A stretch of DNA of 64,000 bases, taken from IMG/VR virus record IMGVR_UViG_3300044997_001199, positions 62,001 to 126,000 of that record. One strand, written 5' to 3'. Positions within the stretch are counted from its first letter, which is position 1; every line of letters begins with the position of its first letter. Position numbers and translations under genes: made by a program. Under the pieces are notes generated by a model. That model was not told the DNA's origin. It searched no databases and saw nothing but the letters and a program-made list of their open reading frames with translations. Positions 1 through 64,000 of this stretch are shown here, piece after piece.

Positions 1-568
1 GGTCATTGTAAGGGCTGATATAAAATAGCCCCCAATCATGACGATCTGCGATCGAAGCAAAATGACTGTTGCCATTGAAAAACACATGTGGAATCGATTG
101 CTGTGTTAGTTCCTGATGAAACTGCCAGATCTCTTGGTGCGCTCGTTGAGTGCATTGTTCCCAATCCACCTCGGCCACAAATTTTTTGTACCTTTGTTGA
201 TGGTCAGACGGAACATGGTCGATACCTGATGCATTGACTTGCCACCATTGGTCGTTGATCCACCATTCCTGGCGTTCCCACGTGCTCCATTGTATGACCA
301 TGAACGTGCGATCCAGCAGGTCAGGGTTGTTGACGATCCAGTCACGAGTGGTACGCATGGTTCTGTAATTGCTGCCGGCGCTTTCGGCATCACAGTGCAG
401 AACGGCGCCCAACCAATTGGCCAGTTTGCATCCGTAACTGGCCCTGAGATTGTCAGGATGAGGCTGACGGCCCAGCTCCCAGTGTATACCGTCATCCTCT
501 GCAAACACATGCGGAGTCACTGATTCGGCCGCGGCCGAATGGCTGTCACCGTTGACATAGAGATGCAT
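1..568 (-). CDS. SGNH/GDSL-hydrolase-like protein (3' end runs off the window; missing from the ORF track)
   Basis: Manual translation from ATG at 568: MHLYVNGDSHSAAAE...DAESAGSN...MVIQWSTWERQEW. GDS block I and GSN block II resemble 20124..20933 and 40858..41499. Confidence 0.7.
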   Translation of the reverse strand, partial: MHLYVNGDSHSAAAESVTPHVFAEDDGIHWELGRQPHPDNLRASYGCKLANWLGAVLHCDAESAGSNYRTMRTTRDWIVNNPDLLDRTFMVIQWSTWERQEWWINDQWWQVNASGIDHVPSDHQQRYKKFVAEVDWEQCTQRAHQEIWQFHQELTQQSIPHVFFNGNSHFASIADRHDWGLFYISPYND

Positions 569-574
569 GGTCTC

Positions 575-1033
575 TTACTTTTTTTCGGCCGCAGCCACAC
601 GCTTTCTCAGGCTGCTGGAACTAAAGCTATGATCTCTAGTATTAAATATCAATTCAATACCACGTTGTATGCATATGTTACGCCCGGTAAATTCACGATC
701 CTGGTATTCTACTCCCAGGATACGCACATCAATGGGCAGAGTCAACAAGATGTCTTCGAGATCTTTTTCGGTCTGGTAGACCACGATTTCGTCCACATAG
801 CGAGTGGCACTGAGCTGTATCTGGCGTTCCACTATGCTCTGCACCGGCGGATTCTTGGAATCGGGACGATCAATGGTGGGATCGGTCTGCAGGCCTGCTA
901 TGAGGTAGTCGCAGTGATTGCGAGCTTCGGCCAGCATGGCAATGTGTCCAGCATGCAGCAAATCAAAGGTGCTGAAAGTAATACCTATGGTATTGCCACG
1001 ATCTTTGAGATCCCGTACTCGATTGAAGATCAT
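575..1033 (-). CDS. Cytidylyltransferase (TagD/glycerol-3-phosphate cytidylyltransferase-like)
   Basis: FSTFDLLHAGH (HxGH) motif and C-terminal RDHSFSSSSLR. Confidence 0.85.
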   Translation of the reverse strand: MIFNRVRDLKDRGNTIGITFSTFDLLHAGHIAMLAEARNHCDYLIAGLQTDPTIDRPDSKNPPVQSIVERQIQLSATRYVDEIVVYQTEKDLEDILLTLPIDVRILGVEYQDREFTGRNICIQRGIELIFNTRDHSFSSSSLRKRVAAAEKK

Positions 1034-1422
1034 GATACCTCACTCCTGCCGTTGCCGATGTCCCGACTTTTGACATAGATACCTGAATTTTGCATGGCCT
1101 GATCCTGTTCCCAAGTCTCCATGACCACATGTCGACAGACATTTTGAAACCACTGATCTACCACATCCGAATCGGTTTTCCCTGCGTATCCAGCTCTCAA
1201 AAGATTGGCCACAAACTTTTCGTTCCAGTCCAGTTCAAACGCGCCCTGATGAGGATTGGCTGGATCAATGTCCAGTCTCAGTACCGCCACATAGGGCTCG
1301 CCTTGTTCCGTGGCCAATTCTCGGGCAGATTTTGCGGGTTTTTTTGTTTCGTCCCGAGGTTTTTCTTTGGTTTGCTGCGGTTCGCTGATTTTGTTGTTTC
1401 TCCAGAAATCAAATATTCCCAT
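1030..1422 (-). CDS. Hypothetical phage protein
   Basis: Probable start MGIFDFW at 1422, forming a TAATG overlap with the queE stop. Confidence 0.7.
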   Translation of the reverse strand: MGIFDFWRNNKISEPQQTKEKPRDETKKPAKSARELATEQGEPYVAVLRLDIDPANPHQGAFELDWNEKFVANLLRAGYAGKTDSDVVDQWFQNVCRHVVMETWEQDQAMQNSGIYVKSRDIGNGRSEVS

Positions 1423-2276
1423 TATCGTCCCCACCCGTTGCCCCAGATATCTACATGCAGCCGAGGCGAATACCAATGACCTCTGCGCAGAGCCTCGTCG
1501 GCCACATTGATACGATTGTCATCGTACACAGACACCACACCTCCTACCGGCATCACACACACCGGACCTCTAAATCCTGCTGTCCGATATTCTTCCACGG
1601 CTCGATCCACTTCGTCAAAGTCTGCTGTGTGTGCTACCACAAACTTGAGATAGGTCATACCCACAGTTTCGTATTCCACTATGATCTGTGGCTTGATGGC
1701 ATCTTCCCAACGTTCGCCGCTCACTGTGAGTTTTGGGCTCACCGAAAAAGTGATTTCTCTGCGACCCCGACAGGTGGTATTTAGATATCGTCGGAAATCA
1801 TCATGCAACGATTGTGTGCCATTGGTTTCAAATGTGATCTGCTGTAGGTCCTGCATGCGATCATGTTCAAACAATTCCACATAGGCCCGCTGCCATCCCA
1901 GCAACGGTTCCCCGCCAGTGATCACTAGATGCACGGGATTGCCATTGGGTTGCAGCCAGCGATTATTTGGCACGAGCGCCAACATGCGGTCCACGATTTC
2001 GCCAATTTCTAAACTAGGACTAAATTTTTTGAATGCCGGATGCCAGGACGCATAGCTGTCACAGCCAGTGGCCACCAAGGGCAGTTCTTCGAAGGTCTTG
2101 AACTGCACAACATTGGCCGCCACCGCATCGGCCGCGGTACTCATCTGTCCTTTGGGCATACCAAAAGATGAACAAGTGAAATTACATCCAAACGTGCGTA
2201 GGAAAACCGAAGGTACGCCTACGTATCGACCTTCGCCTTGTGCCGAATAAAAAATTTCTGACACCTTGAGTTTCAT
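1422..2276 (-). CDS. queE: 7-carboxy-7-deazaguanine synthase (radical SAM)
   Basis: SEIFYSAQGEG, VFLRTFGCNFTC...CDS, VITGGEPLL, ETNGT, SVSPK and C-terminal SPRLH; clustered with folE and queD. Confidence 0.92.
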   Translation of the reverse strand: MKLKVSEIFYSAQGEGRYVGVPSVFLRTFGCNFTCSSFGMPKGQMSTAADAVAANVVQFKTFEELPLVATGCDSYASWHPAFKKFSPSLEIGEIVDRMLALVPNNRWLQPNGNPVHLVITGGEPLLGWQRAYVELFEHDRMQDLQQITFETNGTQSLHDDFRRYLNTTCRGRREITFSVSPKLTVSGERWEDAIKPQIIVEYETVGMTYLKFVVAHTADFDEVDRAVEEYRTAGFRGPVCVMPVGGVVSVYDDNRINVADEALRRGHWYSPRLHVDIWGNGWGR

Positions 2277-2731
2277 TGTGTAATTATAACATCATTTTCA
2301 GTTTTGATCCAGACTCTGGCTCCACAACTCAATGGCCTGTGGGTAAAGTATTTAACAACCGCAGGCCCTGTGATCTCGACTTCATGCGCGTAGACATTGG
2401 AGTGCCCACTTTTGACTGTGAGCATAGGTTCATCTGAGCTGTTTTTGGTAAAGTAATCATATTCTAATTTACTTTCTCTCAAATTGATTTCATCAACTAT
2501 TGATCTTTGAATAGGGTTATTTTTAGCATATTCTGTTTTGATTTTTTTATCCTCTTCTTTACAATCCCTACAATAGATTTCATATTCGGCCACCGTTATC
2601 TTTGAAATCATTTCTTCAGTTTCGATGACAATGTCAGGAGCCTTTAGTTTTTTCAATCTTTTGACCCTTGCCTGTCTTTCTTCTTGAAACTTTTTATTTC
2701 CACTTATAGTATCTTCAATAATTTCTCTCAT
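2273..2731 (-). CDS. Hypothetical protein, apparently chimeric (AT-rich Lys/Glu N-half plus conserved T4-like phage C-domain)
   Basis: The C-terminal LTVK..SN.YAHEVEI.GP.....PLSCGARVWI segment recalls a small conserved T4-like phage protein; the 5' half is markedly AT-rich. Confidence 0.6.
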   Translation of the reverse strand: MREIIEDTISGNKKFQEERQARVKRLKKLKAPDIVIETEEMISKITVAEYEIYCRDCKEEDKKIKTEYAKNNPIQRSIVDEINLRESKLEYDYFTKNSSDEPMLTVKSGHSNVYAHEVEITGPAVVKYFTHRPLSCGARVWIKTENDVIITQ

Positions 2732-2734
2732 TCT

Positions 2735-2920
2735 TCAACTCCATCTCAGTAGTGTTAGTGTTGCCATCTTAGGATCACGGAACCACCATGAGCAACCATA
2801 GTCAGAGTCCAAGGGACTTAGGTTGTAAGTCCTGCCCCAGTCCCTGCCAAACTCGCCCACATACCGATCTAACCAACGACCAAAGTCAATCTGAGCATCC
2901 ACTAGAAAAACTTGTTTCAA
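2735..2920 (-). CDS. Small hypothetical protein
   Basis: 61-aa ORF filling the gap in operon orientation; Trp-rich, ending WWFRDPKMATLTLLRWS. Confidence 0.55.
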   Translation of the reverse strand: MKQVFLVDAQIDFGRWLDRYVGEFGRDWGRTYNLSPLDSDYGCSWWFRDPKMATLTLLRWS

Positions 2921-2945
2921 TGCTGTGAGTTGGTATTGTTTTCAT

Positions 2946-3656
2946 TTAAAACTCCAGTATCAGATGGCTGCGGTTTCTATAAACACATCGCTGGGCCTGC
3001 GCAGTCCAGGCATCGTAGAGCTCGTCATCGACCAGTCTGCAGTGTTCTTGTTGCTTGGCGTATCTGCCTACCTTGATGGGATGATATTCAACCCAGTTGG
3101 TTATCACAAATCGTCCGTGAAACTCACGCACGATGCGATCCCAGGTTGGGTCAAACAGTTCCTGCTGGATGTGTTCTATGGTATCCACCATGACGATAGT
3201 ATCGTAATTTGCAAAATCAATCTTATCGATCAGGTAATCGATGGATCCAATCAATGGTGATGCGTTTTTGAATTTTTTTCCAAAAAACTGTTTTCCGGTT
3301 TTCGAAAACCAAGTTTTGGAATCCTCACACACTTCAATGCTGGTAACCGGTATCTGCAAATGAGTCAGCACAGCGGCAATTTCGCCGCGACCACCACCTA
3401 TTTCCAACACACCACTGGGATGTCTTGTGGCTGCTGTACGCAAAAAACCAATCTGGTCTTGGAGAACATTTTTGTTGACCACTTCCATACGACCGGTTGG
3501 GTGTATTTCAAAATACCACGGAAATGCGTCCATCAGCTGATCCCAGGTGATGCCATGCATATAACTCAGTGCGGCCATGGTGTCACCAAATTTCAAATTT
3601 CCTGCATGCCAGCTGCGTATGCCGTCGGCCCGAGAAAAATAATCATAATCATACAT
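2946..3656 (-). CDS. Class I SAM-dependent methyltransferase
   Basis: Motif I VLEIGGGRG, acidic residue after strand 2 (SIE), and YDTIVMVDTIEH. Confidence 0.8.
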   Translation of the reverse strand: MYDYDYFSRADGIRSWHAGNLKFGDTMAALSYMHGITWDQLMDAFPWYFEIHPTGRMEVVNKNVLQDQIGFLRTAATRHPSGVLEIGGGRGEIAAVLTHLQIPVTSIEVCEDSKTWFSKTGKQFFGKKFKNASPLIGSIDYLIDKIDFANYDTIVMVDTIEHIQQELFDPTWDRIVREFHGRFVITNWVEYHPIKVGRYAKQQEHCRLVDDELYDAWTAQAQRCVYRNRSHLILEF

Positions 3657-3676
3657 GTTCGTAGTTCCTTGGATCG

Positions 3677-4507
3677 TTAGGTTGAGTGTGGATTGGCGTA
3701 TTGCACCATCTGTCGATTGACGTCATTCTGGGCCAGTTTTTCCCAGGGATCTTGTGTTCCGTTGAACACATTTTCAAAAAAAGTCATGTCCTGGCACAAA
3801 ACTGTGCGTAAATAGGCTGCCAGTTTGTAGCAGTCGCGATATCGAAGATTTATCATTTCCACACTCTGAAAATCTCGCGGATCCTGAGGATTGCCCTCCA
3901 TGATCTTGCGTTCCCGGAATGTGCTGTCACAGTTATTCCCTGTGAGATCATAACGGTCGTGCGTGACCTCGACCGGGATGCGCTCCCAGATATCCAATAC
4001 ATAGGCCTGCTGGCTGAGCCAAGCGTCCTGACTGGGATGCGGACTGATATAACCTGTCAATTCATACCATTTGCTGGGCAGTATTGGAAAGATACTGTAA
4101 GGATGGTCTCTGTGAGTGTGGAACGCCAACAGTTTGAATTCGCCCGAATGCTGCATGATCGTCGAGTCCCATCCCTGGGTTTCCATCACGGCATCGTCGT
4201 TCCACACTATCATCCATTGTGCGGATGCATGTGGTGCTAGGCCGTTGTAGTAGAGATTGAGATGGCTGTAGCCCATGCGGTCAAACACCATGGCACGGTA
4301 ATTGATCTCATGTTGGTCCAGCCATGGCACTATCTGCGAGGTAAAGAAATCGATACCAACGGTGTCGTCGCGATCAAATGCCAGCAAAATCTGCACACGA
4401 TCCGGCACTGCGGCTAGATCAAACAGACTGCGCACACTACGAAACAGAGTTTCTGTGCGCCCGCGCGTGGCCAACAACACTGCTATGTCAAATAAATGCT
4501 GAGACAT
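3677..4507 (-). CDS. GT-A fold glycosyltransferase (GT2-like)
   Basis: N-terminal AVLLATRGR, WNDDA (DxD-like) motif, and downstream QDAW acidic site. Confidence 0.75.
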   Translation of the reverse strand: MSQHLFDIAVLLATRGRTETLFRSVRSLFDLAAVPDRVQILLAFDRDDTVGIDFFTSQIVPWLDQHEINYRAMVFDRMGYSHLNLYYNGLAPHASAQWMIVWNDDAVMETQGWDSTIMQHSGEFKLLAFHTHRDHPYSIFPILPSKWYELTGYISPHPSQDAWLSQQAYVLDIWERIPVEVTHDRYDLTGNNCDSTFRERKIMEGNPQDPRDFQSVEMINLRYRDCYKLAAYLRTVLCQDMTFFENVFNGTQDPWEKLAQNDVNRQMVQYANPHST

Positions 4508-4510
4508 TGG

Positions 4511-5059
4511 TCACTGCCCCGACCGATTCGCAATCGAGCATTCGTAGATGGCCGAATTACCATCATGCTCAAACACTTCGGCTGATCGTAGATGCACACC
4601 TTGTCCCACTGGATACCGCGCTTCAAAGTGTCGACCGTTGGGATGGCACCAGCTGCGACCTTCCTGATATGCGGTCAAGATCTCTGACATGACTTGATAG
4701 GCCAATTCGGCAAATTTTTCGCAACCCACAGCCGAGACAATCCGTAGGTCACAGATACCGCCTTGATCCTGCAGGCCAAGTTTGGCCAGTTCGACGAATT
4801 TTTCAAGATATGGGTCATCCTGAGCGACCACCAGAGTGTGATCGAACTGCCAGTCGGCCCATTCCTTGAAGGCCCTGAGCCCCCCAAAATCCATGACCCA
4901 GTTGCGATTATCCAGAGTTTCAGACTCAAATACCAAGCGTAGACCAATGGAATAGCCGTGCAACAGCGAACAATGGCTGTGAGAGGATCGCCACTGACGA
5001 AAGCAGCAACTCAATCCACGGTCGGTGCCGTAGGTTTTAGTCGAAAGATACTTTGCCAT
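4511..5059 (-). CDS. queD: 6-carboxy-5,6,7,8-tetrahydropterin synthase
   Basis: CSLLHGY (CxxxHG), DFG, FDH, GCE and terminal E-H-x-x-NSA T-fold motifs. Confidence 0.9.
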   Translation of the reverse strand: MAKYLSTKTYGTDRGLSCCFRQWRSSHSHCSLLHGYSIGLRLVFESETLDNRNWVMDFGGLRAFKEWADWQFDHTLVVAQDDPYLEKFVELAKLGLQDQGGICDLRIVSAVGCEKFAELAYQVMSEILTAYQEGRSWCHPNGRHFEARYPVGQGVHLRSAEVFEHDGNSAIYECSIANRSGQ

Positions 5060-5063
5060 TTAA

Positions 5064-5747
5064 TTATCTGTGTCCTTTCATGCTAAGACAAATATCGTAG
5101 AATTCTTGTTTCAGCGCAGGATCAGTTTCGAATGCACCTAGCATGATGGCCGTGGTCATGTCTGATTCGTGCTCACGCACACCGCGCTGAGTCATGCAAT
5201 GATGTTCAGCCTTGACTACCACTGCGACGTTTGAGGTCCGGGCGTATCGTTTGAGTGCCTCTGCTATCTGCGTGGTCATCTCCTCCTGGATCTGCGGACG
5301 TTCACAGATATGATGCACGATGCGATTGAACTTGCTGAGTCCAATGACTTCCTCTTCGGGCACAATGCCCACCCAGCAGTGACCCACGATGTTCTGAAAG
5401 TGATGCGCACATGTGGATCTGATGGTTATGGGTCCGGTGGTATACAGGCTTTTGTATCCCATGTTAGGGAACGCAGTGACCTTGGGCACCGGGCGATAGC
5501 GGCCTGAAAAGGTTTCCATGACAAACATATTGGCCACTCGTCGTGCAGTGTCTCGAGTGTTGTGGTCATGGTCGGTGTCGATCACGAGGCTTTCCAGCAC
5601 ATCTTGCATCTTGGCCGCCACTTCGTCTACCAGTTGTTCCAACTCACCGGGTTGGATAAATTCGGCAATGTTGTCATTGCAATGAAATCGTGCGCCGGCC
5701 ATGTTGATGCGATTGCGAATGGTATTACTAATTTTGGTATAAATCAT
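5064..5747 (-). CDS. folE: GTP cyclohydrolase I
   Basis: STCAHH, GLSKF.R, RPQIQE and H.CM..RG motifs. Confidence 0.95.
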   Translation of the reverse strand: MIYTKISNTIRNRINMAGARFHCNDNIAEFIQPGELEQLVDEVAAKMQDVLESLVIDTDHDHNTRDTARRVANMFVMETFSGRYRPVPKVTAFPNMGYKSLYTTGPITIRSTCAHHFQNIVGHCWVGIVPEEEVIGLSKFNRIVHHICERPQIQEEMTTQIAEALKRYARTSNVAVVVKAEHHCMTQRGVREHESDMTTAIMLGAFETDPALKQEFYDICLSMKGHR

Positions 5748-5787
5748 GCGTTCTCCGAGTTAGGGTCGAGGATGACCAGTTATAGTG

Positions 5788-6387
5788 TTATGATATAGGG
5801 TTTTCCGTGATCTTGCAAGATCTAAGATCGGGATATTGGTGATATTTAGGGACCGGATCAACCCGGGGAAGTTTTTCAAGTCCCATGGCTGCTTCCTCAG
5901 GATTCATTTTGTAGTGGTAGCCCACGTAGAATGTCTGCTGATCTTGCCAGGGCACAATGCTGAGATCGCGCCCGTCGTATCGTTGCAGGCGCAGACGCTG
6001 ATATGCGTCCGGGTCGTCCAGCAGGATCGCACCACCGCGTCCAATTTCCAAAGGTTTGCCGCGTCCAAAACTCACACACTGCATCTGACCAGCACGATAC
6101 ATGCCAGGCGCCAACAGTCGTGCAGAGTCCCAGATCCGAGTGCCATGTATGGGATATTCACCCAGCCACTCGTGGTCGAGATAGGAATATCCGATACTCA
6201 GTTTGTGCATGACCATGGGCACCGACAGATAGGTAAACGCAGTGAATTGTACGTACTCAGGACGTTCGTACCGCAAGCAAAGTTCAAGTGCATGAGTACA
6301 GCAGTCCGTGGCAATGGCAAAAGGCGCACCGGTATAGTCACACAGTGCCTGTTCAAACTGTGCGATGGTGGTAAAGTTTACTTCCAA
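5788..6387 (-). CDS. DegT/DnrJ/EryC1/StrS-family PLP aminotransferase (short form)
   Basis: ATDCCTHALEL, WDSA and SFGRGKPLEIGRGGAI (PLP lysine), GYHYKM; only 199 aa. Confidence 0.8.
   Translation of the reverse strand: MEVNFTTIAQFEQALCDYTGAPFAIATDCCTHALELCLRYERPEYVQFTAFTYLSVPMVMHKLSIGYSYLDHEWLGEYPIHGTRIWDSARLLAPGMYRAGQMQCVSFGRGKPLEIGRGGAILLDDPDAYQRLRLQRYDGRDLSIVPWQDQQTFYVGYHYKMNPEEAAMGLEKLPRVDPVPKYHQYPDLRSCKITENPIS
5790..5818 (-). promoter_or_regulatory. Sigma70-type promoter for folE-queD
   Basis: TTGCAA-17 nt-TATCAT on the minus strand, about 40 nt upstream of the folE ATG; GGAG RBS at 5753-5756. Confidence 0.55.
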
Positions 6388-7328
6388 TGCCAGGCCTGTG
6401 CATGTTCAATGGCGTCGGCCACGGTCCAGCGTGATGCCCAGCCAGCAGTGCGTTTCCACAGGTCAGGATCTGCATAGGATTCAGCTGGATCACCTGTACG
6501 AGCCGGACCATCGATCACAGACACAGCGTGTCCAGTGACCTGCGCGACTAGATCCACGATTTCGCGATTGCTGTGCGCTGTACCAGTGCCCAGGTTGTAG
6601 ATGCCTGCAGGAACCTTGCGATCTATGGCCCGGACGTGTGCGTCGGCGATGTCTTCCACGTGCGTATAATCTCGCACACAGGTACCGTCGCGGGTGTCAA
6701 ATCCCACACCGTTCAAGGTAAATGCACTGCCATCCCGGGCAGCAGCCAACAACCGAGGAATAAGATGCGTGGCACCGGGTTCTTGTCCGTGGCGACCAAG
6801 GTGGTCGGCTCCGCAGGCGTTGAAATATCTAAAGCACACATAGTCCACTGCGTAGGCTCGATGATAGGCCTCAAACAACCATTCTACCATGGCTTTGCTT
6901 TGGCCATACGGGCTCAACGGCATCACAGGGTCAGATTCCCTACAGGGATTGAATTCTGGCTGACCATAGATCGATGAACTGGAACTGAAAACAATGCGTG
7001 TGCCCGGCTGATTGTTACGGATATAATCTACCAAAGTCTTGGTGCGTACAAAATTGTTGTCGTAATACAGTCCCGGGTCAGACACACTGGGCGCGACCAA
7101 ACTGCTGCCTGCACAGTGAATCACGGCGTCGATGTGATGCGAGCCCAGCTGACCCAACGAACTGGCCGCTGCAAAATCTGCTGTGACCGTGGAATCCGCC
7201 ACATTGCGCAGATGGTCGGGCATGGGCCGTTGATCAACAGCCATGGCCCACAGTCCATGGTCCTTGAGGCGCAGCAAGGTCTGTCCGCCAATGAATCCTG
7301 CTGCTCCGGTAATGAGTATTCTTTGCAT
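6378..7328 (-). CDS. galE: UDP-glucose 4-epimerase-like extended SDR
   Basis: GAAGFIG, FSSSSSIYG, YGQSK (YxxxK), RYFNACG and DGTCVRDY motifs. Confidence 0.88.
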   Translation of the reverse strand: MQRILITGAAGFIGGQTLLRLKDHGLWAMAVDQRPMPDHLRNVADSTVTADFAAASSLGQLGSHHIDAVIHCAGSSLVAPSVSDPGLYYDNNFVRTKTLVDYIRNNQPGTRIVFSSSSSIYGQPEFNPCRESDPVMPLSPYGQSKAMVEWLFEAYHRAYAVDYVCFRYFNACGADHLGRHGQEPGATHLIPRLLAAARDGSAFTLNGVGFDTRDGTCVRDYTHVEDIADAHVRAIDRKVPAGIYNLGTGTAHSNREIVDLVAQVTGHAVSVIDGPARTGDPAESYADPDLWKRTAGWASRWTVADAIEHAQAWHWK

Positions 7329-7329
7329 G

Positions 7330-8529
7330 TTAACCCTCGATCTTTCTCACATGATACTTGGCGGCACTGACATGGTCTCTGTAGCGGGGACCGTCTCGCC
7401 GCCATTGTTCGCCTTGCCCCAGCATGATGTCTACACAACGATCCACAGTACCGTCAGTCCAGTCTGAAATCAGGCCCTGATTGTGGTGCGGGTCACGCAA
7501 GAGATTTTGCAATTTGTGGAAGGCATCATCAATGGACCAAGGCACATAGAGTCGGTTGGGATCGTCGGCAAAGGTCTCAGGGAATGAACGATAGGCCGGA
7601 TACAGCACGTTGCAGCCCAGGGTGTCAGCTTCGCTCACTGTATTGCTCACCCAGTCCTGCAGTGCACAGTTGAACAACACTCGGGTATCGTTCAACAGGT
7701 CGTAGTACTGATTCTTGGAAAGACCCTCGTAGATGGTCAAGAGACCGCGTTGTTCGAGCCCACGTGCACGTTCCACATAGCGGGGGTTATTGGAACGCAG
7801 TTCGCTGCCTTGGAACACACAGAATTCCACTCCCACTGGTCCCTGTGCATGGAACATCTCAACAAGGTCCATGTAGAATCCGGGCTGCTTTTCCTGATCC
7901 CAGCGAGCAGCGAATCCTACTCTGCGCGGCCGCTCTGCAAAGGGTCGGACATTGTCGGCGCCACCAATGCGTTCTAGCACTTCTGCCTTGCCGAACGCCA
8001 GGCCTGAAATGTTGTAGATCGGAGCAGTCCAGCCAGCGATACGCATGTGAGCCACCATTTCTTCATTGGTAGCCAACACCGTGGCGAAATCATTGACCAT
8101 GTGTTCGTAGTGCGACATCCAGCGATTCATGCCCCACACATGCACAAAATCATCGGGGTCAATGCTCTGAGCAAGACAGCGCACAAACACCCGCGGCCGC
8201 TGGTTTTCCGGAATCTGGTCCATGATGTAGGGCAGGCTTTCGATGCCCGGCTGGAACATGTCTTCGAAGAAAATCACATCTTGAGCAGTGACTTCTCCTT
8301 GCTGCATGAGTCTCACTAGGTTCATCATCTGGCTCATGCCAAAATAGCTGCGCCCGTGTGCATCCAGTACCTGCCCCACTGAGATCTTCTGCGAGTTGTC
8401 AAGATTGAGTCCGGGTATATAGACCACATCTAGGCCACGACGGTCAAACACGCGCCGGTTCCATTCTGTGAGTTGGAGAGTGTATCGGGCCTCGTACGAT
8501 TCGAGTCCCATGTAATAGAGTTTACGCAT
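7330..8529 (-). CDS. GT-B fold glycosyltransferase
   Basis: C-terminal donor-binding domain: FAARWDQEKQP, then QDWVSNTVSEA..LG (Dx7E-type), YRSFPE. Confidence 0.75.
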   Translation of the reverse strand: MRKLYYMGLESYEARYTLQLTEWNRRVFDRRGLDVVYIPGLNLDNSQKISVGQVLDAHGRSYFGMSQMMNLVRLMQQGEVTAQDVIFFEDMFQPGIESLPYIMDQIPENQRPRVFVRCLAQSIDPDDFVHVWGMNRWMSHYEHMVNDFATVLATNEEMVAHMRIAGWTAPIYNISGLAFGKAEVLERIGGADNVRPFAERPRRVGFAARWDQEKQPGFYMDLVEMFHAQGPVGVEFCVFQGSELRSNNPRYVERARGLEQRGLLTIYEGLSKNQYYDLLNDTRVLFNCALQDWVSNTVSEADTLGCNVLYPAYRSFPETFADDPNRLYVPWSIDDAFHKLQNLLRDPHHNQGLISDWTDGTVDRCVDIMLGQGEQWRRDGPRYRDHVSAAKYHVRKIEG

Positions 8530-9406
8530 GATTTTTTTTCTCCAATAAAGTCGCTAACTGCATGGTATCAGTGGGGAACCGGTTTAGATCTTGGCATTGT
8601 ATTTCGTATCCACGATCCCTCAATCGTTTTTGAACAATAGCTTCACTGACAAAACACAACGAAGACCACGTAAAGTTTTTGGAATTTACAGTAAAATCAA
8701 CGATAGTATCAATCAATTCGAACTCATTGACAATATATGTTTGTGCTGCCTGCCATTCTTCTACGAAACTATTTAGATCACCTTGCAGCTCTAGTTCGCA
8801 AAAACTAATTATGCGCTCCAAGCTCGCAACAGTATCGTACAATATATCAGTGTTGGACATGATCAACCATGAATCATCGACATGCTTTGGACAATCAATG
8901 AATTCCTGTACTGACCCCGGATAGAACAAGCTGAACCATTCGCGAGCTTGCCACGGTTCTAGATCCGACCAATGTTTGCAATGAGAATTCCACTTTTTCC
9001 AATTGTCGATGTGATCGCCATACATGGCATCTAGAGACAACGGCAACCACATTTTGTAATATTTAAAAAGAAGATTTAACTCAGCAGCATGTAGGTTGGG
9101 TTGATAGACCACTATCTTGTGATCAGTTGCCCAGGAAGTCACGGTAGAAAAATATTCTAGCAACTGAGGCAATTTGAATTCACAATACGTGAGACCCGGT
9201 GTGGTAATTCCCGACGGGTTGAGGGCCTGATCCAGGAATTCTCTCAACTGATCCATGTTCATGACATGATACTCTTTGTCAAAAGAGTGCATAGATCCGT
9301 CGGGCATGATTCGTGCATTTATTTTTTGTGGATGATTGGTGTAGTTGTGTAGCACATACTCAATGGTGCTGCCAAAACTACCCGGATCATAGAACACATG
9401 TATCAA
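8522..9406 (-). CDS. P-loop/sulfotransferase-like hypothetical protein
   Basis: Likely TTG start at 9406 (overlaps upstream stop); N-terminal HVFYDPGSFGST; more AT-rich than its neighbours. Confidence 0.55.
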   Translation of the reverse strand: MIHVFYDPGSFGSTIEYVLHNYTNHPQKINARIMPDGSMHSFDKEYHVMNMDQLREFLDQALNPSGITTPGLTYCEFKLPQLLEYFSTVTSWATDHKIVVYQPNLHAAELNLLFKYYKMWLPLSLDAMYGDHIDNWKKWNSHCKHWSDLEPWQAREWFSLFYPGSVQEFIDCPKHVDDSWLIMSNTDILYDTVASLERIISFCELELQGDLNSFVEEWQAAQTYIVNEFELIDTIVDFTVNSKNFTWSSLCFVSEAIVQKRLRDRGYEIQCQDLNRFPTDTMQLATLLEKKNHA

Positions 9407-9624
9407 GTACGAGATCCTGTGCGGCGAACAAGGTCGGCCCATGAATCTTTGGCATTTTTTCCTTGTTGCAGTTTGTTGAATTGCTGGAAAGCATAGCTCT
9501 TCCAGTTGTAAAGATCTGCTTCGTTGTACACATATCCATAATTTCGGCAGAAGTCGAGATATTTTTCGAGATCATCAAGAATGATACGAACCTTGGGGTT
9601 GGGTTGAAACTTTTGCTTGGACAA
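9403..9624 (-). CDS. Small hypothetical protein
   Basis: 73-aa ORF with GGAG RBS, co-oriented within the cluster. Confidence 0.7.
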   Translation of the reverse strand: MSKQKFQPNPKVRIILDDLEKYLDFCRNYGYVYNEADLYNWKSYAFQQFNKLQQGKNAKDSWADLVRRTGSRT

Positions 9625-9636
9625 TTTATGTCTCCG

Positions 9637-10080
9637 TTAGATTACAAGAGATTGACTAGGACGAGTACTGTTGTACTCAATGGAACACCCATTTTCGTCA
9701 TCTTCACTGACTTCAATGTGAACATCGCGACCGGGATACCGCGCAGAGATTTGTATATACAAATCATCGGCAATCATTTCACAACTACGATGGTTGAGTT
9801 CTAAAAGGTTTTTACTATACAAGGATTCAAGCCAGCGTTTGAACTGGATAAATTCGATGTCTCGGTCGTTGTGCCACACACTGATTGACACCCTGAAATG
9901 AAAAATATGGCGATGAGGATGAGCAAGAAACGAAACATCGTCGGGGCCTCCGGTGGCCAGTTGAGGATCTGTTGCAGCAGCAGGATAGCAGTGTATGCCT
10001 TCCTTTTGAAAAGTCACCCAGATTTTACGCTGGGCTACTTGTTTGATACGTTCTGCAGTTTCGCGTTGGTGTTGGTTCAT
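9637..10080 (-). CDS. dpdL: QueD-paralog T-fold protein, DpdL-like (putative CDG decarboxylase)
   Basis: LAHPHRHIF matches the LxxxHRHxF signature that replaces QueD CxxxHGH; also SCEM and VSED..NG. Confidence 0.7.
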   Translation of the reverse strand: MNQHQRETAERIKQVAQRKIWVTFQKEGIHCYPAAATDPQLATGGPDDVSFLAHPHRHIFHFRVSISVWHNDRDIEFIQFKRWLESLYSKNLLELNHRSCEMIADDLYIQISARYPGRDVHIEVSEDDENGCSIEYNSTRPSQSLVI

Positions 10081-10607
10081 TTGATTACCTTGTCGTACTT
10101 GTATTGATCCCAGGATGTGAATTGCCGACGATCCATGAGGTCATGAAGCTCATGACACCACACACCGGGATTGGTTGCCTCGAAATCTCGATCATCCAAT
10201 TTGATCACAGCATTGTATCCCAACAACCCTATGTGAGGTAATTTAACTGAGATCATGGGCACAAATCTAGGCGATTCGGTAAGACTGGTCTCGGCCAGGC
10301 CTTCCACGCAGTCAACATCAAGATCCAGAGTGCACCAATAGCCTCGTTCCAGCAGAACCTGGACCATGGACTCCCACTGATGCCAGGCCGTGTCTGCAAA
10401 TACCAACCGCGGAAAACTGTGATTGGCACCGAAATACACATGTCTGATCGGGCTGGCTGCGGCCCGATCATGTTCTCCGATCTTCCATAGGATTTTTTCT
10501 GGGTCTTGCAGCCCGATCACAAACAGTGTACGGTGCCCACGCACAGGCGAATGTTCGATTTCGTCGCCCACAAAAAATTCAACGTCATTGTGTCCTGGTC
10601 GGTTCAT
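10077..10607 (-). CDS. Hypothetical protein translationally coupled between dpdA and dpdL
   Basis: 4-nt overlaps on both sides; G.EIE, HVYFGANHSF and N.GVW motifs; function unknown. Confidence 0.75.
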   Translation of the reverse strand: MNRPGHNDVEFFVGDEIEHSPVRGHRTLFVIGLQDPEKILWKIGEHDRAAASPIRHVYFGANHSFPRLVFADTAWHQWESMVQVLLERGYWCTLDLDVDCVEGLAETSLTESPRFVPMISVKLPHIGLLGYNAVIKLDDRDFEATNPGVWCHELHDLMDRRQFTSWDQYKYDKVIK

Positions 10608-12124
10608 ACGCTGTTTTCCAATTCATCTAGCAGTTGTTGATCAAATTCTTCATCTGGTAAATCTGTGTTGTTGGTATCAAACAGCAGATCAAACTGCGGC
10701 CTTGACGACCACACTCGTTTGCCCGTGAAGCCTCGTGTGCCTACAATTCTTTCCCATATTTTAGCATGATCATCTATGATTTGCAACGACTTTGTTCGAT
10801 CCTGCTCTGCAAACACTCGATCAATGATTCGAGCTGCATCAAGATCGGGGTCAGTGGGATGTAGCAACATATTAGGCGCTGTGCCCGAATCAAAACATCG
10901 ATTGGCTCGTTGTACCGATTCGAGGTGCATCCATACATTGTGTCCCATGAGCAAGGCGTAGCTGAACGAGTCCCACGACGTGCGACCTTCCTTGCCGATC
11001 TTGTTGAGATCACCGGGACAGTAGATACAGACATCGGAAATTTTCAATCGCGAGGAAATCGGAGAGTCTTCGAAATCGGGATGTATGAGATCCTGCCTCA
11101 CAGCATCTCCAAACGATCTTGAGTCCGTGGCATAGCGTTTGTCGTCGGCTGTGGGCGCCATCTGATAACTCCATTTGCCACGATGCGGAGTCAGGATGCT
11201 GTGATAGAGCTGGCCGTTGGCTGTGGCCAAGAACGGGCTAGCACAATCAAAACTCACAGTGAAGTTGGCGTTGTGATATTGACGCACTGCACGTTGTACC
11301 GCAGTCAAAAACACTGCCCATTCCAGGCGCGAAGTGCCCAGGAAGTGCATCCAGTCATGCACTCCGGTTTCCAACAACCCATCGTGTATCAAGGTCACTA
11401 TACGGCGCAGAACCAAGTGCGCGTCGCACATGTTCTGTCCGCCCATGCCCCAGCCATCGAAATGATTGGAGTGACGGCTGGGATCCGAAAAATGTTTCAT
11501 GGTGTCATACCAGTGATCGGCTTCGGCATGATTGCCGCCCTGCAGCACATTGAGTATCTTGGTAGAACCATGGCGATTGGCCACCCAGTAGTTGTTGTTG
11601 TATTCCGTGGCCCGCACTGCATCGTCATAACTGTGAATTCCAGATGCCGCAGCGGCCCGGGGATCACGGAAAGTCCAGGTGGGTATGTCCATGGTCATGC
11701 CGTAGGTAGCAATGCCCATCTGCCAGTCCAGGACCTGTGCTCGTCTTTTTTCTGCATCGCGGTCTGTGGGGTCAGCCCAGCGGCCTGGCCACACGCCCTT
11801 GGCAATCTGGAAACCGCCCGAATCTGCAAGTATGATCGAGCTGGGATCTCGATTGCGTATCATGTCTTCTTTGGGATCGGCCTTGGCAAGGTCGAGATTG
11901 GCATGTCCAGCCGAATACAGGCTCCAGCGATAAGGAAACAGACTCTGCTGCGGATTCAACCAGTTCATGGACTCCATGTCGGGTATGCCCGCGGGCATGC
12001 GCGCCGATTCCACATAGGCAGCGGTGCGCTGACGACCTATGTAACTGGAATAAAACGAACTGATCGCAGGTAGAAAAATCGCGTAGTCATTCTGTTTGGC
12101 AGCGAGATTGTCTTGTTTAGGCAC
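10604..12124 (-). CDS. dpdA: DNA guanine transglycosylase (TGT/DpdA-like)
   Basis: TGT motifs DSGGFQ, MDIP, NVLQG, GMGG, HFLG and SFDCASP; lies beside deazapurine biosynthesis and DNA replication genes. Confidence 0.85.
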   Translation of the reverse strand: MPKQDNLAAKQNDYAIFLPAISSFYSSYIGRQRTAAYVESARMPAGIPDMESMNWLNPQQSLFPYRWSLYSAGHANLDLAKADPKEDMIRNRDPSSIILADSGGFQIAKGVWPGRWADPTDRDAEKRRAQVLDWQMGIATYGMTMDIPTWTFRDPRAAAASGIHSYDDAVRATEYNNNYWVANRHGSTKILNVLQGGNHAEADHWYDTMKHFSDPSRHSNHFDGWGMGGQNMCDAHLVLRRIVTLIHDGLLETGVHDWMHFLGTSRLEWAVFLTAVQRAVRQYHNANFTVSFDCASPFLATANGQLYHSILTPHRGKWSYQMAPTADDKRYATDSRSFGDAVRQDLIHPDFEDSPISSRLKISDVCIYCPGDLNKIGKEGRTSWDSFSYALLMGHNVWMHLESVQRANRCFDSGTAPNMLLHPTDPDLDAARIIDRVFAEQDRTKSLQIIDDHAKIWERIVGTRGFTGKRVWSSRPQFDLLFDTNNTDLPDEEFDQQLLDELENSV

Positions 12125-12263
12125 TGATATCTCTTCGGCTAAGATGGTTCAAGATCTCAAATTGTTCCCAGGCCGCCTGCAGAGCGGGATTGTCACGCAT
12201 GCCCTGTTCTCTTTGATGGTCCTTGTGCATGCGTTGCAATGAGTTTTTTAACGAGTCAATCAT
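12117..12263 (-). CDS. 48-aa hypothetical protein
   Basis: Manual translation MIDSLKNSLQRMH...NPALQAAWEQFEIL; TAATG overlap with the clamp stop. Confidence 0.5.
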   Translation of the reverse strand: MIDSLKNSLQRMHKDHQREQGMRDNPALQAAWEQFEILNHLSRRDISA

Positions 12264-12985
12264 TATTTGCTCTGTGCCGGAAGAGTATAGTGGTACACCG
12301 CGATGCCAGAGTCCACGGTGATCTGAGCTGCACCTTCGTCAGAAATGCGCATAGTCTTGTCACCGGTCAGAGACAGGATACTGAGAACCTGCGCAACTGG
12401 CCATGACCAGGTTCGCCGCAGCGTTCCCTCGACACTGGGCTGGAACACAAAATTGCCAGCATGCGTGGAATGATCGCCAAAGTAGAATTTTAGATCACCG
12501 TTCTCGGTACGTGCCTGGAACGTGGGTTCTTCGGCATTGGCCTGTGCCTGCATGCGCAGACGTTGTATCGCGGCCACTGTGGGTTCAAACTCCAGGTGCC
12601 AGTTGGCTCCTTTGAACCGTGCGGTCTTGAGTTTTTCGTTGACGATTTCGGCAGCCATGAAACGATAACTGTTGCGGAAGTCACCGGCAGCATTGCGAAA
12701 GTTTACTCCATCGGGCACACCTGTGTCCTTGCGGGTGAGAGTGAGTTCTGCATCCTCGCGATATTCAGGCAAGTTCAACAGGATCTTGAGTTTGTTGAGA
12801 TTCGGCATGCCAAATGTGCCGATGAATTCGGGCACAGGATTCTTGAATTCTCCTTGTACTACCACTGACACATCTTCGGCTAAACCGTTGATCTGTGTTC
12901 TGCTATCATCACCTATGATTTTTACTAGATCAATACAGCCCAGATCGTGGGTATGTTCCACTAGATCTAACAGATAATCACGCAT
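12263..12985 (-). CDS. Sliding clamp (gp45/PCNA-like)
   Basis: 240-aa two-domain beta/alpha pattern, GTFGMPNL and terminal Y.Y.LPA; close to DNA polymerase. Confidence 0.65.
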   Translation of the reverse strand: MRDYLLDLVEHTHDLGCIDLVKIIGDDSRTQINGLAEDVSVVVQGEFKNPVPEFIGTFGMPNLNKLKILLNLPEYREDAELTLTRKDTGVPDGVNFRNAAGDFRNSYRFMAAEIVNEKLKTARFKGANWHLEFEPTVAAIQRLRMQAQANAEEPTFQARTENGDLKFYFGDHSTHAGNFVFQPSVEGTLRRTWSWPVAQVLSILSLTGDKTMRISDEGAAQITVDSGIAVYHYTLPAQSK

Positions 12986-13023
12986 TGCATTCTCCTATGA
13001 CATTGTGTAGTATTATACATAGT

Positions 13024-13983
13024 TTATTTAGACTTGGGTATGATTTTGGCCAAAGTTTGTGCACCTCGCATGCTGGCCATTGTTCCGGGGCGGCGCAGTT
13101 CCAGCCAAGCACAGTCTGCACTGCCGTGATAGTGTTCCAGTACCTCGTAGCCTTGCAGTTGTGCCTGATCTCTTACCCGACTGCCCGGGGTGTAACACAT
13201 GAACGAGCGTTCGGCCAGGCCGGCGCCATGTACCCAGTCGCAGTCATTCAAGGTCATCAGCAGGATGCCCCCGGGTCTCAGATGCTGCCAGATTTCCCGG
13301 AGATAGCGTTCGATCAGCTCGATGGGGCGGAAGTTGAAAAAATTATAGGCAAACACATAGCCAAATTGTTCGCTGGGCAACTGAGACAATATGGCCTGAT
13401 CGCTGCGGTCATCGATCACATAGCATCGCATGCGTCGTTGATATTCTGCAGGAAATCTTTCTTGTGACGGTTTCAGTAGATCAGGGTGCTGATCCACCAC
13501 ATAGAGAGGATCAAGCGCGACGAGATGGTCAATCCAGGGTTCCGCTCCGGGACGTATGATCATGCCGGGCACTCGCCAGTCCGAGTATGTCAGGATCTTT
13601 GCATGCAACCGGTCACGATCTGCGAGCTCGATGTCAAGGCGACGTGACAGTATGTAATCGACGGTTTCGTACTTCATTTCGTCTGTAAACAAACGACGGC
13701 TGCGTTCGTAATAGATTGGTTGTTGTTGTTCGATCAGTTCATCCACGGCCCGACGCAGGTAAGAAACACTGTGGCAGAAGTTTTCCATTGCATCGGTCAG
13801 AACTTGTTGCGCGCCGATCACACGACTGTTGTTTTTTTTAAAACGTACATGCGGGTTTTCTGTGGCCGCATGTACCACTCCGCTCAGCATGTGTTGTAGA
13901 TGTGCCGACACCGACACCAAATCTATGGCGTCGAGTTCGTTGCGATAGCGCACTAGATCGCTGAGTGGTGGTGCTGGTTTCAT
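13024..13983 (-). CDS. Methyltransferase-like protein with N-terminal helical region
   Basis: C-terminal FGYVFAYNFF...LRPGG.L class I MTase pattern; motif I is degenerate (IIRPGAE). Confidence 0.6.
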   Translation of the reverse strand: MKPAPPLSDLVRYRNELDAIDLVSVSAHLQHMLSGVVHAATENPHVRFKKNNSRVIGAQQVLTDAMENFCHSVSYLRRAVDELIEQQQPIYYERSRRLFTDEMKYETVDYILSRRLDIELADRDRLHAKILTYSDWRVPGMIIRPGAEPWIDHLVALDPLYVVDQHPDLLKPSQERFPAEYQRRMRCYVIDDRSDQAILSQLPSEQFGYVFAYNFFNFRPIELIERYLREIWQHLRPGGILLMTLNDCDWVHGAGLAERSFMCYTPGSRVRDQAQLQGYEVLEHYHGSADCAWLELRRPGTMASMRGAQTLAKIIPKSK

Positions 13984-16640
13984 GACCAGTCAAACAGAGC
14001 CTGAAAAGTGTTGGTGGTGTCGGTGGCCGACGCTAGATCCCATGACAGCACTCCCAAGAGATTGTCGACCTTGCCATCGATCACAGTGCTTTCCATTTTG
14101 GCATCGTCAAACGGCAACTCACGGAACCACAGTGGCAAGTGCAATTCGTCTGTGGGATAGGCGATAGAAGTCCAGCCCAGGGGATTGGCCCGGATTTTGC
14201 ACACAATAACTTTCATGCCATCAACGATCTGCATGGAATGGTTGTCGGAATTCATGCGTCTCAGGGCATTCCAGTTCAAGGCCGCTCGCACGTGCCCGGG
14301 CATGTTGGCACGGCCTTCGCGTTCTTCCTTTTTTTGATATCGAGTGAGATTGTTCACCCGCTTGGGACTGCCCTTTTCCCAACCCGGACGCTCACTGAAC
14401 TGATACTTGAATTCACGTATGCGCTCGACTGTCTGCTCTCGACTGGACCCCTGTAGCACCCCATCCAAGATTTCACTGAGAAATTCTTGAATGACCTTGG
14501 GTGTGTCTGATCGTTTGAGATCCAGCCCCATGGCCTTGACCTTGCCCGGCTTGCCATTGACATCGTATCGACGTCCTTCTTTGTCGTAGTAGAGCACAGC
14601 ATAGCGTTTCTTGGTAATGAACAAACCGCGGGTGGCCACGATTTCCCTGCCGCCGCGTATGACATCACCGCGACTCCTTGGACAATGAAATGCGCGTTCC
14701 ATAAACTGCGGAAAACTGGCATTGACCTGTTCGGCGATACTGTCGTAGAGCTGCACAGCAATTTCTTTTGACCATTCCATGCCGCCGGCATCCACTTCTG
14801 TCTGTACCGCAGGCCAGGCCGAGAAGTAACAGGAGTCTGTATCACCGTAGATGATGGCCTCTCCCACGTGATTATAGTGGCCTGTGATGCATTCGTTGAC
14901 GTAGGCGTCCATGTGTTGGGCAATGGCTCGACCCGTGAGTGTGGTGCTTTGTCCGATGCGCTTGTCAAAGAACCTACAGCCAGGATTGAGAATGGCTCCG
15001 TACAAACTGTTGAGATTGATCTTCTTGACCAGCTGTCGCTTGTCCCAGTATTCTTCGTCTTCTTTGGTAGTACACTCCCGTAGCCGGGCCTGCATGTCTT
15101 TGCGCTCGGCATGCCAACGGGCCAGCAAGCCCGGTATGATGGCTTCGGTTTCGTAGGTAAACACCGTGCCATTGGCAGTGAGTATCCAGGGACGATTGGA
15201 ATCAAATATCATGCGCCAGATTTCGGCGGCCGAGTGCACGGATTCTTCGCCCGACGCCCAATCAATGGTGATTTCAGTACCGCGCTGTTGTTCCATCACA
15301 GCAGTGTATTCCAGAGTACCAAACAATCCTTCCCAGGCCGCAGCAAAACTGGCACCAGATCTCTGCTTTTCGGAGATGTATCTGTCGGTCATGATCGGGC
15401 GTAGCTGTGCCACAATGGTTTCTGGACCCATGTTCAACGCACGAATAGTGGATGGATACAGACTGTTGATGTCTATGTTGGCCACCCAGTCGTGCATGCC
15501 CTTTTTGGGATAGGCCACATAGGCACCCGCGGCCTGTGTGTCCTCATCTGTGAGACGTTCATGCCGTGCAGGAACTACCAGGCCACGCTCGTGCGCTTCG
15601 TTGATGATGGCCTGTTCGGTCACGGCTACGGCTCCCATGGTGGTGGGTAGCAGCACGGTGTTTTCATGCGCCAGGGTGTTGGCCAGGTCCAGAAACCTTA
15701 GTTTTTTGTCGATCGCTGCCAGTAACTGCACGTCTTGGCGGTTGTACTCGATAAATGTACGCCAGTTTTGATTGTACAGTTGGTCCAGAGTACCTTCAAA
15801 CGCAGTTTTTGATCCCAGTTCTTCATACTCGCCGATGGCATCCAAGCTGTAACTGTGCCGCTCTTCGTAGGTGTACTTGCGGTAGAGTTGCATGTAGTCT
15901 ATGTGAACTCGACCCGTGAGATCAAATGTTAGATTTTCAGCACCAAATCGTTCAAAGGTTCGCTGCTTGGGCAATTGATTCCAGAGACAGAATCTTCGAG
16001 TATCATCTTTGCTCAGCACTCGAGTGGTACGCATCACGGTATAGGGGATATCGTAACCCTCGGAGTTCCAGCCTGACAGCACATCGGCGTCTTCGATGAG
16101 ATTGAGAAACGTGTCCAGGAGATCTCGTTCTTCCCAGAACACAAAGCAATTAGGGAATTCCGCTGAGATCTCCTGAGCAGTCCTTTCGCTCATATGTCTG
16201 GGCAGACGTACCAAGGTTACCAGTTGATCCAACCAATCCAGGTAGACCGATATGGCTGTGATGGGGTTGAATGGGTCCTCGGGGCGGCTGAATCCGCGCT
16301 CGGGGTCAAAGTCCACTTCGATGTCAAAGAACACAGTGTGCAAGCGCGGCGCATCCTGGCCTCGGTAGTTTTCTTCTAGACATCGAAATACCGGATTGAT
16401 ATCGCTTTCGTACAAGGATTTGCTGCTTTGTATTTTAAGCTCTTTGCGGAACTCCTTGGAATTTCGAGTGGAGAACCTTGACACCGGCGTACCGTAGATT
16501 GTCCGGAACTTACCACGAGGGTCATCGTAGTAGAATCTATACTCTGCAGGGTATTCTTTATATTCTCTAAGTCCGTTGCGCCTTTCCACAACGTGAATAC
16601 GATCGCGTTCGCGATCAAACAGTGCATCGATATATGACAA
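13980..16640 (-). CDS. DNA polymerase family B
   Basis: ExoI FFDIEVD, DINSLYPS, K.NLNSLYG and YGDTDS. Confidence 0.97.
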   Translation of the reverse strand: MSYIDALFDRERDRIHVVERRNGLREYKEYPAEYRFYYDDPRGKFRTIYGTPVSRFSTRNSKEFRKELKIQSSKSLYESDINPVFRCLEENYRGQDAPRLHTVFFDIEVDFDPERGFSRPEDPFNPITAISVYLDWLDQLVTLVRLPRHMSERTAQEISAEFPNCFVFWEERDLLDTFLNLIEDADVLSGWNSEGYDIPYTVMRTTRVLSKDDTRRFCLWNQLPKQRTFERFGAENLTFDLTGRVHIDYMQLYRKYTYEERHSYSLDAIGEYEELGSKTAFEGTLDQLYNQNWRTFIEYNRQDVQLLAAIDKKLRFLDLANTLAHENTVLLPTTMGAVAVTEQAIINEAHERGLVVPARHERLTDEDTQAAGAYVAYPKKGMHDWVANIDINSLYPSTIRALNMGPETIVAQLRPIMTDRYISEKQRSGASFAAAWEGLFGTLEYTAVMEQQRGTEITIDWASGEESVHSAAEIWRMIFDSNRPWILTANGTVFTYETEAIIPGLLARWHAERKDMQARLRECTTKEDEEYWDKRQLVKKINLNSLYGAILNPGCRFFDKRIGQSTTLTGRAIAQHMDAYVNECITGHYNHVGEAIIYGDTDSCYFSAWPAVQTEVDAGGMEWSKEIAVQLYDSIAEQVNASFPQFMERAFHCPRSRGDVIRGGREIVATRGLFITKKRYAVLYYDKEGRRYDVNGKPGKVKAMGLDLKRSDTPKVIQEFLSEILDGVLQGSSREQTVERIREFKYQFSERPGWEKGSPKRVNNLTRYQKKEEREGRANMPGHVRAALNWNALRRMNSDNHSMQIVDGMKVIVCKIRANPLGWTSIAYPTDELHLPLWFRELPFDDAKMESTVIDGKVDNLLGVLSWDLASATDTTNTFQALFDWS

Positions 16641-16712
16641 ATCAGACTCCTGGCAGTTTATGGCCTGCGCAACCTTTTTGCATGCTCGTGAGTGAGCGAC
16701 TCGGTGATGTAT

Positions 16713-16973
16713 TTAGAGAGTTTTACCAACAGTGGTCAGTATCGTTTCCAACAGTGCGTGATCCTGCTGTTCACGACTAAATTCAGACTTGTGCGCCAGT
16801 CGTATGGCCTTTTTGAGGACCGTGGGCTTGATGCCCAGCTCCTCGGCCACGGCCTTGACAGTGTCGGTCAGCCCGCCGTTGAGAGTTTCCACTTCGTGCA
16901 TGACCTGCATGCCTTCGTTGATTACCTGAGTGAGTTTGGCCTTTTGTTCTGCCGAAAAATTAATGTCGTCCAT
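16713..16973 (-). CDS. Small dsDNA-binding protein (T4 DsbA/GapR-like)
   Basis: 86 aa, helical; EELGIKPTVLKKAIRLAHK pattern; GGAGG RBS. Confidence 0.6.
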   Translation of the reverse strand: MDDINFSAEQKAKLTQVINEGMQVMHEVETLNGGLTDTVKAVAEELGIKPTVLKKAIRLAHKSEFSREQQDHALLETILTTVGKTL

Positions 16974-16999
16974 GATACCTCCGTTGAATGTTACTGGTC

Positions 17000-17028
17000 A
17001 TTGTAAACTAGTGCCTTGGTATTGTCAA
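17000..17028 (-). promoter_or_regulatory. Sigma70 promoter for the replication genes
   Basis: TTGACA-17 nt-TACAAT on the minus strand. Confidence 0.8.
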
Positions 17029-17037
17029 CAATAATGA

Positions 17038-17112
17038 CGCTCATTTTTGATCTAGAGGTGGCGAAACCTTTGATCAACACAGCAGCCGCGCACACGGCCC
17101 CAAGGTATGTTC
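17038..17112 (-). ncRNA. Candidate structured intergenic RNA (family not recognised)
   Basis: Stems GCCG/CGGC, UUGAUC/GAUCAA enclosing AGGU-UUCGCC-ACCU, and UGCU/AGCG. Confidence 0.4.
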
Positions 17113-17185
17113 AATGTGGTGAGTATGGAACCCGCGGAAGATCGCGTCCATCATCGTCGGGCAACACAGGATACGGGTATTCCAT
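17111..17185 (-). CDS. 24-aa micro-ORF MEYPYPVLPDDDGRDLPRVPYSPH
   Basis: TGATG coupling to the upstream gene stop. Confidence 0.45.
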   Translation of the reverse strand: MEYPYPVLPDDDGRDLPRVPYSPH

Positions 17186-18156
17186 CAACGTTCTTCCACA
17201 TAGTCCGCAGTGCTGTTGCCTCGATCACGGCGCTGGCGATAAAGATCCACGGCCATCTGGGCATGATCAAGGTTGGGAAAACGTGTGGGTAAACTGCGAC
17301 CTCCGCGACGTATTTCAAACCCACGCAGTTGATCACCGTGTATTTCTAACACCGACCCATTTTCCAGTGTAATGCTTTTGACTGCTGCTGGTTCTGACAT
17401 CGCAGAATCCTGTATGGATGCAGGCGGAAAAGTGGTCATGGTATCCACAGCAGTGGGATCTTGGTCCACGGTTTTGTTGTGCTTGGGTAAGAGAGCACAA
17501 TCTTTCTGTACCTTTTTTTCTAGACGATCAAGGTACTGGGTGAGATCGCGTTTGACTTTTGACAGCATGTCTTCTTCGATTTCTGCGATGGCTTCGGCCA
17601 GACTTTGCTCACGCACCCAGGGATTGTCTACTGGACGGCCCAGAGGTTCGGTGGGTCTCGGGTCTGGTATCGCACCACCCCATGAACCTGATTTGAAATA
17701 ACTGCTGGTATCCACTGGTTTCCAATCTGTAGTTACTTTGACAATGTTTCCTGGGTGATGGCGTTTGAACACACTCAATGCTTGATCAACTTCATCTGTG
17801 GTGATGTTGAGTTTCTTTGTACTGCCATCTCTATAGTGCGCAGTCCATAAGTAAGTTTCACCTGACTCATTGATATTGCTTTTGCCTTCATCTATGCTGA
17901 TTTCTTTAGCATTTAAGGCTTTCACTTTTTTTAACATATCTTTTTTATTGCCTTTATCAATTATTTTTTTACTTGAAGAATGAACAACCGCATACGTTGT
18001 AGATTTTGGAATTGCTTCATCAAGTTCTACTTTGTCTGATGACATATCAGCCAAATCGTTAAAAAATGCTTTCTTTTCTTCTTTCTTTTTTTTGTCAGCA
18101 GCAGATTCTTCTATGCTGCGTATGACATCCAGGAGTTTTCTTAGATCGTTTTTCAT
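17185..18156 (-). CDS. Modular putative head/internal protein
   Basis: Start MKNDLRKLL at an ATGA overlap with dps; many [ILV]xE motifs; AT-rich internal segment. Confidence 0.6.
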   Translation of the reverse strand: MKNDLRKLLDVIRSIEESAADKKKKEEKKAFFNDLADMSSDKVELDEAIPKSTTYAVVHSSSKKIIDKGNKKDMLKKVKALNAKEISIDEGKSNINESGETYLWTAHYRDGSTKKLNITTDEVDQALSVFKRHHPGNIVKVTTDWKPVDTSSYFKSGSWGGAIPDPRPTEPLGRPVDNPWVREQSLAEAIAEIEEDMLSKVKRDLTQYLDRLEKKVQKDCALLPKHNKTVDQDPTAVDTMTTFPPASIQDSAMSEPAAVKSITLENGSVLEIHGDQLRGFEIRRGGRSLPTRFPNLDHAQMAVDLYRQRRDRGNSTADYVEER

Positions 18157-18593
18157 GCTCTCTCGTCCTTGAGATAGGATTTCAACATCCAAGCATGCTT
18201 GCCGTGCGCATCAATGCGTTCGGCCAGGAAATTTGCGATGCCCTGTTGATCCTCGGCGTCCGCAGAATCAAAACAGCGATTTAGTAGATCCATCAAGACT
18301 TGATTATCGTCTAGCAGTTCTTGTATCATCAGGCGTGCTCGTGGTACCTTGATTTGTCCCCGGATCACGCTCAGCTCGGTAAAGCGTTCAAATGATCCCG
18401 GAGTGTAGTCATCCAGGGTGCGTATGTATTCTGCAGTGGGGTCCAACGCATCATAGACATCCTGGTATAGATTACCAAAAAATTCATGTAGTTGTCCAAA
18501 GTCAGGACCTTCTACATTCCAGTGGAAAAATTGTGCTTTGACCACGAAAGCATACTGTGTGGCCAACAATTGTTTGAGATCATTTGCGAGCAT
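18153..18593 (-). CDS. dps: Dps-family ferritin-like protein
   Basis: FHWNVEG..F..LH, D..AE.IR and K..WML; TAAATA at about 18625-18630. Confidence 0.92.
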   Translation of the reverse strand: MLANDLKQLLATQYAFVVKAQFFHWNVEGPDFGQLHEFFGNLYQDVYDALDPTAEYIRTLDDYTPGSFERFTELSVIRGQIKVPRARLMIQELLDDNQVLMDLLNRCFDSADAEDQQGIANFLAERIDAHGKHAWMLKSYLKDERA

Positions 18594-18765
18594 TTGATGG
18601 AGTTTTCCTTGGTGCGGCGTTCATATATTTAGTGGAATCCAGCATCCTGCGCTCGATCGCTGCAGCGCCCAGGGGCCGAATCACGGTAGCTACCGAACCA
18701 CTGACAGTGTCACTGACCGTGGCGCCCGGGGATGTTGATTCCAGAATTTCATACAGTCTCATCAA
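18580..18765 (-). CDS. Small hypothetical (virion-type) protein
   Basis: MRLYEILES start typical of these head-associated peptides; overlaps its neighbours. Confidence 0.55.
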   Translation of the reverse strand: MMRLYEILESTSPGATVSDTVSGSVATVIRPLGAAAIERRMLDSTKYMNAAPRKTPSNARK

Positions 18766-19048
18766 AAATCTCTAGTTCGCCACTGTCAGTGATCCTGCCC
18801 GGTCCGTGGTCAACCCGCCAGTTGGTCAGTGTCAGTGATGCTGTGGTCGGCCTCACTAATTCTCCACGTATCATGTACTTACCTGCTGCAGCGACCACGG
18901 TGAGAGCCTCCTCGAGATAGCAGTTGTGCCAGATCCAGGTGCGTTCGACGAACATTTCGTGCTCCACAAACAGTCTATAGCGTGGAGATTCTTGGGACCA
19001 CTCCATATCTACGTCTACTAGAATTCTCACTGTGTATTTGCGGTCCAT
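18749..19048 (-). CDS. Hypothetical protein
   Basis: 99-aa beta-rich ORF directly after a TAAATA late motif. Confidence 0.65.
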   Translation of the reverse strand: MDRKYTVRILVDVDMEWSQESPRYRLFVEHEMFVERTWIWHNCYLEEALTVVAAAGKYMIRGELVRPTTASLTLTNWRVDHGPGRITDSGELEIFDETV

Positions 19049-19053
19049 AATTG

Positions 19054-19081
19054 TATTTATTATAATATTCGCTTATAAATA
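19054..19081. promoter_or_regulatory. Divergent T4-like late promoters
   Basis: TAAATA on minus (19054-19059) and TATAAATA on plus (19074-19081). The same core precedes genes at 22728, 26697, 27610, 28807, 32702, 33875, 43285, 43399, 56637, 56662, 60466 and 62189. Confidence 0.75.
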
Positions 19082-19086
19082 ATACC

Positions 19087-20127
19087 ATGCTGAAGTTATC
19101 ACAGATACGTCGGGTGCATGTGGAACTGACCACTCGATGCAATGCACGGTGTCCCATGTGTCCTCGGAACTATCGAGGCTATGACTACAATAGCGGTTAT
19201 CCCACAACCGAACTCACTGTGCACGATTTCAGGCACATATTCACACCGGAGTTTTTATCGCAACTTCATCCACCACCGCCGAAGGTATATTCCAATGGAC
19301 ATGTCAAACAAGACTTCCAATTCTATGGCATAAATTTCAACGGCAATCTCGGTGACTTCAGCCTGGCCCAGGATGGCAAAGAAATTGTGCAATATGTGGT
19401 GTCTCATGACGTGGCCGTAAACATAACCACCAACGGACACGCACGAAATGCCGAGTGGTGGCGCGGTCTGGCACATTCCAAGGTCACTGTGGGGTTCGCT
19501 CTGGACGGTCTGGCTGACACACACGCCTTGTATCGCCAGGACACGGACTGGAATCGAGTGATTGCCAATGCCAGTGCCTATATCTCCGCAGGGGGTCGAG
19601 CCATATGGCGATTCATACCCTTTGACCACAATCGACACCAGGAGCAGCAGTGCCAACAGCTGGCCCAGGACCTGGGATTTGAGAGATTTGAAAATATCTA
19701 CGACGGACGGGATCGTGGTCCGGTATACACACGAACCGGAGAATTCAGTCATTGGATCGGTCCGGTGGGAGAACCCGAGAAGTATATCCCTCACGTGAAA
19801 GATCTGTTAGAGAGTCATCGAACTTGGTTCAACATCGAAAAGGATACCAGGGAACTTAACATCGTGTGTGAACACAAACGTCAACGAGAAATCTATGTCG
19901 CAGCTGACGGATCGGTATGGCCCTGTTGTTTTCTTGGCTATTACCCCGGGCAGATGCATCATGCTGGCAACGATCAATTGTTGCCTTTGATTCACGAAAA
20001 CAATGCGCTGAAATATGATCTGTCACACTGCATGCAGTGGTTTGACCGTGTGGAACAAACCTGGCAACAAGACAGCATCGCCAACGGTCGTCTGTATCAT
20101 TGCGTGAACAGTTGTAACCGAGTCTAA
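19087..20127 (+). CDS. Radical SAM protein with SPASM/twitch domain
   Basis: CNARCPMC (CX3CX2C), GNLGD, TNG, and C-terminal C...DGSVWPCC...C..SC. Confidence 0.9.
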
Positions 20128-20933
20128 GCCTGTCCTACTATGCGTTGTCGATACACATCGGCAATTATCTGTTGTCCATCCGGTCCGGAATGATATCCTG
20201 GATCCTGTCCTGGGAACGGATGATTGCCGCAGATACGCAGTATGCTACAGGGTTCGTCGACCATGATCAATCGATCAGGGATCACTGTGGATATCACATC
20301 ACGCCATTGTGTCTGACTCTTGTTGGAATCCCAGGGCCAGAGTAAGACTGGAACCAGCAAAAATTCAATGCCAGCATGGAACAGTTCAAAAATTCCACTC
20401 TGAATGATCCACTCATCCTGTTGCTTTTTCCACTCGGAATCATAGAGTCTGTCTATGTAGTGTTTCACTGCTCGTCGGACTTCCTTGTTGATCAGTCCTA
20501 ATCGGTAAGGATGCGGATAATTTTCTGCCAGCGTGAAAATAGTTTCACAGATCATGTTGTAGTTGTTGTTACCGTAGTTGACATTGTCGATACCATCTTG
20601 TCTACGGTAGCCATTTTTGATAGTACGATCCTGGAGATGTTTCTGTATGTCGGGTGCCCATCCGTTGCAACTCCGAGACCAGTCGAACGGTGCCGCACGT
20701 GCAGGTATTTCCATGCGATCCCAGAAAGTGGGGGTGATAATGGCAAAATCGGGTCGTTGTCTTAGTATTTCGTCGATCTGTATGCGGATACCGCCATTGC
20801 TGCAACCTTGCCGCGCCAGGTTGGTCAGTTTCCAGCCTAGCTGTTGGGTCAGCAATTCGCTCCATGCAGTGCCTGGGTGTGTCTGGCTCACCGCACTGTA
20901 ACTGCAACCCGCAACTATAAGATGTTTGGGCAT
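20124..20933 (-). CDS. SGNH-hydrolase-like protein
   Basis: [14 protein letters not shown] and C-terminal DPGYH. Confidence 0.7.
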
Positions 20934-21057
20934 GATTTTTCAAAATCGTCTGAGTGGACTGGTACACGGCATGGCCATCGATCCATGGAGTTTTCTGTGA
21001 TACCGTGATTACACAGTGCAACAACCATGATCCAATCGGCGCGGTCTAAGCCTCGAA

Positions 21058-21897
21058 TCATAGATCATGCCCTGCCACGATGTTGTGATCGATGAGATAC
21101 ATCACGAACTGTGTGCGCTGCTCGGCAGTGAGTCGAGCCCAGGCTCTGCGATGTATGCTGACTGAGGTAGTAGTGGGATGCTGCATCTCGGCGATCTTGC
21201 GATCAAACGCGTCAACTTCGCTGTGACAGATATTCACTGGATACACTGCAGTGTCGGGACAATAAAGACTGTCCAGGCTCTGATATCGATACTGCACATA
21301 GCCCGAATACAACACAAATTCAGTGAGTCGACCCTGAGCCTGAAACCACACAGGGAAACTCTGTCGAGTGCGGACGGTGGTTTCGGCGACCATGAATCTC
21401 ACAGTGTCGTTGTGCAGAAAAAAAGGAACTCCACCGGGGCCCAGCTGTTGTGTCATGGTGATATCAAACAGTTCCTGGGTGATCTGTCTGCTGGGCTCAA
21501 ACACCGGATACAAAGGAACACGGCCGCTGCGTATACGACCAGTTTGATCTATCAGCTCGGTCAGCAGCATTGGTCGCACCAGGATGGTCTTGGCATCCAG
21601 TATCATGGTATAAACATTGTAACTCATGGTAGCAGCCAGCAGTTTCCACAGTTGCTGGCTGACCCAACCGTTGTCTGACCACGGCGTGGAAAAAGCTGAC
21701 CTGGGCACAACTACCACACAGCCAGCCAGCGGTCCCCACCAGGCTGGATCTATGTCACGGATCACGGTTTCGTCATCGTTGACCACCACATAGATATTGC
21801 GCACACTCAGCCCGAGACCGTAAAGGCCCACACTCTGGGCCTGAGCGCGTAACACTGGAATCTCGTCGCGGAATACCACTGTGCAGATATCAATCAT
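21058..21897 (-). CDS. GT-A glycosyltransferase-like protein (DUF6492-like)
   Basis: GWVSQQLWKL, LDAK and TEF..Y motifs. Confidence 0.65.
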   Translation of the reverse strand: MIDICTVVFRDEIPVLRAQAQSVGLYGLGLSVRNIYVVVNDDETVIRDIDPAWWGPLAGCVVVVPRSAFSTPWSDNGWVSQQLWKLLAATMSYNVYTMILDAKTILVRPMLLTELIDQTGRIRSGRVPLYPVFEPSRQITQELFDITMTQQLGPGGVPFFLHNDTVRFMVAETTVRTRQSFPVWFQAQGRLTEFVLYSGYVQYRYQSLDSLYCPDTAVYPVNICHSEVDAFDRKIAEMQHPTTTSVSIHRRAWARLTAEQRTQFVMYLIDHNIVAGHDL

Positions 21898-21915
21898 AAA
21901 CTTATATATTGAGCA

Positions 21916-22101
21916 TTAGGATATGCGTTGTATATTTGATACCAGACTGCCATCTCCGTACTGAGCCCGTATCAGTTGACGAGCCATAAACGCGTCTCGG
22001 GCAAACACCGTGATCTCAGTGACATTGGTATAGCCCGGGTTCTTGACTTTCACGCGGGCACTGAATACCTGGAAACCTTTGAACACCTCGGTGATTTTCA
22101 T
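21916..22101 (-). CDS. Small hypothetical protein
   Basis: Probable start MKITEVF at an ATGA overlap. Confidence 0.6.
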   Translation of the reverse strand: MKITEVFKGFQVFSARVKVKNPGYTNVTEITVFARDAFMARQLIRAQYGDGSLVSNIQRIS

Positions 22102-22460
22102 TTGGTACGGTTGCCCCAGTTCTTGGCACCTCGCTTGCGACATTGGACCAGCGCACCTGATGCATAGGCCGAAGGCCATACCTTGTAACGGCTTCGCACC
22201 TTGTGATAGCAGGCATCTTTTTTTTCTGTCACGGGCTTGACACGTACCAGCTCGGTGCCACCCACATATTGAAATCCCATGTCAGTGAGTTCTTGATACA
22301 GGTCCTGTATGCGCTGACGCAATCTGACCGCCGATGGGCCAGACTGTTCTGCTTCTATCATCTGACCGAGATCGTCAACGGCACGATCGAGATCCTGGGC
22401 GATGGATTTTGCTGTGTTGACATCAGCAACCGTTCGACTGACAAATTCGTGTGCTCGCAT
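22098..22460 (-). CDS. Putative head-associated protein with basic C-terminal module
   Basis: MRAHEF start; after VTE comes KKDACYHKV...WPSAYASGALVQCRK, a module common in T4-like phages. Confidence 0.65.
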   Translation of the reverse strand: MRAHEFVSRTVADVNTAKSIAQDLDRAVDDLGQMIEAEQSGPSAVRLRQRIQDLYQELTDMGFQYVGGTELVRVKPVTEKKDACYHKVRSRYKVWPSAYASGALVQCRKRGAKNWGNRTK

Positions 22461-22723
22461 TATTTTTTCTTCTGTGTGGCCACGTTTCGTGCAGCACCAC
22501 GACGATTGGGATCAGGATCCTGCCTGCGTTTTCTTGCGGCAGCCGAGGCTCGGACTTTTTTGCCAAGTGCATAAGCCTTGGCCCGAGGTAGGCACTTGGG
22601 TTTGCCTTCCCGATCCGACCCACGAGCACATGGGCCCATAATTTTACCTTGCGGGTTGAAACGTACCCACTTTTCTTGGAACCATTTTTTAAGATCTTCG
22701 ATCACAAACTCACTGGCGCGCAT
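22460..22723 (-). CDS. Basic putative head-associated protein
   Basis: MRASEFVIEDLKKWF.EKWV...C...PKCLP; late promoter at 22728. Confidence 0.65.
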   Translation of the reverse strand: MRASEFVIEDLKKWFQEKWVRFNPQGKIMGPCARGSDREGKPKCLPRAKAYALGKKVRASAAARKRRQDPDPNRRGAARNVATQKKK

Positions 22724-22750
22724 CGAGTATTTAGCACCAGTGACCGATCG

Positions 22751-23290
22751 CTAGATCTGATAGATTTCGGCCAGTTGTTGGATCACATTATCCACGCTGT
22801 GCTCACGATACAGGATAGCCTGCCCCCCGGCTTCGCGCCAGCGTTTAACGTTTTGCTTGAAATCATCTATTAGGATGGCAGGAACACCCTTGCGGTTGGC
22901 GAAGCGTTCTTTCATGCCTGTGAAAATCGCTGCACCTGCAGTGCCAGGGTTGTGCTTGTCCAACCACTGCAGTTTTCCTGCGATACTAGCATCGTGATTG
23001 CCTCGCAGGGGTGCGCTGAGAATGGTAAAAGCGATGTCGTGATCCGTTAGCCAGCGCACTAGGAGCGTACCTCCGGGCATCACTGGTAAGTTGGCAAAAA
23101 ATTCCTGGATAAATTCTGGACCGCGTTGATTCAGTTGATCAATGCTGGCCTCGCGAGCCGCACGATCTCCGATATCTTTGTATAGATTTTTTCCAGCGAT
23201 GTTGGCCCAGGCAGTAAAAAAATCAGACTGCACTCCGTCCATATCAAGATAAAGATGTGGCGGGTCGTTGACAATTTGGTTGACTTGCAT
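22751..23290 (-). CDS. HAD-family 5'(3')-deoxyribonucleotidase-like protein
   Basis: YLDMDGV, ILSAP, K..W, LIDD and W..AGG. Confidence 0.85.
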   Translation of the reverse strand: MQVNQIVNDPPHLYLDMDGVQSDFFTAWANIAGKNLYKDIGDRAAREASIDQLNQRGPEFIQEFFANLPVMPGGTLLVRWLTDHDIAFTILSAPLRGNHDASIAGKLQWLDKHNPGTAGAAIFTGMKERFANRKGVPAILIDDFKQNVKRWREAGGQAILYREHSVDNVIQQLAEIYQI

Positions 23291-23416
23291 GGTGTTTCCT
23301 ATTTTGTTTGCTAACTGTATTGTAGGCAAACACCAATCATCGGTCAACCAAACATGGTTAGGTCCACAGCGAGCGCTGTATCTGGATCAAGCGGATCATC
23401 ATTTGTTCATTATTAT

Positions 23417-23545
23417 TTTTTTGTCAGTGCCTCCGAGACTTTTCGGAATTATATGGTGTACCCCTGCGTACCCGGATAGTTCTCTATCCAGAGTTCTTTT
23501 ATGATTCTATAATAAATCTGAGTATACTTGTTGTCCCGCGAACAT
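23417..23545 (-). pseudogene. Frameshifted, truncated HNH homing-endonuclease remnant
   Basis: Joining frames across two shifts gives MF/DNKYTQIYYRIIK/RTLDRELSGYAGVHHIIPKSLGGTDKK. Confidence 0.65.
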
Positions 23546-23546
23546 T

Positions 23547-23777
23547 TTATTTTTTCTTGGCCCGGCCACGACGCATGTTAAGCTGCCACTGAGCCATCCT
23601 ACGCCGTTCTCCTGTGCTGGATTTGGCAATTTTTTCCAGTTGACCTAGTGTGGCCTTTTTAGGTATACCAACTCTACGACTCAGACCTTTTCGTCCCGGC
23701 TTTTTACCATCGGCAAAGTTTTCAACAATTTCTGGGAATCCTGGAAATTTTTCGGAAACTATCTCATTGAATTTCAT
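23547..23777 (-). CDS. Basic putative head peptide
   Basis: MKFNEIVSE...IVE-NFADGKKPGRKG...NMRRGRAKKK. Confidence 0.65.
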   Translation of the reverse strand: MKFNEIVSEKFPGFPEIVENFADGKKPGRKGLSRRVGIPKKATLGQLEKIAKSSTGERRRMAQWQLNMRRGRAKKK

Positions 23778-24433
23778 GATCGTATTAAATCCTTTCTCAC
23801 CAACCACCACCGATGGTCGGAATCATGTTTCTTGAACAGTATATTAATGAAGAAAGCAATGTCTTCTTCATTGACCTCGCTGGGATCAGTGACCTGTTGA
23901 TACTCGGTATCTGCAGACAGTCTATCAACCATTCTTTGATACAGCCGCATGCGATTGTTGGGTTCGTCGCGAGGCACACTGAAGTACATACTGCCTGGTC
24001 GATGTTGGGCAGACCATTGGCGTATGGCTTCGATCACTGTGGCAAATATCCTAAACTCATCGCGCCAATCTGTGAGACTAAAGTCTTGGCCGCGGTCAAA
24101 GGTTATTTTCACGGTTTCCCAAATTGGAGTGCGGTCAAACACTATGTAAAGAGGACGACCTTTGTCGTCCTTGGCCACTGCTTGGTCTGCGAAAATTTTT
24201 ACAGGATACGGACGCTCAAACAGTTCGTTAAGGGGCTGCCAGGACCTGGTCTTTGAACCTCGTCGACCTTTGAATCCCACGCTGCAATTCTTGCCGTGCC
24301 TCCGGGGTTCTGGCATGAGTGTGATGTTGTCTTGTTGTGCCAGACGTTGTAGTTCACGCATGGCTCTGATGCTCGGGCCGTTACGCTGTGGTACAGTGTC
24401 TTCTATTTCTGTGATGAATTCTCTTGCTTTCAT
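23774..24433 (-). CDS. Putative injected head protein; C-domain resembles the T4 Alt N-terminal region
   Basis: MKAREFITE start; LNELF...RIFATV.EAI.......F......R.RLY.RM..RL. Confidence 0.45.
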   Translation of the reverse strand: MKAREFITEIEDTVPQRNGPSIRAMRELQRLAQQDNITLMPEPRRHGKNCSVGFKGRRGSKTRSWQPLNELFERPYPVKIFADQAVAKDDKGRPLYIVFDRTPIWETVKITFDRGQDFSLTDWRDEFRIFATVIEAIRQWSAQHRPGSMYFSVPRDEPNNRMRLYQRMVDRLSADTEYQQVTDPSEVNEEDIAFFINILFKKHDSDHRWWLVRKDLIRS

Positions 24434-26691
24434 TTTTTTCGCTCGACAGGCTCTGGCCAGTTGGGTCTTCTACGGGGTAGTTGACTGGGCATGGGCAGTG
24501 CTGGCCCAACTGGTGCTATTTTTTCATCCAGTATCCAGGTATCGGGTATTTCTCCGTGCTTTTTTACCCACATGTCATGTAGTTCCTGACCGGTCAGATC
24601 GTAGGTCTGGGCAATACGCCGCATGATTTTATCTATTCTATCATAGACCTGTTGGTTGGACATTTTGTTCAGTTGAGAGCGGTGCTTTTCCAGTGCGGCT
24701 TTGAGTTCCGGCACTGCATTTTTGCTGTCGCAATGCCGGGATTTATCTGCACGACCAAATTTATTTGTACCACTGTCGGATTTTTCAAGCATGACAGGTT
24801 TGAGTTTGAGATACTGTGGAAACTGTTTGTTAAATTCGCGCATGATCTCTCCAGTAGCCTGATCCAACTTTCTCATGCCACTGCCTTCGCTCACAGGCAC
24901 ACAGTTGGGTACTTGTCGTTGACCCTTGCGTTTTGTGCCTTGCTGGCGGTAGCCGGTCCAACATTTTTCTCTCAGAACCCCGTGTTGTTTGAACTCATCT
25001 AGTGCATTCTGTAAGCCGCTGATCAACAGCGCAGGCATAGTGGGTTTGGATTCAAGACTCGGGGGATGGTCTGGATCATAATCTTCTTGCTGTGGTTCAC
25101 GACTGATAATGCGTGAGGGCAGAGGTCTGGTTCCAGTGGATGTTGAGGGGTCAACCTGCGGTTGTCTGCGTTCCCAGCGATAGATATGACTTTGATTTTG
25201 TGCATTGGCATCGCCCTGTCGAGCACGTAGATAGTTTTTGAGCTCTTGTGTGACTTCTTCCTGCGCACCTGCGGTTCCATAGCGTTCCATGCTCTGCACA
25301 GTGCGACCCAGAGTCTGCACTGTGCGCAGATCCGACATGGTCACGCATCCTGACAGACCAGCGGCCGCACACATGCCAGCGATGGCACGAGCAGTGCCCG
25401 GCGGAATCAGACTCGTGATGTCTTCGTGTAGTTCTTGTCCAAACAGTTCAGGATGACTGTCGGCAAAATCACGCATGATTTTTCCGGCCACAGCGTGAGC
25501 TTCGTCTTCGAATGGCGAGCCGGCACTGCCGGCATCAGTCGGCAACGGTTCAATTTCATGCTGACGGCAGTGTACCAGTTCGTGTGCGGTGGTGCGTAGG
25601 ATATCTAGTAGGTGCCGACCGACCAGGCTCACATGTAGTTCGTGTTGTTCGGGATCATACATACCAAAACTGTGTCGGCGCTCGCTCCAACGGTCGCCGC
25701 GATGTAAAAATATCCGAGGCAGCCGCTGTATCTCCAGTCGGCGGGCAGTGTCTTGGATAAACTGTTTGAGAACCGTGTCGGTGTCAGTCTCGGACAGGAA
25801 CATGTGTGTCGAGGCGCTCACACCGCCGGGCGAGCTCAGTGCAGCTTCTCTAACACTTTCACCGCCGCCGTCGCCGCCGCTGTCGCCCGAGGACTGAGAA
25901 TCGTTGCCAAAAAAAGCATAGCCCGGAAACCAGTAGCCACCGTAGGCCCAACGTTTTCTTGGTTGGGATTTCTTTTTCTTTTTGCGTTCCACTAGACTCA
26001 ATTCTCGGTCCCGGGCCGCACGATGTGCAGAATACAAACGATCGATTAGACCTTGATTGCGCAACAGCTTGAATGCAAGATTTTCTGCACCGAATTCTCC
26101 ATGGTGTGCCAGTCCTGCTTTACGCATGTTCTTGACGGCATCGATCATGGTCTCGAGCCGGGACAGATTGTCCGACTCGATAGCTGCTTCTATCCGATGT
26201 CCTAGATCCTCGTATTTGTGACGTACACTGGCATCATTGATTTCGGCGCGCCGACGTCGTGGAACCGCTCGCCACTCCTGATCACGTACCGAATAGATGC
26301 CCTGACTGACATGAGGTTCGGCGGCATCCTGCACATAGAGTTCAACTTCGTGTGGACCTATGCGTATGTTGTGTTCGTCGTTGAACTCATATTTTTTTGC
26401 CGAAAACAGTTCGCGGTATACCACGTTGTTGGGCATGTTCACGACCAGATGTAGATCCACATCGGAATGATCGGTATAGTTGTAGGCAGCATTGCTACCG
26501 CTCACTGTGATGTCTTGGATTTCGAGATCGTCTACGCCCAGAAACTCGCGAAAATTATCTGCTATGGTCAGCAGAGCCTGCCGTACCCGGGGATGTAGAT
26601 GCTCATCCGGTCCCCAAAGGACCGGATTGAGCTGATCGTGAAATTTTACCGCGTCTGAAAGACGATAGGATTCTAATTCGTTGATATCCAT
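24430..26691 (-). CDS. Multi-module protein: Pol-beta-type nucleotidyltransferase, HExxH metallopeptidase-like domain and basic modules
   Basis: GSNAAYNY..HSDVDLH...VELY (GS..DxD..E), TAHELVH..Q...EDEA, internal LSGC lipobox-like segment, and CWTGY...VPNCVP module. Confidence 0.7.
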   Translation of the reverse strand: MDINELESYRLSDAVKFHDQLNPVLWGPDEHLHPRVRQALLTIADNFREFLGVDDLEIQDITVSGSNAAYNYTDHSDVDLHLVVNMPNNVVYRELFSAKKYEFNDEHNIRIGPHEVELYVQDAAEPHVSQGIYSVRDQEWRAVPRRRRAEINDASVRHKYEDLGHRIEAAIESDNLSRLETMIDAVKNMRKAGLAHHGEFGAENLAFKLLRNQGLIDRLYSAHRAARDRELSLVERKKKKKSQPRKRWAYGGYWFPGYAFFGNDSQSSGDSGGDGGGESVREAALSSPGGVSASTHMFLSETDTDTVLKQFIQDTARRLEIQRLPRIFLHRGDRWSERRHSFGMYDPEQHELHVSLVGRHLLDILRTTAHELVHCRQHEIEPLPTDAGSAGSPFEDEAHAVAGKIMRDFADSHPELFGQELHEDITSLIPPGTARAIAGMCAAAGLSGCVTMSDLRTVQTLGRTVQSMERYGTAGAQEEVTQELKNYLRARQGDANAQNQSHIYRWERRQPQVDPSTSTGTRPLPSRIISREPQQEDYDPDHPPSLESKPTMPALLISGLQNALDEFKQHGVLREKCWTGYRQQGTKRKGQRQVPNCVPVSEGSGMRKLDQATGEIMREFNKQFPQYLKLKPVMLEKSDSGTNKFGRADKSRHCDSKNAVPELKAALEKHRSQLNKMSNQQVYDRIDKIMRRIAQTYDLTGQELHDMWVKKHGEIPDTWILDEKIAPVGPALPMPSQLPRRRPNWPEPVERKK

Positions 26692-26725
26692 GGTTGTATT
26701 TATGAAACAACCATGGACCTGCGGC

Positions 26726-27583
26726 TTACTTTTTGCGAGTTCGCGTGCGTTTGCTTTCGGTCAAAACTTCAGGCTCGGACCATTTGGTCGACTTGTCGGA
26801 TTCGGTGGTTTCTTGCTTGGAAGTATCCACTGGCTTGGCCTGGCTCTGTGTCAGCGCATGTAGATCCTGATAGAGTTTGTCCTGTGTGGCACCATCAAAC
26901 ACATAGGTACCCACATGCCTGAGCAGCACACGATTGTCAACATAGACCTTTCCGCCCAGATCTCGCCAGTTTTCACAGAAAGTCCAGTCTTCTGAGTAAT
27001 AGCGATTTTCTCTCACTGCGGTGTCAAAATAGGTCTTCATGTGCTGGTTGAGTTCCTGAGGCAGTCCGATGTCATTGTTGAAGTGACGCACCGCAGGATG
27101 CTGATCTAGTTTTTCAAAAACTTCACGTTTGATCAACATAAATCCAGTGCCAGTCTTGGTCACTTCCACCAGGTTATCTGTGCCTTCTTCTTGCCCCGGG
27201 ATCCCGTTCACACACCATTTCACAGGCAGGCTCTTCATGGGATAAAGGCCACCGATCACATCAACATTGCGATTCAGCATTACCAGCAGATGCCATGGTT
27301 CCCAGCCAATGTCGGCATCGATGAACATAAGGTGAGTGGATACAGGTGTGCTCAGAAACTTGGCTGTGAGTGTGTTGCGAGCGCGACTGATGAGACTTTC
27401 GTTGGTCATGGTTTCTACTGTCCAGTCAATACCCAATTGACGGCAAGTGTTGCTCCACTTGACAAAGCTCATGAATGTTTGCTCGGTCAACATACCACCA
27501 TAGCAAGGCATACAGATGTGCACACGAGTGGTTTTGAGGTAGTCGATATTGACCTGTATTTGTACCTGTTGTTGTTCAGACAT
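26726..27583 (-). CDS. GT-A glycosyltransferase-like protein
   Basis: MPCYGG, ISRARN, FIDADIG, GTGFMLIKR, SEDW.FC and H.G motifs. Confidence 0.8.
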   Translation of the reverse strand: MSEQQQVQIQVNIDYLKTTRVHICMPCYGGMLTEQTFMSFVKWSNTCRQLGIDWTVETMTNESLISRARNTLTAKFLSTPVSTHLMFIDADIGWEPWHLLVMLNRNVDVIGGLYPMKSLPVKWCVNGIPGQEEGTDNLVEVTKTGTGFMLIKREVFEKLDQHPAVRHFNNDIGLPQELNQHMKTYFDTAVRENRYYSEDWTFCENWRDLGGKVYVDNRVLLRHVGTYVFDGATQDKLYQDLHALTQSQAKPVDTSKQETTESDKSTKWSEPEVLTESKRTRTRKK

Positions 27584-27654
27584 AGGATCTCCGTGAAAAA
27601 ATACTACTATATTTACGTAGTATACGGGCTGAGATTATTTTTTACGACCTGCGG

Positions 27655-28800
27655 TTAATCGATGGGGATATTTTGAACATCCGAGGAGCGAATATTTTTG
27701 AGATTAGTGGCGCCATAACTGCGGTTCTTCCACAGACCTTGATTGTATATGTTCAACATAGCATAGTATAGATAACTCGGGTCCACACGGTCTTGGGCCG
27801 TGACCTTGATACCAATGTGTTTGGGATTGAATTCTCGTACCGGGCAACCCACAGCAGATTCCGCCTCGGAGCGTATCAGCCAAAAATCTGCATCGGGAAA
27901 GTTGGTGCGAATTTCGCAATAGTTGGACAACCGCGACTCCTGCAGAGCTTGTTCTATCACACTGTGACTTTTGGTTTTTTTGCCAGATTGTCTGGCTCGA
28001 CGGCCTGCACAATGAGCTCGCTGGCTGAAGCCTTTAGGGTTGTTGCAGTTGATTGAACGTTTGTAGGTTTTGCTCCAGCTGGCTTCGTTTATGTAATCCT
28101 CGGCCATGGATTGGTTTTCACAACGTTGATACAAGGCCATCAGACCTGATGTCGGGGTACCAGACATCTGACCTGCTTGTTCGTTGTAGGTCGCGGCCCA
28201 GCCTTGATTTTCCTCTACAGACCCTGTTATGGCATGATCCAACAGCTTGACCACGATATCGGCCAACTTCCGGTTGCCCTGAGTTCGTGGATACAGACTC
28301 ATGACCAAGTCCAGTTTTCGACGATCATTGAGAGTGGGCCACGCCGTACGAATTTCGGTGGCCGACGTCAAGCCCGGGCCAAATTTCACTGTGGGCAGAT
28401 AGGTCATGTAGCCGTGCTGATTCATGGGCTTGGGATTGTCATCCAGTGGCTGTAGGTATGCCGGAGTACTGTCTCGTTTGATGCCGCCGGACCGAGGAGG
28501 CTTGTTTCGATCTTTTTCGCTGCGCACAAAAATCAGCACTGTGTCGCGAGGATCATACTGTTGAGTGATTTCCTCCACGCGAAATGGTGATTTCACTCTC
28601 ACAAAACGATCAGGGTCCACTCCGGCCAGCCGTGCCAATTTTTCTTTAACTGCAAACGGAAATGGTCTAGTAGAGGTATCGTCAGTGGCTGCTATATAAA
28701 CATCTGCCTGGGGGAACTTGCGACGAGCAGCGTCATACAGAGCCTGATGCCCGGCATGGAAAGGGTGGAATCCACCTGGCATGATCACCAATTGTTTCAT
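27655..28800 (-). CDS. HxGH nucleotidyltransferase with appended C-terminal modules
   Basis: PGGFHPFHAGH and SATEIR; then SINCNNPKGFSQRAHC and TNFPDADFW...YLYY modules. Confidence 0.75.
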   Translation of the reverse strand: MKQLVIMPGGFHPFHAGHQALYDAARRKFPQADVYIAATDDTSTRPFPFAVKEKLARLAGVDPDRFVRVKSPFRVEEITQQYDPRDTVLIFVRSEKDRNKPPRSGGIKRDSTPAYLQPLDDNPKPMNQHGYMTYLPTVKFGPGLTSATEIRTAWPTLNDRRKLDLVMSLYPRTQGNRKLADIVVKLLDHAITGSVEENQGWAATYNEQAGQMSGTPTSGLMALYQRCENQSMAEDYINEASWSKTYKRSINCNNPKGFSQRAHCAGRRARQSGKKTKSHSVIEQALQESRLSNYCEIRTNFPDADFWLIRSEAESAVGCPVREFNPKHIGIKVTAQDRVDPSYLYYAMLNIYNQGLWKNRSYGATNLKNIRSSDVQNIPID

Positions 28801-28817
28801 ACCCAGTATTTATTGGA

Positions 28818-29252
28818 CTAGAGATTTTCCAGCAACCAGAGATAGCAAGGTGTTTTGAAACGAAAACGCACAACACCATTGCAGCCCATGACTCCTGCAA
28901 AAGGCATTGTGACCGGATCCCGGGTACCGTTGAAGTCATGTGAATATGTCGTGTGTTTCAAAAAAACATGACCCAGCGCGACACCGTCGAATTCCATGTT
29001 GCTCACAGTGACCAAGATGTCATTGACGATGTTGCCATGCGAGTCGATCTTGGTATGATCAACAGTCTTGCCCAGCATGGAAATTTCCAGTACATGTTCG
29101 TTTTCGTCGTCAGCGCAGGACACTGTGCAGACGTGTGCCTGGATCATGCCCGACACATGCTCAACAGCATGCCCGTCGATCGCAACAGCAAACTTAAACG
29201 GGCAGGGATTCTGACTGGACTCAATAACGAAACTGATTGTAAAACTGTTCAT
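28818..29252 (-). CDS. Hypothetical protein
   Basis: 144-aa beta-rich ORF ending G.NG...F.F.TP.YLWLLENL. Confidence 0.65.
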   Translation of the reverse strand: MNSFTISFVIESSQNPCPFKFAVAIDGHAVEHVSGMIQAHVCTVSCADDENEHVLEISMLGKTVDHTKIDSHGNIVNDILVTVSNMEFDGVALGHVFLKHTTYSHDFNGTRDPVTMPFAGVMGCNGVVRFRFKTPCYLWLLENL

Positions 29253-29254
29253 GT

Positions 29255-29614
29255 CTAGTAGTTTACGATGACAGAATTGATGGTACCCGAGGCAAAATCC
29301 TCGACTCTGGCCCGCAGCCAGACAAAATTTCCCAAAATGTTGGCAGGGTGATAATCGGTGCGAGGACCAGAAATCGCGGAAAATTCATAGGTTGCGAACC
29401 AAGTCGCAGTGTCAGTCAAGGTGTCCAGGCTGGCTTCGATCGTGATGATTCCCTCGAACTCCGTGGTCTGTATGATCACGGTCTGGAGACCTCCGCGCCC
29501 ACGATAGTAGCTGGCCGCAGGAACTGCATCACTGAACCAGTCCTGGCTGGATCCGTCGTAGTTGCCCGACGGTTCGCCGTGAATCGTGGTGTTCAAGATG
29601 ATTTCTGTGGTCAT
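29255..29614 (-). CDS. Hypothetical beta-sandwich virion protein
   Basis: 119 aa; GNFVWLRA motif. Confidence 0.6.
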   Translation of the reverse strand: MTTEIILNTTIHGEPSGNYDGSSQDWFSDAVPAASYYRGRGGLQTVIIQTTEFEGIITIEASLDTLTDTATWFATYEFSAISGPRTDYHPANILGNFVWLRARVEDFASGTINSVIVNY

Positions 29615-29778
29615 TGTACCGATTCAACTTCTACTACCACATTGTTGCCTACCAGTTCCTGTGCTACGGAGGCCAATGTGTCCTTGATGTCTTCCAATAT
29701 CATGGAATCCACAGTGTCATTGTCACGCATTAACTTGCTGAACTTGATTGTAATGGTTTCTTGGTGTATTTTTGCCAT
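29611..29778 (-). CDS. 55-aa hypothetical protein
   Basis: Manual translation MAKIHQETITIKFSKLM...VAQELVGNNVVVEVE; ATGA overlap. Confidence 0.6.
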   Translation of the reverse strand: MAKIHQETITIKFSKLMRDNDTVDSMILEDIKDTLASVAQELVGNNVVVEVESVQ

Positions 29779-29784
29779 AGCAGA

Positions 29785-30429
29785 TTATTTAGTCTGTATG
29801 GGCATGGTCTTTCGGATTAGACCAGGCACAGCCAGGCTCAGCAATATTAGATCCCCCTGATCATAGTGATCTACGAAATAGTAATTTCTGATATAATGTT
29901 GTCGACTTTTGAAAATATGCTGTTGTAGAGATTGGCTTGGACGGTATCGATCGGCGTTCGATTCGAGAAAGTTTTTCAATGTCTGAGATTCTCTGGGATC
30001 CAGATATCGTTCGCGAAAAAAAGTCCTGAATCCATACCGAGATCGTTTTTTAATCACCACACCTGCTGGACGATCCAGCGTGACCTTTCCGGCCCACAGA
30101 CAGACCACGTTTGTCTGAGAAATCACAGTGGTCAAAAACACTGGGTCATTGGAATAGAGATAGAGATAGTCTATCTGACAAATTTTTTTGAATGGGTCAG
30201 TACTAGCCAATAAAAGATCGCACAGCTGATGCATTCGTTTGACTCGATCCTCGTCGATACGATGGCGATTCCAGGGAAAGCCGATGCAAGTATTTCGATA
30301 CAGCACCATCTCATCTATGGCATTATGGTCCAGTTGTCTGAGAACGCACACATCAGGAACATAACATCGTATGCCACAGAGGTATCGATTGAAATATAGT
30401 GAGCTGCGTGATTCGGGCCTAAATTCCAT
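29785..30429 (-). CDS. Hypothetical protein
   Basis: Probable start MEFRPES overlapping the ClpA stop. Confidence 0.6.
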   Translation of the reverse strand: MEFRPESRSSLYFNRYLCGIRCYVPDVCVLRQLDHNAIDEMVLYRNTCIGFPWNRHRIDEDRVKRMHQLCDLLLASTDPFKKICQIDYLYLYSNDPVFLTTVISQTNVVCLWAGKVTLDRPAGVVIKKRSRYGFRTFFRERYLDPRESQTLKNFLESNADRYRPSQSLQQHIFKSRQHYIRNYYFVDHYDQGDLILLSLAVPGLIRKTMPIQTK

Positions 30430-32695
30430 TGTCTCTGGGCGGCAACTGAATGACGTTGTAGGACTGAGCATGATTCACTGGGTCGATATCAAAGATCACT
30501 TCGTTGTCCAGCATCCTGGCAGTGACCGAACAGTTTTCTAGCTGATCAAACAGGATGCGACGGCTCAGTGGTACTCGGATCAGTTCGTCGATCTTTCTGC
30601 TCAAGGGCCGTGCTCCCATCTTGTGATCATAGCCCTTTTCGGCCAGATAGTCGATCACTGGCTCGGTCAAGGTCAATCGTATTTGACGACCGGCAAGACT
30701 GGTCTTGAGATCTTCTACGAACTTGACCACAATCTTCTTCACTGCCAGTTGATCCAATTTCCGGAACTTGCAAATCTGGTCGATGCGATTGCGTAGTTCG
30801 GGACGGAAAAATTCTCGTAGCGCACGATCTTCTTCGCCGGTCTTTTCCAGATCCGATGAAAATCCAATGTTGTTGTTTTCGTTGTCACGAGCACCAAGAT
30901 TGGAGGTCATGATGATGATACAGTTTTTGACATCCACTCGCTTGCCATTGTTGGAACTGACATGTCCTTCGTCCAACATCTGCAGCAAGATGTTAGTGAC
31001 ATCCGGGTGTGCTTTTTCGATTTCATCAAACAGCAGCACCGCGAACGGATTTTTATTGAGATCGCTGATGAGTTTGCCACCGCCCACAGTGCCATCTTCG
31101 AAACCAACATAGCCCGGAGGTGCACCGATGAGGCTACTCAAGGTATGACGTTCTTGATATTCGCTCATGTCGTAACGCAGCATCTTCATGTTGAGATTTT
31201 CCGCCAGTAGTTTGGCCAACTCAGTCTTACCTGTGCCCGTGGGTCCAAGAAACAGGAAGCTGGCCATGGGTCTGGTAGTAGGGCCGATGCCCGCAAAGTT
31301 GATATACACTCGTTCCAGCACACGATCCACGACATCGTCCTGTCCGTAGAGTCTCTGCTTGATGTTGCTTTCGAGATCAACGATCTTGGCACTGCGCTCG
31401 TTCTGCAATTTGTCTGTGGGAACTCCGCACACTCTTGTGACCTGTTCCTGGATCATGGCACGAGTGATCGTGACATTGCCCTGATCTTTTACACGTTCTC
31501 GAGCACAGGCACCGTCCAGGAGATCGATGCTCTTGTCGGGATTTTTGCGATCATGCATGTAGCGAGTGGCATATTCCACTGCTGCAGTCATGGCCTCGGT
31601 GTCGATCATGACATTGTGAAACTGTTCCAGGCGCGGACTGAGACCAATGAGTATCTGTTCTGTGGTCGCAGCATCGGGTTCGTCGATGCCCAGACGATAG
31701 AATCTGCGCATGAGTGCGCGATCCTTTTCAAACGACTCGTGATATTCTTCCCAGGTAGTGGATGCAATGACCTTGAGATTGCCGCGGGTGACCGCTGGCT
31801 TCAACATGTTGGCAAAATCAAGATTGCTGTTGGAACCCGAGCCTGCACCGCGCATGGTGTGTGCTTCGTCGATGAACAACACACACTTTTTTTTGTTTTC
31901 CAGTGCTGCTATGACCAATTTGAACTTTTCTTCAAATTCGCCGCGGTATTTGCTGCCGGCCAGCAAGCTGCCAACTTCGAGTCCCCAGACTTCGTGGTCT
32001 TTCAGAAACTCTGGTACTCGACCGGCCATGATTTCCTGTGTAAGGCCTTCCACGATGTGTGTTTTGCCCACACCGGGGTCGCCTACCATGAGCACATTGG
32101 CTTTGAATCTGCGAGCCAAGACCGTGATCATTTCTTGCAGTTCGTGACCGCGACCGATCATGGGCTCGAGACGATTCTCTGCAGCCATTCCTGTGAGATT
32201 GGTGCAGTATTCGTTGAGTATCTCTGTGGCCTGACTGGCAGTCAACTTGGCAGTGTTTGATCCTCGGTCGTAGGTTTTGGTCCAAAAATCCACGAACTCA
32301 TTTTTCTTGACACCATACTTGAGCAAGAAATAGTGAGCATGACTGTTGGTTTCGCTCATGATACTGAGATAAAGATCGGCCGTGGTCAGGTTTCGCCGTC
32401 CGGTAAACATGGCCTGCACATTGGCGCGATTGAAGATGCGTTCCAGTGTCTGAGTTTTTTTGGGCTGGAAATCTTCTGAGTTTTTGACCAGGCCCGCCAG
32501 GCTGTCGATATAGGCTTCGATTTCTATATCCAACAACTCGATTTCCACTCCAAATTTTTCTAGAGTTTTGCGGAACGGTTGATAGCGTATCAGAGCCAAC
32601 AACAGGTGCTCAGTTAACACATATTCATGCTGTTTGTTGCGAGCAATCTTGGTAGCTTCTTCGACGATGGCTTCGATTTCGTGGTTCGGGTTCAT
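30419..32695 (-). CDS. clpA: ClpA-like AAA+ chaperone/protease subunit
   Basis: Clp N-domain, Walker A motifs GDPGVGKT and GPTGTGKT, IGF ClpP-docking loop, no long M-domain. Confidence 0.9.
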   Translation of the reverse strand: MNPNHEIEAIVEEATKIARNKQHEYVLTEHLLLALIRYQPFRKTLEKFGVEIELLDIEIEAYIDSLAGLVKNSEDFQPKKTQTLERIFNRANVQAMFTGRRNLTTADLYLSIMSETNSHAHYFLLKYGVKKNEFVDFWTKTYDRGSNTAKLTASQATEILNEYCTNLTGMAAENRLEPMIGRGHELQEMITVLARRFKANVLMVGDPGVGKTHIVEGLTQEIMAGRVPEFLKDHEVWGLEVGSLLAGSKYRGEFEEKFKLVIAALENKKKCVLFIDEAHTMRGAGSGSNSNLDFANMLKPAVTRGNLKVIASTTWEEYHESFEKDRALMRRFYRLGIDEPDAATTEQILIGLSPRLEQFHNVMIDTEAMTAAVEYATRYMHDRKNPDKSIDLLDGACARERVKDQGNVTITRAMIQEQVTRVCGVPTDKLQNERSAKIVDLESNIKQRLYGQDDVVDRVLERVYINFAGIGPTTRPMASFLFLGPTGTGKTELAKLLAENLNMKMLRYDMSEYQERHTLSSLIGAPPGYVGFEDGTVGGGKLISDLNKNPFAVLLFDEIEKAHPDVTNILLQMLDEGHVSSNNGKRVDVKNCIIIMTSNLGARDNENNNIGFSSDLEKTGEEDRALREFFRPELRNRIDQICKFRKLDQLAVKKIVVKFVEDLKTSLAGRQIRLTLTEPVIDYLAEKGYDHKMGARPLSRKIDELIRVPLSRRILFDQLENCSVTARMLDNEVIFDIDPVNHAQSYNVIQLPPRDNGI

Positions 32696-32714
32696 GGTGG
32701 GTATTTAGAAATAT

Positions 32715-33497
32715 TTATTGATCACGGTGCTGCCGTATGGCTTCGGTGATTTCTGGAGCCACGCGATGCGGTATGTTGACTGACACTTTTACAAATGCAT
32801 CTCCCTGTTGTCCCTGTTGGTTTTTCAGTCCGCAGCCGCGCAATCTCAGCAGGGTCCCGGGCTGACAACCGGCTGGGATCTGCGTGACCAATGAGTTGTT
32901 GTAGATGTCCGACAGTTCCAGGCTTCCGCCCAGTATTAGATCCCAGATCAAAATTTTGCGTTCGGTGACAAGGTTCAACCCTTGTCGTTCCCACCGCGAA
33001 TCTGGGCGTATACGGAACTGTATCATCAGGTCCAGACCATTGGGGCCCAGGCCTGCATACTGTACGTTGGCGCCGTCGTCGATGCCCTGTGGTATAGTGA
33101 TGTCAATGGCCGAAATTTCTTGATTGGTGCTCACAGTCACGGTTCTGTTGCCACCAACCGCAATGTCATAGAGAGATACCCAGAGTGTCATCCTTACATG
33201 ATTGCGTCGCGCCTGTGTTTGTGCAAAGCTCTGATTGCGAAAAACATCAAAAATGTTGTTAAAGTCAAACCTATGAGTTCCGAAATCAAATCTAAAAGTA
33301 TTGGATCCGCCGGAATCATATTCCTGGCGTCGCTGTGCATCTCCCAGTACATTATAGGCACTTTGTATTTCCTGGAACTGCTTGGTGTTGCCGCCGCGAT
33401 CAGGATGATGCTGGCTGGCCAATCGACGATAGGCACGCTTGATTTCTTCGGCGCTGGCAGTGCGAGGTACACTCAACACGCTGTAATGATCTTGCAT
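32715..33497 (-). CDS. DnaJ/CbpA-like co-chaperone
   Basis: J-domain with HPD and DnaJ C-domain; no zinc finger. Confidence 0.9.
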   Translation of the reverse strand: MQDHYSVLSVPRTASAEEIKRAYRRLASQHHPDRGGNTKQFQEIQSAYNVLGDAQRRQEYDSGGSNTFRFDFGTHRFDFNNIFDVFRNQSFAQTQARRNHVRMTLWVSLYDIAVGGNRTVTVSTNQEISAIDITIPQGIDDGANVQYAGLGPNGLDLMIQFRIRPDSRWERQGLNLVTERKILIWDLILGGSLELSDIYNNSLVTQIPAGCQPGTLLRLRGCGLKNQQGQQGDAFVKVSVNIPHRVAPEITEAIRQHRDQ

Positions 33498-33504
33498 AAC
33501 CGTA

Positions 33505-33533
33505 ATTATACAGTGCTAGTCGTTGACGATCAA
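33505..33533 (-). promoter_or_regulatory. Sigma70 promoter for the DnaJ-like gene
   Basis: TTGATC-17 nt-TATAAT with extended TG. Confidence 0.6.
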
Positions 33534-33862
33534 ATAAATTCTTTCTTTTCTGGCGAAACCGTCGATGGTGTCGGGGTCTGCATGTTGGCTATCTTTTCCT
33601 GGCCGCGACTCCAGACAGCTATGCCTAACACAGCACCCATGGCCATATGGAACAGTCCTGCACCCTGCAAGGTCAATGGTTCCCATTGGCGGAAAGCATC
33701 GTTGGAGGGTGAGTTTTCCCAAAACTGTAGGACCGACCATAGTATGGGGAACAATATGAAGTCTGTGATGCACACACACATGTACATCCAACCCATGGCT
33801 GGACGCCACTTGGTATTCATCCAATCTTCATTTTTTTGCTGCGAGCTGAGTGCCATGTTCAA
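33530..33862 (-). CDS. Holin (GTA-holin/3TM-like)
   Basis: WRPAMGW, two hydrophobic segments, LG....R..EK; close to lysis genes. Confidence 0.7.
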   Translation of the reverse strand: MNMALSSQQKNEDWMNTKWRPAMGWMYMCVCITDFILFPILWSVLQFWENSPSNDAFRQWEPLTLQGAGLFHMAMGAVLGIAVWSRGQEKIANMQTPTPSTVSPEKKEFI

Positions 33863-33904
33863 CTCCTCTACGGGTATTTAACGTGGCTCAACGGTTATAA
33901 ACAG

Positions 33905-34153
33905 CTACAATAAAGAAATCACTGCTCGAGATATAGTGTGTAGGTCAGCCACTGCTGTGGCTTCGTCGGCGGTCCTGGCCATGGTGGTCAATGCCGACAA
34001 GTCACCAAGGAGACTCTGGTATTCCTGAGCCGTGAGTTTGCCCTGACTCAGCGCCATAGCATAGTTGCTCACAGTCTGTGCATATTCGGCTATGCGCGGG
34101 TTGGAATGTTCTCTGTAGGGCGCCAGCTGTTGTATCTGTTGATTGATGGTCAT
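33905..34153 (-). CDS. Small helical hypothetical protein
   Basis: ATGA-coupled to the upstream lipoprotein gene. Confidence 0.6.
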   Translation of the reverse strand: MTINQQIQQLAPYREHSNPRIAEYAQTVSNYAMALSQGKLTAQEYQSLLGDLSALTTMARTADEATAVADLHTISRAVISLL

Positions 34154-34554
34154 TCTGGTTTTTCTCCGGTGTGCTTCATCAGGATTTCAGCGGCCTTGAT
34201 GATATTTTTTGATCTTTCGCGACAGAAGAATTCTGACATGGTATCTCGATACTGTGTGTCCGTGGCCAGATCTCTCAGAGACTTTGTCAGTTCGGTGGTT
34301 CTTGAATTGTAAGGGCGACCACCGACATACAGTGCTAAACGGTCAGCCTTGCGTGCGATGTTTCGGGCAGATTCCACAGCCTGGGCAAAATTTTCGCACT
34401 GTGGAGTCATGGATCGAGCCTCGGCCACGAGATCCACAGTCATGGCATACTCGGTGGAATCAAATCGATGAAATCTGCCCAGTAGGCCATCGGCCGTGCT
34501 CGTACAACCAGTCAATGCAACCATGGCAACAACACTAAGGAGTTTTGGGCTCAT
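34150..34554 (-). CDS. Lipoprotein of unknown function
   Basis: Signal peptide with LTGC lipobox. Confidence 0.7.
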   Translation of the reverse strand: MSPKLLSVVAMVALTGCTSTADGLLGRFHRFDSTEYAMTVDLVAEARSMTPQCENFAQAVESARNIARKADRLALYVGGRPYNSRTTELTKSLRDLATDTQYRDTMSEFFCRERSKNIIKAAEILMKHTGEKPE

Positions 34555-34897
34555 AGTATTCTTTCATCTTGAGAATCACTGTGCGCTGTTGTGCCATGTG
34601 ATTGCGGATGGTCGCGAAATCCACACTGAGTTGTTCGTATCCGACGTCCGTGATGGCAAACAACACTGCTTCGTTGCCAGACTCTGTGATCTCTTTCCAC
34701 ACCTGCTGTATGTTGTCAGGAGTTACGATGCGCCAACGCACTGGGTGCAGTTGCAGTGCTGCGGGCTCCTCGAGATTCAGTGGCACGCGATCCACGGGTT
34801 TGGTATCGCACTGTATCTGGCGTAAATCACTCCAACTGCATGCACTAAGGCTGATAGTTAGGATTAGCGAGATTAGGACATTCGGGGTTGATTTCAT
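34535..34897 (-). CDS. Outer-membrane spanin (Rz1-like)
   Basis: LSAC lipobox, Pro-containing segment; overlaps the 3' end of the i-spanin. Confidence 0.75.
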   Translation of the reverse strand: MKSTPNVLISLILTISLSACSWSDLRQIQCDTKPVDRVPLNLEEPAALQLHPVRWRIVTPDNIQQVWKEITESGNEAVLFAITDVGYEQLSVDFATIRNHMAQQRTVILKMKEYYEPKTP

Positions 34898-35330
34898 TGG
34901 GTTTCTTTGCATTGATTTCTTTCTCGGTCAACGTAGCACCACTGGCGATCTCCATACAGCGATAGGCATTGTTGGTACCTTGGTTTATTTTTTTTTCTAC
35001 CAGAGAAAGTTTCTCGGTGGCCAAGTCAGACAATGACACTGCGTTGCCGTTGACATCTGTGCGATTTTGTAGACGGTCGCGGAGGTTAGCCACTTCTCGA
35101 TTCTGTTGTCGCACAGCAGCCGACAGTTCGCGACGCAAGCGCTGACCGTTGGTAACATCCTGCTGTATTTGATCAATGACTTGGCGCTGCTGTTCCACTG
35201 TCGTGATCAGTGTGGCATTGTTGGCTTCACTGGTAGCAAGATCGGCCCGGAGACTCTGCACATAGGCATAGATGCCCAGGGCAGCCATGACCACGATCAA
35301 CAACACCACCAGCTTGGCCTGTGCGAACAT
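34845..35330 (-). CDS. Inner-membrane spanin (Rz-like)
   Basis: N-terminal transmembrane helix then coiled coil with C-terminal Cys residues; follows the endolysin. Confidence 0.78.
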   Translation of the reverse strand: MFAQAKLVVLLIVVMAALGIYAYVQSLRADLATSEANNATLITTVEQQRQVIDQIQQDVTNGQRLRRELSAAVRQQNREVANLRDRLQNRTDVNGNAVSLSDLATEKLSLVEKKINQGTNNAYRCMEIASGATLTEKEINAKKPNEINPECPNLANPNYQP

Positions 35331-35798
35331 TTACTTGATGAGACCCGGTTTGTACACAGTTTTGCCGCCTTCTTTGAGTGCAGTCAACACTTGTTTTCTC
35401 TGTGGCCCACTGCGCTTGAGACTGACATGTACCCAGCCCGAATCGGGCACACCGGGAGTGTAAAATTCCAGGATCAACTGGTCAAATTCCATGTTGTCTT
35501 GTATCCATTTGGCCAGATCATAGTTAGGCAAACCGGGACATTCGATGTCGGCTGCTTCACCATTGCAGTGCTGGCTGGTTGCAGCTCCGCCCACGGCCTT
35601 GTTGAGCTCAGGGCCGCGATATCCTGAATTGATGGTCAGTGGACGCTTCATGGCAGTGCGCACCGGCTGCACGATCTTGGTCACTAGATTTTTAAGATTT
35701 TCGAGATGTTCGCCACGTGGGGTATTGTCCAGACCCAGGCGCGCGCCGGTCTGGCTCTTGGTAAATTCGGTAAGTGTGAAGTTTTCGCTGAGCTGCAT
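35331..35798 (-). CDS. Endolysin, peptidase M15A family
   Basis: SGYR...N..VGGA..SQH..GEAAD and WVHVS. Confidence 0.88.
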   Translation of the reverse strand: MQLSENFTLTEFTKSQTGARLGLDNTPRGEHLENLKNLVTKIVQPVRTAMKRPLTINSGYRGPELNKAVGGAATSQHCNGEAADIECPGLPNYDLAKWIQDNMEFDQLILEFYTPGVPDSGWVHVSLKRSGPQRKQVLTALKEGGKTVYKPGLIK

Positions 35799-35816
35799 GT
35801 TGACATATCCCCCAGT

Positions 35817-36248
35817 TTATTTATTGAATATGTCTTTTATGAGTTGTTGCGCCCAGTGTTTTGCATTTTGATTGGGTATCACGCGATCGCACCGGACCGG
35901 TGGTTGAAACACGCTGTCGGTATCAGGGAACCTACTGCTGACCAGGGTGTCCATATATACAAGAAAATCTGCGGCAAAAATTTCACGCTGTTTGGGCAAA
36001 GGTGCTACAAAATCTGCCACTACGATGTCAGTAACAGCAAGGTCAGCTGCATCGCGTATGCGCTGTGCCTGCCGCAAACGCCCGGCTTCGGTAAAGTCCC
36101 AATCGTTGAACTGTGCGCGTATTTCATCAGCATTGAGATGCGTCACTGTTTTGCCATGGTCTTTGAGGGCACGAACAAGTTCTCGAGCAAGAAAAGTTTT
36201 GCCTGATCCCGGCAGCCCCATAATGAGAATACGAAATGGTTGCTTCAT
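35817..36248 (-). CDS. Adenylyl-sulfate-kinase-like P-loop kinase (short)
   Basis: GLPGSGKT, LNADEIR, DF...GR..Q and DFVAP. Confidence 0.75.
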   Translation of the reverse strand: MKQPFRILIMGLPGSGKTFLARELVRALKDHGKTVTHLNADEIRAQFNDWDFTEAGRLRQAQRIRDAADLAVTDIVVADFVAPLPKQREIFAADFLVYMDTLVSSRFPDTDSVFQPPVRCDRVIPNQNAKHWAQQLIKDIFNK

Positions 36249-36916
36249 ATCAGATGCTCCCGGCAATTCGCAAGATAGTCGATGAAATCCTGTGTGGACG
36301 CAGTGCGGACTCCGGTGATCTGCAGTGTGCACCGAGGTACATGCCCGGCATTGGCCGTGCAATGCGGAACATTTTGCCAATCAAAGGTAGTGATATCGCC
36401 GCGATACCAACCGCTGTGATTATGGTTACCGTACTGCCAAAAGTGTCCGGGTTTCCAGTCCTCGAGTTGGATCATGATCCTGATCACTCGCTCGGGATTC
36501 TCGGGACACCACTTGCTCAACTTGTCAATGTGTAGATTCCACACCTGACCGGGTCGCTGTATGTGCAGGCGAGTCATGGAATTTTCCAAAACAAACAAAT
36601 CTACCATGCGCTGGAACACTGGTTCGATCTTCCAGTCTAGATCCGTGATTTCACTGTCTCGTGCCATGCCAATAGTGTCGAGATCATGATGTTCTTTTTC
36701 AAGATCCTGGGTTGGTATATCGGCGGTTTGAGACTTGTATCCCCGGGTGGCCCAGGTAGCCGGAGCAGATCTCTGCTTGGCTTGCTCTAGTTCCTGATCC
36801 CAAGATCCCGAGAATCGTCCCAGATACTGCACACAATCCCATCGAGGATCATGCGTTTGAGTATCAAAATGATATTTGCTGGAACTGCGAGTTTCTTGCC
36901 AACTGCTGTTGCTCAT
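36245..36916 (-). CDS. 2OG-Fe(II) dioxygenase (Asp/Asn-hydroxylase-like)
   Basis: PG....LHID (HxD)...PH.TAN.G..PR..LQITG. Confidence 0.75.
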   Translation of the reverse strand: MSNSSWQETRSSSKYHFDTQTHDPRWDCVQYLGRFSGSWDQELEQAKQRSAPATWATRGYKSQTADIPTQDLEKEHHDLDTIGMARDSEITDLDWKIEPVFQRMVDLFVLENSMTRLHIQRPGQVWNLHIDKLSKWCPENPERVIRIMIQLEDWKPGHFWQYGNHNHSGWYRGDITTFDWQNVPHCTANAGHVPRCTLQITGVRTASTQDFIDYLANCREHLI

Positions 36917-37536
36917 AGCACGTAGACCTCGACATCGGACTTTTTGTAGTCTTGTTGATATTCAGCAGGCGGTGATGCAATGCCCAGTTCCGCACACAGT
37001 CGATGATTGTTGTTTACTGACCGAGCACTGTGATTTTTTAATGCCTGGGCCAGATCGGCATTTTGTTGATCGATTATGTGTCCCATGTTCCTGAGATTTT
37101 TATAGTATTTGTCATATCGAGGATAGGTGATATCAAATTCTCCGCAGCGCACCCACCATCCCAGGCAAGCGTCGTTGGGACGCGTCACAGCGACAATGGG
37201 CGAATGGGGCCAGGTCTTTTTGAGAAAATCGATGTGATGTGCAAACACGTGACTTTTTACGATTCTCACGCCCCGCTGATTCGAAAATGGGCGGTCAAAT
37301 TCTTTCTCACACTGGTCAGCACGGTGCTGGTCTAGATTCAAAAACCAATCTCCAAATTCCATGCCTGGATCATAATATGCACCGAGATGCATGAGTTCGC
37401 GATAACCGGTGGCATCGTGATAGTATGTGCGTTCATCGGAGTAGTCGCTGCGGTCGACATCGGGCGAATAGTAAATGTTTTTTATGACCGAGCTCCACTT
37501 GGAACCCGGAGCTCCAGCCACAAAAATGTATTTCAT
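36913..37536 (-). CDS. Sulfotransferase-like P-loop protein
   Basis: FVAGAPGSKWS, IVKSH and V.R motifs. Confidence 0.6.
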   Translation of the reverse strand: MKYIFVAGAPGSKWSSVIKNIYYSPDVDRSDYSDERTYYHDATGYRELMHLGAYYDPGMEFGDWFLNLDQHRADQCEKEFDRPFSNQRGVRIVKSHVFAHHIDFLKKTWPHSPIVAVTRPNDACLGWWVRCGEFDITYPRYDKYYKNLRNMGHIIDQQNADLAQALKNHSARSVNNNHRLCAELGIASPPAEYQQDYKKSDVEVYVL

Positions 37537-38183
37537 GACGTGGTCTTTCGTTGATCTCGCGGACGTATGCCGTTCCATACCTGCTGATCCAACCAATACT
37601 GATCAACATGAGTAACATACTTGGAATTGGGATCCTGATCTAAGAACTTAAAGATATCAGGATGATCTACGCCAATCGGGAAATCCAATATCCTGGCAAG
37701 GTATCGTAGATAGTTGTGTCGATGTGCAAACAGGGATTCGGTGCTGATAAAATGCACAGGAAATTCACTGGACAACAGGTATTGATAGTAATCCAGCGCA
37801 ATGGGAGTGGTACACTCCTTGCGAACACGCAGTTGCTGTTCGCGATTGATCGTGGCGTCGCGGCAGATAATGGCAATGGTAGTTTCCACTCCAAGCCTCA
37901 ATGAGTGCCGGGCCATTTCCAAGATTTTTGGAATATGACGAACACCATCATAATAAAACGGGCAACTCACATTGGCCAGCCAATAGTCCGGGCCGTTAAA
38001 ATGCTCCAATGAAAGCTGTTCGGGATGTATCCAGTAGTCTGCAAATGGTTCTTCGTCGCTGGGTATCCAATAGTGATCCAGTAGACTTTTCCAGCCACCT
38101 ACCTGTTCGGCAGTGCTGAAAATCCTGCTGAACAAGTGGTTACCGCTGCCCTGTGGCCCGGTCACGATCAATAATTTTTTCAT
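37533..38183 (-). CDS. Sulfotransferase-like P-loop protein
   Basis: TGPQGSGNHLFS, I.RD and S.E; paralog of the next gene. Confidence 0.6.
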   Translation of the reverse strand: MKKLLIVTGPQGSGNHLFSRIFSTAEQVGGWKSLLDHYWIPSDEEPFADYWIHPEQLSLEHFNGPDYWLANVSCPFYYDGVRHIPKILEMARHSLRLGVETTIAIICRDATINREQQLRVRKECTTPIALDYYQYLLSSEFPVHFISTESLFAHRHNYLRYLARILDFPIGVDHPDIFKFLDQDPNSKYVTHVDQYWLDQQVWNGIRPRDQRKTTS

Positions 38184-38824
38184 GGTTTTTCTTTGAAAAC
38201 TAGGCCCAGTTGATTGCCTTGATCCAGCACACAGGGTCCCACTTCGTGTATATACTTAGCGTTGGCATCGTCTTGCAAAATCTTCTCTAATCGATCATCC
38301 GCCCAGGCCACTGGAATGTTCACGGCCAGCTGCTTGAGATAGCGGTGTCGATAGAGATACAACAGTTCGTAACTCAAAAACACGATGTCGCTGAACGAGT
38401 CAAGTTGGTCCAACAAAAGGTCCACAGTGGAACGAGTGCGTATCCTTGTCTGCTGATAGCGCAAAATGTTTTGATCACGGCCTATCACTGCGATTGCTGT
38501 GGAGACGCCCTGACACTGTACCGCAGCAACAAAATCTTTCACATCAGGCACCCACAATGGATTTAGATCACTGCCGGGTATGCCCAGCGGGACACTGATA
38601 CTGGTAAAATAATAATCGCTCTGAGACCAGTCAAATGAGTCTAGGCCAGCAGTGTCTCTCCAGCACGATGCAAACGGTTCGGCAAATCTGTGGGCTTCCC
38701 AGTAGTTTTCCAACAGTGTTTTCCAACCAAAAACCTCTGGGTGCAGGCTGAATACCTTGCTCCACAAATGATTGCCAGCTCCTTGCGGACCAGTCAATAT
38801 CAACATCTGTTTGGTGATGTTCAT
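38180..38824 (-). CDS. Sulfotransferase-like P-loop protein
   Basis: TGPQGAGNHLWS, GRD.NI, SYE and DANAKY. Confidence 0.6.
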   Translation of the reverse strand: MNITKQMLILTGPQGAGNHLWSKVFSLHPEVFGWKTLLENYWEAHRFAEPFASCWRDTAGLDSFDWSQSDYYFTSISVPLGIPGSDLNPLWVPDVKDFVAAVQCQGVSTAIAVIGRDQNILRYQQTRIRTRSTVDLLLDQLDSFSDIVFLSYELLYLYRHRYLKQLAVNIPVAWADDRLEKILQDDANAKYIHEVGPCVLDQGNQLGLVFKEKP

Positions 38825-39369
38825 ATTTTAATTAGTTGCTGTATTTCCGAAGGTAAAAAAGGATCTTGCATTCTTTCAGGATGCCACACGATTCCGGCCA
38901 TGGCACCGTCGATCCAGGCCTCGCAGTGTCCCTGTGGATCCCGGGCCAGACAATGTGCCGACGAGTGCAGAGTCACAATGGCTTGATTGTGGTAGCTGTT
39001 GACTTTTATATCAAGCCCTAGATAGTTGATTGAGTGTTCACAGTCCAGGTGCCCGTCGCAAGACTCGACCTGTCCGCCCAGCACATCGGTCAACATAAAC
39101 GCTCCGTGGCATATTCCCAGTATGGGCTTGCATTGTTGCATCATCAGCGAGGCAACACGAAACTCCACAGAGCGGCGGATTGCACTGTCATCGCCGCCAG
39201 TGATAATCAAGGCATCGACACTATCGGTCAACGCTTCAAAATCTTGTTCGAGTGTGTTGGGTATAAAAACGAACCTATGACCCTTGAGGAACTTGTACCA
39301 GACCTGTTCCAGAGAATCATAGGCTCGTCCGCGATGATAGAGAACCCGTTGAGTGATCCCTATCTTCAA
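38821..39369 (-). CDS. Class I glutamine amidotransferase / peptidase C26
   Basis: ITGG, GICHG, NSYH and WHPE triad; probable TTG start at 39369. Confidence 0.85.
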   Translation of the reverse strand: MKIGITQRVLYHRGRAYDSLEQVWYKFLKGHRFVFIPNTLEQDFEALTDSVDALIITGGDDSAIRRSVEFRVASLMMQQCKPILGICHGAFMLTDVLGGQVESCDGHLDCEHSINYLGLDIKVNSYHNQAIVTLHSSAHCLARDPQGHCEAWIDGAMAGIVWHPERMQDPFLPSEIQQLIKI

Positions 39370-39370
39370 T

Positions 39371-40069
39371 TCACCAGCCGTATGCGTTGGCGACCAAATC
39401 ACGGCCTGCAGTAGCAGCAGTGGTATTGCGGCAAGAAATCTCATAGAGATCACGACGCATTGCAGCTACCAGTTGCGAAATACGATCTTGCACTGCCGGA
39501 TCGTTGGTCAGTTCGGCCAGACGACGCGCACCGATTTTGGCATGGAAGCCTTCGTCACGGGCGATCTTGGCATAGTGACTAGCGATGAACTGATCTTCGA
39601 TGCAGCGAGCCATTTCGTCCCATACTGCTTCGGCACGACCTTCGGCTACCAGTTGATACGCAGCCAGAGCGGCTTCGTCATTTTGTGCATCGTACTTTTC
39701 CAGCAGCGAAGCACCCTTGGCAGTGGGGTTGGCAGTTTCAGCAGCGATTGCGGCTTCAACATCAACCGGTGCGCCAGTGATGTGTTCGATCACTTCCTTG
39801 ACCATGCGGAAGTGACGAGCTTCGTCCTGTGCTTGCTTGGTCAGAAGTTCCAGTTCAACTGGATCGGTATCAGCAGGCAATTCGGCGATGGCACGGCTGA
39901 TTTCTACCATGTTCATGCGCTCGTTGACCATACGACCAATGAAGTGTTCGACCAATTCTTCTTGAGCAGGCTGGCTCTCAAAGTATGCACGAACATTGTG
40001 TTGACTGGCTTGAAAAAGTGCTTGATTGTCTTGAACAATCTTTTCCACAAACTGTTTTCCTGTAAGCAT
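39371..40069 (-). CDS. Ferritin-like diiron protein
   Basis: E...DEARH...E...DEGFH, i.e. two ExxH motifs; GGAG RBS. Confidence 0.8.
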   Translation of the reverse strand: MLTGKQFVEKIVQDNQALFQASQHNVRAYFESQPAQEELVEHFIGRMVNERMNMVEISRAIAELPADTDPVELELLTKQAQDEARHFRMVKEVIEHITGAPVDVEAAIAAETANPTAKGASLLEKYDAQNDEAALAAYQLVAEGRAEAVWDEMARCIEDQFIASHYAKIARDEGFHAKIGARRLAELTNDPAVQDRISQLVAAMRRDLYEISCRNTTAATAGRDLVANAYGW

Positions 40070-40162
40070 TACAATCTCCTTGATATATAATTATGAAAAA
40101 CAGCAAATATCAAAAAATTTTGATTCTTTGCTAGATTTATTTATCAAACTGGAAAAAATATC

Positions 40163-40900
40163 GTGAATACAAAAATTTTTAAGTTGATATCTGAACAATT
40201 AAATCAGAGCTTTGGATTGGCAAGATATCAGGGATTGGTTGATCGCATCAATGAACACACCGTGATTGATGATTTGCCCTGGACTCCGGCAAGATACAGA
40301 AAATTCAAACAATGCATCGAAACAGAACTAGACTTGACCTCCACATTCTCAGGTTCGATCAAAGACACTGTGGATGATTTTGATCAGCGATATTCTGCCA
40401 GGTTCTTTGGCCAGATGTGGAAACCGAGAACCGACGAGTATTTTTACACGGGTTGGAATCTAGTTGAGGAAATCAATCGGCAGGATCCCCAATCAGTGTT
40501 AGATGTTGGTTGCGGTTATCATCCGTTCAAGGGACGTATACGAAATCTAATTGGTATTGATCCCTATAACAATTGTGCAGATTACATGATAGATATATTG
40601 GATTATCGGGTCCCCGACGGAACACACGATCATATCATTGCACTGGGGTCGATCAATTTCAACTCAAAACAAGACATAGAATTGAGATTCGCCCAGTGTG
40701 TTAGATTGTTATCTCCCGGCGGCCGGCTATACATGCGTTGCAATCCGGGCATTGCCTGGTCTGCAGGACCGTATGTTGACATTTTTCCTTGGAGTTTTGA
40801 AACTGCGTACGAACTGTCCACGAAATATCAGCTGACTCTGTCGGCTATCAAGAAAGACTATGATCGACTAGCAATATTTTTTAGCAAATCTTTTACTTGA
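40163..40900 (+). CDS. Class I methyltransferase with N-terminal ACP-like helical domain
   Basis: VLDVGCG, GIDP, ALGSINF and L.PGG. Confidence 0.78.
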   Translation: MNTKIFKLISEQLNQSFGLARYQGLVDRINEHTVIDDLPWTPARYRKFKQCIETELDLTSTFSGSIKDTVDDFDQRYSARFFGQMWKPRTDEYFYTGWNLVEEINRQDPQSVLDVGCGYHPFKGRIRNLIGIDPYNNCADYMIDILDYRVPDGTHDHIIALGSINFNSKQDIELRFAQCVRLLSPGGRLYMRCNPGIAWSAGPYVDIFPWSFETAYELSTKYQLTLSAIKKDYDRLAIFFSKSFT

Positions 40901-41499
40901 TTGATCCAATGATCGGCTGCAGCATGATGTGCTGTATCCATTGGATGATTACGTTCGGTAATCAAAAACTGTTTTTTCTTGCTCCATTCCAAAAAGTTAT
41001 CCCCATCGAAGTTACGCAAGTGTGGGGAAATTTTTGATTGCAAATATCTAATAGCGTGACTATTGTCGCTGGGGCGTTGCTCAAACAACAAATGATCCAT
41101 ATATGTCATTAGGAATGGAATTTTTTGATCCTGTAAATACTCGATTGCAGTGCTCACCCAGATCAAAGAATTGAGTTTATCCTGCCAGTCGGATTGTAAA
41201 TGTTTGTAATAAATTTCATTGAGTGGTATCGTTTCCCCGGGACGAATGGTTTTCCAGCGATGATTGCCGGGGTTTAAATCAACCCGATCGGCAAATGTCC
41301 AATTGACTATTACGATAGTATCGCTGTTTCTGGCATGATGCAGCACTCGGTGACAGATTCTTAAATTTCCCACGCCTCCGCGGGCATGATTGTCATGCCC
41401 GAGACCCAGGCGTTGAGCAATGATTGCCGGCCAAGTCTGTGTGGGATCACTTAGTTCGTCGCCGGCAAGAAAACTACAGCCGAAACTTTGTATTTTCAT
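40858..41499 (-). CDS. SGNH-hydrolase-like protein
   Basis: FGCSF..G, GVGN, WT..DR and HP...AH. Confidence 0.7.
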   Translation of the reverse strand: MKIQSFGCSFLAGDELSDPTQTWPAIIAQRLGLGHDNHARGGVGNLRICHRVLHHARNSDTIVIVNWTFADRVDLNPGNHRWKTIRPGETIPLNEIYYKHLQSDWQDKLNSLIWVSTAIEYLQDQKIPFLMTYMDHLLFEQRPSDNSHAIRYLQSKISPHLRNFDGDNFLEWSKKKQFLITERNHPMDTAHHAAADHWINQVKDLLKNIASRS

Positions 41500-41643
41500 T
41501 GATCATGCACCGGGCTGATTGTTTTCGCTAGCTGTTGTAAATGCTCCAGAAAAACTAGACCGCAATCTCTGTACCTTAGATGCCACATCATAGCCTCCAC
41601 GAACAAATTCTGAGCTTTGCTCTTGTATGGCCTCAGTGTTGTA

Positions 41644-42051
41644 TCAATCAGTTATGGGGCCGCCTTCGACCCAGGCTATGCATGTTCTCTTGGCAGCACA
41701 TTTGAATTTCAAAAACTTACAGTACCCCAGAGTACCAGCATCAATGGTATCGTGCGGATCGGATCCGGCCTCGGATCCGATACCTTGAGCAATACAATCT
41801 TGTATTTTTTCAGTGATGTCAAACGCTGCACAGTTACCGCACCGTGCAGATTTGGCATCATCGAGATCGGACATGTTCCATTCGTCGGCGATCCGGGTCC
41901 AGTATTCTTCATTGGGCTCGTTGGGATTCAATGGACCGTAGTTATACTCATCTATGGCCTTTTTGCGGTTGCGGAGATTGAGATCAATGCTCTGCGTGGC
42001 TGGGGGACAGCCACGCTCTATTGCCTCGAGCAAGTTGATTATGTCACGCAT
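41644..42051 (-). CDS. Cys-rich protein with HiPIP-like Cys spacing
   Basis: RCGNCAAF...GYC....FKC...RTC.AW; probable start MRDIINLLE. Confidence 0.5.
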   Translation of the reverse strand: MRDIINLLEAIERGCPPATQSIDLNLRNRKKAIDEYNYGPLNPNEPNEEYWTRIADEWNMSDLDDAKSARCGNCAAFDITEKIQDCIAQGIGSEAGSDPHDTIDAGTLGYCKFLKFKCAAKRTCIAWVEGGPITD

Positions 42052-42162
42052 CGTCGAATCAGGCCTTGAGCCGCTGTTCCAATTCGTACAATGCAACCTG
42101 GAAATTTGGTGCTTCGATCACGATGGTACGGTCGGGATTTCTCACGTTGAATGTGTAGGACT

Positions 42163-42744
42163 TCATGATGTTTCTCCTTTGTAAAAATCAATACCTGCTG
42201 CATCCTGCAGGTCGCGTATGTCTGGCTTCACACAATGGATACGCTTTGTGGGGAGACCAGCTGCCTCGCGCCACTCGTTGAGATCGGTTTCTCGTTCTCG
42301 ACGATAAGCGTCCGGAGTCAGTGGTACGATTTCCGAAAATACCTGTTCGCTCCAGGGCATGTAACGGCCATCGTAGTGCATGACCCAGTCTTTGAGTTCA
42401 AACTCGGTCAGGGTAGATAGATCATCCAGCAGTTCGTTGATCAGTCGCGGTGCAGCACTGCGGCGCCGCAGTTCCACATACACGAGATAACGATTGGGTT
42501 TGAGTTCGCCTGGACTGCAATCTGCATCCACTACAAAATCATAGCCCTTTTCAAACCATGACATCAAGTCTCGGGCAGCCCGTTTGCTGCGAACAAAAAA
42601 GCTGATCACAATGATATCCTCGTCGTCGCCCATCTTGGAACTGAATTCGTCCACGTGGATGGAGGGCTTTATCATGCCTTCGAGGTCGCGGAATTCCAGA
42701 CCTTCAGAAAGCCGGCGCGATCGATTGTAGTTGCTGTTGTGCAT
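42163..42744 (-). CDS. Conserved-type hypothetical (possibly head morphogenesis) protein
   Basis: LSEGL...DEF.SKMG.D; tandem with the upstream gene. Confidence 0.6.
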   Translation of the reverse strand: MHNSNYNRSRRLSEGLEFRDLEGMIKPSIHVDEFSSKMGDDEDIIVISFFVRSKRAARDLMSWFEKGYDFVVDADCSPGELKPNRYLVYVELRRRSAAPRLINELLDDLSTLTEFELKDWVMHYDGRYMPWSEQVFSEIVPLTPDAYRRERETDLNEWREAAGLPTKRIHCVKPDIRDLQDAAGIDFYKGETS

Positions 42745-42745
42745 T

Positions 42746-43279
42746 TTATGCTTGCTTGTCTCTCTGATATTCTTCTTGATCCAGATCCATTTCATAGGCC
42801 CGGTCTAGATCTTCGAGATCGATTTCTTCATCTTCCATTTCCACAGAACCAGTGCGGATGTCACTCATCAGGGCCTTGGGTATGATGATCTCTACCAGCC
42901 ATACCGGACGTTCCACTAGCCTGGCCTTCTTGGTTCCGGGGATGAAATCGTTGGGGTTAGTGATACGTATGGGTATCGTGATCTTGGTTTTTCTGTACAA
43001 GACCCGTATGTCAAATGGCAGCAGACGCCGTGCGCCGCGCGGATCAGGCATGAGATGTTCGGGCCAGAGAAATGTACAGGCCACGCGATATCTACCAATG
43101 TCTGGACCTTCTACTAACTCGCCTATGTCCCAGTTGCGGAATGCATAGAGGTCCAGTTCGTCTAACACACGTTCGAAATCCAGCAGGGTAGTGAGACTGC
43201 CATTGGACATATAGATGTCACGGATGTTGTCGGCTACCTGCCAATAGTTTTTGTGATTTTTAAATGTGTCGCGATCCAT
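42746..43279 (-). CDS. Conserved-type hypothetical protein
   Basis: DFERVLD..DLYAF.NW..GELV.GP...MPDP; TAAATA at 43285-43290. Confidence 0.65.
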   Translation of the reverse strand: MDRDTFKNHKNYWQVADNIRDIYMSNGSLTTLLDFERVLDELDLYAFRNWDIGELVEGPDIGRYRVACTFLWPEHLMPDPRGARRLLPFDIRVLYRKTKITIPIRITNPNDFIPGTKKARLVERPVWLVEIIIPKALMSDIRTGSVEMEDEEIDLEDLDRAYEMDLDQEEYQRDKQA

Positions 43280-43437
43280 GACAGTATTTATGGGTTGCGA
43301 CAATTCCTGGGGTTTTTGGTCTAAAACCTGCCGAGCGAAATATTTAGTCGAGATCTTGACTGAAAACTGTGCCTATTAAATTCGTGGCAGTGTCTCTTTA
43401 AATACCTGCGTTGTACCATCCCAAAAGGAGAATAGTC

Positions 43438-44175
43438 TTGAGCCGCAATCGAGCAGCAAAAACACAAAAACGCATGAATACCTCAGTTCTAGAAAACACT
43501 ATCAATTTCAACCAAGCACCCCGCAATCAAACACGGAAAATCGATCTGGTGCCACGCTCGCGCAGCCAAGAACGATTGGTGTTGGCCCTACAGGACGCAC
43601 AGGTTCCGATCGTGGTCGCAGTGGGACCAGCTGGAACAGGTAAAACCTATCTGGCCATGCAGGCCGCAGTCAAGGCCCTGCGAGAGGGCGAATGTGAACG
43701 TATTGTCATAACCAGACCTGCCGTGGGCGTGGAGGACGAGCGTCATGGATTTTTGCCCGGAAATCTCACAGCCAAGATGGAGCCCTGGACTCGGCCGTTG
43801 CTGGATGTAGCACGCGAGTACTATCGTACTCAGGACCTGGTAAGCATGATAGAAAATCAGATTATCGAAATCGCACCTCTGGCATTCATGAGAGGTCGCA
43901 CGTTCAAGGATTCCTGGATCATAGCAGACGAAATGCAAAATGCCACCCCGGGGCAGGTAAAAATGTTGATGACACGCATTGGCTCTCACAGTCGCGTAGT
44001 CATAACCGGAGATGTCGAGCAGGCCGATCGTCAGGGCAAAGACAATGGATTGTTGGATCTGTGTCAGAAATTGCAGGCCAATCCGGTGTCAGGGATCGCA
44101 GTGTGCGAACTTGGTGCACGTGATGTGCAACGCCATCCTATCATCGGATCGATATTGCAACTCTACAATGTCTAG
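43438..44175 (+). CDS. phoH: PhoH-family ATPase
   Basis: GPAGTGKT, GFLPG, MRGRTF, DEMQN and GD..Q.D; AGGAG RBS before TTG at 43438. Confidence 0.92.
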   Translation: MSRNRAAKTQKRMNTSVLENTINFNQAPRNQTRKIDLVPRSRSQERLVLALQDAQVPIVVAVGPAGTGKTYLAMQAAVKALREGECERIVITRPAVGVEDERHGFLPGNLTAKMEPWTRPLLDVAREYYRTQDLVSMIENQIIEIAPLAFMRGRTFKDSWIIADEMQNATPGQVKMLMTRIGSHSRVVITGDVEQADRQGKDNGLLDLCQKLQANPVSGIAVCELGARDVQRHPIIGSILQLYNV

Positions 44176-44786
44176 CCTGTGATGGTTTGATAAATGTCCT
44201 GCCAGTCACGAGCTCGGACGATCAGGGCATGATTGTAACTGACATTATGATCATGCTCTAGCAGTATTGATTTCAGCCCGATCCTGGTGCCTGCCAGGGC
44301 ATTTTCCGGTTTGTCCTCCACCCACCATAGACCACTGTCTCGGTAAGGTTTCAGTGCCTCATCCTTGTTGCTACCGGTTTCCAGGCACAGTATGCTATCA
44401 AAAACATCACCAAAGTGATTTTGGAGATTCTGTTTTCTCAACTGCACTGCATAGGGATCCTCACTGAGGCTGGTAATCACAGTGAATCGATAGCCGTGTT
44501 GTTGGTTGAGCCGTTTGACCCATGGCACTGCATCGCGAAACGGGGTTAGAAAACCAATGGCAGCTGATTCGTTGAACAATTTGGTATATTTTTTTGCCTG
44601 TGATTCCGGAATATCAAATTGGTCATGTATACAATAGTATCCCTGTGCGCCTGGCTGCTGCTGTAGTCCGCGAGCCGCCATCCACTGCTGGAAGGTTTCC
44701 GTCCAATCCAGCAACACTCCGTCGCAGTCAACCAGGATTGTTTTGTGATTCACCAATGATCTCGATTTGATAGCCATTGATTTCAA
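44172..44786 (-). CDS. HAD-family nucleotidase-like protein (start probably GTG at 44753)
   Basis: DCDGVL, ITS and VEDK motifs. Confidence 0.8.
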   Translation of the reverse strand: MKSMAIKSRSLVNHKTILVDCDGVLLDWTETFQQWMAARGLQQQPGAQGYYCIHDQFDIPESQAKKYTKLFNESAAIGFLTPFRDAVPWVKRLNQQHGYRFTVITSLSEDPYAVQLRKQNLQNHFGDVFDSILCLETGSNKDEALKPYRDSGLWWVEDKPENALAGTRIGLKSILLEHDHNVSYNHALIVRARDWQDIYQTITG

Positions 44787-45018
44787 ACATCTGTTGGATC
44801 AGCGAACTATAATGTTTGTGATAGTATTCAACGATGTTCCCAAAGTTCAGCGGTATGTTGTGTCCTTCGAGCCTGGCCTTGATTACCTCGAGGTTTTTAA
44901 AGTCCAATATCACGCTGGCCATGGTATAATCTCGTAACTTGAGACTGCGACGAGGTGAGACCCGCTCGTCGAGCTGTCCATTGGGCTTACGAAAGTATGT
45001 GACCGTGAGGTATCTCAT
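44728..45018 (-). CDS. Hypothetical protein
   Basis: ATGA-coupled to the clamp loader. Confidence 0.65.
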   Translation of the reverse strand: MRYLTVTYFRKPNGQLDERVSPRRSLKLRDYTMASVILDFKNLEVIKARLEGHNIPLNFGNIVEYYHKHYSSLIQQMFEINGYQIEIIGESQNNPG

Positions 45019-45938
45019 TGTATCTGACTCAGTTCGATCAATGTGGCCGAAAGATTGATTTCGGTATCGGCCACAGCATTGTGACTGACCAGCCCGTTGC
45101 GTATGATCACGATGGCCTGATCCTGTTGCTCGTCGGTGGTTCCCCAGAGATCAAGGTTGTCATACATCCAGCGAAAGATATCCTCGGTCTCCTCGGGAGT
45201 GCTCTGCTGACAGATCAAGGTACGTGCAGCACGTATCTGACCGGATTTGAACAGTTGCACACAGTCCAGCTTCCAATCTCTGCTGCCAGCATCGGCGCTT
45301 GACGCCGTGGACAATTTGCCCGACTGGCTGTGTAACTGAACGAGATTCAAACATTTTCGTAGATCTGGATAGGTAGCACGAACATAGTTGTCTAGGGTGT
45401 CAAGATCAAAGTCCACGTCTTCGCTGACCAAGACCGTGGCCACTCGCGCAGTAAATTCGGCCTGATCGGTCTTGGCGATGGTCAGGTGCTGGCATCGACT
45501 GTGCAACGGTGGGATGATCTTGTTGGGCCAGTTACAGGTCAACACGAATCTCACAGATGCGCTGTAGTCCTCCATGAGATTGCGCAGAGAAGGCTGTACT
45601 GATTCGCGATTCATGTAATCTGCTTCGTCGATCAAGACCACCTTGAACGTGCCAAAGGGCATGGTCTGGCAGAATGAAATCAAGCGATCTACCCATTCGA
45701 TCTTGCGCCCTTCCTTGGAACCGTTGACGTAGAGAACGTCATACTCGTCCACCCTCAGTTCGTTGATCAAGACCTTGGCCAGGGTAGTTTTACCGGTTCC
45801 TGGACTGCCCGACAGCAAGAGATGGGGAATGGTCTTGGATCGGATCCAGGCAGTGACCTGTTCGCGCTGTGCGTCGTCTACAAAAACATAGTGTTCGACA
45901 TCACACGGTCTGTATTTTTCGGTCCAGAGATCTTTCAT
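45015..45938 (-). CDS. Clamp loader AAA+ subunit (RFC-small/gp44-like)
   Basis: WTEKYRP, GSPGTGKT, DEAD and SRC. Confidence 0.92.
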   Translation of the reverse strand: MKDLWTEKYRPCDVEHYVFVDDAQREQVTAWIRSKTIPHLLLSGSPGTGKTTLAKVLINELRVDEYDVLYVNGSKEGRKIEWVDRLISFCQTMPFGTFKVVLIDEADYMNRESVQPSLRNLMEDYSASVRFVLTCNWPNKIIPPLHSRCQHLTIAKTDQAEFTARVATVLVSEDVDFDLDTLDNYVRATYPDLRKCLNLVQLHSQSGKLSTASSADAGSRDWKLDCVQLFKSGQIRAARTLICQQSTPEETEDIFRWMYDNLDLWGTTDEQQDQAIVIIRNGLVSHNAVADTEINLSATLIELSQIQ

Positions 45939-45943
45939 GGAGT

Positions 45944-46117
45944 TTATGTCCGGCGTTGAAAAAATTTTTTGATGATCAGCAGCCGACGATCAAAACTGGT
46001 CATGGGCGGACGATGAGGACAGCGACCTTGATCCCAGTCACAGTCCGGTGCAACGGATTTTCTGCACACTGCGCATTTTACTTTGTTGATTTTGGGCAGC
46101 ACAATCTGATTTTTCAA
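45944..46117 (-). CDS. 57-aa putative zinc-binding protein
   Basis: Manual translation MKNQIVLPKINKVKCAVCRKSVAPDCDWDQGRCPHRP. Confidence 0.5.
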   Translation of the reverse strand: MKNQIVLPKINKVKCAVCRKSVAPDCDWDQGRCPHRPPMTSFDRRLLIIKKFFQRRT

Positions 46118-46157
46118 GACGTTCTCTCGTGTGTGATTGTTTGATAATAATGTATAC

Positions 46158-46544
46158 CTAGCGTGATTTTGATTCTACATGCAGTGCGTCACTGTGACTG
46201 TCGTCCTGTGGACGACAGTCACTGACCAACAGTATGTCACTGGGATCAACTTTTCTCACAGTTTTTTTGCCCTGGGCATCTTCGATTTCAAGACCGCGAG
46301 TCCAGCGACCGTGTGCCACACAGATCCATTGTCCCGGCGACACATCTTGCTGTTCGGGTCCCACGGCAGTGACCTGTCCCCAACGCGGGCGGATACCAGT
46401 GCCTTTGCCGTTATCATTCAACAACACAATACCACCCTGGGTAAATCTTTCGTCAAACTGCATGTCGTGTACTAGCACCCAATCATGCAAGGTACGCAGT
46501 TGGACAACGGACTGTGGTGCAAAAGCTGATTTATTCATGATCAC
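46158..46544 (-). CDS. GroES-like co-chaperonin
   Basis: L.D.VLV, T.GGIVL mobile loop, G.V.AVGP and DIL. Confidence 0.8.
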   Translation of the reverse strand: MIMNKSAFAPQSVVQLRTLHDWVLVHDMQFDERFTQGGIVLLNDNGKGTGIRPRWGQVTAVGPEQQDVSPGQWICVAHGRWTRGLEIEDAQGKKTVRKVDPSDILLVSDCRPQDDSHSDALHVESKSR

Positions 46545-46746
46545 CGGAATCTTTAGAAATTTCTCGATTGTACTGTCGATTTACCTGTTGAGGCTTGTTG
46601 CTGATAACGCGATTGTTGTGGTCGATGAGATCGCCCTTGGCATTCACATTCATGTTGCCTACTGCTCGCACGTTTTCATTCTGCAGAATCAGCCGACCCA
46701 TGTCGATTTCTTTTCCCTGTGCTGTGCGATAAACATTTTTGGTCAT
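46531..46746 (-). CDS. Small hypothetical protein
   Basis: YRTAQGK..DM...AVGNM.VNA.GD; AGGAG RBS. Confidence 0.7.
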   Translation of the reverse strand: MTKNVYRTAQGKEIDMGRLILQNENVRAVGNMNVNAKGDLIDHNNRVISNKPQQVNRQYNREISKDSGDHE

Positions 46747-46768
46747 GGTACTCTCCTAAAAAAATTAT

Positions 46769-47290
46769 TTAACGTAAAAATTCCGCTGGATCTAAATCGT
46801 AGTAGAGACTGTTAACTCGATGAACACCCAGTTTGTACAGCACGAAACTGGCCACGCACGATCCTCTACCAACTCCCCAGACAATGTTGTTATCTCTCAT
46901 GACATCAACCAGATACTTGAGATATCGTAACAAATCAAACATGTCACGTTCTTGGAACATCAATAATTCTTGGCCGACTCTCTGCAGTTCCGCATCGTCG
47001 CAGCAGGATCGCAGCACGTGCTTGGCGATGTCTAGGTCGCGATACTCCGGGGGCATGAACCAATGATTTTGTTGTCGACTGTCATATTCGTCAATAGAAA
47101 TCTCCGCATCGGTGGGCACGTGCCAGGTCGATAGGTTTCCTGGCTCGCCCAACAGACCCGACAATGCCTCCAAATCCACAGTGTGATCGACCACCAGGCC
47201 CAGCAGAGACGATATGCCACGGCCCTGCATGACCAGATCAATTATGTCATGGTCAGAATATACATATTCACCCACATGATTAATTTTCAT
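46769..47290 (-). CDS. Stand-alone DNA polymerase III alpha (DnaE)-like fragment
   Basis: R...E......G.GRGS..AS.V.Y.LG.H......Y.L....FL; ends before the catalytic PDID motif. Confidence 0.75.
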   Translation of the reverse strand: MKINHVGEYVYSDHDIIDLVMQGRGISSLLGLVVDHTVDLEALSGLLGEPGNLSTWHVPTDAEISIDEYDSRQQNHWFMPPEYRDLDIAKHVLRSCCDDAELQRVGQELLMFQERDMFDLLRYLKYLVDVMRDNNIVWGVGRGSCVASFVLYKLGVHRVNSLYYDLDPAEFLR

Positions 47291-47882
47291 CTCGTCGGAA
47301 ATCCACGTAGACCACGGTATTCGGAGAGCCAGTGTCTGCTGCGTTCCATGCCAAGTCGTATTGAGACCATGATCCGGCTGGTATCGACGGGATCTCAGAC
47401 GAATCTTTGATGACATCTGAATGCTGTGTGCTGGCATGATGCCACCATCCACCGTCGGCAAATGGTCCGAGATTGTCATCAGAAAAATGTTGATACCAAA
47501 CCATGTCACCGAGCTCACTGGCAATATCTAGTTGCAAAATCTGCATGCGCCGTTCCACCACAGCACTTAACTTGCAATATAGCATGACGCCGACGACTTG
47601 ATCAAGTGGTTCTTCGGGCAAAGTGGTAATATTGATACCCAGATCTTGCATCATTGCGATGTCTTCGCGGTGTTGCGAATTCACAAACACAGTGTGAGAA
47701 AAATTATAATATACCATGGCCTTGATTCGATCCATGGCAATGTTAATTTCGTCGCAGTCTTCGGTGGCAGTTACCAGATGCAGATCGATTTTGTAGCGAT
47801 TGCACTGCAATTTTTCTTTGGGCTGCGACGGAATATAGAAACCGGCCAGGAATTCTAGATCACGGCGCAGAGAAACATTCAT
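47280..47882 (-). CDS. Hypothetical protein
   Basis: Probable start MNVSLRR at an ATGA overlap. Confidence 0.65.
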   Translation of the reverse strand: MNVSLRRDLEFLAGFYIPSQPKEKLQCNRYKIDLHLVTATEDCDEINIAMDRIKAMVYYNFSHTVFVNSQHREDIAMMQDLGINITTLPEEPLDQVVGVMLYCKLSAVVERRMQILQLDIASELGDMVWYQHFSDDNLGPFADGGWWHHASTQHSDVIKDSSEIPSIPAGSWSQYDLAWNAADTGSPNTVVYVDFRRDEN

Positions 47883-48112
47883 TCGACACTGATGCGATCG
47901 TTGTAGTTGTTGCCGCCCTGCTGCTGCCAAGCTTCACGCAATCGAGATTGATACTGAGTCTGATAACTTTCCAGAGCCATTCTCACTTGGTTGGTCAGAT
48001 AACCGTTGCCTGATCTTTGTGCAATGGACAGTTTTTTTTGCAATTCGTTGACCTTGGTAGTGAGTTCGTCCAAAGTCAATGATGAGATGTTGCCAATCAG
48101 CGGATGTTCCAT
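47879..48112 (-). CDS. Small helical protein
   Basis: MEHPL...LTLDEL..KVNELQKKL. Confidence 0.65.
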   Translation of the reverse strand: MEHPLIGNISSLTLDELTTKVNELQKKLSIAQRSGNGYLTNQVRMALESYQTQYQSRLREAWQQQGGNNYNDRISVE

Positions 48113-48139
48113 GGTATCACAAACGGTCAACGGTTACAA

Positions 48140-49645
48140 TCACGACCAAGGGCCCACACTGGTCACAGAGCCGGTGCCCAGCGGAGTGGTTTTGAAATAA
48201 CCATTGGCCAACACCGTGGCAGCACCTCCAGCAGCGGCACTGAACTGTACCTGTGGAATCAGTGTGGTGGAACCATTGGTTTTTACCAGTCCCTTGATCT
48301 TTACCGTGATATTTTGATCGGTCGCAGTGCTTGCCGCAGTGACTGCCAGGGCAGTCACTGCATTGCCATGGATGCGACTGACTGTACCCAAGAGATTTCC
48401 GCTGGTACTCGTGGATTCCACGGTGTACAGTATGCTATCCAGTGCACTGGACATTGCGAACAGAGTAGAAAGTGTTCTGCTGGTAGATCCTGCACTGCGC
48501 ACGATGACATATTGAGCTTCTATTTCGTACGTGGTATTTGCTGCCAGAGTCACCGTGGTCGGAGAAGAGAAAACCGATTGGGGCGACGTGTCATCAATCA
48601 GAGTGTTATCGATAGACTGCACGCGAATCATGTAGGATGGAATCACTCCACGCATGCCGGCCACCGGCGATGAATAGATAACAGTACCATCAAACTCCAT
48701 GGTTCCTGCCACTGTAGTGGACACATTTGATACCAGTGCTCCTGAAACAAACTGCAACGGCACTGTGCTTATTGTGGCACCGCCAGCAGCAGGCCTTAGG
48801 TACCCGACAACATTGCCGCCGGTGACATTGCCCGTGGCCGATATCAATCCTGCAGTAGTCAAGTTACCGCCGACGACATTGCCAACCGCAGTTACCCGGC
48901 CGCCAGTGACTATGTTGCCCCCAGTAACATTACCGGTCACAGTGGCCGATCCTCCGGAGATATTGCCTCCTGTTACTGTACCAGCAGCACTGACATTTCC
49001 TGTAGCAGTGATATCTTCCGCCTCCAGATCTGCGGAAACAAAGTTGGTCAGGCCACGGCTGAGGTCAAACAGGGTAATGGTACTACCACCATCATAGCTT
49101 CCAAATGCCAATTCATAGTAACCGGTTGACTCAAATGTTATGGTATTCTGTACCCCGGGCGTACCTGGACTAATACCCTGCACACCGTCTAGGCCTAGAC
49201 TGACTGCAGCTGGCAAGGTAATGTCATGAGCCACATTGGTTATGTTGATCTGTAGTTTGACATAACCATAGTTACCAGCGGTAGGAAAGTTGGTGAATGC
49301 TAGGGTAGTGGGAGCAGTGGTAGAAAACGTTTGGTAATGGCTGGTGGCATAATTAACTGTGGCAGTCAACGGTGACCCCGCAGGGACGATGGCTGTTCTG
49401 GGAGCAGCAAAATCACGTATGTGTGCTGCATAGATCAGGTTGTCATTCATGTTGTTGTCTAACGGCTGACCTATCAGTGCAGATTTCAACAACACCTGAT
49501 TTTGTAAATCACTTATTTCATCTTCGGCATATTGGAAATTTTGCTTGATATTGGTAAAATTGTCACGAAAACCCTGGCTGTTGTTGTCCTGCCCGGCCAC
49601 TGGGTAACTTCCGTCGATGTTGTTGGGGTTTATATTGCTTGACAT
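48140..49645 (-). CDS. Virion tail/baseplate-associated protein
   Basis: N-terminal YPVAGQDN.SQGFRDNF and GNV/GNI beta-helix-type repeats. Confidence 0.7.
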   Translation of the reverse strand: MSSNINPNNIDGSYPVAGQDNNSQGFRDNFTNIKQNFQYAEDEISDLQNQVLLKSALIGQPLDNNMNDNLIYAAHIRDFAAPRTAIVPAGSPLTATVNYATSHYQTFSTTAPTTLAFTNFPTAGNYGYVKLQINITNVAHDITLPAAVSLGLDGVQGISPGTPGVQNTITFESTGYYELAFGSYDGGSTITLFDLSRGLTNFVSADLEAEDITATGNVSAAGTVTGGNISGGSATVTGNVTGGNIVTGGRVTAVGNVVGGNLTTAGLISATGNVTGGNVVGYLRPAAGGATISTVPLQFVSGALVSNVSTTVAGTMEFDGTVIYSSPVAGMRGVIPSYMIRVQSIDNTLIDDTSPQSVFSSPTTVTLAANTTYEIEAQYVIVRSAGSTSRTLSTLFAMSSALDSILYTVESTSTSGNLLGTVSRIHGNAVTALAVTAASTATDQNITVKIKGLVKTNGSTTLIPQVQFSAAAGGAATVLANGYFKTTPLGTGSVTSVGPWS

Positions 49646-49657
49646 GTGCGATCCTAT

Positions 49658-52600
49658 CTATGCCAAAATGTTGATCTTGGGGAATACAAGATATTTATCA
49701 TACTCGTCAGTGGGGTCGTACATATCCACTGGCTCGATAAATTGCAGGCTGTTGTGATCAAAGGTGGTCTCTAAAGTAATCACTGCGGTAGCAGCAATCA
49801 AGGGTTGCCAATTCACTCTGGACAATGTGCCCACTGGTTGCCCTGGATGGTACAACAGAGCACCAGCCGGGTACTTGGAGCCCTGGCTGGAAGTTACATA
49901 ATCATTGGCCACGGTCTGTAGATCCAGTTCCAACTCCAATATTCCGTCATTGAGTATGTGTATGGTGTAGATGGCCATGCGATTGTTGTCGTAGTTCACA
50001 GCCATGACACCGGTATCGTTAGACAATGCTAGTGGAGACGGTGCATTGGGCTGCTGAGACACACTGAATTTTTTCAAATTGATGGTCATGTCGCCCGATT
50101 CATTGGTCAGTAGCACCGGTGATCCGCCCGGAGTGGTACCAATTTGTATTTGATTGCCAGTGATTGACAGTATGTAATAGGCCCGACGGACGCCATCGGT
50201 ATTCAATGGAGGTATGCCACCAATGGTTTGGTCTGGGAACCAAACCTGATCGTCCACTGCGAGATCAGCTGTTGAGTCTACCACGATGGTATTCAAAATC
50301 GAAAACGTAGCAGTTCCAGTTACCGAGGCCACCGAATGAACATAGTAGACCTGGGTAGCACCGGAATTGGTCACTCTCGATATTCCACCAAATGTGGTTC
50401 CTGTGAACCATACCTTGTTGCCCGGTATCATGCCCAATGTGGAATCAGCGGTTATAGTGTCAGTGGCCGCGGCAGTTTCTATACAGATCGACTGGCTGCC
50501 ACCGGGCACCACTACCCCGTAATCATAACTGCCCGGAGTGACATCTGTGTCAGCGGAATCAAAACCGTTTTCATCATACCAGGTTATGTTTTCAATAAAA
50601 GCATCATTGGTGTTGGGAAATCTATCAAAAGATTCTTGTTTGACAAAGATTATTTTGCTGCCTTCGCGCAAAATAATCTTGGTGCCCGGGGGTGGTGTTT
50701 GCCCCGGAACTGCTATCCGGGTAAATCCATCCAGGCCGCCCAGTGAATTTATGTATTCAATGGTACGTCCGTTGACGTCAAACAGTGCCAGTTCGGTGCA
50801 CACATTGACTGTGCCTAACTCCGTAAACCCGGCGGTGTCAATTCGATCAAACGTGGTAAGATTCGGAGCAGGTGTCCAGGATTGAGCCCGGGAGTCCCAA
50901 TTCCGACTCATGCTTGAATCCAACACATATCGATCTACCTTGAAGTCTATGGTATTGAAACGCTGACCAAACTGTGTGTCTATGTAATAAGCGATCTGAC
51001 GACTGCGACCTGGGTTGGTATAACAAACGATCCAGGCCGGGGTAAATCCTAGAACCTGACCGTTCTCCTGACGACTGGTCATCCACAGCGGAAGTTTTTG
51101 TGAAATCTGTCCCACCACATCCACTACCTGATCACGCATGTTGATCAGACTGTTGGGATAAACAGAGTTGATTACTGTGCTGCCATCCCGTGGGTCTCGG
51201 ATGGCATAAGGCAAGGTCACTATTTTGCTCACGCTTCGACCCTGGTCGTTGACCAAATTGTCAATGACCGGACAGTAAACCACTTCATATATAATTTGTC
51301 CCTGACTGTCCACAGCACGAGCAGTCTGTATTGGACCAAGCACCAGATTTTTCCAATAGTGGTTGAGATCAAGACTCTGTACATAGGTCAACAGTTGTTC
51401 GGGTGCTAGACCCACTGCATGCTCATACTGCACACGTTGACTGACACCAAAATAGGGATCATCGGGACGATAGATATACTCAGGAACAAATATATCTGTA
51501 TCAGTCAACAAAGATTCCAACAGTGCTCGATCATTGTCCGGGGGCATAGCTACGATGTAGAGATTTTGATAGGGTTTGTTATAGGCTCTGACCACGCGCA
51601 CAGTGAAGGTTTTGAATGCACTGACCACTCGGCGCACGCCAGTCGATTGCATTATGACCCGGAGATCGGCCCCAGTGCCCACTCCGGTTACGGTAAATCC
51701 AGCGGTTCCGGTATAACCGGCACCTGGATTGGTCACGTTGATAGCCTGGATGACACCGCCCTGTACCGTCACGGTTGCGGCAGCCTGGATGGCCGCGGCA
51801 CCCACGGGCTCGCTGAAAGTTATGGATGGCGTACTGACATAGCCCTGACCGCCATCGATGACCTTCACTGCCGATACCTTGAATAACGGTTGAGATGTGT
51901 CTTCGGCATAGGCATTCACAGTGAATCTAAACGTGCTATCAACGGTGGTGGGCTCAAGACGAGTAATGGTGTCTTGAGCTGCTTCACCTTCTTCGTCGTA
52001 TTCGTTGTGGTCGTAATCTTCGTCGTATTCGTCGTGGTCGTAATCTTCGTCGTATTCGTCGTGGTCGTAATCTTCGTCCATATCGGATTCGCCAATGGCA
52101 TCTTTCTTGAGCAGTTTGCTGCGACCTGTGGATCCCATGGCGCCAATGGCGCGATCAAAAGTAGTGGCACCAAGATCCACACTGAACGTGTTGAATGTCA
52201 CGCGACCTGAAATTTCTCCTGTGGGCAGCAAGGTCAATCCCTGCGGCAATTCATTGAACGCACCACTAGCCAGTTCGTACACGAGATCACGACCACCACG
52301 ATTTTCTGCCTGTATGCGCAACAGACTGACCGATCCATTCTCCACTGCACCCAGGTCGGCATCAGTCTGCCAGATCACTTCGCGATCGATATTGCCCGCT
52401 ATGGTTAGAGAAAATGGGTAGAGTTGGCTGGCTGATATATCATTGGGCACACAGAACAAATATTGGTTGGCTCCAATGGTGCCATTGGTGAGATTGAACA
52501 CCGTACCCAAGAATGATTCAGAAATCTGGAATTGGGTGTCACCGACTATGCTGGACACATAGTAAGTCTGTCCCAGCGTGATGCCTCCAATCGACGTTCC

Positions 52601-53983
52601 TTCAAATCTCACCGCAGCACCTACGTATAAATCGGCACGGGTCGCAGTGTCACAGATAATAACATCGCCTGCGGCCTGCGTGGAACTACACACCACGCTT
52701 CGCGAGCGTACCTGTATAAAAAAACTATAGGTAGTTTCTGTGATCCCCACATCGGGGATAGTTCCATAGTACCACCCCGAATACGGATCCAGTTCCAGTC
52801 CCGGAGGAAACCCAAAACCCTGATTTACCGAAATCGCATATTCCACTTGTTCGGTGTCATAATCCTCTCCCACAAAGCGGTAGGCAAAATTATTTTCACT
52901 ACGTATTATACCAATGTTAGATGGTTCTGCATTGAGCAAAAAAGGTGCGCGATTGGGAGTTCGATCGGCTGTAACAAACGTGGTATCGGCCGTGATGTAA
53001 GTGTCGTCGGCTTTGAGATTGTCACGGTTGTACACATAGATGGTATAGGTTCTTAGATTTGAAGATTTTCCGTCGGTGATTTCTAGTATGAATTGATAAT
53101 TTTTACTGATAGCCGAAGAAATAAAATCGTATGGTTCGGTTTCCAGCGACGTAAGGTCATACCCAGGCGGTTTGTTTACATCCGGGAATGGTCGGATATA
53201 ACCATGAATGCGTCCAGTGCTTGACAATTTGAGACCCAATGGCAATTGTCCGCTGATCAATCGTATCAATACCTCATCGCCAAGATCGATTTCGGTATAT
53301 TCAATTTGTATTTCTACTTGATCGCCGTCGTAAAAAGTTCCGATGCTGCCAGCCGGTGTGATAAAATCAGGAACATCGTTACCGGTCACGGTCAAGGTAA
53401 AGGTTCGGTCGGCAATGCTGTCAATTACTACCACACCACGCACGGTGCGCTGAGTATAGGCACGAATGGTAAATTTACTGGTAATGTTTTGGCTGACCTC
53501 TAAAGGAACCCCCTGCACGAGGACCATAGGAGTTGGTACCCCTTCCATGAGACCGTTGCTGGCTATCTGGATTCCCTGCGGAAGAGTGCCGGCCTGGAGA
53601 CGATAAAACACTCCCGGGCCAAATCTGGCGGTCATAACACCGGTGGCATCAGTCAATGCCACCGGTCGCGATGCATCCAGTGAGGTGGCAACCGAAAATG
53701 TAGTAGAGCTGGGAACACTGAACACAAAGTAATTGGTATTTTCAATCAAGCCGCCAAAAGTTTCTCCAAAAAATCTCACTGTGAGTCCCGGCGTTACTTC
53801 CAGTGTGGTATCACAGGTTATGAGATTGTTGGTCAATGATGTGCCTGTGCAGTTGGCTGGTATGATCTGATACGGCACTGATACCGATAGTGTCTGTTTG
53901 AAAAACACTCCCTCGGGTATGATACCAAGGCTACCTGCAGGAGTTTGCCAAGTTAGTTGTGTCATGATCAGACGTTGATCCAA
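49658..53983 (-). CDS. Baseplate wedge-like protein with Ig-like repeats (start probably 53965)
   Basis: W.TPAGSLG/LP.GL.L...G.I.G Ig-type repeats and C-terminal DKYL.FP. Confidence 0.7.
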   Translation of the reverse strand: MDQRLIMTQLTWQTPAGSLGIIPEGVFFKQTLSVSVPYQIIPANCTGTSLTNNLITCDTTLEVTPGLTVRFFGETFGGLIENTNYFVFSVPSSTTFSVATSLDASRPVALTDATGVMTARFGPGVFYRLQAGTLPQGIQIASNGLMEGVPTPMVLVQGVPLEVSQNITSKFTIRAYTQRTVRGVVVIDSIADRTFTLTVTGNDVPDFITPAGSIGTFYDGDQVEIQIEYTEIDLGDEVLIRLISGQLPLGLKLSSTGRIHGYIRPFPDVNKPPGYDLTSLETEPYDFISSAISKNYQFILEITDGKSSNLRTYTIYVYNRDNLKADDTYITADTTFVTADRTPNRAPFLLNAEPSNIGIIRSENNFAYRFVGEDYDTEQVEYAISVNQGFGFPPGLELDPYSGWYYGTIPDVGITETTYSFFIQVRSRSVVCSSTQAAGDVIICDTATRADLYVGAAVRFEGTSIGGITLGQTYYVSSIVGDTQFQISESFLGTVFNLTNGTIGANQYLFCVPNDISASQLYPFSLTIAGNIDREVIWQTDADLGAVENGSVSLLRIQAENRGGRDLVYELASGAFNELPQGLTLLPTGEISGRVTFNTFSVDLGATTFDRAIGAMGSTGRSKLLKKDAIGESDMDEDYDHDEYDEDYDHDEYDEDYDHNEYDEEGEAAQDTITRLEPTTVDSTFRFTVNAYAEDTSQPLFKVSAVKVIDGGQGYVSTPSITFSEPVGAAAIQAAATVTVQGGVIQAINVTNPGAGYTGTAGFTVTGVGTGADLRVIMQSTGVRRVVSAFKTFTVRVVRAYNKPYQNLYIVAMPPDNDRALLESLLTDTDIFVPEYIYRPDDPYFGVSQRVQYEHAVGLAPEQLLTYVQSLDLNHYWKNLVLGPIQTARAVDSQGQIIYEVVYCPVIDNLVNDQGRSVSKIVTLPYAIRDPRDGSTVINSVYPNSLINMRDQVVDVVGQISQKLPLWMTSRQENGQVLGFTPAWIVCYTNPGRSRQIAYYIDTQFGQRFNTIDFKVDRYVLDSSMSRNWDSRAQSWTPAPNLTTFDRIDTAGFTELGTVNVCTELALFDVNGRTIEYINSLGGLDGFTRIAVPGQTPPPGTKIILREGSKIIFVKQESFDRFPNTNDAFIENITWYDENGFDSADTDVTPGSYDYGVVVPGGSQSICIETAAATDTITADSTLGMIPGNKVWFTGTTFGGISRVTNSGATQVYYVHSVASVTGTATFSILNTIVVDSTADLAVDDQVWFPDQTIGGIPPLNTDGVRRAYYILSITGNQIQIGTTPGGSPVLLTNESGDMTINLKKFSVSQQPNAPSPLALSNDTGVMAVNYDNNRMAIYTIHILNDGILELELDLQTVANDYVTSSQGSKYPAGALLYHPGQPVGTLSRVNWQPLIAATAVITLETTFDHNSLQFIEPVDMYDPTDEYDKYLVFPKINILA
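51990..52078. repeat. 27-nt tandem repeat (about 3.3 copies) encoding DYDHDEYDE
   Basis: Unit tcttcgtcgtattcgtcgtggtcgtaa, with one mismatch in copy 1. Confidence 0.9.
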
Positions 53984-56619
53984 CCAGTTCCGGTCTTGAA
54001 GAGTCTCAGTCGGTCCGATGTGGTGTTAAAATAAAATGCACCATTTACTGTGACTTCTGGGTCGACCGAACTAGTGGGTATGACCATGTATGGCCCGGTT
54101 ACCAGTATCACTGCAGCAGTGATGTTTCCGGTGGCCGATACCTGGCCTGCTGTTCGTAGATTGCCACCCTGTATGTTGCCGGTGGCACTGAGAGAAGACA
54201 GGGTTCCCACCGAAGTGACATTGGGCTGTGCATCTGTGAGCAATGTCCCAGCGAGGTTGGTTGCATTGACATTTCCACCGGTGATGTTTCCTATAGCCGA
54301 CAACAACCCAGTGATTTGTAAATTACCGCCTGATATGTTGCCGATAGCAGTTATTGTTGCACCTGTTACCAGCTGCGTTGATATAACATTGGCACCAGTG
54401 ATGTTGCCTGTGGCTGTGACCAAACCACCGGTGACCAGGTTGGCACCAGTGATGTTGCCTGTGGCTGTGACCAAACCACCGGTGACCAGGTTGGCACCAG
54501 TGATGTTGCCTGTGGCTGACACAGTTAGGCCAGATATCAATGTGTTAGCAGTTATTGTATTGGCTGTGACCAAACCACCGGTGACCAGGTTGGCACCAGT
54601 GATGTTGCCTGTGGCTGTGACCAAACCACCGGTGACCACATTGGCACCAGTGATGTTGCCTGTGGCTGACACAGTTAGGGCAGATATCAATGTGTTAGCA
54701 GTTATTGTATTGGCTGTGACCAAACCACCGATGACCAGGTTGGCACCAGTGATGTTGCCTGTGGCTGACACAGTTAGGGCAGATATCAATGTGTTAGCAG
54801 TTATTGTATTGGCTGTGACACTGGTGTTGGCCACTACAGATTGTGATTCTACATTGCCCAGAGCTATGTTACCAAAGTTGTTTACGGTGATCTGATCGCC
54901 GATGACCGTGACTTCCAGTGCTGCGATCAATTTGTTTGTAGAATTTCTGTAACCAACAAATGCTTGTTTTTCGGTCGAATTGAAATAAAAGAGTTGATGT
55001 CCACGGTCTTTGAAATCATTACCGAGTAGAGCCGAGTTGTTGGCACCACGACCAATGGACGGTATTGAGTCGGTGACATGCAGGCTATCTAGGTTTAGAT
55101 AACCGTTGGTACCCGTGACACACAAACTGCCAGACAGTGTAGTTGTACCTGCGGAGAGATCTCCCGAAGTTGCAAGATTGCCACCAACCATTGTTCCGCT
55201 GACCGAAAGAGTGCCCGTGGAAAGTATATTGGCCCCTTGCAAATTGCCAGTAGCACTTACAATACCCGCAGCCAACAGGTTACCGGCGACAACGTTGGCC
55301 AGGGAAACAATGTTGCCTGGGATATTTGCAGCGCCCGATAATGTCAGATTACCGCCGGTGATATTGCCAGCGATCGACGCATAGCCCGATGCCAATACAT
55401 TACCGCCCGCACTGATATTGGCTGCAGCAGCAATGAGTCCACCTGTGCCAATGGATGCCGCGGTCACCGAACCTGCTGCACTGATCACACTGTTGCTAAA
55501 AATACCGGAATTGGCACTGATCAGTCCCTGGGTCAGGACATTTGATGCCAACAGGTTGCCAGACAATATCGCACCAGCAGCAATAACTTGATTTCCTGCC
55601 GAAACATTGCCAGTGACACTGACCAGCGCCGCAGTGACCTGTGTGTTGGCATTGACATTGTTGGCTGCGATATTACCATCCACTAGGTTGGCTGTGATAT
55701 TGCTTCCTGAGATATCGCCAGAGAATACTCCGGTCACAGCCGACACTGTGCCCACTGAAACAAGATTGCCGCCGCTCACTGTTCCGGTTACTGACACTGA
55801 CGAAGCAACTGCGACATTGTTAGCCGATATGTTTCCTGTACCGCCCAGGGCATTGCTTACCGTGAGATTTTCCAGTATGCCAACACTGCGTAGGCCACTG
55901 TTTAGCACATTGGCACTGAGCGTGGTTCCGGTGAGCAATGCAGCATTGCTGCTGACTGAAATGCCTGTGAGCAAAGATCCATTGCCCACAAAGAAAGACC
56001 CAGCGACATTGCCGCTGGCCGAAACATTGCCCATTAGGCCGATGTTGCCTGTCAATGACATGTTGTCTGCAGATATATCGCCAGCGGCATCAATGTCTCC
56101 GCTGCTGTTTAAATTTTGTGCAGAAATATTTCCCGAACTTGAAACCGTTCCTGCAGTGAGAATGTTACCACCAGTGACGTTGCCGGACACAGAAAGGTTG
56201 GCTAAGGTTCCAACTGCAGTGAGCGTGGAAGTGGTGACATTGGCACTGAGCGTGTTCCCAGTCAACTGTCCTGCTGGGGACTGCGATGTTATGCCAGTCA
56301 GTGCACTGCCGTTGCCGATAAACAGTCCCGATGCCGTGATATTACCGGTGGCCGATATTGCAGAATTTGCGATCAAGGTCCCGGCCACCGTGGCTCCTGT
56401 GCTGGAAACTATCACCACATTGGAAACTCCGGTGCTGCTTATAGTCACTATGGAATCTTGTACTATCTGTATGTTGGAAGTACCATTGGCTATACCGGCC
56501 ACACCACCGATGTTGTAAAGTTCGCCAAAATTGTCGTTCACTATAGTGAACGCGGTCCTCAACGGATCACCGGTACCGTCGTTGGCCGCATTGCCTATGT
56601 CTATAAATTGCTGTGGCAT
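53968..56619 (-). CDS. Tail fibre/baseplate protein with beta-helix repeats
   Basis: N-terminal IG..ANDGTGD.LR.AF (T4 gp9/gp10-like start) and many SATGNITGAN repeats. Confidence 0.78.
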   Translation of the reverse strand: MPQQFIDIGNAANDGTGDPLRTAFTIVNDNFGELYNIGGVAGIANGTSNIQIVQDSIVTISSTGVSNVVIVSSTGATVAGTLIANSAISATGNITASGLFIGNGSALTGITSQSPAGQLTGNTLSANVTTSTLTAVGTLANLSVSGNVTGGNILTAGTVSSSGNISAQNLNSSGDIDAAGDISADNMSLTGNIGLMGNVSASGNVAGSFFVGNGSLLTGISVSSNAALLTGTTLSANVLNSGLRSVGILENLTVSNALGGTGNISANNVAVASSVSVTGTVSGGNLVSVGTVSAVTGVFSGDISGSNITANLVDGNIAANNVNANTQVTAALVSVTGNVSAGNQVIAAGAILSGNLLASNVLTQGLISANSGIFSNSVISAAGSVTAASIGTGGLIAAAANISAGGNVLASGYASIAGNITGGNLTLSGAANIPGNIVSLANVVAGNLLAAGIVSATGNLQGANILSTGTLSVSGTMVGGNLATSGDLSAGTTTLSGSLCVTGTNGYLNLDSLHVTDSIPSIGRGANNSALLGNDFKDRGHQLFYFNSTEKQAFVGYRNSTNKLIAALEVTVIGDQITVNNFGNIALGNVESQSVVANTSVTANTITANTLISALTVSATGNITGANLVIGGLVTANTITANTLISALTVSATGNITGANVVTGGLVTATGNITGANLVTGGLVTANTITANTLISGLTVSATGNITGANLVTGGLVTATGNITGANLVTGGLVTATGNITGANVISTQLVTGATITAIGNISGGNLQITGLLSAIGNITGGNVNATNLAGTLLTDAQPNVTSVGTLSSLSATGNIQGGNLRTAGQVSATGNITAAVILVTGPYMVIPTSSVDPEVTVNGAFYFNTTSDRLRLFKTGTGWINV
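54389..54820. repeat. Near-identical 51-nt and 99-nt internal tandem repeats
   Basis: ttggcaccagtgatgttgcctgtggctg recurs six times. Confidence 0.85.
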
Positions 56620-56684
56620 AATGTTGTCCTATCATCTATTTACCAAAATGACCAGGTTCGGTAAATACGCAGCAGGAGCAAAAC

Positions 56685-58055
56685 ATGCCATATATCATAA
56701 ACAACAGTCGTGGAGACGTTATCGCAGTTGTGGCCGATGGCACGGTAAACACCAGTGCTACTCCACTGACCTTAGTAGGCAGAGCTGTGACCAGTTACGG
56801 CGAAGCTGAAAACGAAAACTACGTGTTCATCCTAGAAAATTTTGCCAACTCGGCAGCTCCTCTGCGTGCAGTGCTAGGACAACTTTGGTACAACAGCGCC
56901 ACCGACATACTGTCAGTTTACAATTTGGCCAATGCATGGGCAGCATTGGCCACAGAGATATACGTACAGGAACAGAAAATATCACCTATATTCACCGGAG
57001 TTCCCGAAGCCCCCACTCCGCCCTCGGGGGACAACTCTGCTCGTATTGCCACCACTGCGTTTGTGCAAGGTGAAAAATTCAGTCCAACCTTTACCGGAGT
57101 GCCAAGAGCACCCACTCCGCCATCCGATACCAACAGCACACAGATTGCTACCACGGCCTTTGTGTATTCAGTGACCGGTACACTGGGAACCATGAGTCAG
57201 CAAAATGCCAATGCAGTGTCTATTACGGGTGGCACTATCGCTGGCATCACTCCGCTGAGAGTGTCCGACGGAGGAACCGGTGCATCCACGGCCCCGGCAG
57301 CGCGAGTCAATCTCGGTGTAGGTACCCTGGGTACTCAAAATGCCAATGCTGTTGCTATCACCGGTGGTACCATTGTCGACATACAAGATCTTGCAGTTGC
57401 CGACGGAGGAACCGGTGCATCCACGGCCCCGGCAGCGCGAGTCAATCTCGGTGTAGGTACCCTGGGTACTCAAAATGCCAATGCTGTTGCTATCACCGGT
57501 GGTAGTATCACCGGCATCGCAGCGATTCCGATTGAGTCTGGTGGAACTTCGGCCACTTCGGCTATCGCAGCTCGTAACAATCTGGGACTGGGTTCTATTG
57601 CTGTGCAAGACAGTGATTCAGTTGCGATCACCGGAGGTAGTATTACTGGCATCGTGCCTTTGCCATTGACTGCAGGAGGCACCGGAGCTTCAACTGCCTC
57701 TCAGGCACGCATCAATCTTGGACTGGGCACCGGAGCCACTGTGAATACCGGTACCATGGCCTTGCAAAATGCCGACGCTGTGGCCATAGTAGGCGGCACC
57801 ATTTCGGGCATCACTCCACTGCCGGTAGCATCAGGCGGTACAGGATCGGCGACCGCAGGCGGTGCATTGAACAATCTAGGTGCTGTTCCAACATCTCGTA
57901 CTGTGACTGGATCCGGTGGACTCGCAGGTGGCGGCGCGCTGACCTCTAACTTGCAATTGACCATCGCCACCGATTCCAATGGGTTCGGGCGCCGCTATGT
58001 ATCAACTTCGACGCCCACCGGCGGAGTCGACGGAGATATCTGGTATCAAATCTAA
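56685..58055 (+). CDS. Tail fibre-like protein
   Basis: YGE..NEN...LENFA, GQLWY, IATTAFV, GGTGA...AR.NLG repeats and C-terminal GDIWYQ; late promoter at 56662. Confidence 0.8.
   Translation: MPYIINNSRGDVIAVVADGTVNTSATPLTLVGRAVTSYGEAENENYVFILENFANSAAPLRAVLGQLWYNSATDILSVYNLANAWAALATEIYVQEQKISPIFTGVPEAPTPPSGDNSARIATTAFVQGEKFSPTFTGVPRAPTPPSDTNSTQIATTAFVYSVTGTLGTMSQQNANAVSITGGTIAGITPLRVSDGGTGASTAPAARVNLGVGTLGTQNANAVAITGGTIVDIQDLAVADGGTGASTAPAARVNLGVGTLGTQNANAVAITGGSITGIAAIPIESGGTSATSAIAARNNLGLGSIAVQDSDSVAITGGSITGIVPLPLTAGGTGASTASQARINLGLGTGATVNTGTMALQNADAVAIVGGTISGITPLPVASGGTGSATAGGALNNLGAVPTSRTVTGSGGLAGGGALTSNLQLTIATDSNGFGRRYVSTSTPTGGVDGDIWYQI
57265..57504. repeat. 105-nt identical direct repeat (57265-57369 and 57400-57504)
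   Basis: Direct comparison; period 135 nt (45 aa). Confidence 0.85.
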
Positions 58056-58058
58056 CAC

Positions 58059-60410
58059 ATGAGAACCATCACACGGCCTGCGGGATATATCGGACAAACT
58101 CAGTATCTCAATACCTTGCCTGTCTCTGTCACAGTGATCGCTCATCTCTGGGGTGGTGGCGGTGGTGGTGGCGGTGGTGGTGGCGGTGGTGGTGGCAATC
58201 GCGACGGTGGGAGCGGCGCCGGGGGCGCCTATAGTCGTGTGACAGTCGAGTTGCAACCACAGGATCTCCTGGGATTGGCAGTTGGTGGTGGCGGTGGAGG
58301 CGGTGCCAGCAGCCTTGATGGACTGGCCTCAGGGGGATCTGCAGGCGGTAGTTTTGTTTTGGCATCAACAAGTTTCAGCGGCGCCAACGGCGGTTACGGA
58401 ACTGCCGGCGGTGGTGGTGGTGGATCAGGCGGTGCCAGTGTGCTGTTTGTCAATGGCACAATCATAGCGACCGCGGCAGGCGGTGCGGGCGGCGGCGGAC
58501 GTGCTGCTGTCAATGGTAACCCATACATAGCTCCAGGTACCACAGGAACCGGTGGTGCTGGAATATATGCCGGGCAAAATGGACAAAACATGCCGGTCGC
58601 AGGTGGCGGTGGTGGCGGTGGCGGTGGGGGTTATCAAGGCGGCAATGGCGGTGCGGCTGCCAGTAACAACGGCGACGGTGGTGCTGGAACCAACGGAGTA
58701 TCATATACCGCCGACGGCGTTGTCGTTGAGAGCTCAGGGCGTGTTCCGGGCAACATCAGACAAAGTTACTACGACGATCGATCGGGATACGGCGGCCAAG
58801 GAGGGTCGCCCGGACAGCCTGGGGGCCGAGGAATCAGCGGATTCATAGTATTGGAATTTTCTTCGTTACCGGGTATCTATGTCAAGTCAGATGGCCAATG
58901 GTATCCTACCAACAAAATTTTCGTGAAGCAGGGAGGTCAATGGAGTTTGGTACAGGATCTATTCGTTCGCGACAATGGAATCTGGCAAGTGACTGCGGCC
59001 ACATCTGGACCGCAGTTACTAACAGATTTTGGCAAATTTGGCGTGGCGCCTCGGCTCTTTGCAGACCCTACGGTTCGATTGACCAGTCTATCATGGAATC
59101 CTGCGTCCACAGTGACCGGGGGAGTATCCACACTGACCTGGCAGACTATTTTTGCTCAATCTGTAGACTATGTAGTGGAATTTTTTCCAGCCCCACCTCC
59201 TCCACCTCCTCCACCTCCTCCACCACCTCCACCTCCTCCACCTCCTCCACCTCCTCCTCCACCGCCACCACCACCGCCGCCGCCCCCACCACCACCGCCA
59301 CCACCACCGCCTCCACCGCCACCACCTCCACCAATAACTGGTAATTTTAACTACCTTGGTGTAGAGGATGGTCCTACTGGTCTGCAATCTACAATTGTAC
59401 TTGGTGTGACCGGTCCAGGCCCCGGGGTCTATGATTACAGTATTATCGGTTCTCCTGCAGTAACATTTGATAATTTTAGCGGAAACCCTCCCATCGGTAC
59501 ATTTAATTGGTTATCTGGGGGTACCGGAGGCAATCAGAGAGCCGTTTGTCGACTGATTACGCCACATGAGGCCACTATATTAACAGCTCGTATCAGTCGT
59601 AGTGGTTATGCTGATTTTACTGAGACTTTGTTTGTGCCCGAACTGATACCACCACCCTCGGGCTCGATATCCTATGTTGTTCCTGGAGTTTATACGTTCA
59701 CGGTTCCCGAACAAACGGCGACTCTAAGAGTCACCTTGTCCGGTGCAGGCGGCGGTGCGGGCGGGCCAGACACTTCAAAGCCAAGCGGAGCCAATGGGCA
59801 GCCGGGACAATTGGTAACTGGTACCATACCAGTTACCCCAGGGCAAAATCTCACTGTCCATGTAGGAGCTGGCGGAGGTTTTGGTATCAGTGGAAAATCT
59901 GCTGTTCCTGGTATTGGTGGATCAGGGTTTGGGACCGGTGGTTCCGGCGGAGCATCAGGCGGTATCGGAGCGTCCGGATCCGGTGGCGGCGGCGGGGGGG
60001 GCAGTGCAGTGTTAGCAGGTGGTGTGGCCTTGGCAATGGCTGGTGGTGGGGGCGGCGGCGGCGGGGCTGGTAAGAATAGTGCTGGCCAGGGAATCCAGGC
60101 CAATATCTATGTGAACGACAAAAACGGCGGCGCAGGTCAGACCAAGGTCGGTGATGGAGGTGGTGGAGGTGGCGGTGGCGGTGGCTCAGCCGGCGGTGTT
60201 GGAGGTGCTGTGCGCAATGGAGACAGCGGTGCATTCTCGGGTGTCACTGGTCAGAGTTTCGCTCCGGGTGGAACAATAAATGCCACTGGAGGGGGCGCAG
60301 GCGGCATCGCAAGTATCCCCAACAACAGCACCGGCAATGGTGCAGCCGGCGCAGTGACCTTGGCCTGGGGACCGGAACAACAACAGTTGTTGTTCCGGTC
60401 CGATGACTAA
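58059..60410 (+). CDS. Glycine-rich tail/receptor-binding protein with 47-Pro linker
   Basis: Two glycine-rich domains flanking a poly-Pro tract at 59193-59333. Confidence 0.8.
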   Translation: MRTITRPAGYIGQTQYLNTLPVSVTVIAHLWGGGGGGGGGGGGGGGNRDGGSGAGGAYSRVTVELQPQDLLGLAVGGGGGGGASSLDGLASGGSAGGSFVLASTSFSGANGGYGTAGGGGGGSGGASVLFVNGTIIATAAGGAGGGGRAAVNGNPYIAPGTTGTGGAGIYAGQNGQNMPVAGGGGGGGGGGYQGGNGGAAASNNGDGGAGTNGVSYTADGVVVESSGRVPGNIRQSYYDDRSGYGGQGGSPGQPGGRGISGFIVLEFSSLPGIYVKSDGQWYPTNKIFVKQGGQWSLVQDLFVRDNGIWQVTAATSGPQLLTDFGKFGVAPRLFADPTVRLTSLSWNPASTVTGGVSTLTWQTIFAQSVDYVVEFFPAPPPPPPPPPPPPPPPPPPPPPPPPPPPPPPPPPPPPPPPPPPPPPPPITGNFNYLGVEDGPTGLQSTIVLGVTGPGPGVYDYSIIGSPAVTFDNFSGNPPIGTFNWLSGGTGGNQRAVCRLITPHEATILTARISRSGYADFTETLFVPELIPPPSGSISYVVPGVYTFTVPEQTATLRVTLSGAGGGAGGPDTSKPSGANGQPGQLVTGTIPVTPGQNLTVHVGAGGGFGISGKSAVPGIGGSGFGTGGSGGASGGIGASGSGGGGGGGSAVLAGGVALAMAGGGGGGGGAGKNSAGQGIQANIYVNDKNGGAGQTKVGDGGGGGGGGGGSAGGVGGAVRNGDSGAFSGVTGQSFAPGGTINATGGGAGGIASIPNNSTGNGAAGAVTLAWGPEQQQLLFRSDD
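60369..60401. repeat. Perfect 15-bp inverted repeat with 3-nt loop
   Basis: GGACCGGAACAACAA-CAG-TTGTTGTTCCGGTCC. Confidence 0.9.
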
Positions 60411-60477
60411 ATTGAATCGCGCAAATATATCAAGTTGTAGTGTCACCCCCGAAACACAGTGTAACTAAATATTTCAT

Positions 60478-61749
60478 ATGTCCTACGCCACAGGAACCAA
60501 TCGTCCTCCCAACAGCAGTGTCAGTCTGGCATTGAATCGGCCTGGCACATACCGCGCAACGGTCACTGCCTACAATGCCGATCGTTCGCAGTCCGTCCAG
60601 GCCACAGCAACAATCATAGTAGCAGATCTACCTCCTCCACCACCTCCTCCACCTCCTCCACCACCACCTCCACCACCGCCACCACCTCCTCCACCACCTC
60701 CTCCACCACCTCCTCCACCTCCACCACCTCCACCACCGCCACCACCTCCCCCACCGCCACCACCGGCTCCTGTAGTGGCTAATTATAGTGGACCAGATTA
60801 CGTATCACAGTTGGACCAAGATCGGTTGTTGCTGATGCCCACTGGTCCGGGTCCCGGTCCTTACACTTACACACTGATCGGCTCACCTGCAGTGGCGTTT
60901 GATACTCAAAGTGGCAACCCTGCTGCAGGCACGCTATTGATTTATCAGACCGCTATGGTCAATCTCATAACACCACATCCCGCGACCACAATAACAGCCA
61001 CAGTAAGTCTTCCAGGCAGCGACGATTTCGTGCAATCAATTGCAGTGCCGGCACGTGACGCACCTTCCGGCACAGTAGAATTTACTCGATCTGACACCAG
61101 TGGTACCTGGACGATTCCGCCTGGCGTAACATCGCTACGGATCACTGTGGTCGGTGGTGGTGGTGGTGGTGCTCCCGGTAGCGAAAAAGACCCATACTGG
61201 TCCGGCGGTGGCGGCGGTGGTGGTGGTGGCATATTGCAAACTACATTGAATGTAATGCCCGGAAACGAAATCCGGTATCAGGTCGGTGCAGGAGGACCAG
61301 GAACCGGACCAGTGGGTTCATCACCAATATACCCGGGCTACTCGGGTACACAATCTTATGTTGAATATCTTTCTACCTATTACCGCGCAGACGGCGGCCA
61401 GGGCGGCGGAACATCCGGTGGTATTTCCCGCCAACATTGGAATACTGGTGGAGCCGGTGGATCCCCGGGCGGAACTGCCGGAAATCCTGGACAATCGCAG
61501 CGCGGAGAAAATGCCAACCGCAATCTCATGCCCGGTGGCAGCGGTGGTAGTGCCAGCCCCTATGGATTTGGTGGCAACGGTGCAACCGGCGTACCGCAAG
61601 GTGGCACTCCAACTGACACCAATACAAATGGTCAACCCGGTACCGGATACGGCAGCGGTGGTGGTGGTGGAGCCGGTGGTAAAAACAATGCACCGCAGGG
61701 TCAGGGCGCAGCCGGATCAGGAGGTTATATCAAGATCGAGTGGGGTTAG
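60478..61749 (+). CDS. Glycine-rich tail protein paralog with 45-Pro linker
   Basis: Poly-Pro tract at 60631-60765; the following domain is clearly similar to that in 58059..60410; TAAATA at 60466. Confidence 0.78.
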
Positions 61750-62066
61750 ATCCCAAAACTCGAACCACAGCCACAGGTCGTGATGGCCTGAGGATTGTTG
61801 ATCACAAAACTGGTGCCCATGGCGTCCTCGCGATAGTCAATCTCAGCACCATGCAAATACTGCATGCTCATGGCATCTACCAGCACTTTGACCGCGCCGT
61901 GATCAAAATCAAAGTCGTCTTCGTTGCGCGTGTCTTCAAATGCAAAGCCGTACTGGAAACCCGAACAACCACCACCCTGCACAAACACTCTCAGCATGAG
62001 ATCAGTGTTGTTTTCTTGGTGTAACAATTCAGTTAACTTGTTGATGCAGTTTTCGGACAGGGTCAT
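61746..62066 (-). CDS. erpA: A-type Fe-S carrier (ErpA/IscA/HesB)
   Basis: GGGCSGFQY and NP.A...CGCGSSF. Confidence 0.9.
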
Positions 62067-62197
62067 ATTTCCTTTCTTGGCCAGGCACAGGCCTTGTCAT
62101 TTTTAATCAGTTTTGATACTACTAAATGGTAACCGGTTGCAGATTGCTAAGTTTTTTGGTTGTTCTCAAGGCAGTATACTTCCACAAATATTTATAT

Positions 62198-62755
62198 CTA
62201 CAACCTTTCGTTGATCACATTCCAATCTATTATTTTCCAAAAACTGTCAATGTACGCTTCTTTGTCCCACTGATATTGCAGTGAATATGCGTGTTCCCAC
62301 ATATCTAAAAGTAGCGCAATGTCGGTGCGCACAGCATGATTGGCAATGGTCTTGATATCGCCTGCAGTGGAAAGGTAAACCCATCCTGATCCTTGTAGCT
62401 TCATGGCAGTTTCCTTCACTGCATCCTGGAATGCTTCATAGGTCTTGAATTTGGATTCAATCAGTTCCAGCGCCGCGCCGCGCGGTCGGTTGCCTGCACG
62501 TGGGGCACGAAACTGTGGAAAAAATCGGTTGTGCAGATAACTGCCTGCACGGTTGAAATCGGCATTGCCTTTACCGGCATTGTATCTTTTTGCATAGCCC
62601 TTGGCCAAGTGATTGTAGTGGTAGTCTATGGTTTCTGCACTCATGACCGGAGCCAAGTCCTTCTCCCCGTAAGGCAGAGGTGTGGTTTCCAATTTGGTTG
62701 GCCGAGTGGTGGCTTCCAGCAAGTCAAGATCATCGCGTATAGTTCGCTGTACCAT
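62198..62755 (-). CDS. Fe/Mn superoxide dismutase
   Basis: LPY...L.P, H...H, HN.FF, GSGW and DMWEHAY. Confidence 0.9.
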   Translation of the reverse strand: MVQRTIRDDLDLLEATTRPTKLETTPLPYGEKDLAPVMSAETIDYHYNHLAKGYAKRYNAGKGNADFNRAGSYLHNRFFPQFRAPRAGNRPRGAALELIESKFKTYEAFQDAVKETAMKLQGSGWVYLSTAGDIKTIANHAVRTDIALLLDMWEHAYSLQYQWDKEAYIDSFWKIIDWNVINERL

Positions 62756-62756
62756 G

Positions 62757-62975
62757 TCAGTTTCTCCGTACAATGCGTCCTCGTGTAAGGTCGTAGGCAG
62801 AAAATTCCATTTCTACTTCGTCTCCTAGCAGTACCTTAATATTGTTCTGTCGCATACGACCACTGAGTGTTGCCAGTGCAATATGCTCGTGACCGTGTAG
62901 TTGTACTCTAAACATCGCACTAGGCAACACATCTATGACCCGTCCAGTGGTTTTTAATACATCTTCTTTACCCAA
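62757..62975 (-). CDS. infA: Translation initiation factor IF-1
   Basis: KED....G.V...LP..MFRV...SGRMR...I....GD.V.....YDLTRGRI; probable TTG start. Confidence 0.92.
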   Translation of the reverse strand: MGKEDVLKTTGRVIDVLPSAMFRVQLHGHEHIALATLSGRMRQNNIKVLLGDEVEMEFSAYDLTRGRIVRRN

Positions 62976-63396
62976 GTGAAAATTCAATCCTCTTTAACCG
63001 ATCCCAACGGAAACTGCGCCATGCATCTTTCTCGCAATCCCATACCACACACACTTCGGGATTGGGAACATGTTCCGTGACAGTATTTACTCGTTTGGCT
63101 CCAAGTATTTCGGAAAGAGTACAAATCATGTGTTTGGCACTGCCATCAGATTTTTCAAATTCAACTGAAACCGCGGTTTCGGTCAACAGTGTGCGCAGCC
63201 AGGTCTTGAAGTCTTCGCGGTCCTGATCCGATGCCCGGCAGTAAAAATTGCCCGGGTCATCGGCCAGTTCTCTCCATGTCTGAGATTGTTCTGAGTTTAT
63301 TGCGATCTCCTTGACCACAAAAAGCAGGCCAACTAGCCAGAAACAGCAGTCGGTCCTACTCATTGAAAAATTCAAAATCCATGCAGTTGATTTCAA
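62968..63396 (-). CDS. WYL_2/SH3-like small phage protein (start uncertain)
   Basis: V.FEK.DG....M.CTL and WD.EK.AWRSFR. Confidence 0.7.
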   Translation of the reverse strand: MKSTAWILNFSMSRTDCCFWLVGLLFVVKEIAINSEQSQTWRELADDPGNFYCRASDQDREDFKTWLRTLLTETAVSVEFEKSDGSAKHMICTLSEILGAKRVNTVTEHVPNPEVCVVWDCEKDAWRSFRWDRLKRIEFSLG

Positions 63397-63494
63397 TACG
63401 ATAGTTTATTTTTGGTCAACTGAATTGTCTTGTTTTCTTTTTATGCCTTCGATAGATTTATAAAATACCTATCATAATATGACCAATATAGATT

Positions 63495-63875
63495 TTATCT
63501 TCTCATTTTTGCAGCATCAATAGCCGATTGTTTGTCAAACACTGGTTGTAAACACGATTTGTGAAGTACAGTTACTCCAATACACTCTGTACCGGTATAC
63601 TGCTTGGCCGGTGATGCTGCAGCAGTGCCGCGACCGGTGTCCACACTAGGAATGCGAGGTCCGTTATCACGACGATAAGGACCTGGGTTGCCCGGCAAGC
63701 GCGTGACTGTGTCGGTGCGGACAGTGTTTGGTCTGATATCATACTTGTCTAGCAGTTGCTGCCAGGCGTCGCGATTCTTCCGTGCCTGTGCAGCAGCATC
63801 TGCAGTGCGGTATCGGCGACCGCCACGTTTTTTTCCAGTGGTAGTGAGCCAGGGGCCAACAAGGTGCATGGTCAT
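63495..63875 (-). CDS. Conserved-type T4-like hypothetical protein
   Basis: C-terminal YTG...IG...LHKS...PV......A.MRR. Confidence 0.7.
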   Translation of the reverse strand: MTMHLVGPWLTTTGKKRGGRRYRTADAAAQARKNRDAWQQLLDKYDIRPNTVRTDTVTRLPGNPGPYRRDNGPRIPSVDTGRGTAAASPAKQYTGTECIGVTVLHKSCLQPVFDKQSAIDAAKMRR

Positions 63876-63902
63876 GTGCTATCTCTCGTGGTTGATTTGA
63901 GT

Positions 63903-63931
63903 ATTATACAAGAACCGGGTACAGCAGTCAA
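63903..63931 (-). promoter_or_regulatory. Sigma70 promoter
   Basis: TTGACT-17 nt-TATAAT with extended TG. Confidence 0.8.
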
Positions 63932-64000
63932 TCACTTGAAGAAAATCATGGCTACTAGAGTCGCTTGCATCACAAAGCCTGCAGCAATGGTGGCGATTTG
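63932..64000 (-). CDS. C-terminus of a membrane protein (partial)
   Basis: QIATIAAGFVMQATLVAMIFFK followed by a stop. Confidence 0.5.
   Translation of the reverse strand, partial: QIATIAAGFVMQATLVAMIFFK

Follow-up and report, generated by a model that had tools for sequence, protein, structure and literature searches.

A predicted 7-deazaguanine DNA-modification locus with a linked glycosyltransferase in an uncultured jumbo phage

Does a phage that appears to exchange guanine for 7-deazaguanine in its DNA also attach a sugar to the modified base? This question is raised by a gene run in a large uncultured phage, located in a 64,000-nucleotide window (the whole stretch of DNA that was analysed) of the 215-kb IMG/VR jumbo-phage contig IMGVR_UViG_3300044997_001199. 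A sequence-only reading of the window had proposed, from a glycosyltransferase and a UDP-sugar epimerase placed among deazaguanine genes, that the base is glycosylated. To our knowledge, a sugar has not been reported on any purine-type base in DNA, and no paper on glycosylated deazaguanine in DNA was found.

To establish whether the locus is genuine, we first examined its gene content and organisation. All genes listed in the sequence-only reading exist, co-oriented on the minus strand between positions 1422 and 12124. Six junctions overlap: those of dpdA with the 176-aa gene, of the 176-aa gene with dpdL and of a 152-aa ORF with queE by 4 bp each, that of the 73-aa gene with the 306-aa gene by 40 bp, that of the 306-aa gene with the GT-B gene by 8 bp, and that of galE with the aminotransferase gene by 10 bp. 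Most remaining gaps measure 1–40 bp, with the exception of 214 bp before the 152-aa ORF. No strong terminator lies inside the run. The best sigma-70-like promoter match (TTGACA, 17-nt spacer, TACAAT; 11 of 12 matches; 17000–17028, minus strand) lies upstream of polB and is a possible start of one long transcription unit running through the locus, although it is a consensus match only. The gene order is conserved in 79 further IMG/VR loci and in MAG contigs, and is therefore not a chance arrangement.

The run follows a family B DNA polymerase of 886 aa (13980–16640, minus strand; Pfam DNA_pol_B and DNA_pol_B_exo1; phrog_262, E 4.8e-190; median 78% identity in relatives). Two genes, rather than the single clamp gene implied by the sequence-only reading, separate polB from dpdA, both on the minus strand. 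One encodes a fast-evolving 319-aa protein (13024–13983; 22–51% identity in relatives) with a weak class I methyltransferase domain (Methyltransf_11, 12 and 25, E 1e-5 to 5e-4), which is not the clamp. The other encodes a conserved 240-aa protein (12263–12985; phrog_12062, unknown function), which clusters with PA5oct gp314 and with a Phosso gene annotated as sliding clamp beta. This protein is possibly the sliding clamp, but it had no PDB sequence hit and the label is not otherwise confirmed.

We next asked whether the locus encodes a complete route to 7-deazaguanine. FolE, GTP cyclohydrolase I (227 aa; 5064–5747, minus strand), was identified by Pfam (E 1.7e-45) and phrog_2197 (E 6e-52). The QueD-like CPH4 synthase (182 aa; 4511–5059, minus strand) was identified by Pfam PTPS (E 7e-13) and phrog_2389 (E 3e-31), and carries CSLLHGY in place of CxxxHGH. 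QueE, the radical-SAM CDG synthase (284 aa; 1422–2276, minus strand), was supported by phrog_2076 (E 2.7e-51), partial NCBIfam QueE hits and a Pfam Radical_SAM hit below threshold, and has a long insert between the cluster cysteines. The 147-aa DpdL (9637–10080, minus strand) is a QueD-like T-fold protein and the proposed CDG decarboxylase. It matches phrog_17812 (E 2.8e-35), its LAHPHRHIF motif fits the published LxxxHRHxF (PMC10516641), and it is 34% identical to phiST DpdL and 51–63% identical to the PA5oct, ACP17 and Phosso proteins. No QueC, QueF, Gat or YhhQ was found: a PP-loop motif scan of six frames was negative, and tblastn with the phage proteins gave nothing in the window or in 87 related loci.

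The transglycosylase could be confirmed by fold only. The 506-aa protein (10604–12124, minus strand; GTG start) had no Pfam, PHROG, NCBIfam or PDB sequence hit. However, its AF2 model (pLDDT 91, pTM 0.89) returned only TGT, DpdA 7ui4 or archaeosine TGT as the 15 best Foldseek PDB hits (E from 1.7e-6, probability 1.0). D101-S-G-G, H260, G263 and D293 are invariant, and more than 7,600 metagenomic homologues were found. We therefore consider it a divergent member of the TGT/DpdA superfamily.

Three further proteins lie between dpdA and the glycosyltransferase gene, all on the minus strand. The 176-aa protein (10077–10607) is of unknown function and had no library hit. It is present in 67 related loci, and in ACP17 next to its DpdA, but showed no relation to the Phosso 'glycosylase', PA5oct gp320 or the BUDD 143-aa protein. 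The 73-aa protein (9403–9624) likewise had no library hit and was found in 43 related loci at 51–69% identity. The 306-aa protein (8522–9442), previously labelled a P-loop protein, has no Walker A motif and no hit in any library. With homologues in only 2 of 79 related loci, it is a variable insert rather than a core member.

The 399-aa GT-B protein (7330–8529, minus strand) is a GT4-like glycosyltransferase. Its Pfam Glyco_trans_1_2 hit is weak and below threshold, but its profile hits WlaC, RfaG and CapJ in the PDB. The AF2 model (pLDDT 76, pTM 0.80) has six low-confidence stretches; nevertheless, Foldseek found SPS, SenB, PimA, BshA, MshA and WaaG at E about 1e-10, with 285 hits at E <= 1e-3. 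R209, K214, E300 and E318 are invariant even in ACP17 and BUDD. No T4 glucosyltransferase appears among the 50 best structural matches.

To evaluate whether this enzyme is linked to the deazaguanine genes, we examined its distribution. The GT-B is present in 47 of 47 relatives with enough flanking sequence, at a median 283 bp downstream of DpdL, and is as conserved as the polymerase (median 77% against 78% identity, with DpdA at 70%). In MAG contigs it remains 66–78% identical where DpdA drops to 37–58%. Homologues sit beside DpdL in eleven lineages, seven of them cultured phage groups on several unrelated backbones. Every homologue found in cultured phages (BUCT-ZZ01, BUDD/X1, ACP17, BCSR5, PA5oct gp317 and Phosso) lies inside a deazaguanine cluster beside DpdL, and at least three different DpdA types accompany them. 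The GT-B follows DpdL rather than any one DpdA type. In contrast, the five DpdL lineages without it (phiST, Ahp1, D479, Bakedbeans and RHph_I1_18) all carry DpdA3. One of these, phiST, contains plain dDG (PMC10516641), and the GT-B is therefore not needed to make DG. Vibrio phage 2.275.O, which has the same 506-type DpdA with QueC/QueF genes, has neither DpdL nor the GT-B.

The remaining sugar genes, all on the minus strand, behave differently, in that they form a clade-specific cassette rather than a core. The first is a GalE-like UDP-hexose 4-epimerase (316 aa; 6378–7328; Pfam Epimerase E 5.8e-53), which scores 262.1 bits with TIGR01179 against a cut-off of 262.3 and contains GxxGxxG, a Ser run and YxxxK, with no dehydratase-type motif. 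It is followed by a 199-aa DegT-like PLP protein (5788–6387), listed in the sequence-only reading as an aminotransferase. This protein lacks the C-terminal domain (Pfam DegT 71.8 bits, covering the profile only up to position 239 of 360). K111 in SFGxxK and D87 are invariant, and the short length is conserved at 192–215 aa in relatives, so it is not a fresh pseudogene. The GT-A and methyltransferase labels rest on weak evidence. The probable GT-A (GT2-like; 276 aa; 3677–4507) has a phrog_14945 glycosyltransferase hit (E 3.7e-9), an N-terminal Rossmann-like start and an NDD motif, but no Pfam or PDB hit, and was found in 13 related loci. The class I SAM methyltransferase-like protein (236 aa; 2946–3656) scores 26.5 bits with Methyltransf_23 against a cut-off of 27, carries an LEIGGGRGE motif (GxGxG type) and has homologues in two related loci. 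Between it and queE lies a 152-aa ORF of unknown function (2273–2731; phrog_8676, E 9.4e-12 over the C-terminal 55 residues) that the sequence-only reading omitted. In five related loci GalE is replaced by other SDR enzymes, and directly after the GT-B relatives also carry a full-length DegT, a class I/II aminotransferase, a TPP enzyme and a B12-radical SAM enzyme.

Taken together, these comparisons support the inference that the base is glycosylated, and we assign a probability of roughly 0.55 to the following pathway, the product of which is inferred, without chemical data for any GT-B-carrying phage. FolE, QueD and QueE convert GTP to 7-carboxy-7-deazaguanine (CDG), as follows from established pathway knowledge. 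DpdL is proposed to remove the carboxyl group to give 7-deazaguanine (DG), a proposal that rests on phiST; the reaction has never been shown in vitro. The 506-aa DpdA would then exchange guanine in phage DNA for DG, as inferred from its fold and catalytic motifs, and the GT-B would transfer a hexose-type sugar from a nucleotide sugar onto the deazaguanine, as inferred from gene linkage. We favour transfer onto dDG already in DNA, with the electron-rich C7 in the major groove as the most plausible acceptor, giving a C-glycoside; glycosylation of the free base before its insertion is nearly as likely. However, DG has no hydroxyl group, and a C-, N- or O6-glycoside made by a GT4-type enzyme, which normally retains configuration and glycosylates oxygen, would be unprecedented. 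The GT-B family is also acidic (pI 5.2–6.2), and its nearest solved structures glycosylate small molecules or lipids rather than DNA. GalE, the short DegT-like protein, the GT-A and the methyltransferase would supply or elaborate the sugar, although the aminotransferase is truncated and GalE alone does not provide a 4-keto sugar for it.

The reverse order, in which the GT-B glycosylates free DG, or CDG before decarboxylation, and DpdA inserts the pre-glycosylated base much as eukaryotic TGT inserts the bulky base queuine, is the strongest alternative but remains tentative. DpdL, predicted to act on the free base, sits directly upstream of the GT-B almost everywhere, and the closest structures (BshA, MshA, SenB, LmbT, PimA, SPS) use small-molecule or lipid acceptors, and the GT-B family is acidic. 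Expression of ACP17 DpdL plus DpdA in E. coli gave no dDG, and the authors suggested that further enzymes are needed, which this order would explain; yet the phiST DpdL/DpdA pair also failed in E. coli, so the negative result does not discriminate between the two orders. Moreover, at least three unrelated DpdA types would each have to accept a base carrying a sugar, and known phage DNA glycosylations, probably including that of T4, occur on the polymer (PMC13326640). It is less likely that the GT-B is merely an accessory factor, such as a structural partner or the source of a transient glycosyl intermediate, that helps transglycosylases other than DpdA3 to make or insert DG and leaves plain dDG or dCDG in the DNA, with the downstream sugar genes serving another purpose. 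The GT-B is indeed present exactly where DpdL is combined with DpdA types other than DpdA3, bacterial DpdA appears to need a partner, DpdB, and PA5oct, ACP17 and BUDD have no obvious sugar-nucleotide genes next to their GT-B. On the other hand, the donor-binding and catalytic residues are invariant across 23–80% identity, which argues for a working glycosyltransferase, and a sugar-tailoring cassette that sits immediately after the GT-B and varies between close relatives is hard to explain if no sugar is delivered. Phages without their own sugar genes can use host UDP-glucose.

We consider it doubtful that the glycosyltransferases and sugar genes act on something else, such as a virion or host protein, a cell-envelope polymer or a hydroxylated pyrimidine, and lie here only because of conserved synteny in the replication region. 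Within the clade, polB, the 240-aa protein and other unrelated genes are just as syntenic, phage-encoded GT4-like enzymes of other function are common, and, as only 64 of 215 kb was inspected, a hydroxymethyl- or hydroxy-pyrimidine pathway elsewhere in the genome cannot be excluded. However, the DpdL/GT-B pairing recurs on several unrelated backbones that share little else (T4-like cyanophage BUCT-ZZ01, ACP17, Xanthomonas, Burkholderia and Sinorhizobium jumbo phages, and PA5oct), and tblastn and profile searches of phage records found no GT-B family member outside a deazaguanine cluster. Least likely is that the locus makes a free deazapurine glycoside, resembling a nucleoside antibiotic, or modifies tRNA. 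Deazapurine nucleoside antibiotics probably start from the same FolE/QueD/QueE route, and the TGT fold alone does not distinguish tRNA from DNA substrates. Nevertheless, the locus sits in the replication module directly after polB in many lineages, phiST DNA contains dDG, and DpdA-family proteins in phages with these pathways have been tied to DNA modification (PMC10516641, PMC6884629).

The most plausible interpretation is thus a DpdL-type 7-deazaguanine DNA-modification module extended by a glycosylation branch, in which the sugar probably differs between relatives, as these carry other tailoring enzymes. PA5oct DNA resists enzymes with G-containing sites and is targeted by nucleases that sense hypermodified DNA (PMC12191111). 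The modification most likely protects phage DNA from nucleases that recognise G-containing sites.

Between 1422 and 12124, fourteen ORFs lie head to tail on the minus strand. Six junctions overlap, by 4, 4, 4, 8, 10 and 40 bp, and most other gaps are 1-40 bp. No convincing terminator was found inside the run, and the best promoter-like site in the region is located upstream of the B-family polymerase, at 17028-17000. The window is part of IMGVR_UViG_3300044997_001199, a 215,330-bp viral contig. A megablast search of the locus against 50,697 phage records gave no match, so that no cultured phage is similar at the DNA level. Other window ORFs hit clamp loaders, PhoH, an endolysin, tail-fibre proteins and a ClpA/ClpB-type double AAA+ chaperone (30419-32695, minus strand), as well as DnaJ, Fe/Mn superoxide dismutase, ferritin, two NT5C 5'-nucleotidases and a kinase. 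A 346-aa radical SAM protein with a SPASM domain (19087-20127, plus strand; CxxxCxxC at 19138) lies on the opposite strand to its neighbours and is not obviously tied to the deazaguanine genes. Further along, at 53968-56619 (minus strand; repeats at 54511-54816), a near-identical peptide-coding unit recurs three times within about 300 nt of an 883-aa ORF, and a nearby 423-aa protein (60478-61749, plus strand) has a glycine-rich domain. These are probably fibre or receptor-binding genes with tandem repeats. Between polB and the probable clamp, all relatives carry a fast-evolving 319-aa protein (13024-13983, minus strand in the window) with a weak SAM-methyltransferase domain and 22-51% identity. 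PDB searches with this protein and with the 240-aa 'clamp' found nothing.

The enzymes for the synthesis of CDG are all present. FolE (5064-5747) and QueD (4511-5059) pass the Pfam thresholds, while QueE (1422-2276) matches the phage QueE family phrog_2076 at E 2.7e-51, but gives only partial or sub-threshold hits in Pfam and NCBIfam. QueD reads CSLLHGY where the textbook motif is CxxxHGH. Among close relatives (related loci L003-L081), FolE comes in two xenologous forms, at 34-38% or 83-88% identity to the window's FolE, which indicates gene replacement inside an otherwise conserved module. The 147-aa protein (9637-10080) hits phrog_17812 and carries LAHPHRHIF, which fits the LxxxHRHxF signature used to define DpdL, the proposed CDG decarboxylase, in place of the CxxxHGH of QueD (Cui et al. 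2023, PMC10516641). By tblastn it is 34% identical to phiST DpdL over 80% of the query (E 2e-8), it is 51-63% identical to homologues in PA5oct, ACP17 and Phosso, and DpdL forms one cluster across 16 lineages. No frame of the window contains a PP-loop SGGxDS motif, and tblastn with phage QueC, QueF, Gat and YhhQ proteins found nothing in the window or in 87 related loci. The pathway therefore stops at CDG or DG, as the sequence-only reading had stated.

The 506-aa protein (10604-12124) has no hit in Pfam, PHROGs, NCBIfam or PDB sequences, and none of 57 diverse family members hits Pfam TGT (PF01702) either. A profile of the family against the PDB reached TGT only at E about 1.5, although in the correct register. 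Its identity therefore rests on the predicted fold. An AlphaFold model built on 57 sequences of 26-42% identity has pLDDT 91 and pTM 0.89, and its 15 best Foldseek PDB matches are all tRNA-guanine transglycosylases, the bacterial DNA preQ0 insertase DpdA (7ui4) or archaeosine TGT, with probability 1.0 and E values of 1.7e-6 to 1.5e-4, but with TM-scores of only 0.4-0.55. The invariant residues are D101-S-G-G, P148, H260, G263 and D293, and the window protein reads DSGGFQ. By our own comparison with TGT motifs, these correspond to the DSGG catalytic loop, the LG motif and the nucleophile Asp. No cysteine is invariant or nearly invariant in the family alignment and the window protein has only a CxxC, so the TGT zinc site (CxCxxC...H) is not kept. 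Compared with bacterial DpdA, the Z. mobilis TGT and phage DpdA1 and DpdA2, the protein has about 100 extra residues. It is distantly related to the DpdA of ACP17 (HMM E 4.4e-9), which is in turn related to the DpdA2 of phage nt-1 (PMC6884629), and only remotely to phiST DpdA3 (hhalign probability 74% over 82 columns). We regard it as a further DpdA subfamily. The family is very large: at least 7,666 proteins match in the 90%-clustered collection, none with a Pfam domain, on contigs of up to 350 kb, and there are 876 clusters at 50% identity. That base exchange takes place on DNA rather than tRNA is supported only by context, namely the position next to polB and the restriction resistance of PA5oct DNA.

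The 399-aa protein (7330-8529) has only a weak Pfam hit (16.9 bits against a cut-off of 25). However, a profile of its family hits Campylobacter WlaC (E 0.0054), RfaG, CapJ and other group-1 glycosyltransferases in the PDB. Its model, which was built with IMG/VR sequences only, at the cost of alignment diversity and model confidence (pLDDT 76, pTM 0.80), gives 285 PDB matches at E <= 1e-3, led by the GT4-type enzymes sucrose-phosphate synthase, SenB, PimA, BshA, MshA and WaaG. BFVD matches are annotated 'glycosyl transferase family 1'. Residues R209, K214, E300 and E318 are invariant across 30 sequences, including the 24-26% identical ACP17 and BUDD proteins. By our own motif comparison they lie at the positions of GT4 donor-binding residues, although the two Glu residues are 17 positions apart, so this is not a literal EX7E. 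Neither T4 AGT nor BGT is among the 50 best structural matches.

Within the clade, this predicted GT-B enzyme is a core member of the module. All 47 IMG/VR relatives with at least 6.5 kb downstream of dpdA have the full gene, at a median 283 bp after dpdL. Its median identity is 77%, compared with 78% for polB, 70% for DpdA and 68% for DpdL. In eight MAG-binned contigs it stays 66-78% identical, while DpdA falls to 37-58%. Phage contigs of this clade (L097-L104), one of them 183 kb, are binned into MAGs named Haliscomenobacter, Chitinophagales, Rickettsiales, Phycisphaerae and others, which is either mis-binning or a weak hint about the host.

To ask whether the GT-B is linked to DpdL beyond the clade, we performed tblastn and profile searches. 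Homologues were found in Synechococcus phage BUCT-ZZ01 (67% identity), Xanthomonas phages BUDD and X1, Acidovorax phage ACP17, Burkholderia phage BCSR5, Pseudomonas jumbo phage PA5oct (gp317), Sinorhizobium phage Phosso and four further IMG/VR loci, in every case inside a FolE/QueD/QueE cluster and within about 3 kb of DpdL. IMG/VR scans with a single protein found only ACP17 itself and four BUDD-like loci. The phages with GT-B homologues, on several unrelated backbones, use at least three different transglycosylases: the 506-aa type (window, PA5oct, Phosso), the nt-1-like DpdA2 type (ACP17, BUDD, BUCT-ZZ01; for ACP17 inferred from similarity to nt-1) and a separate DSGGFQ protein in BCSR5. 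The latter, a 446-aa ORF after the BCSR5 GT-B (locus L090, 16214-17554), has DSGGFQ and HVLGV motifs but no significant BLAST similarity to BUDD's DpdA, and may be yet another divergent transglycosylase. An XGPRT-like phosphoribosyltransferase sits in many related deazaguanine clusters (loci L019, 20658-21206; L031, 19955-20494; L032, L064, L098 and L102; PA5oct, L001, 15946-16377; BUCT-ZZ01, L082, 7093-7554) but is absent from the window. It could recycle the guanine released by DpdA, or it could make a deazaguanine nucleotide.

The five DpdL lineages without the GT-B near DpdL are phiST, Ahp1, D479, Bakedbeans and RHph_I1_18, and all carry the phiST gp042 (DpdA3) family. phiST DNA contains plain dDG in place of all G (PMC10516641). 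These DpdA3 phages tend to carry a kinase-like gene beside or near DpdA3 (phiST, L087, 10299-10796; D479, L091, 13549-14094; Ahp1, L089, 13346-13915; Bakedbeans, L088, 20004-20588), and phiST also has a MazG, which may point to a nucleotide-level route in that group. In Vibrio phage Bakedbeans, DpdL is the C-terminal part of a 383-aa fusion protein, gp176 (11212-12363). Vibrio phage 2.275.O has the 506-type DpdA (HMM E 1e-94) with QueF, QueC, Gat and a YhhQ-like transporter, but neither DpdL nor the GT-B. Together with the DpdA2-type carriers, this phage led us to reject the idea that the GT-B is tied to one particular DpdA family. In these comparisons the GT-B is never seen without DpdL, and it is not needed to make DG. 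The simplest reading is that it acts after DpdL, on DG or on dDG.

The remaining sugar genes form a variable cassette. The GalE-like protein (6378-7328) has the epimerase motifs (GxxGxxG, a Ser run and YxxxK) and, at 262.1 bits against 262.3, sits 0.2 bits under the TIGR01179 equivalog cut-off. The DegT-like protein (5788-6387) scores 71.8 bits against a Pfam cut-off of 19.8 and keeps the PLP lysine (invariant K111 in SFGxxK), but at 199 aa it lacks the C-terminal domain, the match ending at profile position 239 of 360. Because the short length, seen in 36 relatives, and the key residues are conserved, we rejected the possibility that it is a fresh pseudogene. The GT-A (3677-4507) and methyltransferase (2946-3656) assignments both rest on weak hits plus motifs. 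At the same position, close relatives carry other SDR epimerase/dehydratases, a full-length DegT, a class I/II aminotransferase, a thiamine-diphosphate enzyme and a B12-binding radical SAM enzyme. Such a pattern, a fixed transferase with exchangeable sugar-tailoring genes, resembles what O-antigen loci appear to show, and the phage arabinosyl-5-hydroxycytosine system likewise pairs DNA glycosyltransferases with phage-encoded sugar-nucleotide genes (PMC13326640). It argues that a sugar is delivered and that its identity is under diversifying pressure. The 306-aa protein (8522-9442), labelled a P-loop protein in the sequence-only reading, has no supported function, gave no hit in any library or PDB search and occurs in only two other loci. 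The 176-aa protein, which also gave no hit, is conserved in the clade and in ACP17, and hhalign of its family against the Phosso 'glycosylase', PA5oct gp320 and the BUDD 143-aa protein showed no relation.

Compared with the phiST-type dDG system (FolE, QueD, QueE, DpdL, DpdA3; PMC10516641), the locus shares the CDG route without QueC, the DpdL family and the position next to the polymerase. However, phiST uses the small DpdA3 and has no GT-B or sugar genes, and its product is plain dDG, whereas a further sugar is predicted here. A cultured relative, PA5oct (Wroclawvirus), has the same module next to polB, with gp316 DpdA-like (35% identity), gp317 GT-B-like (HMM E 1.5e-43), gp318 DpdL (57%) and QueE, but no GalE, aminotransferase or GT-A cassette nearby. 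The T4 alpha- and beta-glucosyltransferases are also nucleotide-sugar-dependent GT-B enzymes encoded beside base-modification genes. They decorate a major-groove position of 5-hydroxymethylcytosine after the modified base is in DNA, with a sugar pattern that varies among relatives, but their acceptor is a hydroxyl group on a pyrimidine, and DG has none. In RB69 and DLP3, which carry arabinosylated 5-hydroxycytosine (PMC13326640), the phage encodes both DNA glycosyltransferases and its own nucleotide-sugar biosynthesis genes, glycosylation occurs on DNA and the sugars are diverse across relatives. There the sugar is attached to a pyrimidine through an ether to a ring hydroxyl made by a ThyA homologue. 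No such hydroxylase is seen in this locus, although its absence from the window is not established. Galactosyl- and mannosyl-queuosine in vertebrate tRNA appear to be the only known natural glycosylated 7-deazaguanine derivatives, made by one GT-A-type and one GT-B-type enzyme (QTGAL and QTMAN) with UDP-Gal and GDP-Man. In that case the substrate is RNA, and the sugar goes onto the cyclopentenediol hydroxyl of queuosine, a side chain that this pathway cannot make because it lacks QueC, QueF and QueA.

The conversion of GTP to CDG by FolE, QueD and QueE follows from established knowledge, and the conversion of CDG to DG by DpdL is a published proposal. We infer that DpdA inserts DG into DNA and that the GT-B then adds a sugar, most plausibly at C7 in the major groove, the one reactive position that decarboxylation exposes, while the cassette supplies or extends the sugar. 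In support, PA5oct DNA resists G-site restriction enzymes and is attacked by nucleases that sense hypermodified DNA (PMC12191111), and ACP17 DpdL plus DpdA gave no dDG in E. coli. Glycosylation of the free base before insertion is almost as likely, being favoured by the DpdL/GT-B adjacency, the small-molecule GT4 structural neighbours and the acidic pI, although net charge and pI cannot decide between a DNA and a free-base acceptor, because the DpdA is acidic too. Against a glycosylated product stand the absence of chemical data for any carrier, the lack of a hydroxyl acceptor on DG and the absence of T4-type DNA glucosyltransferases among the 50 best structural matches, and only 64 of 215 kb was inspected. 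The sequence-only reading, which proposed that the base is further glycosylated, is confirmed in its observations with minor corrections and supported in its interpretation as far as comparative genomics can go. Phages that combine DpdL with this GT4-like enzyme may carry a glycosylated 7-deazaguanine in their DNA, most simply a sugar C-linked to C7 of dDG, a reading to which we tentatively assign a probability of roughly 0.45.

Literature searches found no report of a glycosylated deazaguanine in DNA, the DpdL paper does not mention this partner (PMC10516641) and the PA5oct genome paper says nothing about DNA modification. The DpdL/DpdA pair of ACP17 prompted its authors to ask whether other enzymes are needed, and a conserved third partner is a concrete candidate for that missing component. 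Similarly, the nature of the 'modified G' in PA5oct-like therapy phages, which are targeted by END nucleases, has not been reported in the papers found, and this locus gives a specific prediction for it. A DNA glycosyltransferase for purine-type bases, with exchangeable sugars, would be a useful tool for labelling DNA and for studying evasion of restriction and CRISPR systems.

All natural sugar-bearing DNA bases known so far are pyrimidines with a hydroxyl handle. A glycosylated deazapurine would be the first sugar-bearing purine-type base in any DNA, adding a new class of hypermodified base and probably a glycosyltransferase chemistry not yet described for DNA, with the sugar diversified between close relatives by swappable nucleotide-sugar cassettes. 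The 506-aa transglycosylase family, which matches none of the sequence libraries searched and has thousands of metagenomic members, points to a large unannotated reservoir of guanine-modifying phages.

What the first reader, a model, noticed from the sequence alone, without database searches (positions are those of the whole stretch)
35817..41499. Unexplained biosynthetic-type operon: diiron enzyme, amidotransferase, three sulfotransferase-like proteins, 2OG dioxygenase, APS-kinase-like protein, MTase
Seen: seven minus-strand genes abutting or overlapping by 4 nt (ferritin-like, C26, P-loop x3, dioxygenase, kinase), a divergent MTase across an AT-rich spacer, and an SGNH gene. Established: APS kinase makes PAPS, the sulfotransferase donor; diiron and 2OG enzymes oxidise or hydroxylate. 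Inference: a coherent oxidise, amidate, sulfate/phosphorylate and methylate pathway for a small molecule, lipid, glycan or protein residue. I cannot match it to a described pathway.
Basis: partly seen in the sequence, partly recalled or inferred. Interest (0 to 1): 0.7.

Follow-up and report, generated by a model that had tools for sequence, protein, structure and literature searches.

The report
Lake jumbo-phage sulfotransferase–oxygenase operon
A giant lake-water phage carries a tightly packed, widely conserved set of enzyme genes (three sulfotransferase-like proteins, two iron oxygenases, an amidohydrolase, a PAPS-type kinase and a methyltransferase) that looks like a pathway for oxidising and sulfating an unknown, probably imported, small molecule, and no described pathway matches it.

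Summary
Seven minus-strand genes (K, D, S1, S2, S3, G, F; 35817-40069) form one translationally coupled operon. Five junctions are ATGA overlaps. A methyltransferase diverges across a 93-nt, 78% AT spacer, and an SGNH-like gene follows it.

Fold and motif evidence supports these assignments:
- K: short APS-kinase family member.
- D: 2OG/Fe(II) oxygenase.
- S1: canonical Sulfotransfer_3.
- S2/S3: sulfotransferase fold with an atypical donor loop.
- G: class I amidotransferase/C26, catalytic triad intact.
- F: diiron protein.

The set is co-conserved in uncultured large-phage contigs. Among 48 distinct loci holding F, M occurs in 96%, S1 in 90%, G in 85%, S2/S3 in 73%, D in 62% and K in 33%. K never occurs without a sulfotransferase-like gene. 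Half of the loci add tripartite tricarboxylate transporter (TTT) parts.

F, S2 and S3 had no match in 50,697 GenBank phage records. A reduced version (F, M, S1, S2, cupin) sits beside a sulfonate-type ABC importer in two Oxalobacteraceae chromosomes.

Best reading, confidence about 0.4: a PAPS-type hydroxylate-then-sulfate tailoring pathway acting on an imported anionic metabolite. Substrate and product are unknown.

The parts
35817..36248 (-). K: short (143 aa) APS-kinase-family P-loop kinase
   Evidence: Pfam APS_kinase 46 bits, above the cut-off of 21.1. NCBIfam adenylyl-sulfate kinase models score 1e-10 but lie far below their cut-offs. It aligns to solved APS kinases only over residues 8-91. 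phrog_10255 'kinase'. Its ATG overlaps the D stop. In 16 related loci the same kinase is fused to an NMNAT-like HxGH/ISxT nucleotidyltransferase domain that is absent here.
36245..36916 (-). D: 2-oxoglutarate/Fe(II) oxygenase, Asp/Asn-beta-hydroxylase or prolyl-hydroxylase-like
   Evidence: H129-x-D131...H185 and R195 are invariant in 23 homologs. The AF2 model has pLDDT 92. VIA-align gives Z 11-12 to proline 3-hydroxylase, PHD2 and PiuC. Atlas neighbours are Asp_Arg_Hydrox proteins, including bacterial fusions with Sulfotransfer_3. A distant hit in a cyanophage is annotated as 2OG-Fe(II) oxygenase.
36913..37536 (-). S1: Sulfotransfer_3-family sulfotransferase with canonical motifs
   Evidence: 13 of 25 family members hit Pfam Sulfotransfer_3, best E 1e-6. 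The window copy scores E 0.005. Atlas features and structure neighbours are Sulfotransfer_3 clusters. PGS[K/R]WS, K94-S-H96 and R119 are invariant or nearly so. It is almost always directly upstream of D.
37533..38183 (-). S2: divergent sulfotransferase-fold protein, the conserved paralog type
   Evidence: Same family as S3, 36% identical. The S2 type is the one kept in bacteria and in most phage loci. No Pfam, PHROG or NCBIfam hit.
38180..38824 (-). S3: divergent sulfotransferase-fold protein; in other loci a cupin gene sits immediately upstream of a single S2-type gene
   Evidence: The AF2 model has pLDDT 93. The top 22 VIA-align hits are all sulfotransferases (CurM ST, OLS ST, TPST1/2, Teg12, 3-OST, NDST) at Z 8.5-10.8, above P-loop kinases at Z 8.3 or less. 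AFDB and Atlas neighbours are sulfotransferases. The donor loop is an invariant G-P-Q-G-S/A-G-N-H, with Gln where sulfotransferases have Lys/Arg.
38821..39369 (-). G: class I glutamine amidotransferase / peptidase C26 type Cys-His-Glu amidohydrolase (182 aa, TTG start)
   Evidence: Pfam Peptidase_C26 9e-13 and GATase 8e-8. The best NCBIfam hit is gamma-glutamyl-CDP-amidate hydrolase, E 4e-19, 69.6 bits, against a cut-off of 250. C87 and H163-P-E165 are invariant. Start position corrected.
39371..40069 (-). F: ferritin-like/HDO-like diiron protein, the most conserved gene of the set
   Evidence: E50, E83xxH86, E143/E147 and E173xxH176 are invariant; identity to homologs is 60-80%. More than 2,651 metagenome homologs. 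Atlas structure neighbours are TenA/Haem_oxygenase_2 (TM 0.75), PaaC, AurF and Ald_deCOase. No match in GenBank phages.
40070..40162 (.). AT-rich divergent intergenic spacer between F and M, the presumed promoter region
   Evidence: 93 nt, 78.5% AT. No sigma-70 consensus above chance and no T4 late-promoter motif.
40163..40900 (+). M: class I SAM-dependent methyltransferase (Methyltransf_11/25 type), divergent from F
   Evidence: Weak Pfam hits to Methyltransf_25/11, with a VLDVGCG motif. Atlas neighbours are Methyltransf_11/UbiE-type clusters. Present next to F in 96% of loci.
40858..41499 (-). H: SGNH-type hydrolase-like protein, an accessory member
   Evidence: G7-C-S9, G42/G44-N45 and [D/E]188-x-x-H191 are conserved. 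Profile-profile probability of 99% to family f22, which has a weak Lipase_GDSL_2 hit. Present in 25% of loci.

Best explanation
This is a phage-borne, translationally coupled operon for a PAPS-type 'hydroxylate, then sulfate' tailoring pathway. It most likely acts on a small anionic metabolite that the infected cell imports. The proposed steps are as follows. K, an APS-kinase-type enzyme, phosphorylates the 3'-OH of host-made APS (or a close analogue) to supply the 3'-phospho-nucleotide donor. Two iron oxygenases, F (diiron) and D (2OG/Fe), oxidise or hydroxylate the substrate. S1, a canonical sulfotransferase always paired with D, sulfates the new hydroxyl. S2 and S3 are sulfotransferase-fold paralogs with an unusual Gln-containing donor loop, and S2 is linked with F in the bacterial copies; they transfer the same or a related group to other positions. 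G, a Cys-His-Glu amidohydrolase, removes a gamma-glutamyl group or draws nitrogen from glutamine. M methylates, and H (SGNH) removes an ester. What is shown: the gene order and coupling, the folds and catalytic motifs, the co-conservation, and the link with transporters. What is inferred: the donor, the order of steps, the nature of the substrate, and the benefit to the phage.
For: Operon structure: five ATGA overlaps. Co-conservation in 48 distinct loci holding F: M 96%, S1 90%, G 85%, S2/S3 73%, D 62%, K 33%; K never occurs without a sulfotransferase-like gene, and D lacks S1 in only 1 locus. S1 is a Sulfotransfer_3 member carrying the PSB-loop K/R, the K-x-H motif and the 3'-phosphate Arg. 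S3's best structural matches are exclusively sulfotransferases. K is above Pfam's APS_kinase cut-off. In 16 loci K is fused to an HxGH nucleotidyltransferase, the two-domain logic of PAPS and CoA synthases, which make 3'-phospho-ADP-X. D is a 2OG oxygenase with an intact triad. Bacterial proteins fuse Sulfotransfer_3 with Asp_Arg_Hydrox, a Rosetta-stone link for S1 and D. A small-molecule substrate is supported by TctC-type periplasmic binding proteins and TctA inside the operon in 25 of 48 loci, and by an SsuA/TauA-type ABC importer flanking the bacterial copies in Massilia and Janthinobacterium.
Against: No substrate or product is known, and no scaffold-building enzyme is present. S2/S3 have Gln where sulfotransferases need Lys/Arg, and they lack the K-x-H motif, so they may not transfer sulfate at all. 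K aligns to APS kinases only over its first 91 residues and is about 45 aa shorter than solved ones. K is absent from two thirds of loci. No ATP sulfurylase or PAPS reductase lies in the 215-kb record. The nucleotidyltransferase fused to K elsewhere resembles NMN adenylyltransferases (E 9e-6), not ATP sulfurylase. The proteins are minimal (about 210 aa), which may suit macromolecular substrates. The operon runs straight into the lysis genes. The F-G complex prediction gave no answer. No RNA run was listed.
Confidence: 0.4

Rival explanations
1. The enzymes decorate a macromolecule: a virion or host protein residue (beta-hydroxylation plus O-sulfation, in the manner of AspH and TPST), or an envelope glycan or lipid. 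The modification is made late in infection.
For: D's nearest families are protein hydroxylases (AspH, prolyl hydroxylases). S3's top matches include protein-tyrosine and heparan sulfotransferases. Bacterial structural neighbours of both are TPR fusions, which are typical of protein binding. The roughly 210-aa enzymes lack substrate lids. Transferase-like paralogs expand in some loci, for example f24 x5 in L016. The operon abuts the endolysin/spanin genes. Collagen-like tail-fibre genes lie in the window.
Against: Periplasmic solute-binding proteins and TctA inside the operon, and the ABC importer beside the bacterial copies, point to a small solute. There are no glycosyltransferases, no precursor-peptide gene and no TPR domains here.
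Confidence: 0.2
2. This is an organosulfur-scavenging module. An imported sulfonate or sulfate ester is oxidised by F/D, and its sulfur is fed into host assimilation. The sulfotransferase-fold proteins may run in reverse (sulfate ester + PAP gives PAPS), with K boosting PAPS.
For: The bacterial copies sit next to an SsuA/TauA-family importer and a sulfatase-family protein. Freshwater phage 'cysC' genes are common, enriched in large genomes and transcribed (PMC10914622). The source is lake water.
Against: No cysH, sulfite reductase or Cys synthase is in the record. The phage loci carry TTT rather than sulfonate importers. A methyltransferase and a gamma-glutamyl hydrolase have no obvious role. 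The family is essentially virus-specific: F was not found in 300 other genomes of the Massilia genome's family, and S2/S3 was not found in 400 other genomes of its phylum.
Confidence: 0.12
3. The donor is not PAPS but another 3'-phospho-nucleotide-X, and the transferred group is not sulfate. An example would be a phosphoramidate-like group, as in the O-methyl phosphoramidate pathway of Campylobacter jejuni, followed by methylation by M.
For: G's best curated family is gamma-glutamyl-CDP-amidate hydrolase (Cj1417), at 69.6 bits against 36.7 for the next family. The APS-kinase-like K parallels Cj1415 (my own knowledge of that pathway). A nucleotidyltransferase is fused to K in 16 loci. A methyltransferase is nearly always present. 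The invariant Gln in the S2/S3 donor loop suggests a different transferred group. The pathway steps are described in PMC6429109 and in bioRxiv 10.1101/2024.11.05.622173.
Against: No glutamine kinase (PF01326) or NTP_transf_3 cytidylyltransferase is in the record. G scores far below the family cut-off of 250. S1 has fully canonical sulfotransferase motifs. The known MeOPN transferases are not sulfotransferase-fold, to my knowledge. G and K are both absent from the bacterial copies.
Confidence: 0.1
4. The enzymes hypermodify phage DNA or RNA, through hydroxylation, activation as an ester and then substitution.
For: The family is virus-specific. The operon lies in a replication and nucleotide-metabolism neighbourhood: PhoH, NT5C-like nucleotidase and clamp loader. 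K has weaker similarity to tRNA kinases (PSTK, KTI12).
Against: No ThyA-type hydroxymethylase was found, and ThyX is present. D is not TET/JBP-like. No DNA-binding or transglycosylase genes are present. The in-operon transporters are hard to reconcile with this reading.
Confidence: 0.05

Closest known systems
Sulfation tailoring sets with a dedicated PAPS supply: cylindrospermopsin CyrI/CyrJ/CyrN, saxitoxin SxtN/SxtO, rhizobial NodH with NodPQ (recalled from my own knowledge, not tested here)
   Same: A sulfotransferase sits with its own APS kinase, and in the cyr cluster a prolyl-hydroxylase-like 2OG hydroxylase is also present, all in one gene cluster. The hydroxylate and sulfate logic is the same.
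   Different: Here there is no scaffold synthase. There are three sulfotransferase-fold proteins, two of them with a non-canonical donor loop. A diiron protein and a C26 hydrolase are added. The set is carried by phages and is almost confined to them.
Viral cysC/cysH 'assimilatory sulfate reduction' auxiliary genes (PMC10914622; bioRxiv 10.1101/2021.01.05.425418)
   Same: K is the kind of gene that such surveys call cysC. It comes from a lake and from a large phage genome.
   Different: K here is a 143-aa truncated kinase. It is never found without sulfotransferase-like genes in the loci examined. No cysH is in the record. This points to PAPS use rather than sulfate reduction.
O-methyl phosphoramidate donor pathway of Campylobacter jejuni (Cj1415-Cj1418 and methyltransferases)
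   Same: It combines a C26-type gamma-glutamyl hydrolase (G's best curated family hit), an APS-kinase-like 3'-kinase, a nucleotidyltransferase (fused to K in relatives) and a methyltransferase.
   Different: The glutamine kinase is absent. The nucleotidyltransferase is NMNAT-like. The transferases are sulfotransferase-fold. F and D have no counterpart.
Bacterial multidomain proteins joining Sulfotransfer_3, DUF4915 and Asp_Arg_Hydrox, and TPR-sulfotransferases (ESM Atlas clusters, function unknown)
   Same: They pair the same two folds as S1 and D, here as neighbouring genes.
   Different: The relationship is structural only (TM about 0.6). There are no TPR or DUF4915 domains here, and those proteins are themselves uncharacterised.
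Chromosomal island in Massilia atriviolacea SOD and Janthinobacterium sp. UMAB-56
   Same: It holds F (66% identity), S2 (51-52%), S1 (36-40%), M (35-37%) and the f18 cupin in the same sub-arrangements.
   Different: It lacks G, D, K, S3 and H. It adds a sulfatase/NPP-like protein, a 2H phosphoesterase and an SsuA/TauA-type ABC importer. It is undescribed.

Membership tests
PAPS-dependent sulfotransferases | Sulfotransferase alpha/beta fold | tested here: met
   S3 model: the top 22 VIA-align matches are all sulfotransferases, Z 8.5-10.8. S1: the structure of its cluster representative matches Sulfotransfer_3 clusters at TM 0.62-0.66.
PAPS-dependent sulfotransferases | Sequence-family membership (Pfam Sulfotransfer_1/3) | tested here: inconclusive
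   S1 family: 13 of 25 members hit Sulfotransfer_3, best E 1e-6, but the window copy scores E 0.005, below the cut-off. S2/S3: no Pfam hit.
PAPS-dependent sulfotransferases | 5'-phosphosulfate-binding loop with catalytic Lys/Arg | tested here: inconclusive
   S1 has an invariant PGS[K/R]WS, so the feature is met. S2/S3 have an invariant GPQG(S/A)GNH with Gln at that place, so it is not met. The motif definition is from my own knowledge.
PAPS-dependent sulfotransferases | Binding of PAPS and transfer of sulfate | not testable with these tools
   PAPS and PAP are not among the ligands offered for complex prediction. An enzyme assay is needed.
Adenylyl-sulfate (APS) kinase, CysC | Pfam APS_kinase above the gathering score, with a Walker A motif | tested here: met
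   46 bits against a cut-off of 21.1; GLPGSGKT is present.
Adenylyl-sulfate (APS) kinase, CysC | Full-length domain, including the C-terminal half with the lid | tested here: not met
   Only profile positions 2-91 of 152 match. Alignment to solved APS kinases stops at residue 91 of 143. The NCBIfam equivalog models score about 40 bits against cut-offs of 127-244.
2-oxoglutarate/Fe(II) oxygenases | Double-stranded beta-helix fold with an HxD...H triad and a basic residue for 2OG | tested here: met
   H129, D131, H185 and R195 are invariant. Z 11-12 to proline hydroxylases and PHD2.
Class I glutamine amidotransferase / peptidase C26 | Cys-His-Glu triad in a GATase fold | tested here: met
   Peptidase_C26 and GATase score above their cut-offs. 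C87, H163 and E165 are invariant.
Class I glutamine amidotransferase / peptidase C26 | A partner synthase domain that accepts the ammonia | tested here: inconclusive
   No synthase is fused or recognisable in the cluster. The F-G complex prediction gave no answer.
Ferritin-like diiron carboxylate proteins | Four-helix bundle with E...ExxH twice | tested here: met
   E50, E83xxH86, E143/E147 and E173xxH176 are invariant. Atlas structure neighbours are diiron and HDO families. The Pfam hits are all below their cut-offs.
C. jejuni O-methyl phosphoramidate pathway | L-glutamine kinase (PPDK_N-type) and CTP:phosphoglutamine cytidylyltransferase | tested here: not met
   PF01326 and PF12804 were not found in the 215-kb record, which CheckV estimates as 61% complete.
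C. jejuni O-methyl phosphoramidate pathway | Gamma-glutamyl-CDP-amidate hydrolase equivalog | tested here: not met
   It is the best hit, but at 69.6 bits against a cut-off of 250.
SGNH/GDSL hydrolases | Conserved blocks with Ser, Gly, Asn and DxxH | tested here: inconclusive
   The blocks are present in the H alignment. H has no Pfam hit. Its relative f22 hits Lipase_GDSL_2 only at E 0.005.

The most novel reading that the evidence does not exclude
Uncultured jumbo phages make their own 3'-phospho-nucleotide donor, using a kinase that in many relatives is fused to an NMNAT-like nucleotidyltransferase. A virus-specific clade of sulfotransferase-fold enzymes with a Gln donor loop then transfers a group that is not simple sulfate, or transfers sulfate onto an unprecedented target such as an imported metabolite turned into a phage-specific effector. 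This would be a new branch of group-transfer chemistry in viruses.
Probability: 0.15. Interest if true: 0.9.

Novelty: new variant of a known kind. Interest (0 to 1): 0.66.

Why it matters
Sulfotransferase genes are annotated in many phage genomes, yet their role 'remains unclear' (PMC10580990). Phage cysC is currently read as a sulfate-assimilation gene (PMC10914622). This operon gives both a concrete context: a conserved, largely virus-specific enzyme set in which the kinase always accompanies sulfotransferase-like genes.

If the pathway makes a sulfated metabolite or mark, it would be a new kind of phage metabolic reprogramming in lakes, and it would be a source of unusual minimal sulfotransferases and a new diiron enzyme family.

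The two culturable Oxalobacteraceae strains that carry a reduced copy make the question testable without culturing the phages.

Tried and rejected
- **Profile searches against PDB sequences.** F, D, S2/S3 and S1 gave nothing significant.
- **tblastn against 50,697 GenBank phage records.** F, S2 and S3 gave no match. S1 matched only two unannotated marine single-cell virus records. D matched one distant cyanophage 2OG oxygenase.
- **DNA hypermodification.** No ThyA-type enzyme was found and ThyX is present. This reading was ranked low.
- **Sulfate activation or reduction genes.** No PAPS reductase or ATP sulfurylase was found elsewhere in the record.
- **Full MeOPN pathway.** The glutamine kinase and the cytidylyltransferase are absent.
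- **Periplasmic G.** Rejected, because the signal-peptide-like extension is an out-of-frame read of the end of F.
- **ATP-sulfurylase identity for the domain fused to K in relatives.** Rejected in favour of NMNAT-like (against the weak hit).
- **F-G complex prediction.** No answer.
- **Promoter scans.** Sigma-70 and T4 late-promoter scans showed nothing above chance.
- **RNA runs.** None was listed.
- **Literature searches for the gene combination.** No description was found.
- **SAO/DVU_155x NCBIfam names.** These are generic family resemblance, not a lead.

Full report
**Where the window lies**

The window is bases 62001-126000 of a 215-kb IMG/VR virus record that CheckV estimates as 61% complete. 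The record has a T4-type DNA polymerase whose nearest cultured relatives are the 350-490-kb Rak2/Atu_ph07-type jumbo phages (Sinorhizobium phage Phosso 49%, Atu_ph07 44%). The same DNA is held by at least four lake-water metagenome runs. The sequence is therefore part of an uncultured freshwater jumbo phage.

**Check of the observation**

The seven minus-strand genes and their tight packing are real. After correcting three over-extended ORFs, the operon reads F 40069-39371, G 39369-38821, S3 38824-38180, S2 38183-37533, S1 37536-36913, D 36916-36245 and K 36248-35817.
- Five junctions are ATGA overlaps. The F stop is followed after 1 nt by the TTG start of G.
- G is 182 aa. The 210-aa reading, with an apparent signal peptide, is the out-of-frame continuation into the end of F. 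Homologs start at the same MKIGLTQR position, and several have stops upstream.
- M (40163-40900) diverges from F across a 93-nt spacer of 78.5% AT.
- H (41499-40858) converges on M.
- An M15 endolysin (35798-35331) follows K after 18 nt, and after it comes a membrane/coiled-coil protein that may be a spanin.

**What each protein is**

- **K.** It passes Pfam's APS_kinase cut-off (46 against 21.1 bits). Only its first 91 residues align with solved APS kinases, and at 143 aa it is about 45 residues short of them.
- **D.** It has no family hit. An invariant H-x-D...H...R is present. A confident model (pLDDT 92) matches 2OG proline hydroxylases, PHD2 and PiuC at Z 11-12. Its Atlas neighbours are Asp/Asn beta-hydroxylase-family proteins.
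- **S1.** It belongs to Sulfotransfer_3: 13 of 25 family members hit, best E 1e-6. It keeps PGS[K/R]WS, K-S-H and an Arg that, from my knowledge of sulfotransferases, correspond to the donor loop, the catalytic Lys/His and the 3'-phosphate site.
- **S2 and S3.** They are 36% identical paralogs. The S3 model (pLDDT 93) has sulfotransferases as its 22 best structural matches (CurM and OLS sulfotransferase domains, TPST1/2, Teg12, 3-OST, NDST; Z 8.5-10.8), above P-loop kinases. AFDB and Atlas searches agree. Their donor loop is an invariant GPQG(S/A)GNH, with Gln where Lys/Arg is expected, so their chemistry may differ.
- **G.** It is a class I amidotransferase/C26 protein with an invariant Cys-His-Glu. 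Its best curated family is gamma-glutamyl-CDP-amidate hydrolase, well below the cut-off.
- **F.** It has the two ExxH pairs of a diiron site and is the most conserved gene, at 60-80% identity. Its nearest non-viral structural clusters are TenA/Haem_oxygenase_2 (TM 0.75), PaaC, AurF and aldehyde-deformylating-oxygenase-like.
- **M.** It is a class I SAM methyltransferase of the Methyltransf_11/UbiE type.
- **H.** It carries SGNH blocks.

**Conservation**

F has about 340 tblastn-confirmed stretches in IMG/VR and more than 2,651 metagenome proteins. None lies in 50,697 GenBank phage records.

In 48 loci with distinct F sequences and at least 5 kb on both sides, the following lie within 6 kb of F:
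- M 96%
- S1 90%
- G 85%
- S2/S3 73%
- D 62%
- K 33%
- H 25%

K never occurs without a sulfotransferase-like gene. D lacks S1 in only one locus.

The order M< F> G> ... S1> D> S2> K> recurs with local permutations.

The pan-cluster holds further genes:
- TctC-type periplasmic binding proteins (families f9 and f41) and TctA (f40), which sit inside the operon in 25 of 48 loci.
- A Cupin_2 protein (f18) that sits immediately upstream of a single S2-type gene, where loci like this one have two S2/S3 copies.
- DUF2061 and DUF6552 membrane proteins.
- Further SGNH proteins (f22).
- Extra paralog families (f24, f27, f31).

In 16 loci K is fused to a C-terminal domain with GRWQPWHxGH and ISxTxIR motifs. 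This domain matches NMN adenylyltransferases (E 9e-6), with weak CTP_transf_like and ATP-sulfurylase hits. A P-loop kinase of the 3'-OH-phosphorylating (APS kinase) family joined to an HxGH nucleotidyltransferase is the logic of the PAPS and CoA synthases, which make 3'-phospho-ADP-X. That comparison is from my own knowledge. The window's phage has the kinase-only form, as do ten other loci.

**Bacterial copies**

A scan of 185,579 species genomes found F in only four records. Two are isolates: the Massilia atriviolacea SOD chromosome and Janthinobacterium sp. UMAB-56.
- In both, F, the f18 cupin and S2 lie on one strand, and M and S1 lie on the other.
- Between them sit a sulfatase-family/NPP-like protein and a 2H phosphoesterase.
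- An SsuA/TauA-family ABC importer (binding protein, permease, ATPase) flanks the block.
- No phage structural genes are nearby.
- F was not found in 300 other genomes of the same family, and S2/S3 was not found in 400 other genomes of the phylum.

The set is therefore essentially viral, with rare capture by bacteria. The core shared by phages and bacteria is F, M, S1 and S2.

**Most likely mechanism**

Three observations carry the argument. (i) The operon combines two oxygenases with three sulfotransferase-fold proteins and a kinase of the family that makes their donor. (ii) S1 is bound to D in gene order, and the same two folds are fused in bacterial proteins. (iii) Solute-uptake genes of two unrelated types travel with the set in phages and in bacteria.

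I therefore read it as a PAPS-type hydroxylate-then-sulfate tailoring pathway for an imported anionic small molecule. G handles a gamma-glutamyl or glutamine-derived nitrogen, M methylates, and H removes an ester.

This reading also reinterprets the 'cysC' genes reported in large freshwater phages (PMC10914622) as donor supply for viral sulfotransferases rather than for sulfate assimilation. No cysH or ATP sulfurylase lies in this record.

Confidence is about 0.4, because the donor, substrate and product are all inferred.

**Rivals**

- **Macromolecule decoration (0.2).** It fits the protein-hydroxylase and TPST likeness, the minimal size of the enzymes and the position next to the lysis genes. 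It does not explain the transporters.
- **Organosulfur scavenging (0.12).** It fits the sulfonate-type importer and the sulfatase in bacteria. It leaves M and G without a role, and it lacks the reduction genes.
- **A non-sulfate donor such as a phosphoramidate (0.1).** It is suggested by G's best family (Cj1417), by the kinase plus nucleotidyltransferase architecture and by the Gln donor loop of S2/S3. The pathway is described in PMC6429109 and in bioRxiv 10.1101/2024.11.05.622173. However, the glutamine kinase and the cytidylyltransferase are absent, and S1 is a canonical sulfotransferase.
- **Nucleic-acid modification (0.05).** It lacks the usual partner genes.

**Comparison with what is known**

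The closest described systems are sulfation tailoring sets with their own APS kinase (cyr, sxt and nod clusters; recalled from my own knowledge), the viral cysC/cysH auxiliary genes, and the MeOPN donor pathway. None matches in gene content. I found no paper describing this combination. One paper states that the role of phage sulfotransferases is unclear.

I rate the finding as a new variant of a known kind. The enzyme families are recognisable. The assembly, its virus-specific spread and the atypical S2/S3 clade are new.

**Limits**

- Only D and S3 were modelled.
- The record is incomplete.
- Host assignment is only hinted at. A permuted tmRNA, which is outside the window, has the tag ANDDVYAEDLRLAA. 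The polymerase is nearest to phages of Alphaproteobacteria, whereas the bacterial copies are in Betaproteobacteria.
- No expression data could be obtained.

Noticed in passing
window 30419-32695 and 32715-33497: The phage encodes a 758-aa ATP-dependent protease/chaperone-like AAA+ protein (phrog_4871, E 4e-232) directly next to a full DnaJ (J domain plus C-terminal domain). This is a chaperone pair in a jumbo phage.
   Followed up: no
window 27655-28800: A 381-aa protein has an N-terminal cytidylyltransferase-like (HxGH) domain (E 3.5e-5). It might be an NMN adenylyltransferase-type NAD salvage enzyme. It shows weak similarity to the domain fused to K in related phages, and it has no solved-structure match.
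   Followed up: partly
G000:C1:45066-48492 and 198608-202584 (outside the window): The record carries 14 tRNA genes in two arrays and a permuted (two-piece) tmRNA with the tag ANDDVYAEDLRLAA. This may be a clue to the host.
   Followed up: no
window 34845-35798: An M15 endolysin (35331-35798) and a 161-aa protein with an N-terminal membrane helix and a coiled coil (34845-35330, spanin-like) follow K in the same direction. In many related loci a different lysis cassette (f15, f12, f20) takes this place.
   Followed up: partly
window 22751-23347 and 44172-44786; 43411-44175: Two NT5C-like 5'(3')-deoxynucleotidase genes and a PhoH gene are present. PhoH and the proteins at 42163-42795 and 42746-43303 (no family hit) are syntenic with the cluster in about half of the loci.
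   Followed up: partly
window 46769-47524: A 251-aa ORF matches only a 74-residue piece of the bacterial DNA polymerase III alpha NTPase domain. It may be a fragment or a split gene.
   Followed up: no
window 49658-53983, 56685-58055 and 60478-61749: A 1,441-aa protein has a head-closure-like segment. Tail-fibre genes give many short repeat-type matches to tail-fibre families, which may indicate collagen-like repeats.
   Followed up: no
L016:3500-10600, L004 and L003: Some related loci hold up to five copies of an uncharacterised 282-aa family (f24) and a 315-aa family (f27), interleaved with the sulfotransferase-like genes. This is a local paralog expansion of unknown meaning.
   Followed up: partly
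L069:144-1292, L075:1636-2631, L061:993-3044 and L006:1970-3055: Related phage contigs carry radical SAM/SPASM proteins near PhoH. One subgroup also carries a CHASE2-adenylate/guanylate cyclase and a FecR-like protein just upstream of M.
   Followed up: no
L104:7775-9433: In Massilia only, the island contains a secreted fusion of a glutaminyl cyclase beta-propeller with the C-terminal domain of a CpdB-type 2',3'-cyclic-nucleotide phosphodiesterase/3'-nucleotidase. This is an unusual architecture.
   Followed up: partly
L102 (MAG labelled Nitrosopumilaceae) and L105 (Rhodobacteraceae bin): Two short contigs in metagenome-assembled 'genomes' carry the phage-type arrangement: DUF6552, cupin, S2, F and G in L102, and F, G, cupin and S2 in L105. 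They are probably viral contigs that were mis-binned.
   Followed up: partly

Follow-up and report, generated by a model that had tools for sequence, protein, structure and literature searches.

An uncultured jumbo myovirus of the GAP32/CBB/Atu_ph07 kind divides one Ig-like domain between two adjacent fibre genes, each of which also encodes a polyproline (polyPro) tract, an Ig-like X domain and a glycine-rich tip. The two pieces of the divided domain are complementary, and the split recurs in other diverged lineages. Judging from a two-chain structure prediction, the halves probably fold together in trans and dock protein 2 on protein 1, which would give a forked fibre with two tips.

Organization of the fibre locus

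The window, the whole 64,000-nucleotide stretch analysed, forms part of a 215-kb contig that is 61% complete, so another partner for an Ig half could lie outside the contig. Genes 1 and 2 are members of a conserved three-gene fibre block, the first of which is an upstream fibre-shaft gene that stops 3 nt before the gene 1 ATG; in lineage L006, the gene 1 orthologue is preceded by the same C-terminus as that of the shaft gene. Both cassettes lie on the + strand, with fibre genes and IscA-like, SOD and IF-1 genes as neighbours. The locus contains the following features:

56685-58055, + strand: upstream fibre-shaft gene, 456 aa (17 PHROG tail-fibre families, best E 5e-21)
58059-60410, + strand: gene 1 (P0001), 783 aa, a single open frame
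58059-58868, + strand: N-terminal glycine-rich domain, gene 1 aa 1-270, divergent but related to the tip domain
58872-58991, + strand: triple GxW beta repeat, gene 1 aa 272-311, conserved in orthologues
59067-59186, + strand: Ig-N, first half of the divided Ig-like domain (strands A-C), gene 1 aa 337-376 (positions 5-37 of the complete-Ig profile, E 1e-8)
59193-59333, + strand: polyPro tract 1, 47 consecutive Pro codons with 9-nt periodicity, gene 1 aa 379-425
59334-59645, + strand: X1, Ig-like beta-sandwich (fold taken from the X2 model), gene 1 aa 426-529
59646-60374, + strand: tip 1, TNF-like and glycine-rich domain with a WG end, gene 1 aa 530-772 (Pfam Gly_rich_2)
60369-60401, + strand: perfect hairpin, 15-bp stem and 3-nt loop, overlapping the last gene 1 codons, no U-run
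60411-60477, + strand: 67-nt spacer between genes 1 and 2
60478-61749, + strand: gene 2 (P0002), 423 aa, an open frame whose ATG is preceded by an in-frame stop 9 nt away
60478-60630, + strand: Ig-C, second half of the divided Ig-like domain (strands C'-G), gene 2 aa 1-51 (positions 43-84 of the complete-Ig profile, E 4.6e-10)
60631-60765, + strand: polyPro tract 2, a run of 45 consecutive Pro codons, gene 2 aa 52-96
60766-61056, + strand: X2, seven-stranded Ig-like beta-sandwich, gene 2 aa 97-193 (AF2, strands at model residues 4-94)
61057-61746, + strand: tip 2, TNF-like and glycine-rich domain with a WG end, gene 2 aa 194-423 (Pfam Gly_rich_2, Foldseek)

Gene 1 runs from the N-terminal glycine-rich domain through the GxW repeat, Ig-N, polyPro and X1 to tip 1; gene 2 follows the order Ig-C, polyPro, X2 and tip 2. 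Gene 1 has two orthologues, P0154 with 771 aa and P0005 with 962 aa, each called as a single gene. A preliminary description of this DNA had placed the two cassettes at 59060-61749; gene 1 starts at 58059, ~1 kb upstream of the position given there, and has a further glycine-rich domain and the GxW repeat before the half Ig. The same description had the glycine-rich domain of both genes ending in WG; gene 2 itself ends there, and in gene 1 the WG is followed by a 12-aa tail encoded by the hairpin. JGI gene calls break gene 1 into fragments and cover only the last 312 aa of gene 2.

The N-terminal glycine-rich domain of gene 1 has no match in Pfam. By hhalign, aa 23-85 match the beginning of the tip-domain profile (probability 96.8%, E 2.5e-10). 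Many small glycine-rich fibre proteins in IMG/VR have the same GxW repeat as their N-terminal module, and one contig scan for relatives returned only this widespread repeat. Megablast and tblastn searches of deposited phages with the locus gave no match, word-index protein searches with the locus proteins returned only self-matches or nothing, and scans of viral and metagenome contigs found no further relatives of X or the Ig halves. Sequence searches of the PDB yielded only low-complexity Pro/Gly matches.

Two related heads with a TNF-like, glycine-rich tip

The regions following the polyPro tracts are 39% identical overall between the two genes and 43-48% identical over the first ~100 aa. 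X1 and X2 share 48% identity, with a phmmer E-value of 2.8e-18 among the six-frame ORFs of the contig; this paralogy was missed by BLASTP with composition adjustment and was shown by MAFFT and phmmer. In a tree of X domains, branches bearing on whether the X1/X2 duplication or the lineage split came first have support of 0.62-0.80. Both tips pass the Pfam Gly_rich_2 (PF21722) cut-off of 24.3 bits, gene 1 at aa 542-770 (26 bits, E 1.1e-5) and gene 2 at aa 207-420 (47.7 bits, E 2.5e-12), and the matches were confirmed on the DNA. The succession of polyPro, homologous domain and glycine-rich domain noted earlier for both genes is borne out by these alignments and profile matches.

An AF2 model of X2 and tip 2 reached an overall pLDDT of 92.9 and a pTM of 0.87. 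The best Foldseek match of this model is the Pam3 fibre (7ypx_A; E 2.2e-6, TM 0.42/0.53), followed by the Bxb1 tail tip (9d93_Qa, E 3e-6); LTK/ALK TG domains were also matched (7nx1 and 7mzy, E about 4e-3), and the matches listed did not include Salmonella phage S16 gp38. Because the modelled chain also contains X2, the TM scores are modest. Like Pam3 gp24 and the ALK/LTK TG domains, tip 2 is modelled as a beta-sandwich that continues into stacked glycine-rich stretches. For the glycine-rich tip domain of Pam3 gp24, a role in host recognition has been proposed (PMC9608196). From their place at the distal end, we infer that the tips of genes 1 and 2 bind a host receptor.

Complementary halves of one Ig-like domain

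We built an Ig profile of 86 positions from four complete homologous Ig domains of the orthologues and searched it with each half separately. Gene 1 aa 337-376 occupy positions 2-37 and gene 2 aa 1-48 occupy positions 43-85, so that the halves are complementary, non-overlapping parts of the profile, with the polyPro-X1-tip 1 cassette sitting between positions 37 and 43. The domain is not one contiguous single-chain sandwich of ~80-90 aa: its halves lie in separate ORFs, with 1.3 kb and a change of frame between them. Among the six-frame ORFs of the contig, no other Ig-N-like piece was found.

Matches of gene 2 aa 11-48 are confined to the C-terminal halves of the PKD, PKD_4, InlK_D3 and Y_Y_Y profiles, and the N-terminus of P0013 is likewise matched by Pfam profiles with their C-terminal halves only. 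The alignment of gene 2 aa 11-45 with positions 45-79 of the 80 in Pfam PKD scores 18.7 bits (E 0.0018), under the 23.5 cut-off. The gene 1 half has no match in Pfam, and the complete homologous Ig domains in P0004 and P0013 are also without a significant Pfam match. That each gene carries half an Ig domain had been proposed before from the letters of this DNA, and the profile positions and the C-terminal-half Pfam matches agree with it.

Folded as two chains, Ig-N and Ig-C are predicted to rebuild one sandwich, with an ipSAE of 0.81 in three runs and 0.01 for the best control; ipSAE is the model's own confidence, Ig folds are abundant in its training data, and the controls were unrelated proteins rather than other Ig halves. 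The ipSAE mark is reached by 51 of 78 solved complexes and by 2 of 108 mismatched pairs. The predicted complex has 170 contacts and a partner pLDDT of 90, with contact agreement between runs of at least 98%, and its strands pair C-F and B-E, as in an Ig sandwich. This outcome favours the earlier view of the halves as one domain, at the level of a model. An AF2 model of gene 1 aa 1-378 (pLDDT 48) is too poor to tell whether Ig-N is left open.

The split is conserved

Three other diverged lineages (L005, L006/L007 and L008/L009), whose flanking genes are about 70-75% identical at the nucleotide level, carry the split in the same loop and with the same gene order, and the downstream genes are the same in each. 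In L006, a gene 1 orthologue with Ig-N and polyPro is followed 15 nt on by a gene 2 orthologue opening with Ig-C. L005 has an Ig-N gene and an Ig-C gene in the same succession with a gap of 12 nt, and in L008 the end of a glycine-rich gene is separated from the Ig-C start by 8 nt. Ig-N is 54-61% identical to its orthologues and Ig-C 52-54% identical in the three other lineages; at 52-61% identity, the halves are conserved as well as the rest of the proteins. The start of gene 2, M-x-Y-x-S/T-G, is conserved in P0004, P0013 and P0155. The known lineages with the split number four, too few for covariation.

The linker after Ig-C is swapped wholesale among lineages, as is the tip in L008. Two complete Ig domains replace polyPro tract 2 in L006 and L008, which have no polyPro in gene 2; a tract is present in gene 2 of L005. 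At the site of tract 1, P0005 has 7 Pro, and P0154 has two runs of 10.

That three other diverged lineages keep the split suggests a function maintained at the level of the proteins. We conclude that a domain-in-loop insertion underwent gene fission long ago and that the split has been maintained since. The preliminary description had a cassette inserted mid-domain; a ~1.3-kb polyPro-X-Gly unit does lie between the halves, together with a stop, a spacer and a start, but the conserved split speaks against a fresh insertion.

A proposed docking model for a forked fibre

In the model that we favour, each gene would encode a receptor-binding head composed of an Ig-like X domain and a TNF-like/glycine-rich tip, as in Pam3 gp24, carried on a polyproline rod of about 14 nm if it forms a PPII helix. 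The shared Ig-like domain is divided at the C-C' loop, with strands A-C contributed by gene 1, just before its polyPro, and strands C'-G by the beginning of gene 2. Folding in trans, the halves would yield a single beta-sandwich that bolts protein 2 to protein 1. Both proline rods would emerge at one pole of this sandwich, so that the fibre would fork and end in two different tips. We infer that the two proteins join in the virion and that the fibre has this forked geometry; we consider docking probable.

The arrangement probably arose when a head cassette entered a loop in an Ig spacer, much as in the cis split domains of RTX adhesins, and the gene then broke into two. Entry of the cassette at the C-C' loop is plausible. 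The gene 1 orthologue of L005 displays a similar habit, a whole glycine-rich domain being nested within its X domain.

It is also possible, although we lean slightly against it, that the divided Ig domain is a portable, self-assembling snap, whereby the ~50-aa Ig-C bolts any protein onto an Ig-N carrier and the forked fibre reads two receptors. Related phages would then swap the second head by replacing the sequence after the Ig-C tag; what is seen after Ig-C among the lineages is polyPro or Ig spacers, and glycine-rich or other tips.

Alternative explanations

The junction of the two genes bears on two other readings. No perfect hairpin in the 215-kb contig is longer than the one at 60369-60401, which occurs only once in the window and has a fold z-score of -3.1; a consensus terminator scan found nothing there. 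It is absent from the L005, L006 and L008 junctions and peculiar to this lineage. The 67-nt spacer has no second copy in the contig and ends with CTAAATAT, 6 nt before the gene 2 ATG, with no Shine-Dalgarno sequence; orthologous spacers measure 8-15 nt. With a strong hairpin and a 67-nt spacer lacking a Shine-Dalgarno sequence, unlike its relatives, expression of gene 2 is not assured. These features, together with the incompleteness of the contig, lend some weight to the split being an evolutionary scar without docking, in which the halves are kept for local folding or for other virion partners and protein 2 attaches elsewhere or is not in the virion. We consider such a scar unlikely: both halves are 52-61% identical although the flanking genes are only about 70-75% identical in nucleotides, the position of the start codon is conserved, the halves are exactly complementary and predicted to fold together, and an unpaired half sandwich would have an exposed hydrophobic core. 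The very strong hairpin at the end of gene 1 could instead serve to join the ORFs in translation, by readthrough, frameshift or hairpin-promoted bypass, in which case the domain would be split only in cis, like that of the RTX adhesins; L006, where the ORFs share a frame with one TGA and five codons between them, would suit this. The frame relation varies, however, being +1 in the window, with two in-frame stops in L005 and a different frame in L008, and neither a slippery site nor matched take-off and landing codons were seen. Bypass and readthrough were rejected because neither the frame relations nor the hairpin are conserved, and translational joining of any kind appears extremely improbable.

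The preliminary description had proposed that homologous recombination between the CCN tracts encoding polyPro deletes or swaps the tip, giving host-range variation free of a recombinase. Runs of 45-47 P are unique to these two tracts in the 215-kb contig, where the remaining P runs of at least 8 comprise 8-10 residues in antisense frames of genes 1 and 2. The tracts are direct, 141 and 135 nt long and 1438 nt apart, and their codon registers match, so that a crossover would give an in-frame chimera; moreover, the assemblies L004 and L005 break inside a polyPro tract, although contig breaks are expected at low-complexity repeats anyway. Against a switch, the longest exact stretch common to both tracts is 26 nt, compared with a mean of 23.5 for shuffled codon orders, and a shared stretch of at least 26 nt was reached by 101 of 300 such shuffles. 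Identity at the shuffle level gives no sign of exchange and leaves little substrate for it. The pairing of tracts is not conserved, as L006 and L008 keep the split without a second tract; a tract-to-tract deletion would irreversibly remove Ig-C and tip 1; and the only further long contig, assembled from a different sample, has exactly the same sequence throughout the locus. In the assembled sequences compared, we found no evidence for swapping of tips by DNA recombination; the proposal is not supported and must be regarded as very unlikely.

Comparison with known systems

In the Mu G segment with Gin and the P1 C segment with Cin, inverted repeats flank oppositely oriented cassettes next to an invertase. 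The present locus shares with those switches an adjacent pair of alternative C-terminal fibre parts; the cassettes differ in being direct, both within complete ORFs, with no adjoining recombinase and with repeat identity at chance.

If the halves assemble, they would constitute a natural two-piece Ig domain serving as a joint between phage receptor-binding proteins. The literature searched contains no description of a shared, divided Ig domain as a joint. Such a joint would also suggest a partner-finding rule for metagenomic phages, namely orphan half domains at ORF ends, and could provide a small non-covalent tag/catcher pair for protein engineering. The runs of 45-47 prolines are an extreme test of polyproline translation in the host; a search of the 215-kb contig turned up no EF-P gene.

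The tips resemble Pam3 gp24, S16 gp38 and the ALK/LTK TG domains in having a TNF-like beta-sandwich that extends into a glycine-rich lattice, at the distal end of a fibre. Pam3 gp24 (PDB 7YPX) has a helical N-terminal shaft, forms a trimer and needs a chaperone (PMC9608196). In contrast, the tip here is carried by a polyproline rod with an Ig-like X domain in between, and no gene for a chaperone was recognized. The jumbo myovirus phiKp24 has branched receptor-binding fibres (PMC9700779), and our phage likewise seems to show several receptor-binding heads on one fibre system. Branching of the phiKp24 type uses dedicated N-terminal anchor domains of trimeric proteins, whereas the two proteins here share a divided Ig domain. 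If that domain assembles, it would explain how a jumbo phage fibre acquires a second, different head without a dedicated anchor domain.

Completion of an Ig-like fold by another protein has precedents. During donor-strand complementation in chaperone-usher pili, a neighbouring subunit finishes an incomplete Ig-like fold. Myomesin and obscurin-like-1 show Ig fold complementation in trans (PMC5222588). In the predicted complex, an incomplete Ig-like fold would likewise be finished by another protein, in what may be a stable non-covalent joint. A single strand is donated in pili and in myomesin/obscurin-like-1, whereas each partner here would give about half a sandwich, three to four strands; genes 1 and 2 have no sequence relationship to either.

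Ig-like 'split domains' are also found in RTX adhesins such as Aeromonas AhLap, Vibrio FrhA and MpIBP (PMC12077191, PMC10865825). As in these, an Ig-like spacer of a fibrous adhesin is interrupted and a ligand-binding module projected outward, although the setting is a phage fibre rather than a type I secreted adhesin. In RTX split domains the chain returns in cis; here gene 1 closes with a stop at 60408-60410 before an ATG at 60478 opens gene 2 in another frame, and the fold would be completed by a second polypeptide with its own head. If this holds, the divided domain would occupy a middle position between bacterial adhesins, whose split domains are completed in cis, and pili, where complementation takes one strand.

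Source contig and architecture of the fibre genes

The locus lies on an IMG/VR viral contig of 215 kb, estimated by CheckV to be 61% complete, of which the window covers bases 62001–126000. Its family-B DNA polymerase shares 42–49% identity with those of the jumbo myoviruses Phosso, Atu_ph07, XbC2, GAP32 and CBB, and a T4-type clamp loader is also encoded. No DNA-level match to the locus was found among deposited phages.

Features of the locus and its surroundings (window coordinates)
30419–32695 (−), ClpA/ClpB-like ATP-dependent protease ATPase, 758 aa (phrog_4871, E 4e-232)
58059–60410 (+), gene 1, 783 aa
58872–58991, triple GxW beta repeat (VKxGGxW three times), after the gene 1 N-terminal domain
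59193–59333 (+), gene 1 proline tract, 47 consecutive Pro codons
60369–60401, hairpin with a fully paired 15-bp stem and a 3-nt loop; no perfect hairpin in the contig is longer
60478–61749 (+), gene 2, 423 aa
60631–60765 (+), gene 2 proline tract, 45 consecutive Pro codons
61746–63396 (−), auxiliary gene block, convergent to gene 2

As the preliminary description had proposed, both genes combine a polyproline tract with a homologous domain of ~100 aa (X1 in gene 1, X2 in gene 2; 43–48% identity, phmmer E about 1e-18) and then a glycine-rich domain, above the Pfam Gly_rich_2 cut-off in both. The contig has no other long proline runs; the few shorter ones, of 8–10 residues, all fall in antisense frames of genes 1 and 2. 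In the JGI calls on an identical contig (L003), gene 1 is chopped into small fragments spread over several frames, and the call for gene 2 opens only downstream of the proline tract; neither protein is therefore correctly represented in public protein sets. Orthologues in other loci are called as whole genes, which makes the long open reading frames credible.

The auxiliary block encodes, within the window, an IscA/HesB-like Fe–S protein, an Fe-type superoxide dismutase, an IF-1 homologue and a WYL_2 protein; a cell-wall hydrolase, an NAD synthase and a Bax1-I protein lie farther downstream in L003 and its fellow locus L004. The locus is neighboured by an 883-aa repetitive fibre-like gene (53968–56619, −; counterpart L003:1107–3752), which in one of two samples has exactly one repeat unit of 51 nt (17 aa) more than in the other, a copy-number polymorphism.

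One Ig-like domain divided between two genes

Four Ig-type Pfam profiles match residues 11–48 of gene 2, each through its C-terminal half only; the best match (PKD positions 45–79 of 80, E 0.0018) falls below the cut-off. An exhaustive HMMER search, yielding 608 hits, found P0004 (61% identity to gene 2) and the related P0013, which begin with the same half-domain (Ig-C) and continue with two complete Ig domains in place of the second proline tract. From these four complete domains we derived a profile of 86 positions and searched each half against it singly, unjoined. Ig-N, the half-domain in gene 1, matched positions 2–37 in three lineages (E 1e-8 to 5e-11), and Ig-C matched positions 43–85 in four (E 3e-9 to 2e-12; both ranges for a single-comparison search space). 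The break therefore lies in the C–C′ loop.

The halves were then folded as two chains (gene 1 aa 328–378 with gene 2 aa 1–51; three runs, three controls). Every run gave an ipSAE of 0.81, the best control scoring 0.01, a result to be read with the caveat that Ig folds are well known to structure-prediction models; 51 of 78 solved complexes reach this mark, as do 2 of 108 mismatched pairs. In the predicted sandwich the chains make 170 contacts at a partner pLDDT of 90, and contacts agree between runs to at least 98%. Its closest pairs, gene 1 370–376 with gene 2 24–30 and gene 1 357–360 with gene 2 14–16, are the C–F and B–E pairings of an Ig sandwich. The prediction supports binding of Ig-N to Ig-C and, with the complementary profile matches, upholds the earlier proposal that one Ig-like domain is divided between the genes.

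Conservation of the split

The identical loci L006 and L007 carry a 771-aa gene 1 orthologue with Ig-N and then two runs of ten prolines; P0004 starts 15 nt past its stop, Ig-C first. The downstream genes (IscA-like, SOD, IF-1, WYL) are as in the window, and the flanking genes share only about 70–75% nucleotide identity with it. In L005, a 962-aa orthologue has Ig-N and seven prolines, and 12 nt on a reading frame opens with Ig-C and reaches prolines where the contig ends. L008 and L009 have a gene with a glycine-rich end followed, after 8 nt, by P0013. Across lineages Ig-N and Ig-C are 52–61% identical, with the gene 2 start falling at exactly the same residue. Beyond Ig-C the proteins vary: the spacer is either a proline rod or a pair of Ig domains, and the terminal part is either a glycine-rich tip or an unrelated one, the latter in P0013. 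A steady Ig-C with changing downstream parts is the pattern expected when a conserved tag carries variable cargo. Uninterrupted homologues, which the preliminary description had suggested looking for, did not appear: no unsplit orthologue was found in scans of viral and metagenome contigs.

The gene 1–gene 2 junction

The hairpin encodes the last 12 codons of gene 1, a tail beyond its WG end, and has no U-run. Together with a 67-nt spacer it is confined to this lineage, being absent at orthologous junctions, and it may tune gene 2 expression. Neither gene has a Shine–Dalgarno sequence. The motif CTAAATAT lies at 60465–60472, 6 nt ahead of the gene 2 ATG, with further copies at 5842–5849 (−), 18625–18632 (−) and 43340–43347 (−), 32–95 nt upstream of three other genes. 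TAAATA occurs at 56662–56667, ahead of a 456-aa fibre gene, and ahead of the gene 2 ATG in L006 and L008. These may mark an AU-rich start region, or a motif resembling a late promoter. At L006:2582–2602 the gene 1 TGA stop and gene 2 ATG share a frame, five codons apart, which is not so in the window or L008.

Joining of the two proteins during translation is unlikely, because the frame relations of the genes differ among lineages. The preliminary description had seen in the paired CCN proline tracts a switch, whereby a crossover between them could delete or swap a tip. A crossover would keep the reading frame, since the tracts share codon register, but their longest common exact stretch is 26 nt against a shuffled-codon mean of 23.5, and 101 of 300 shuffles reach at least 26 nt. 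Moreover, the second tract is absent in two of the three other lineages, a tract-to-tract deletion would remove Ig-C, and across 9.6 kb the other long contig, which comes from a second sample, shows no base difference. We therefore consider such a switch very improbable, although rare recombinant molecules may occur. The L004 and L005 contigs terminate inside proline tracts, the usual assembler behaviour at such repeats.

Predicted structure of the glycine-rich heads

AlphaFold2, run on an alignment of 72 relatives taken from the HMMER hits, modelled gene 2 aa 97–423 with a pLDDT of 92.9 and a pTM of 0.87. In this model X2 (model residues 4–94) is a seven-stranded sandwich and the remainder a beta-sandwich continuing into glycine-rich stretches. 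The best Foldseek match was the cyanophage Pam3 fibre (7ypx_A, E 2.2e-6), followed by the Bxb1 tail tip and then the TG domains of LTK and ALK; the viral models matched came from many phages and giant viruses and were of tail-fibre or glycine-rich proteins. In Pam3, a TNF-like plus glycine-rich unit forms the distal part of the fibre, proposed to recognise the host (PMC9608196). The gene 1 N-terminus is a divergent domain of the same glycine-rich kind (hhalign probability 96.8%). The GxW repeat after it also opens many small IMG/VR fibre proteins that have little else in common (loci L010–L033), in which glycine-rich domains often follow.

Origin and a proposed forked fibre

P0005, the gene 1 orthologue of L005 (L005:2695–5583), has one complete glycine-rich domain nested in X, at about aa 445–701, and another at the C-terminus; loop insertion of modules is thus habitual in the family. 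In the simplest history, a rod–X–tip cassette would have entered the C–C′ loop of an Ig spacer, and the interrupted gene would then have undergone fission into two. In the standard Ig topology the ends of strands C and G lie at the same pole, so both rods would leave the rebuilt domain side by side. A PPII helix rises 3.1 Å per residue; the 47- and 45-residue rods, if PPII, would each be about 14 nm long. The product would be a fork bearing two different heads.

Literature searches turned up cis split domains and single-strand complementation, but for phage fibres no Ig joint built from two half-domains. A cassette inside an Ig-like domain is the arrangement named split domain in RTX adhesins (PMC12077191), which the proposed insertion step resembles.
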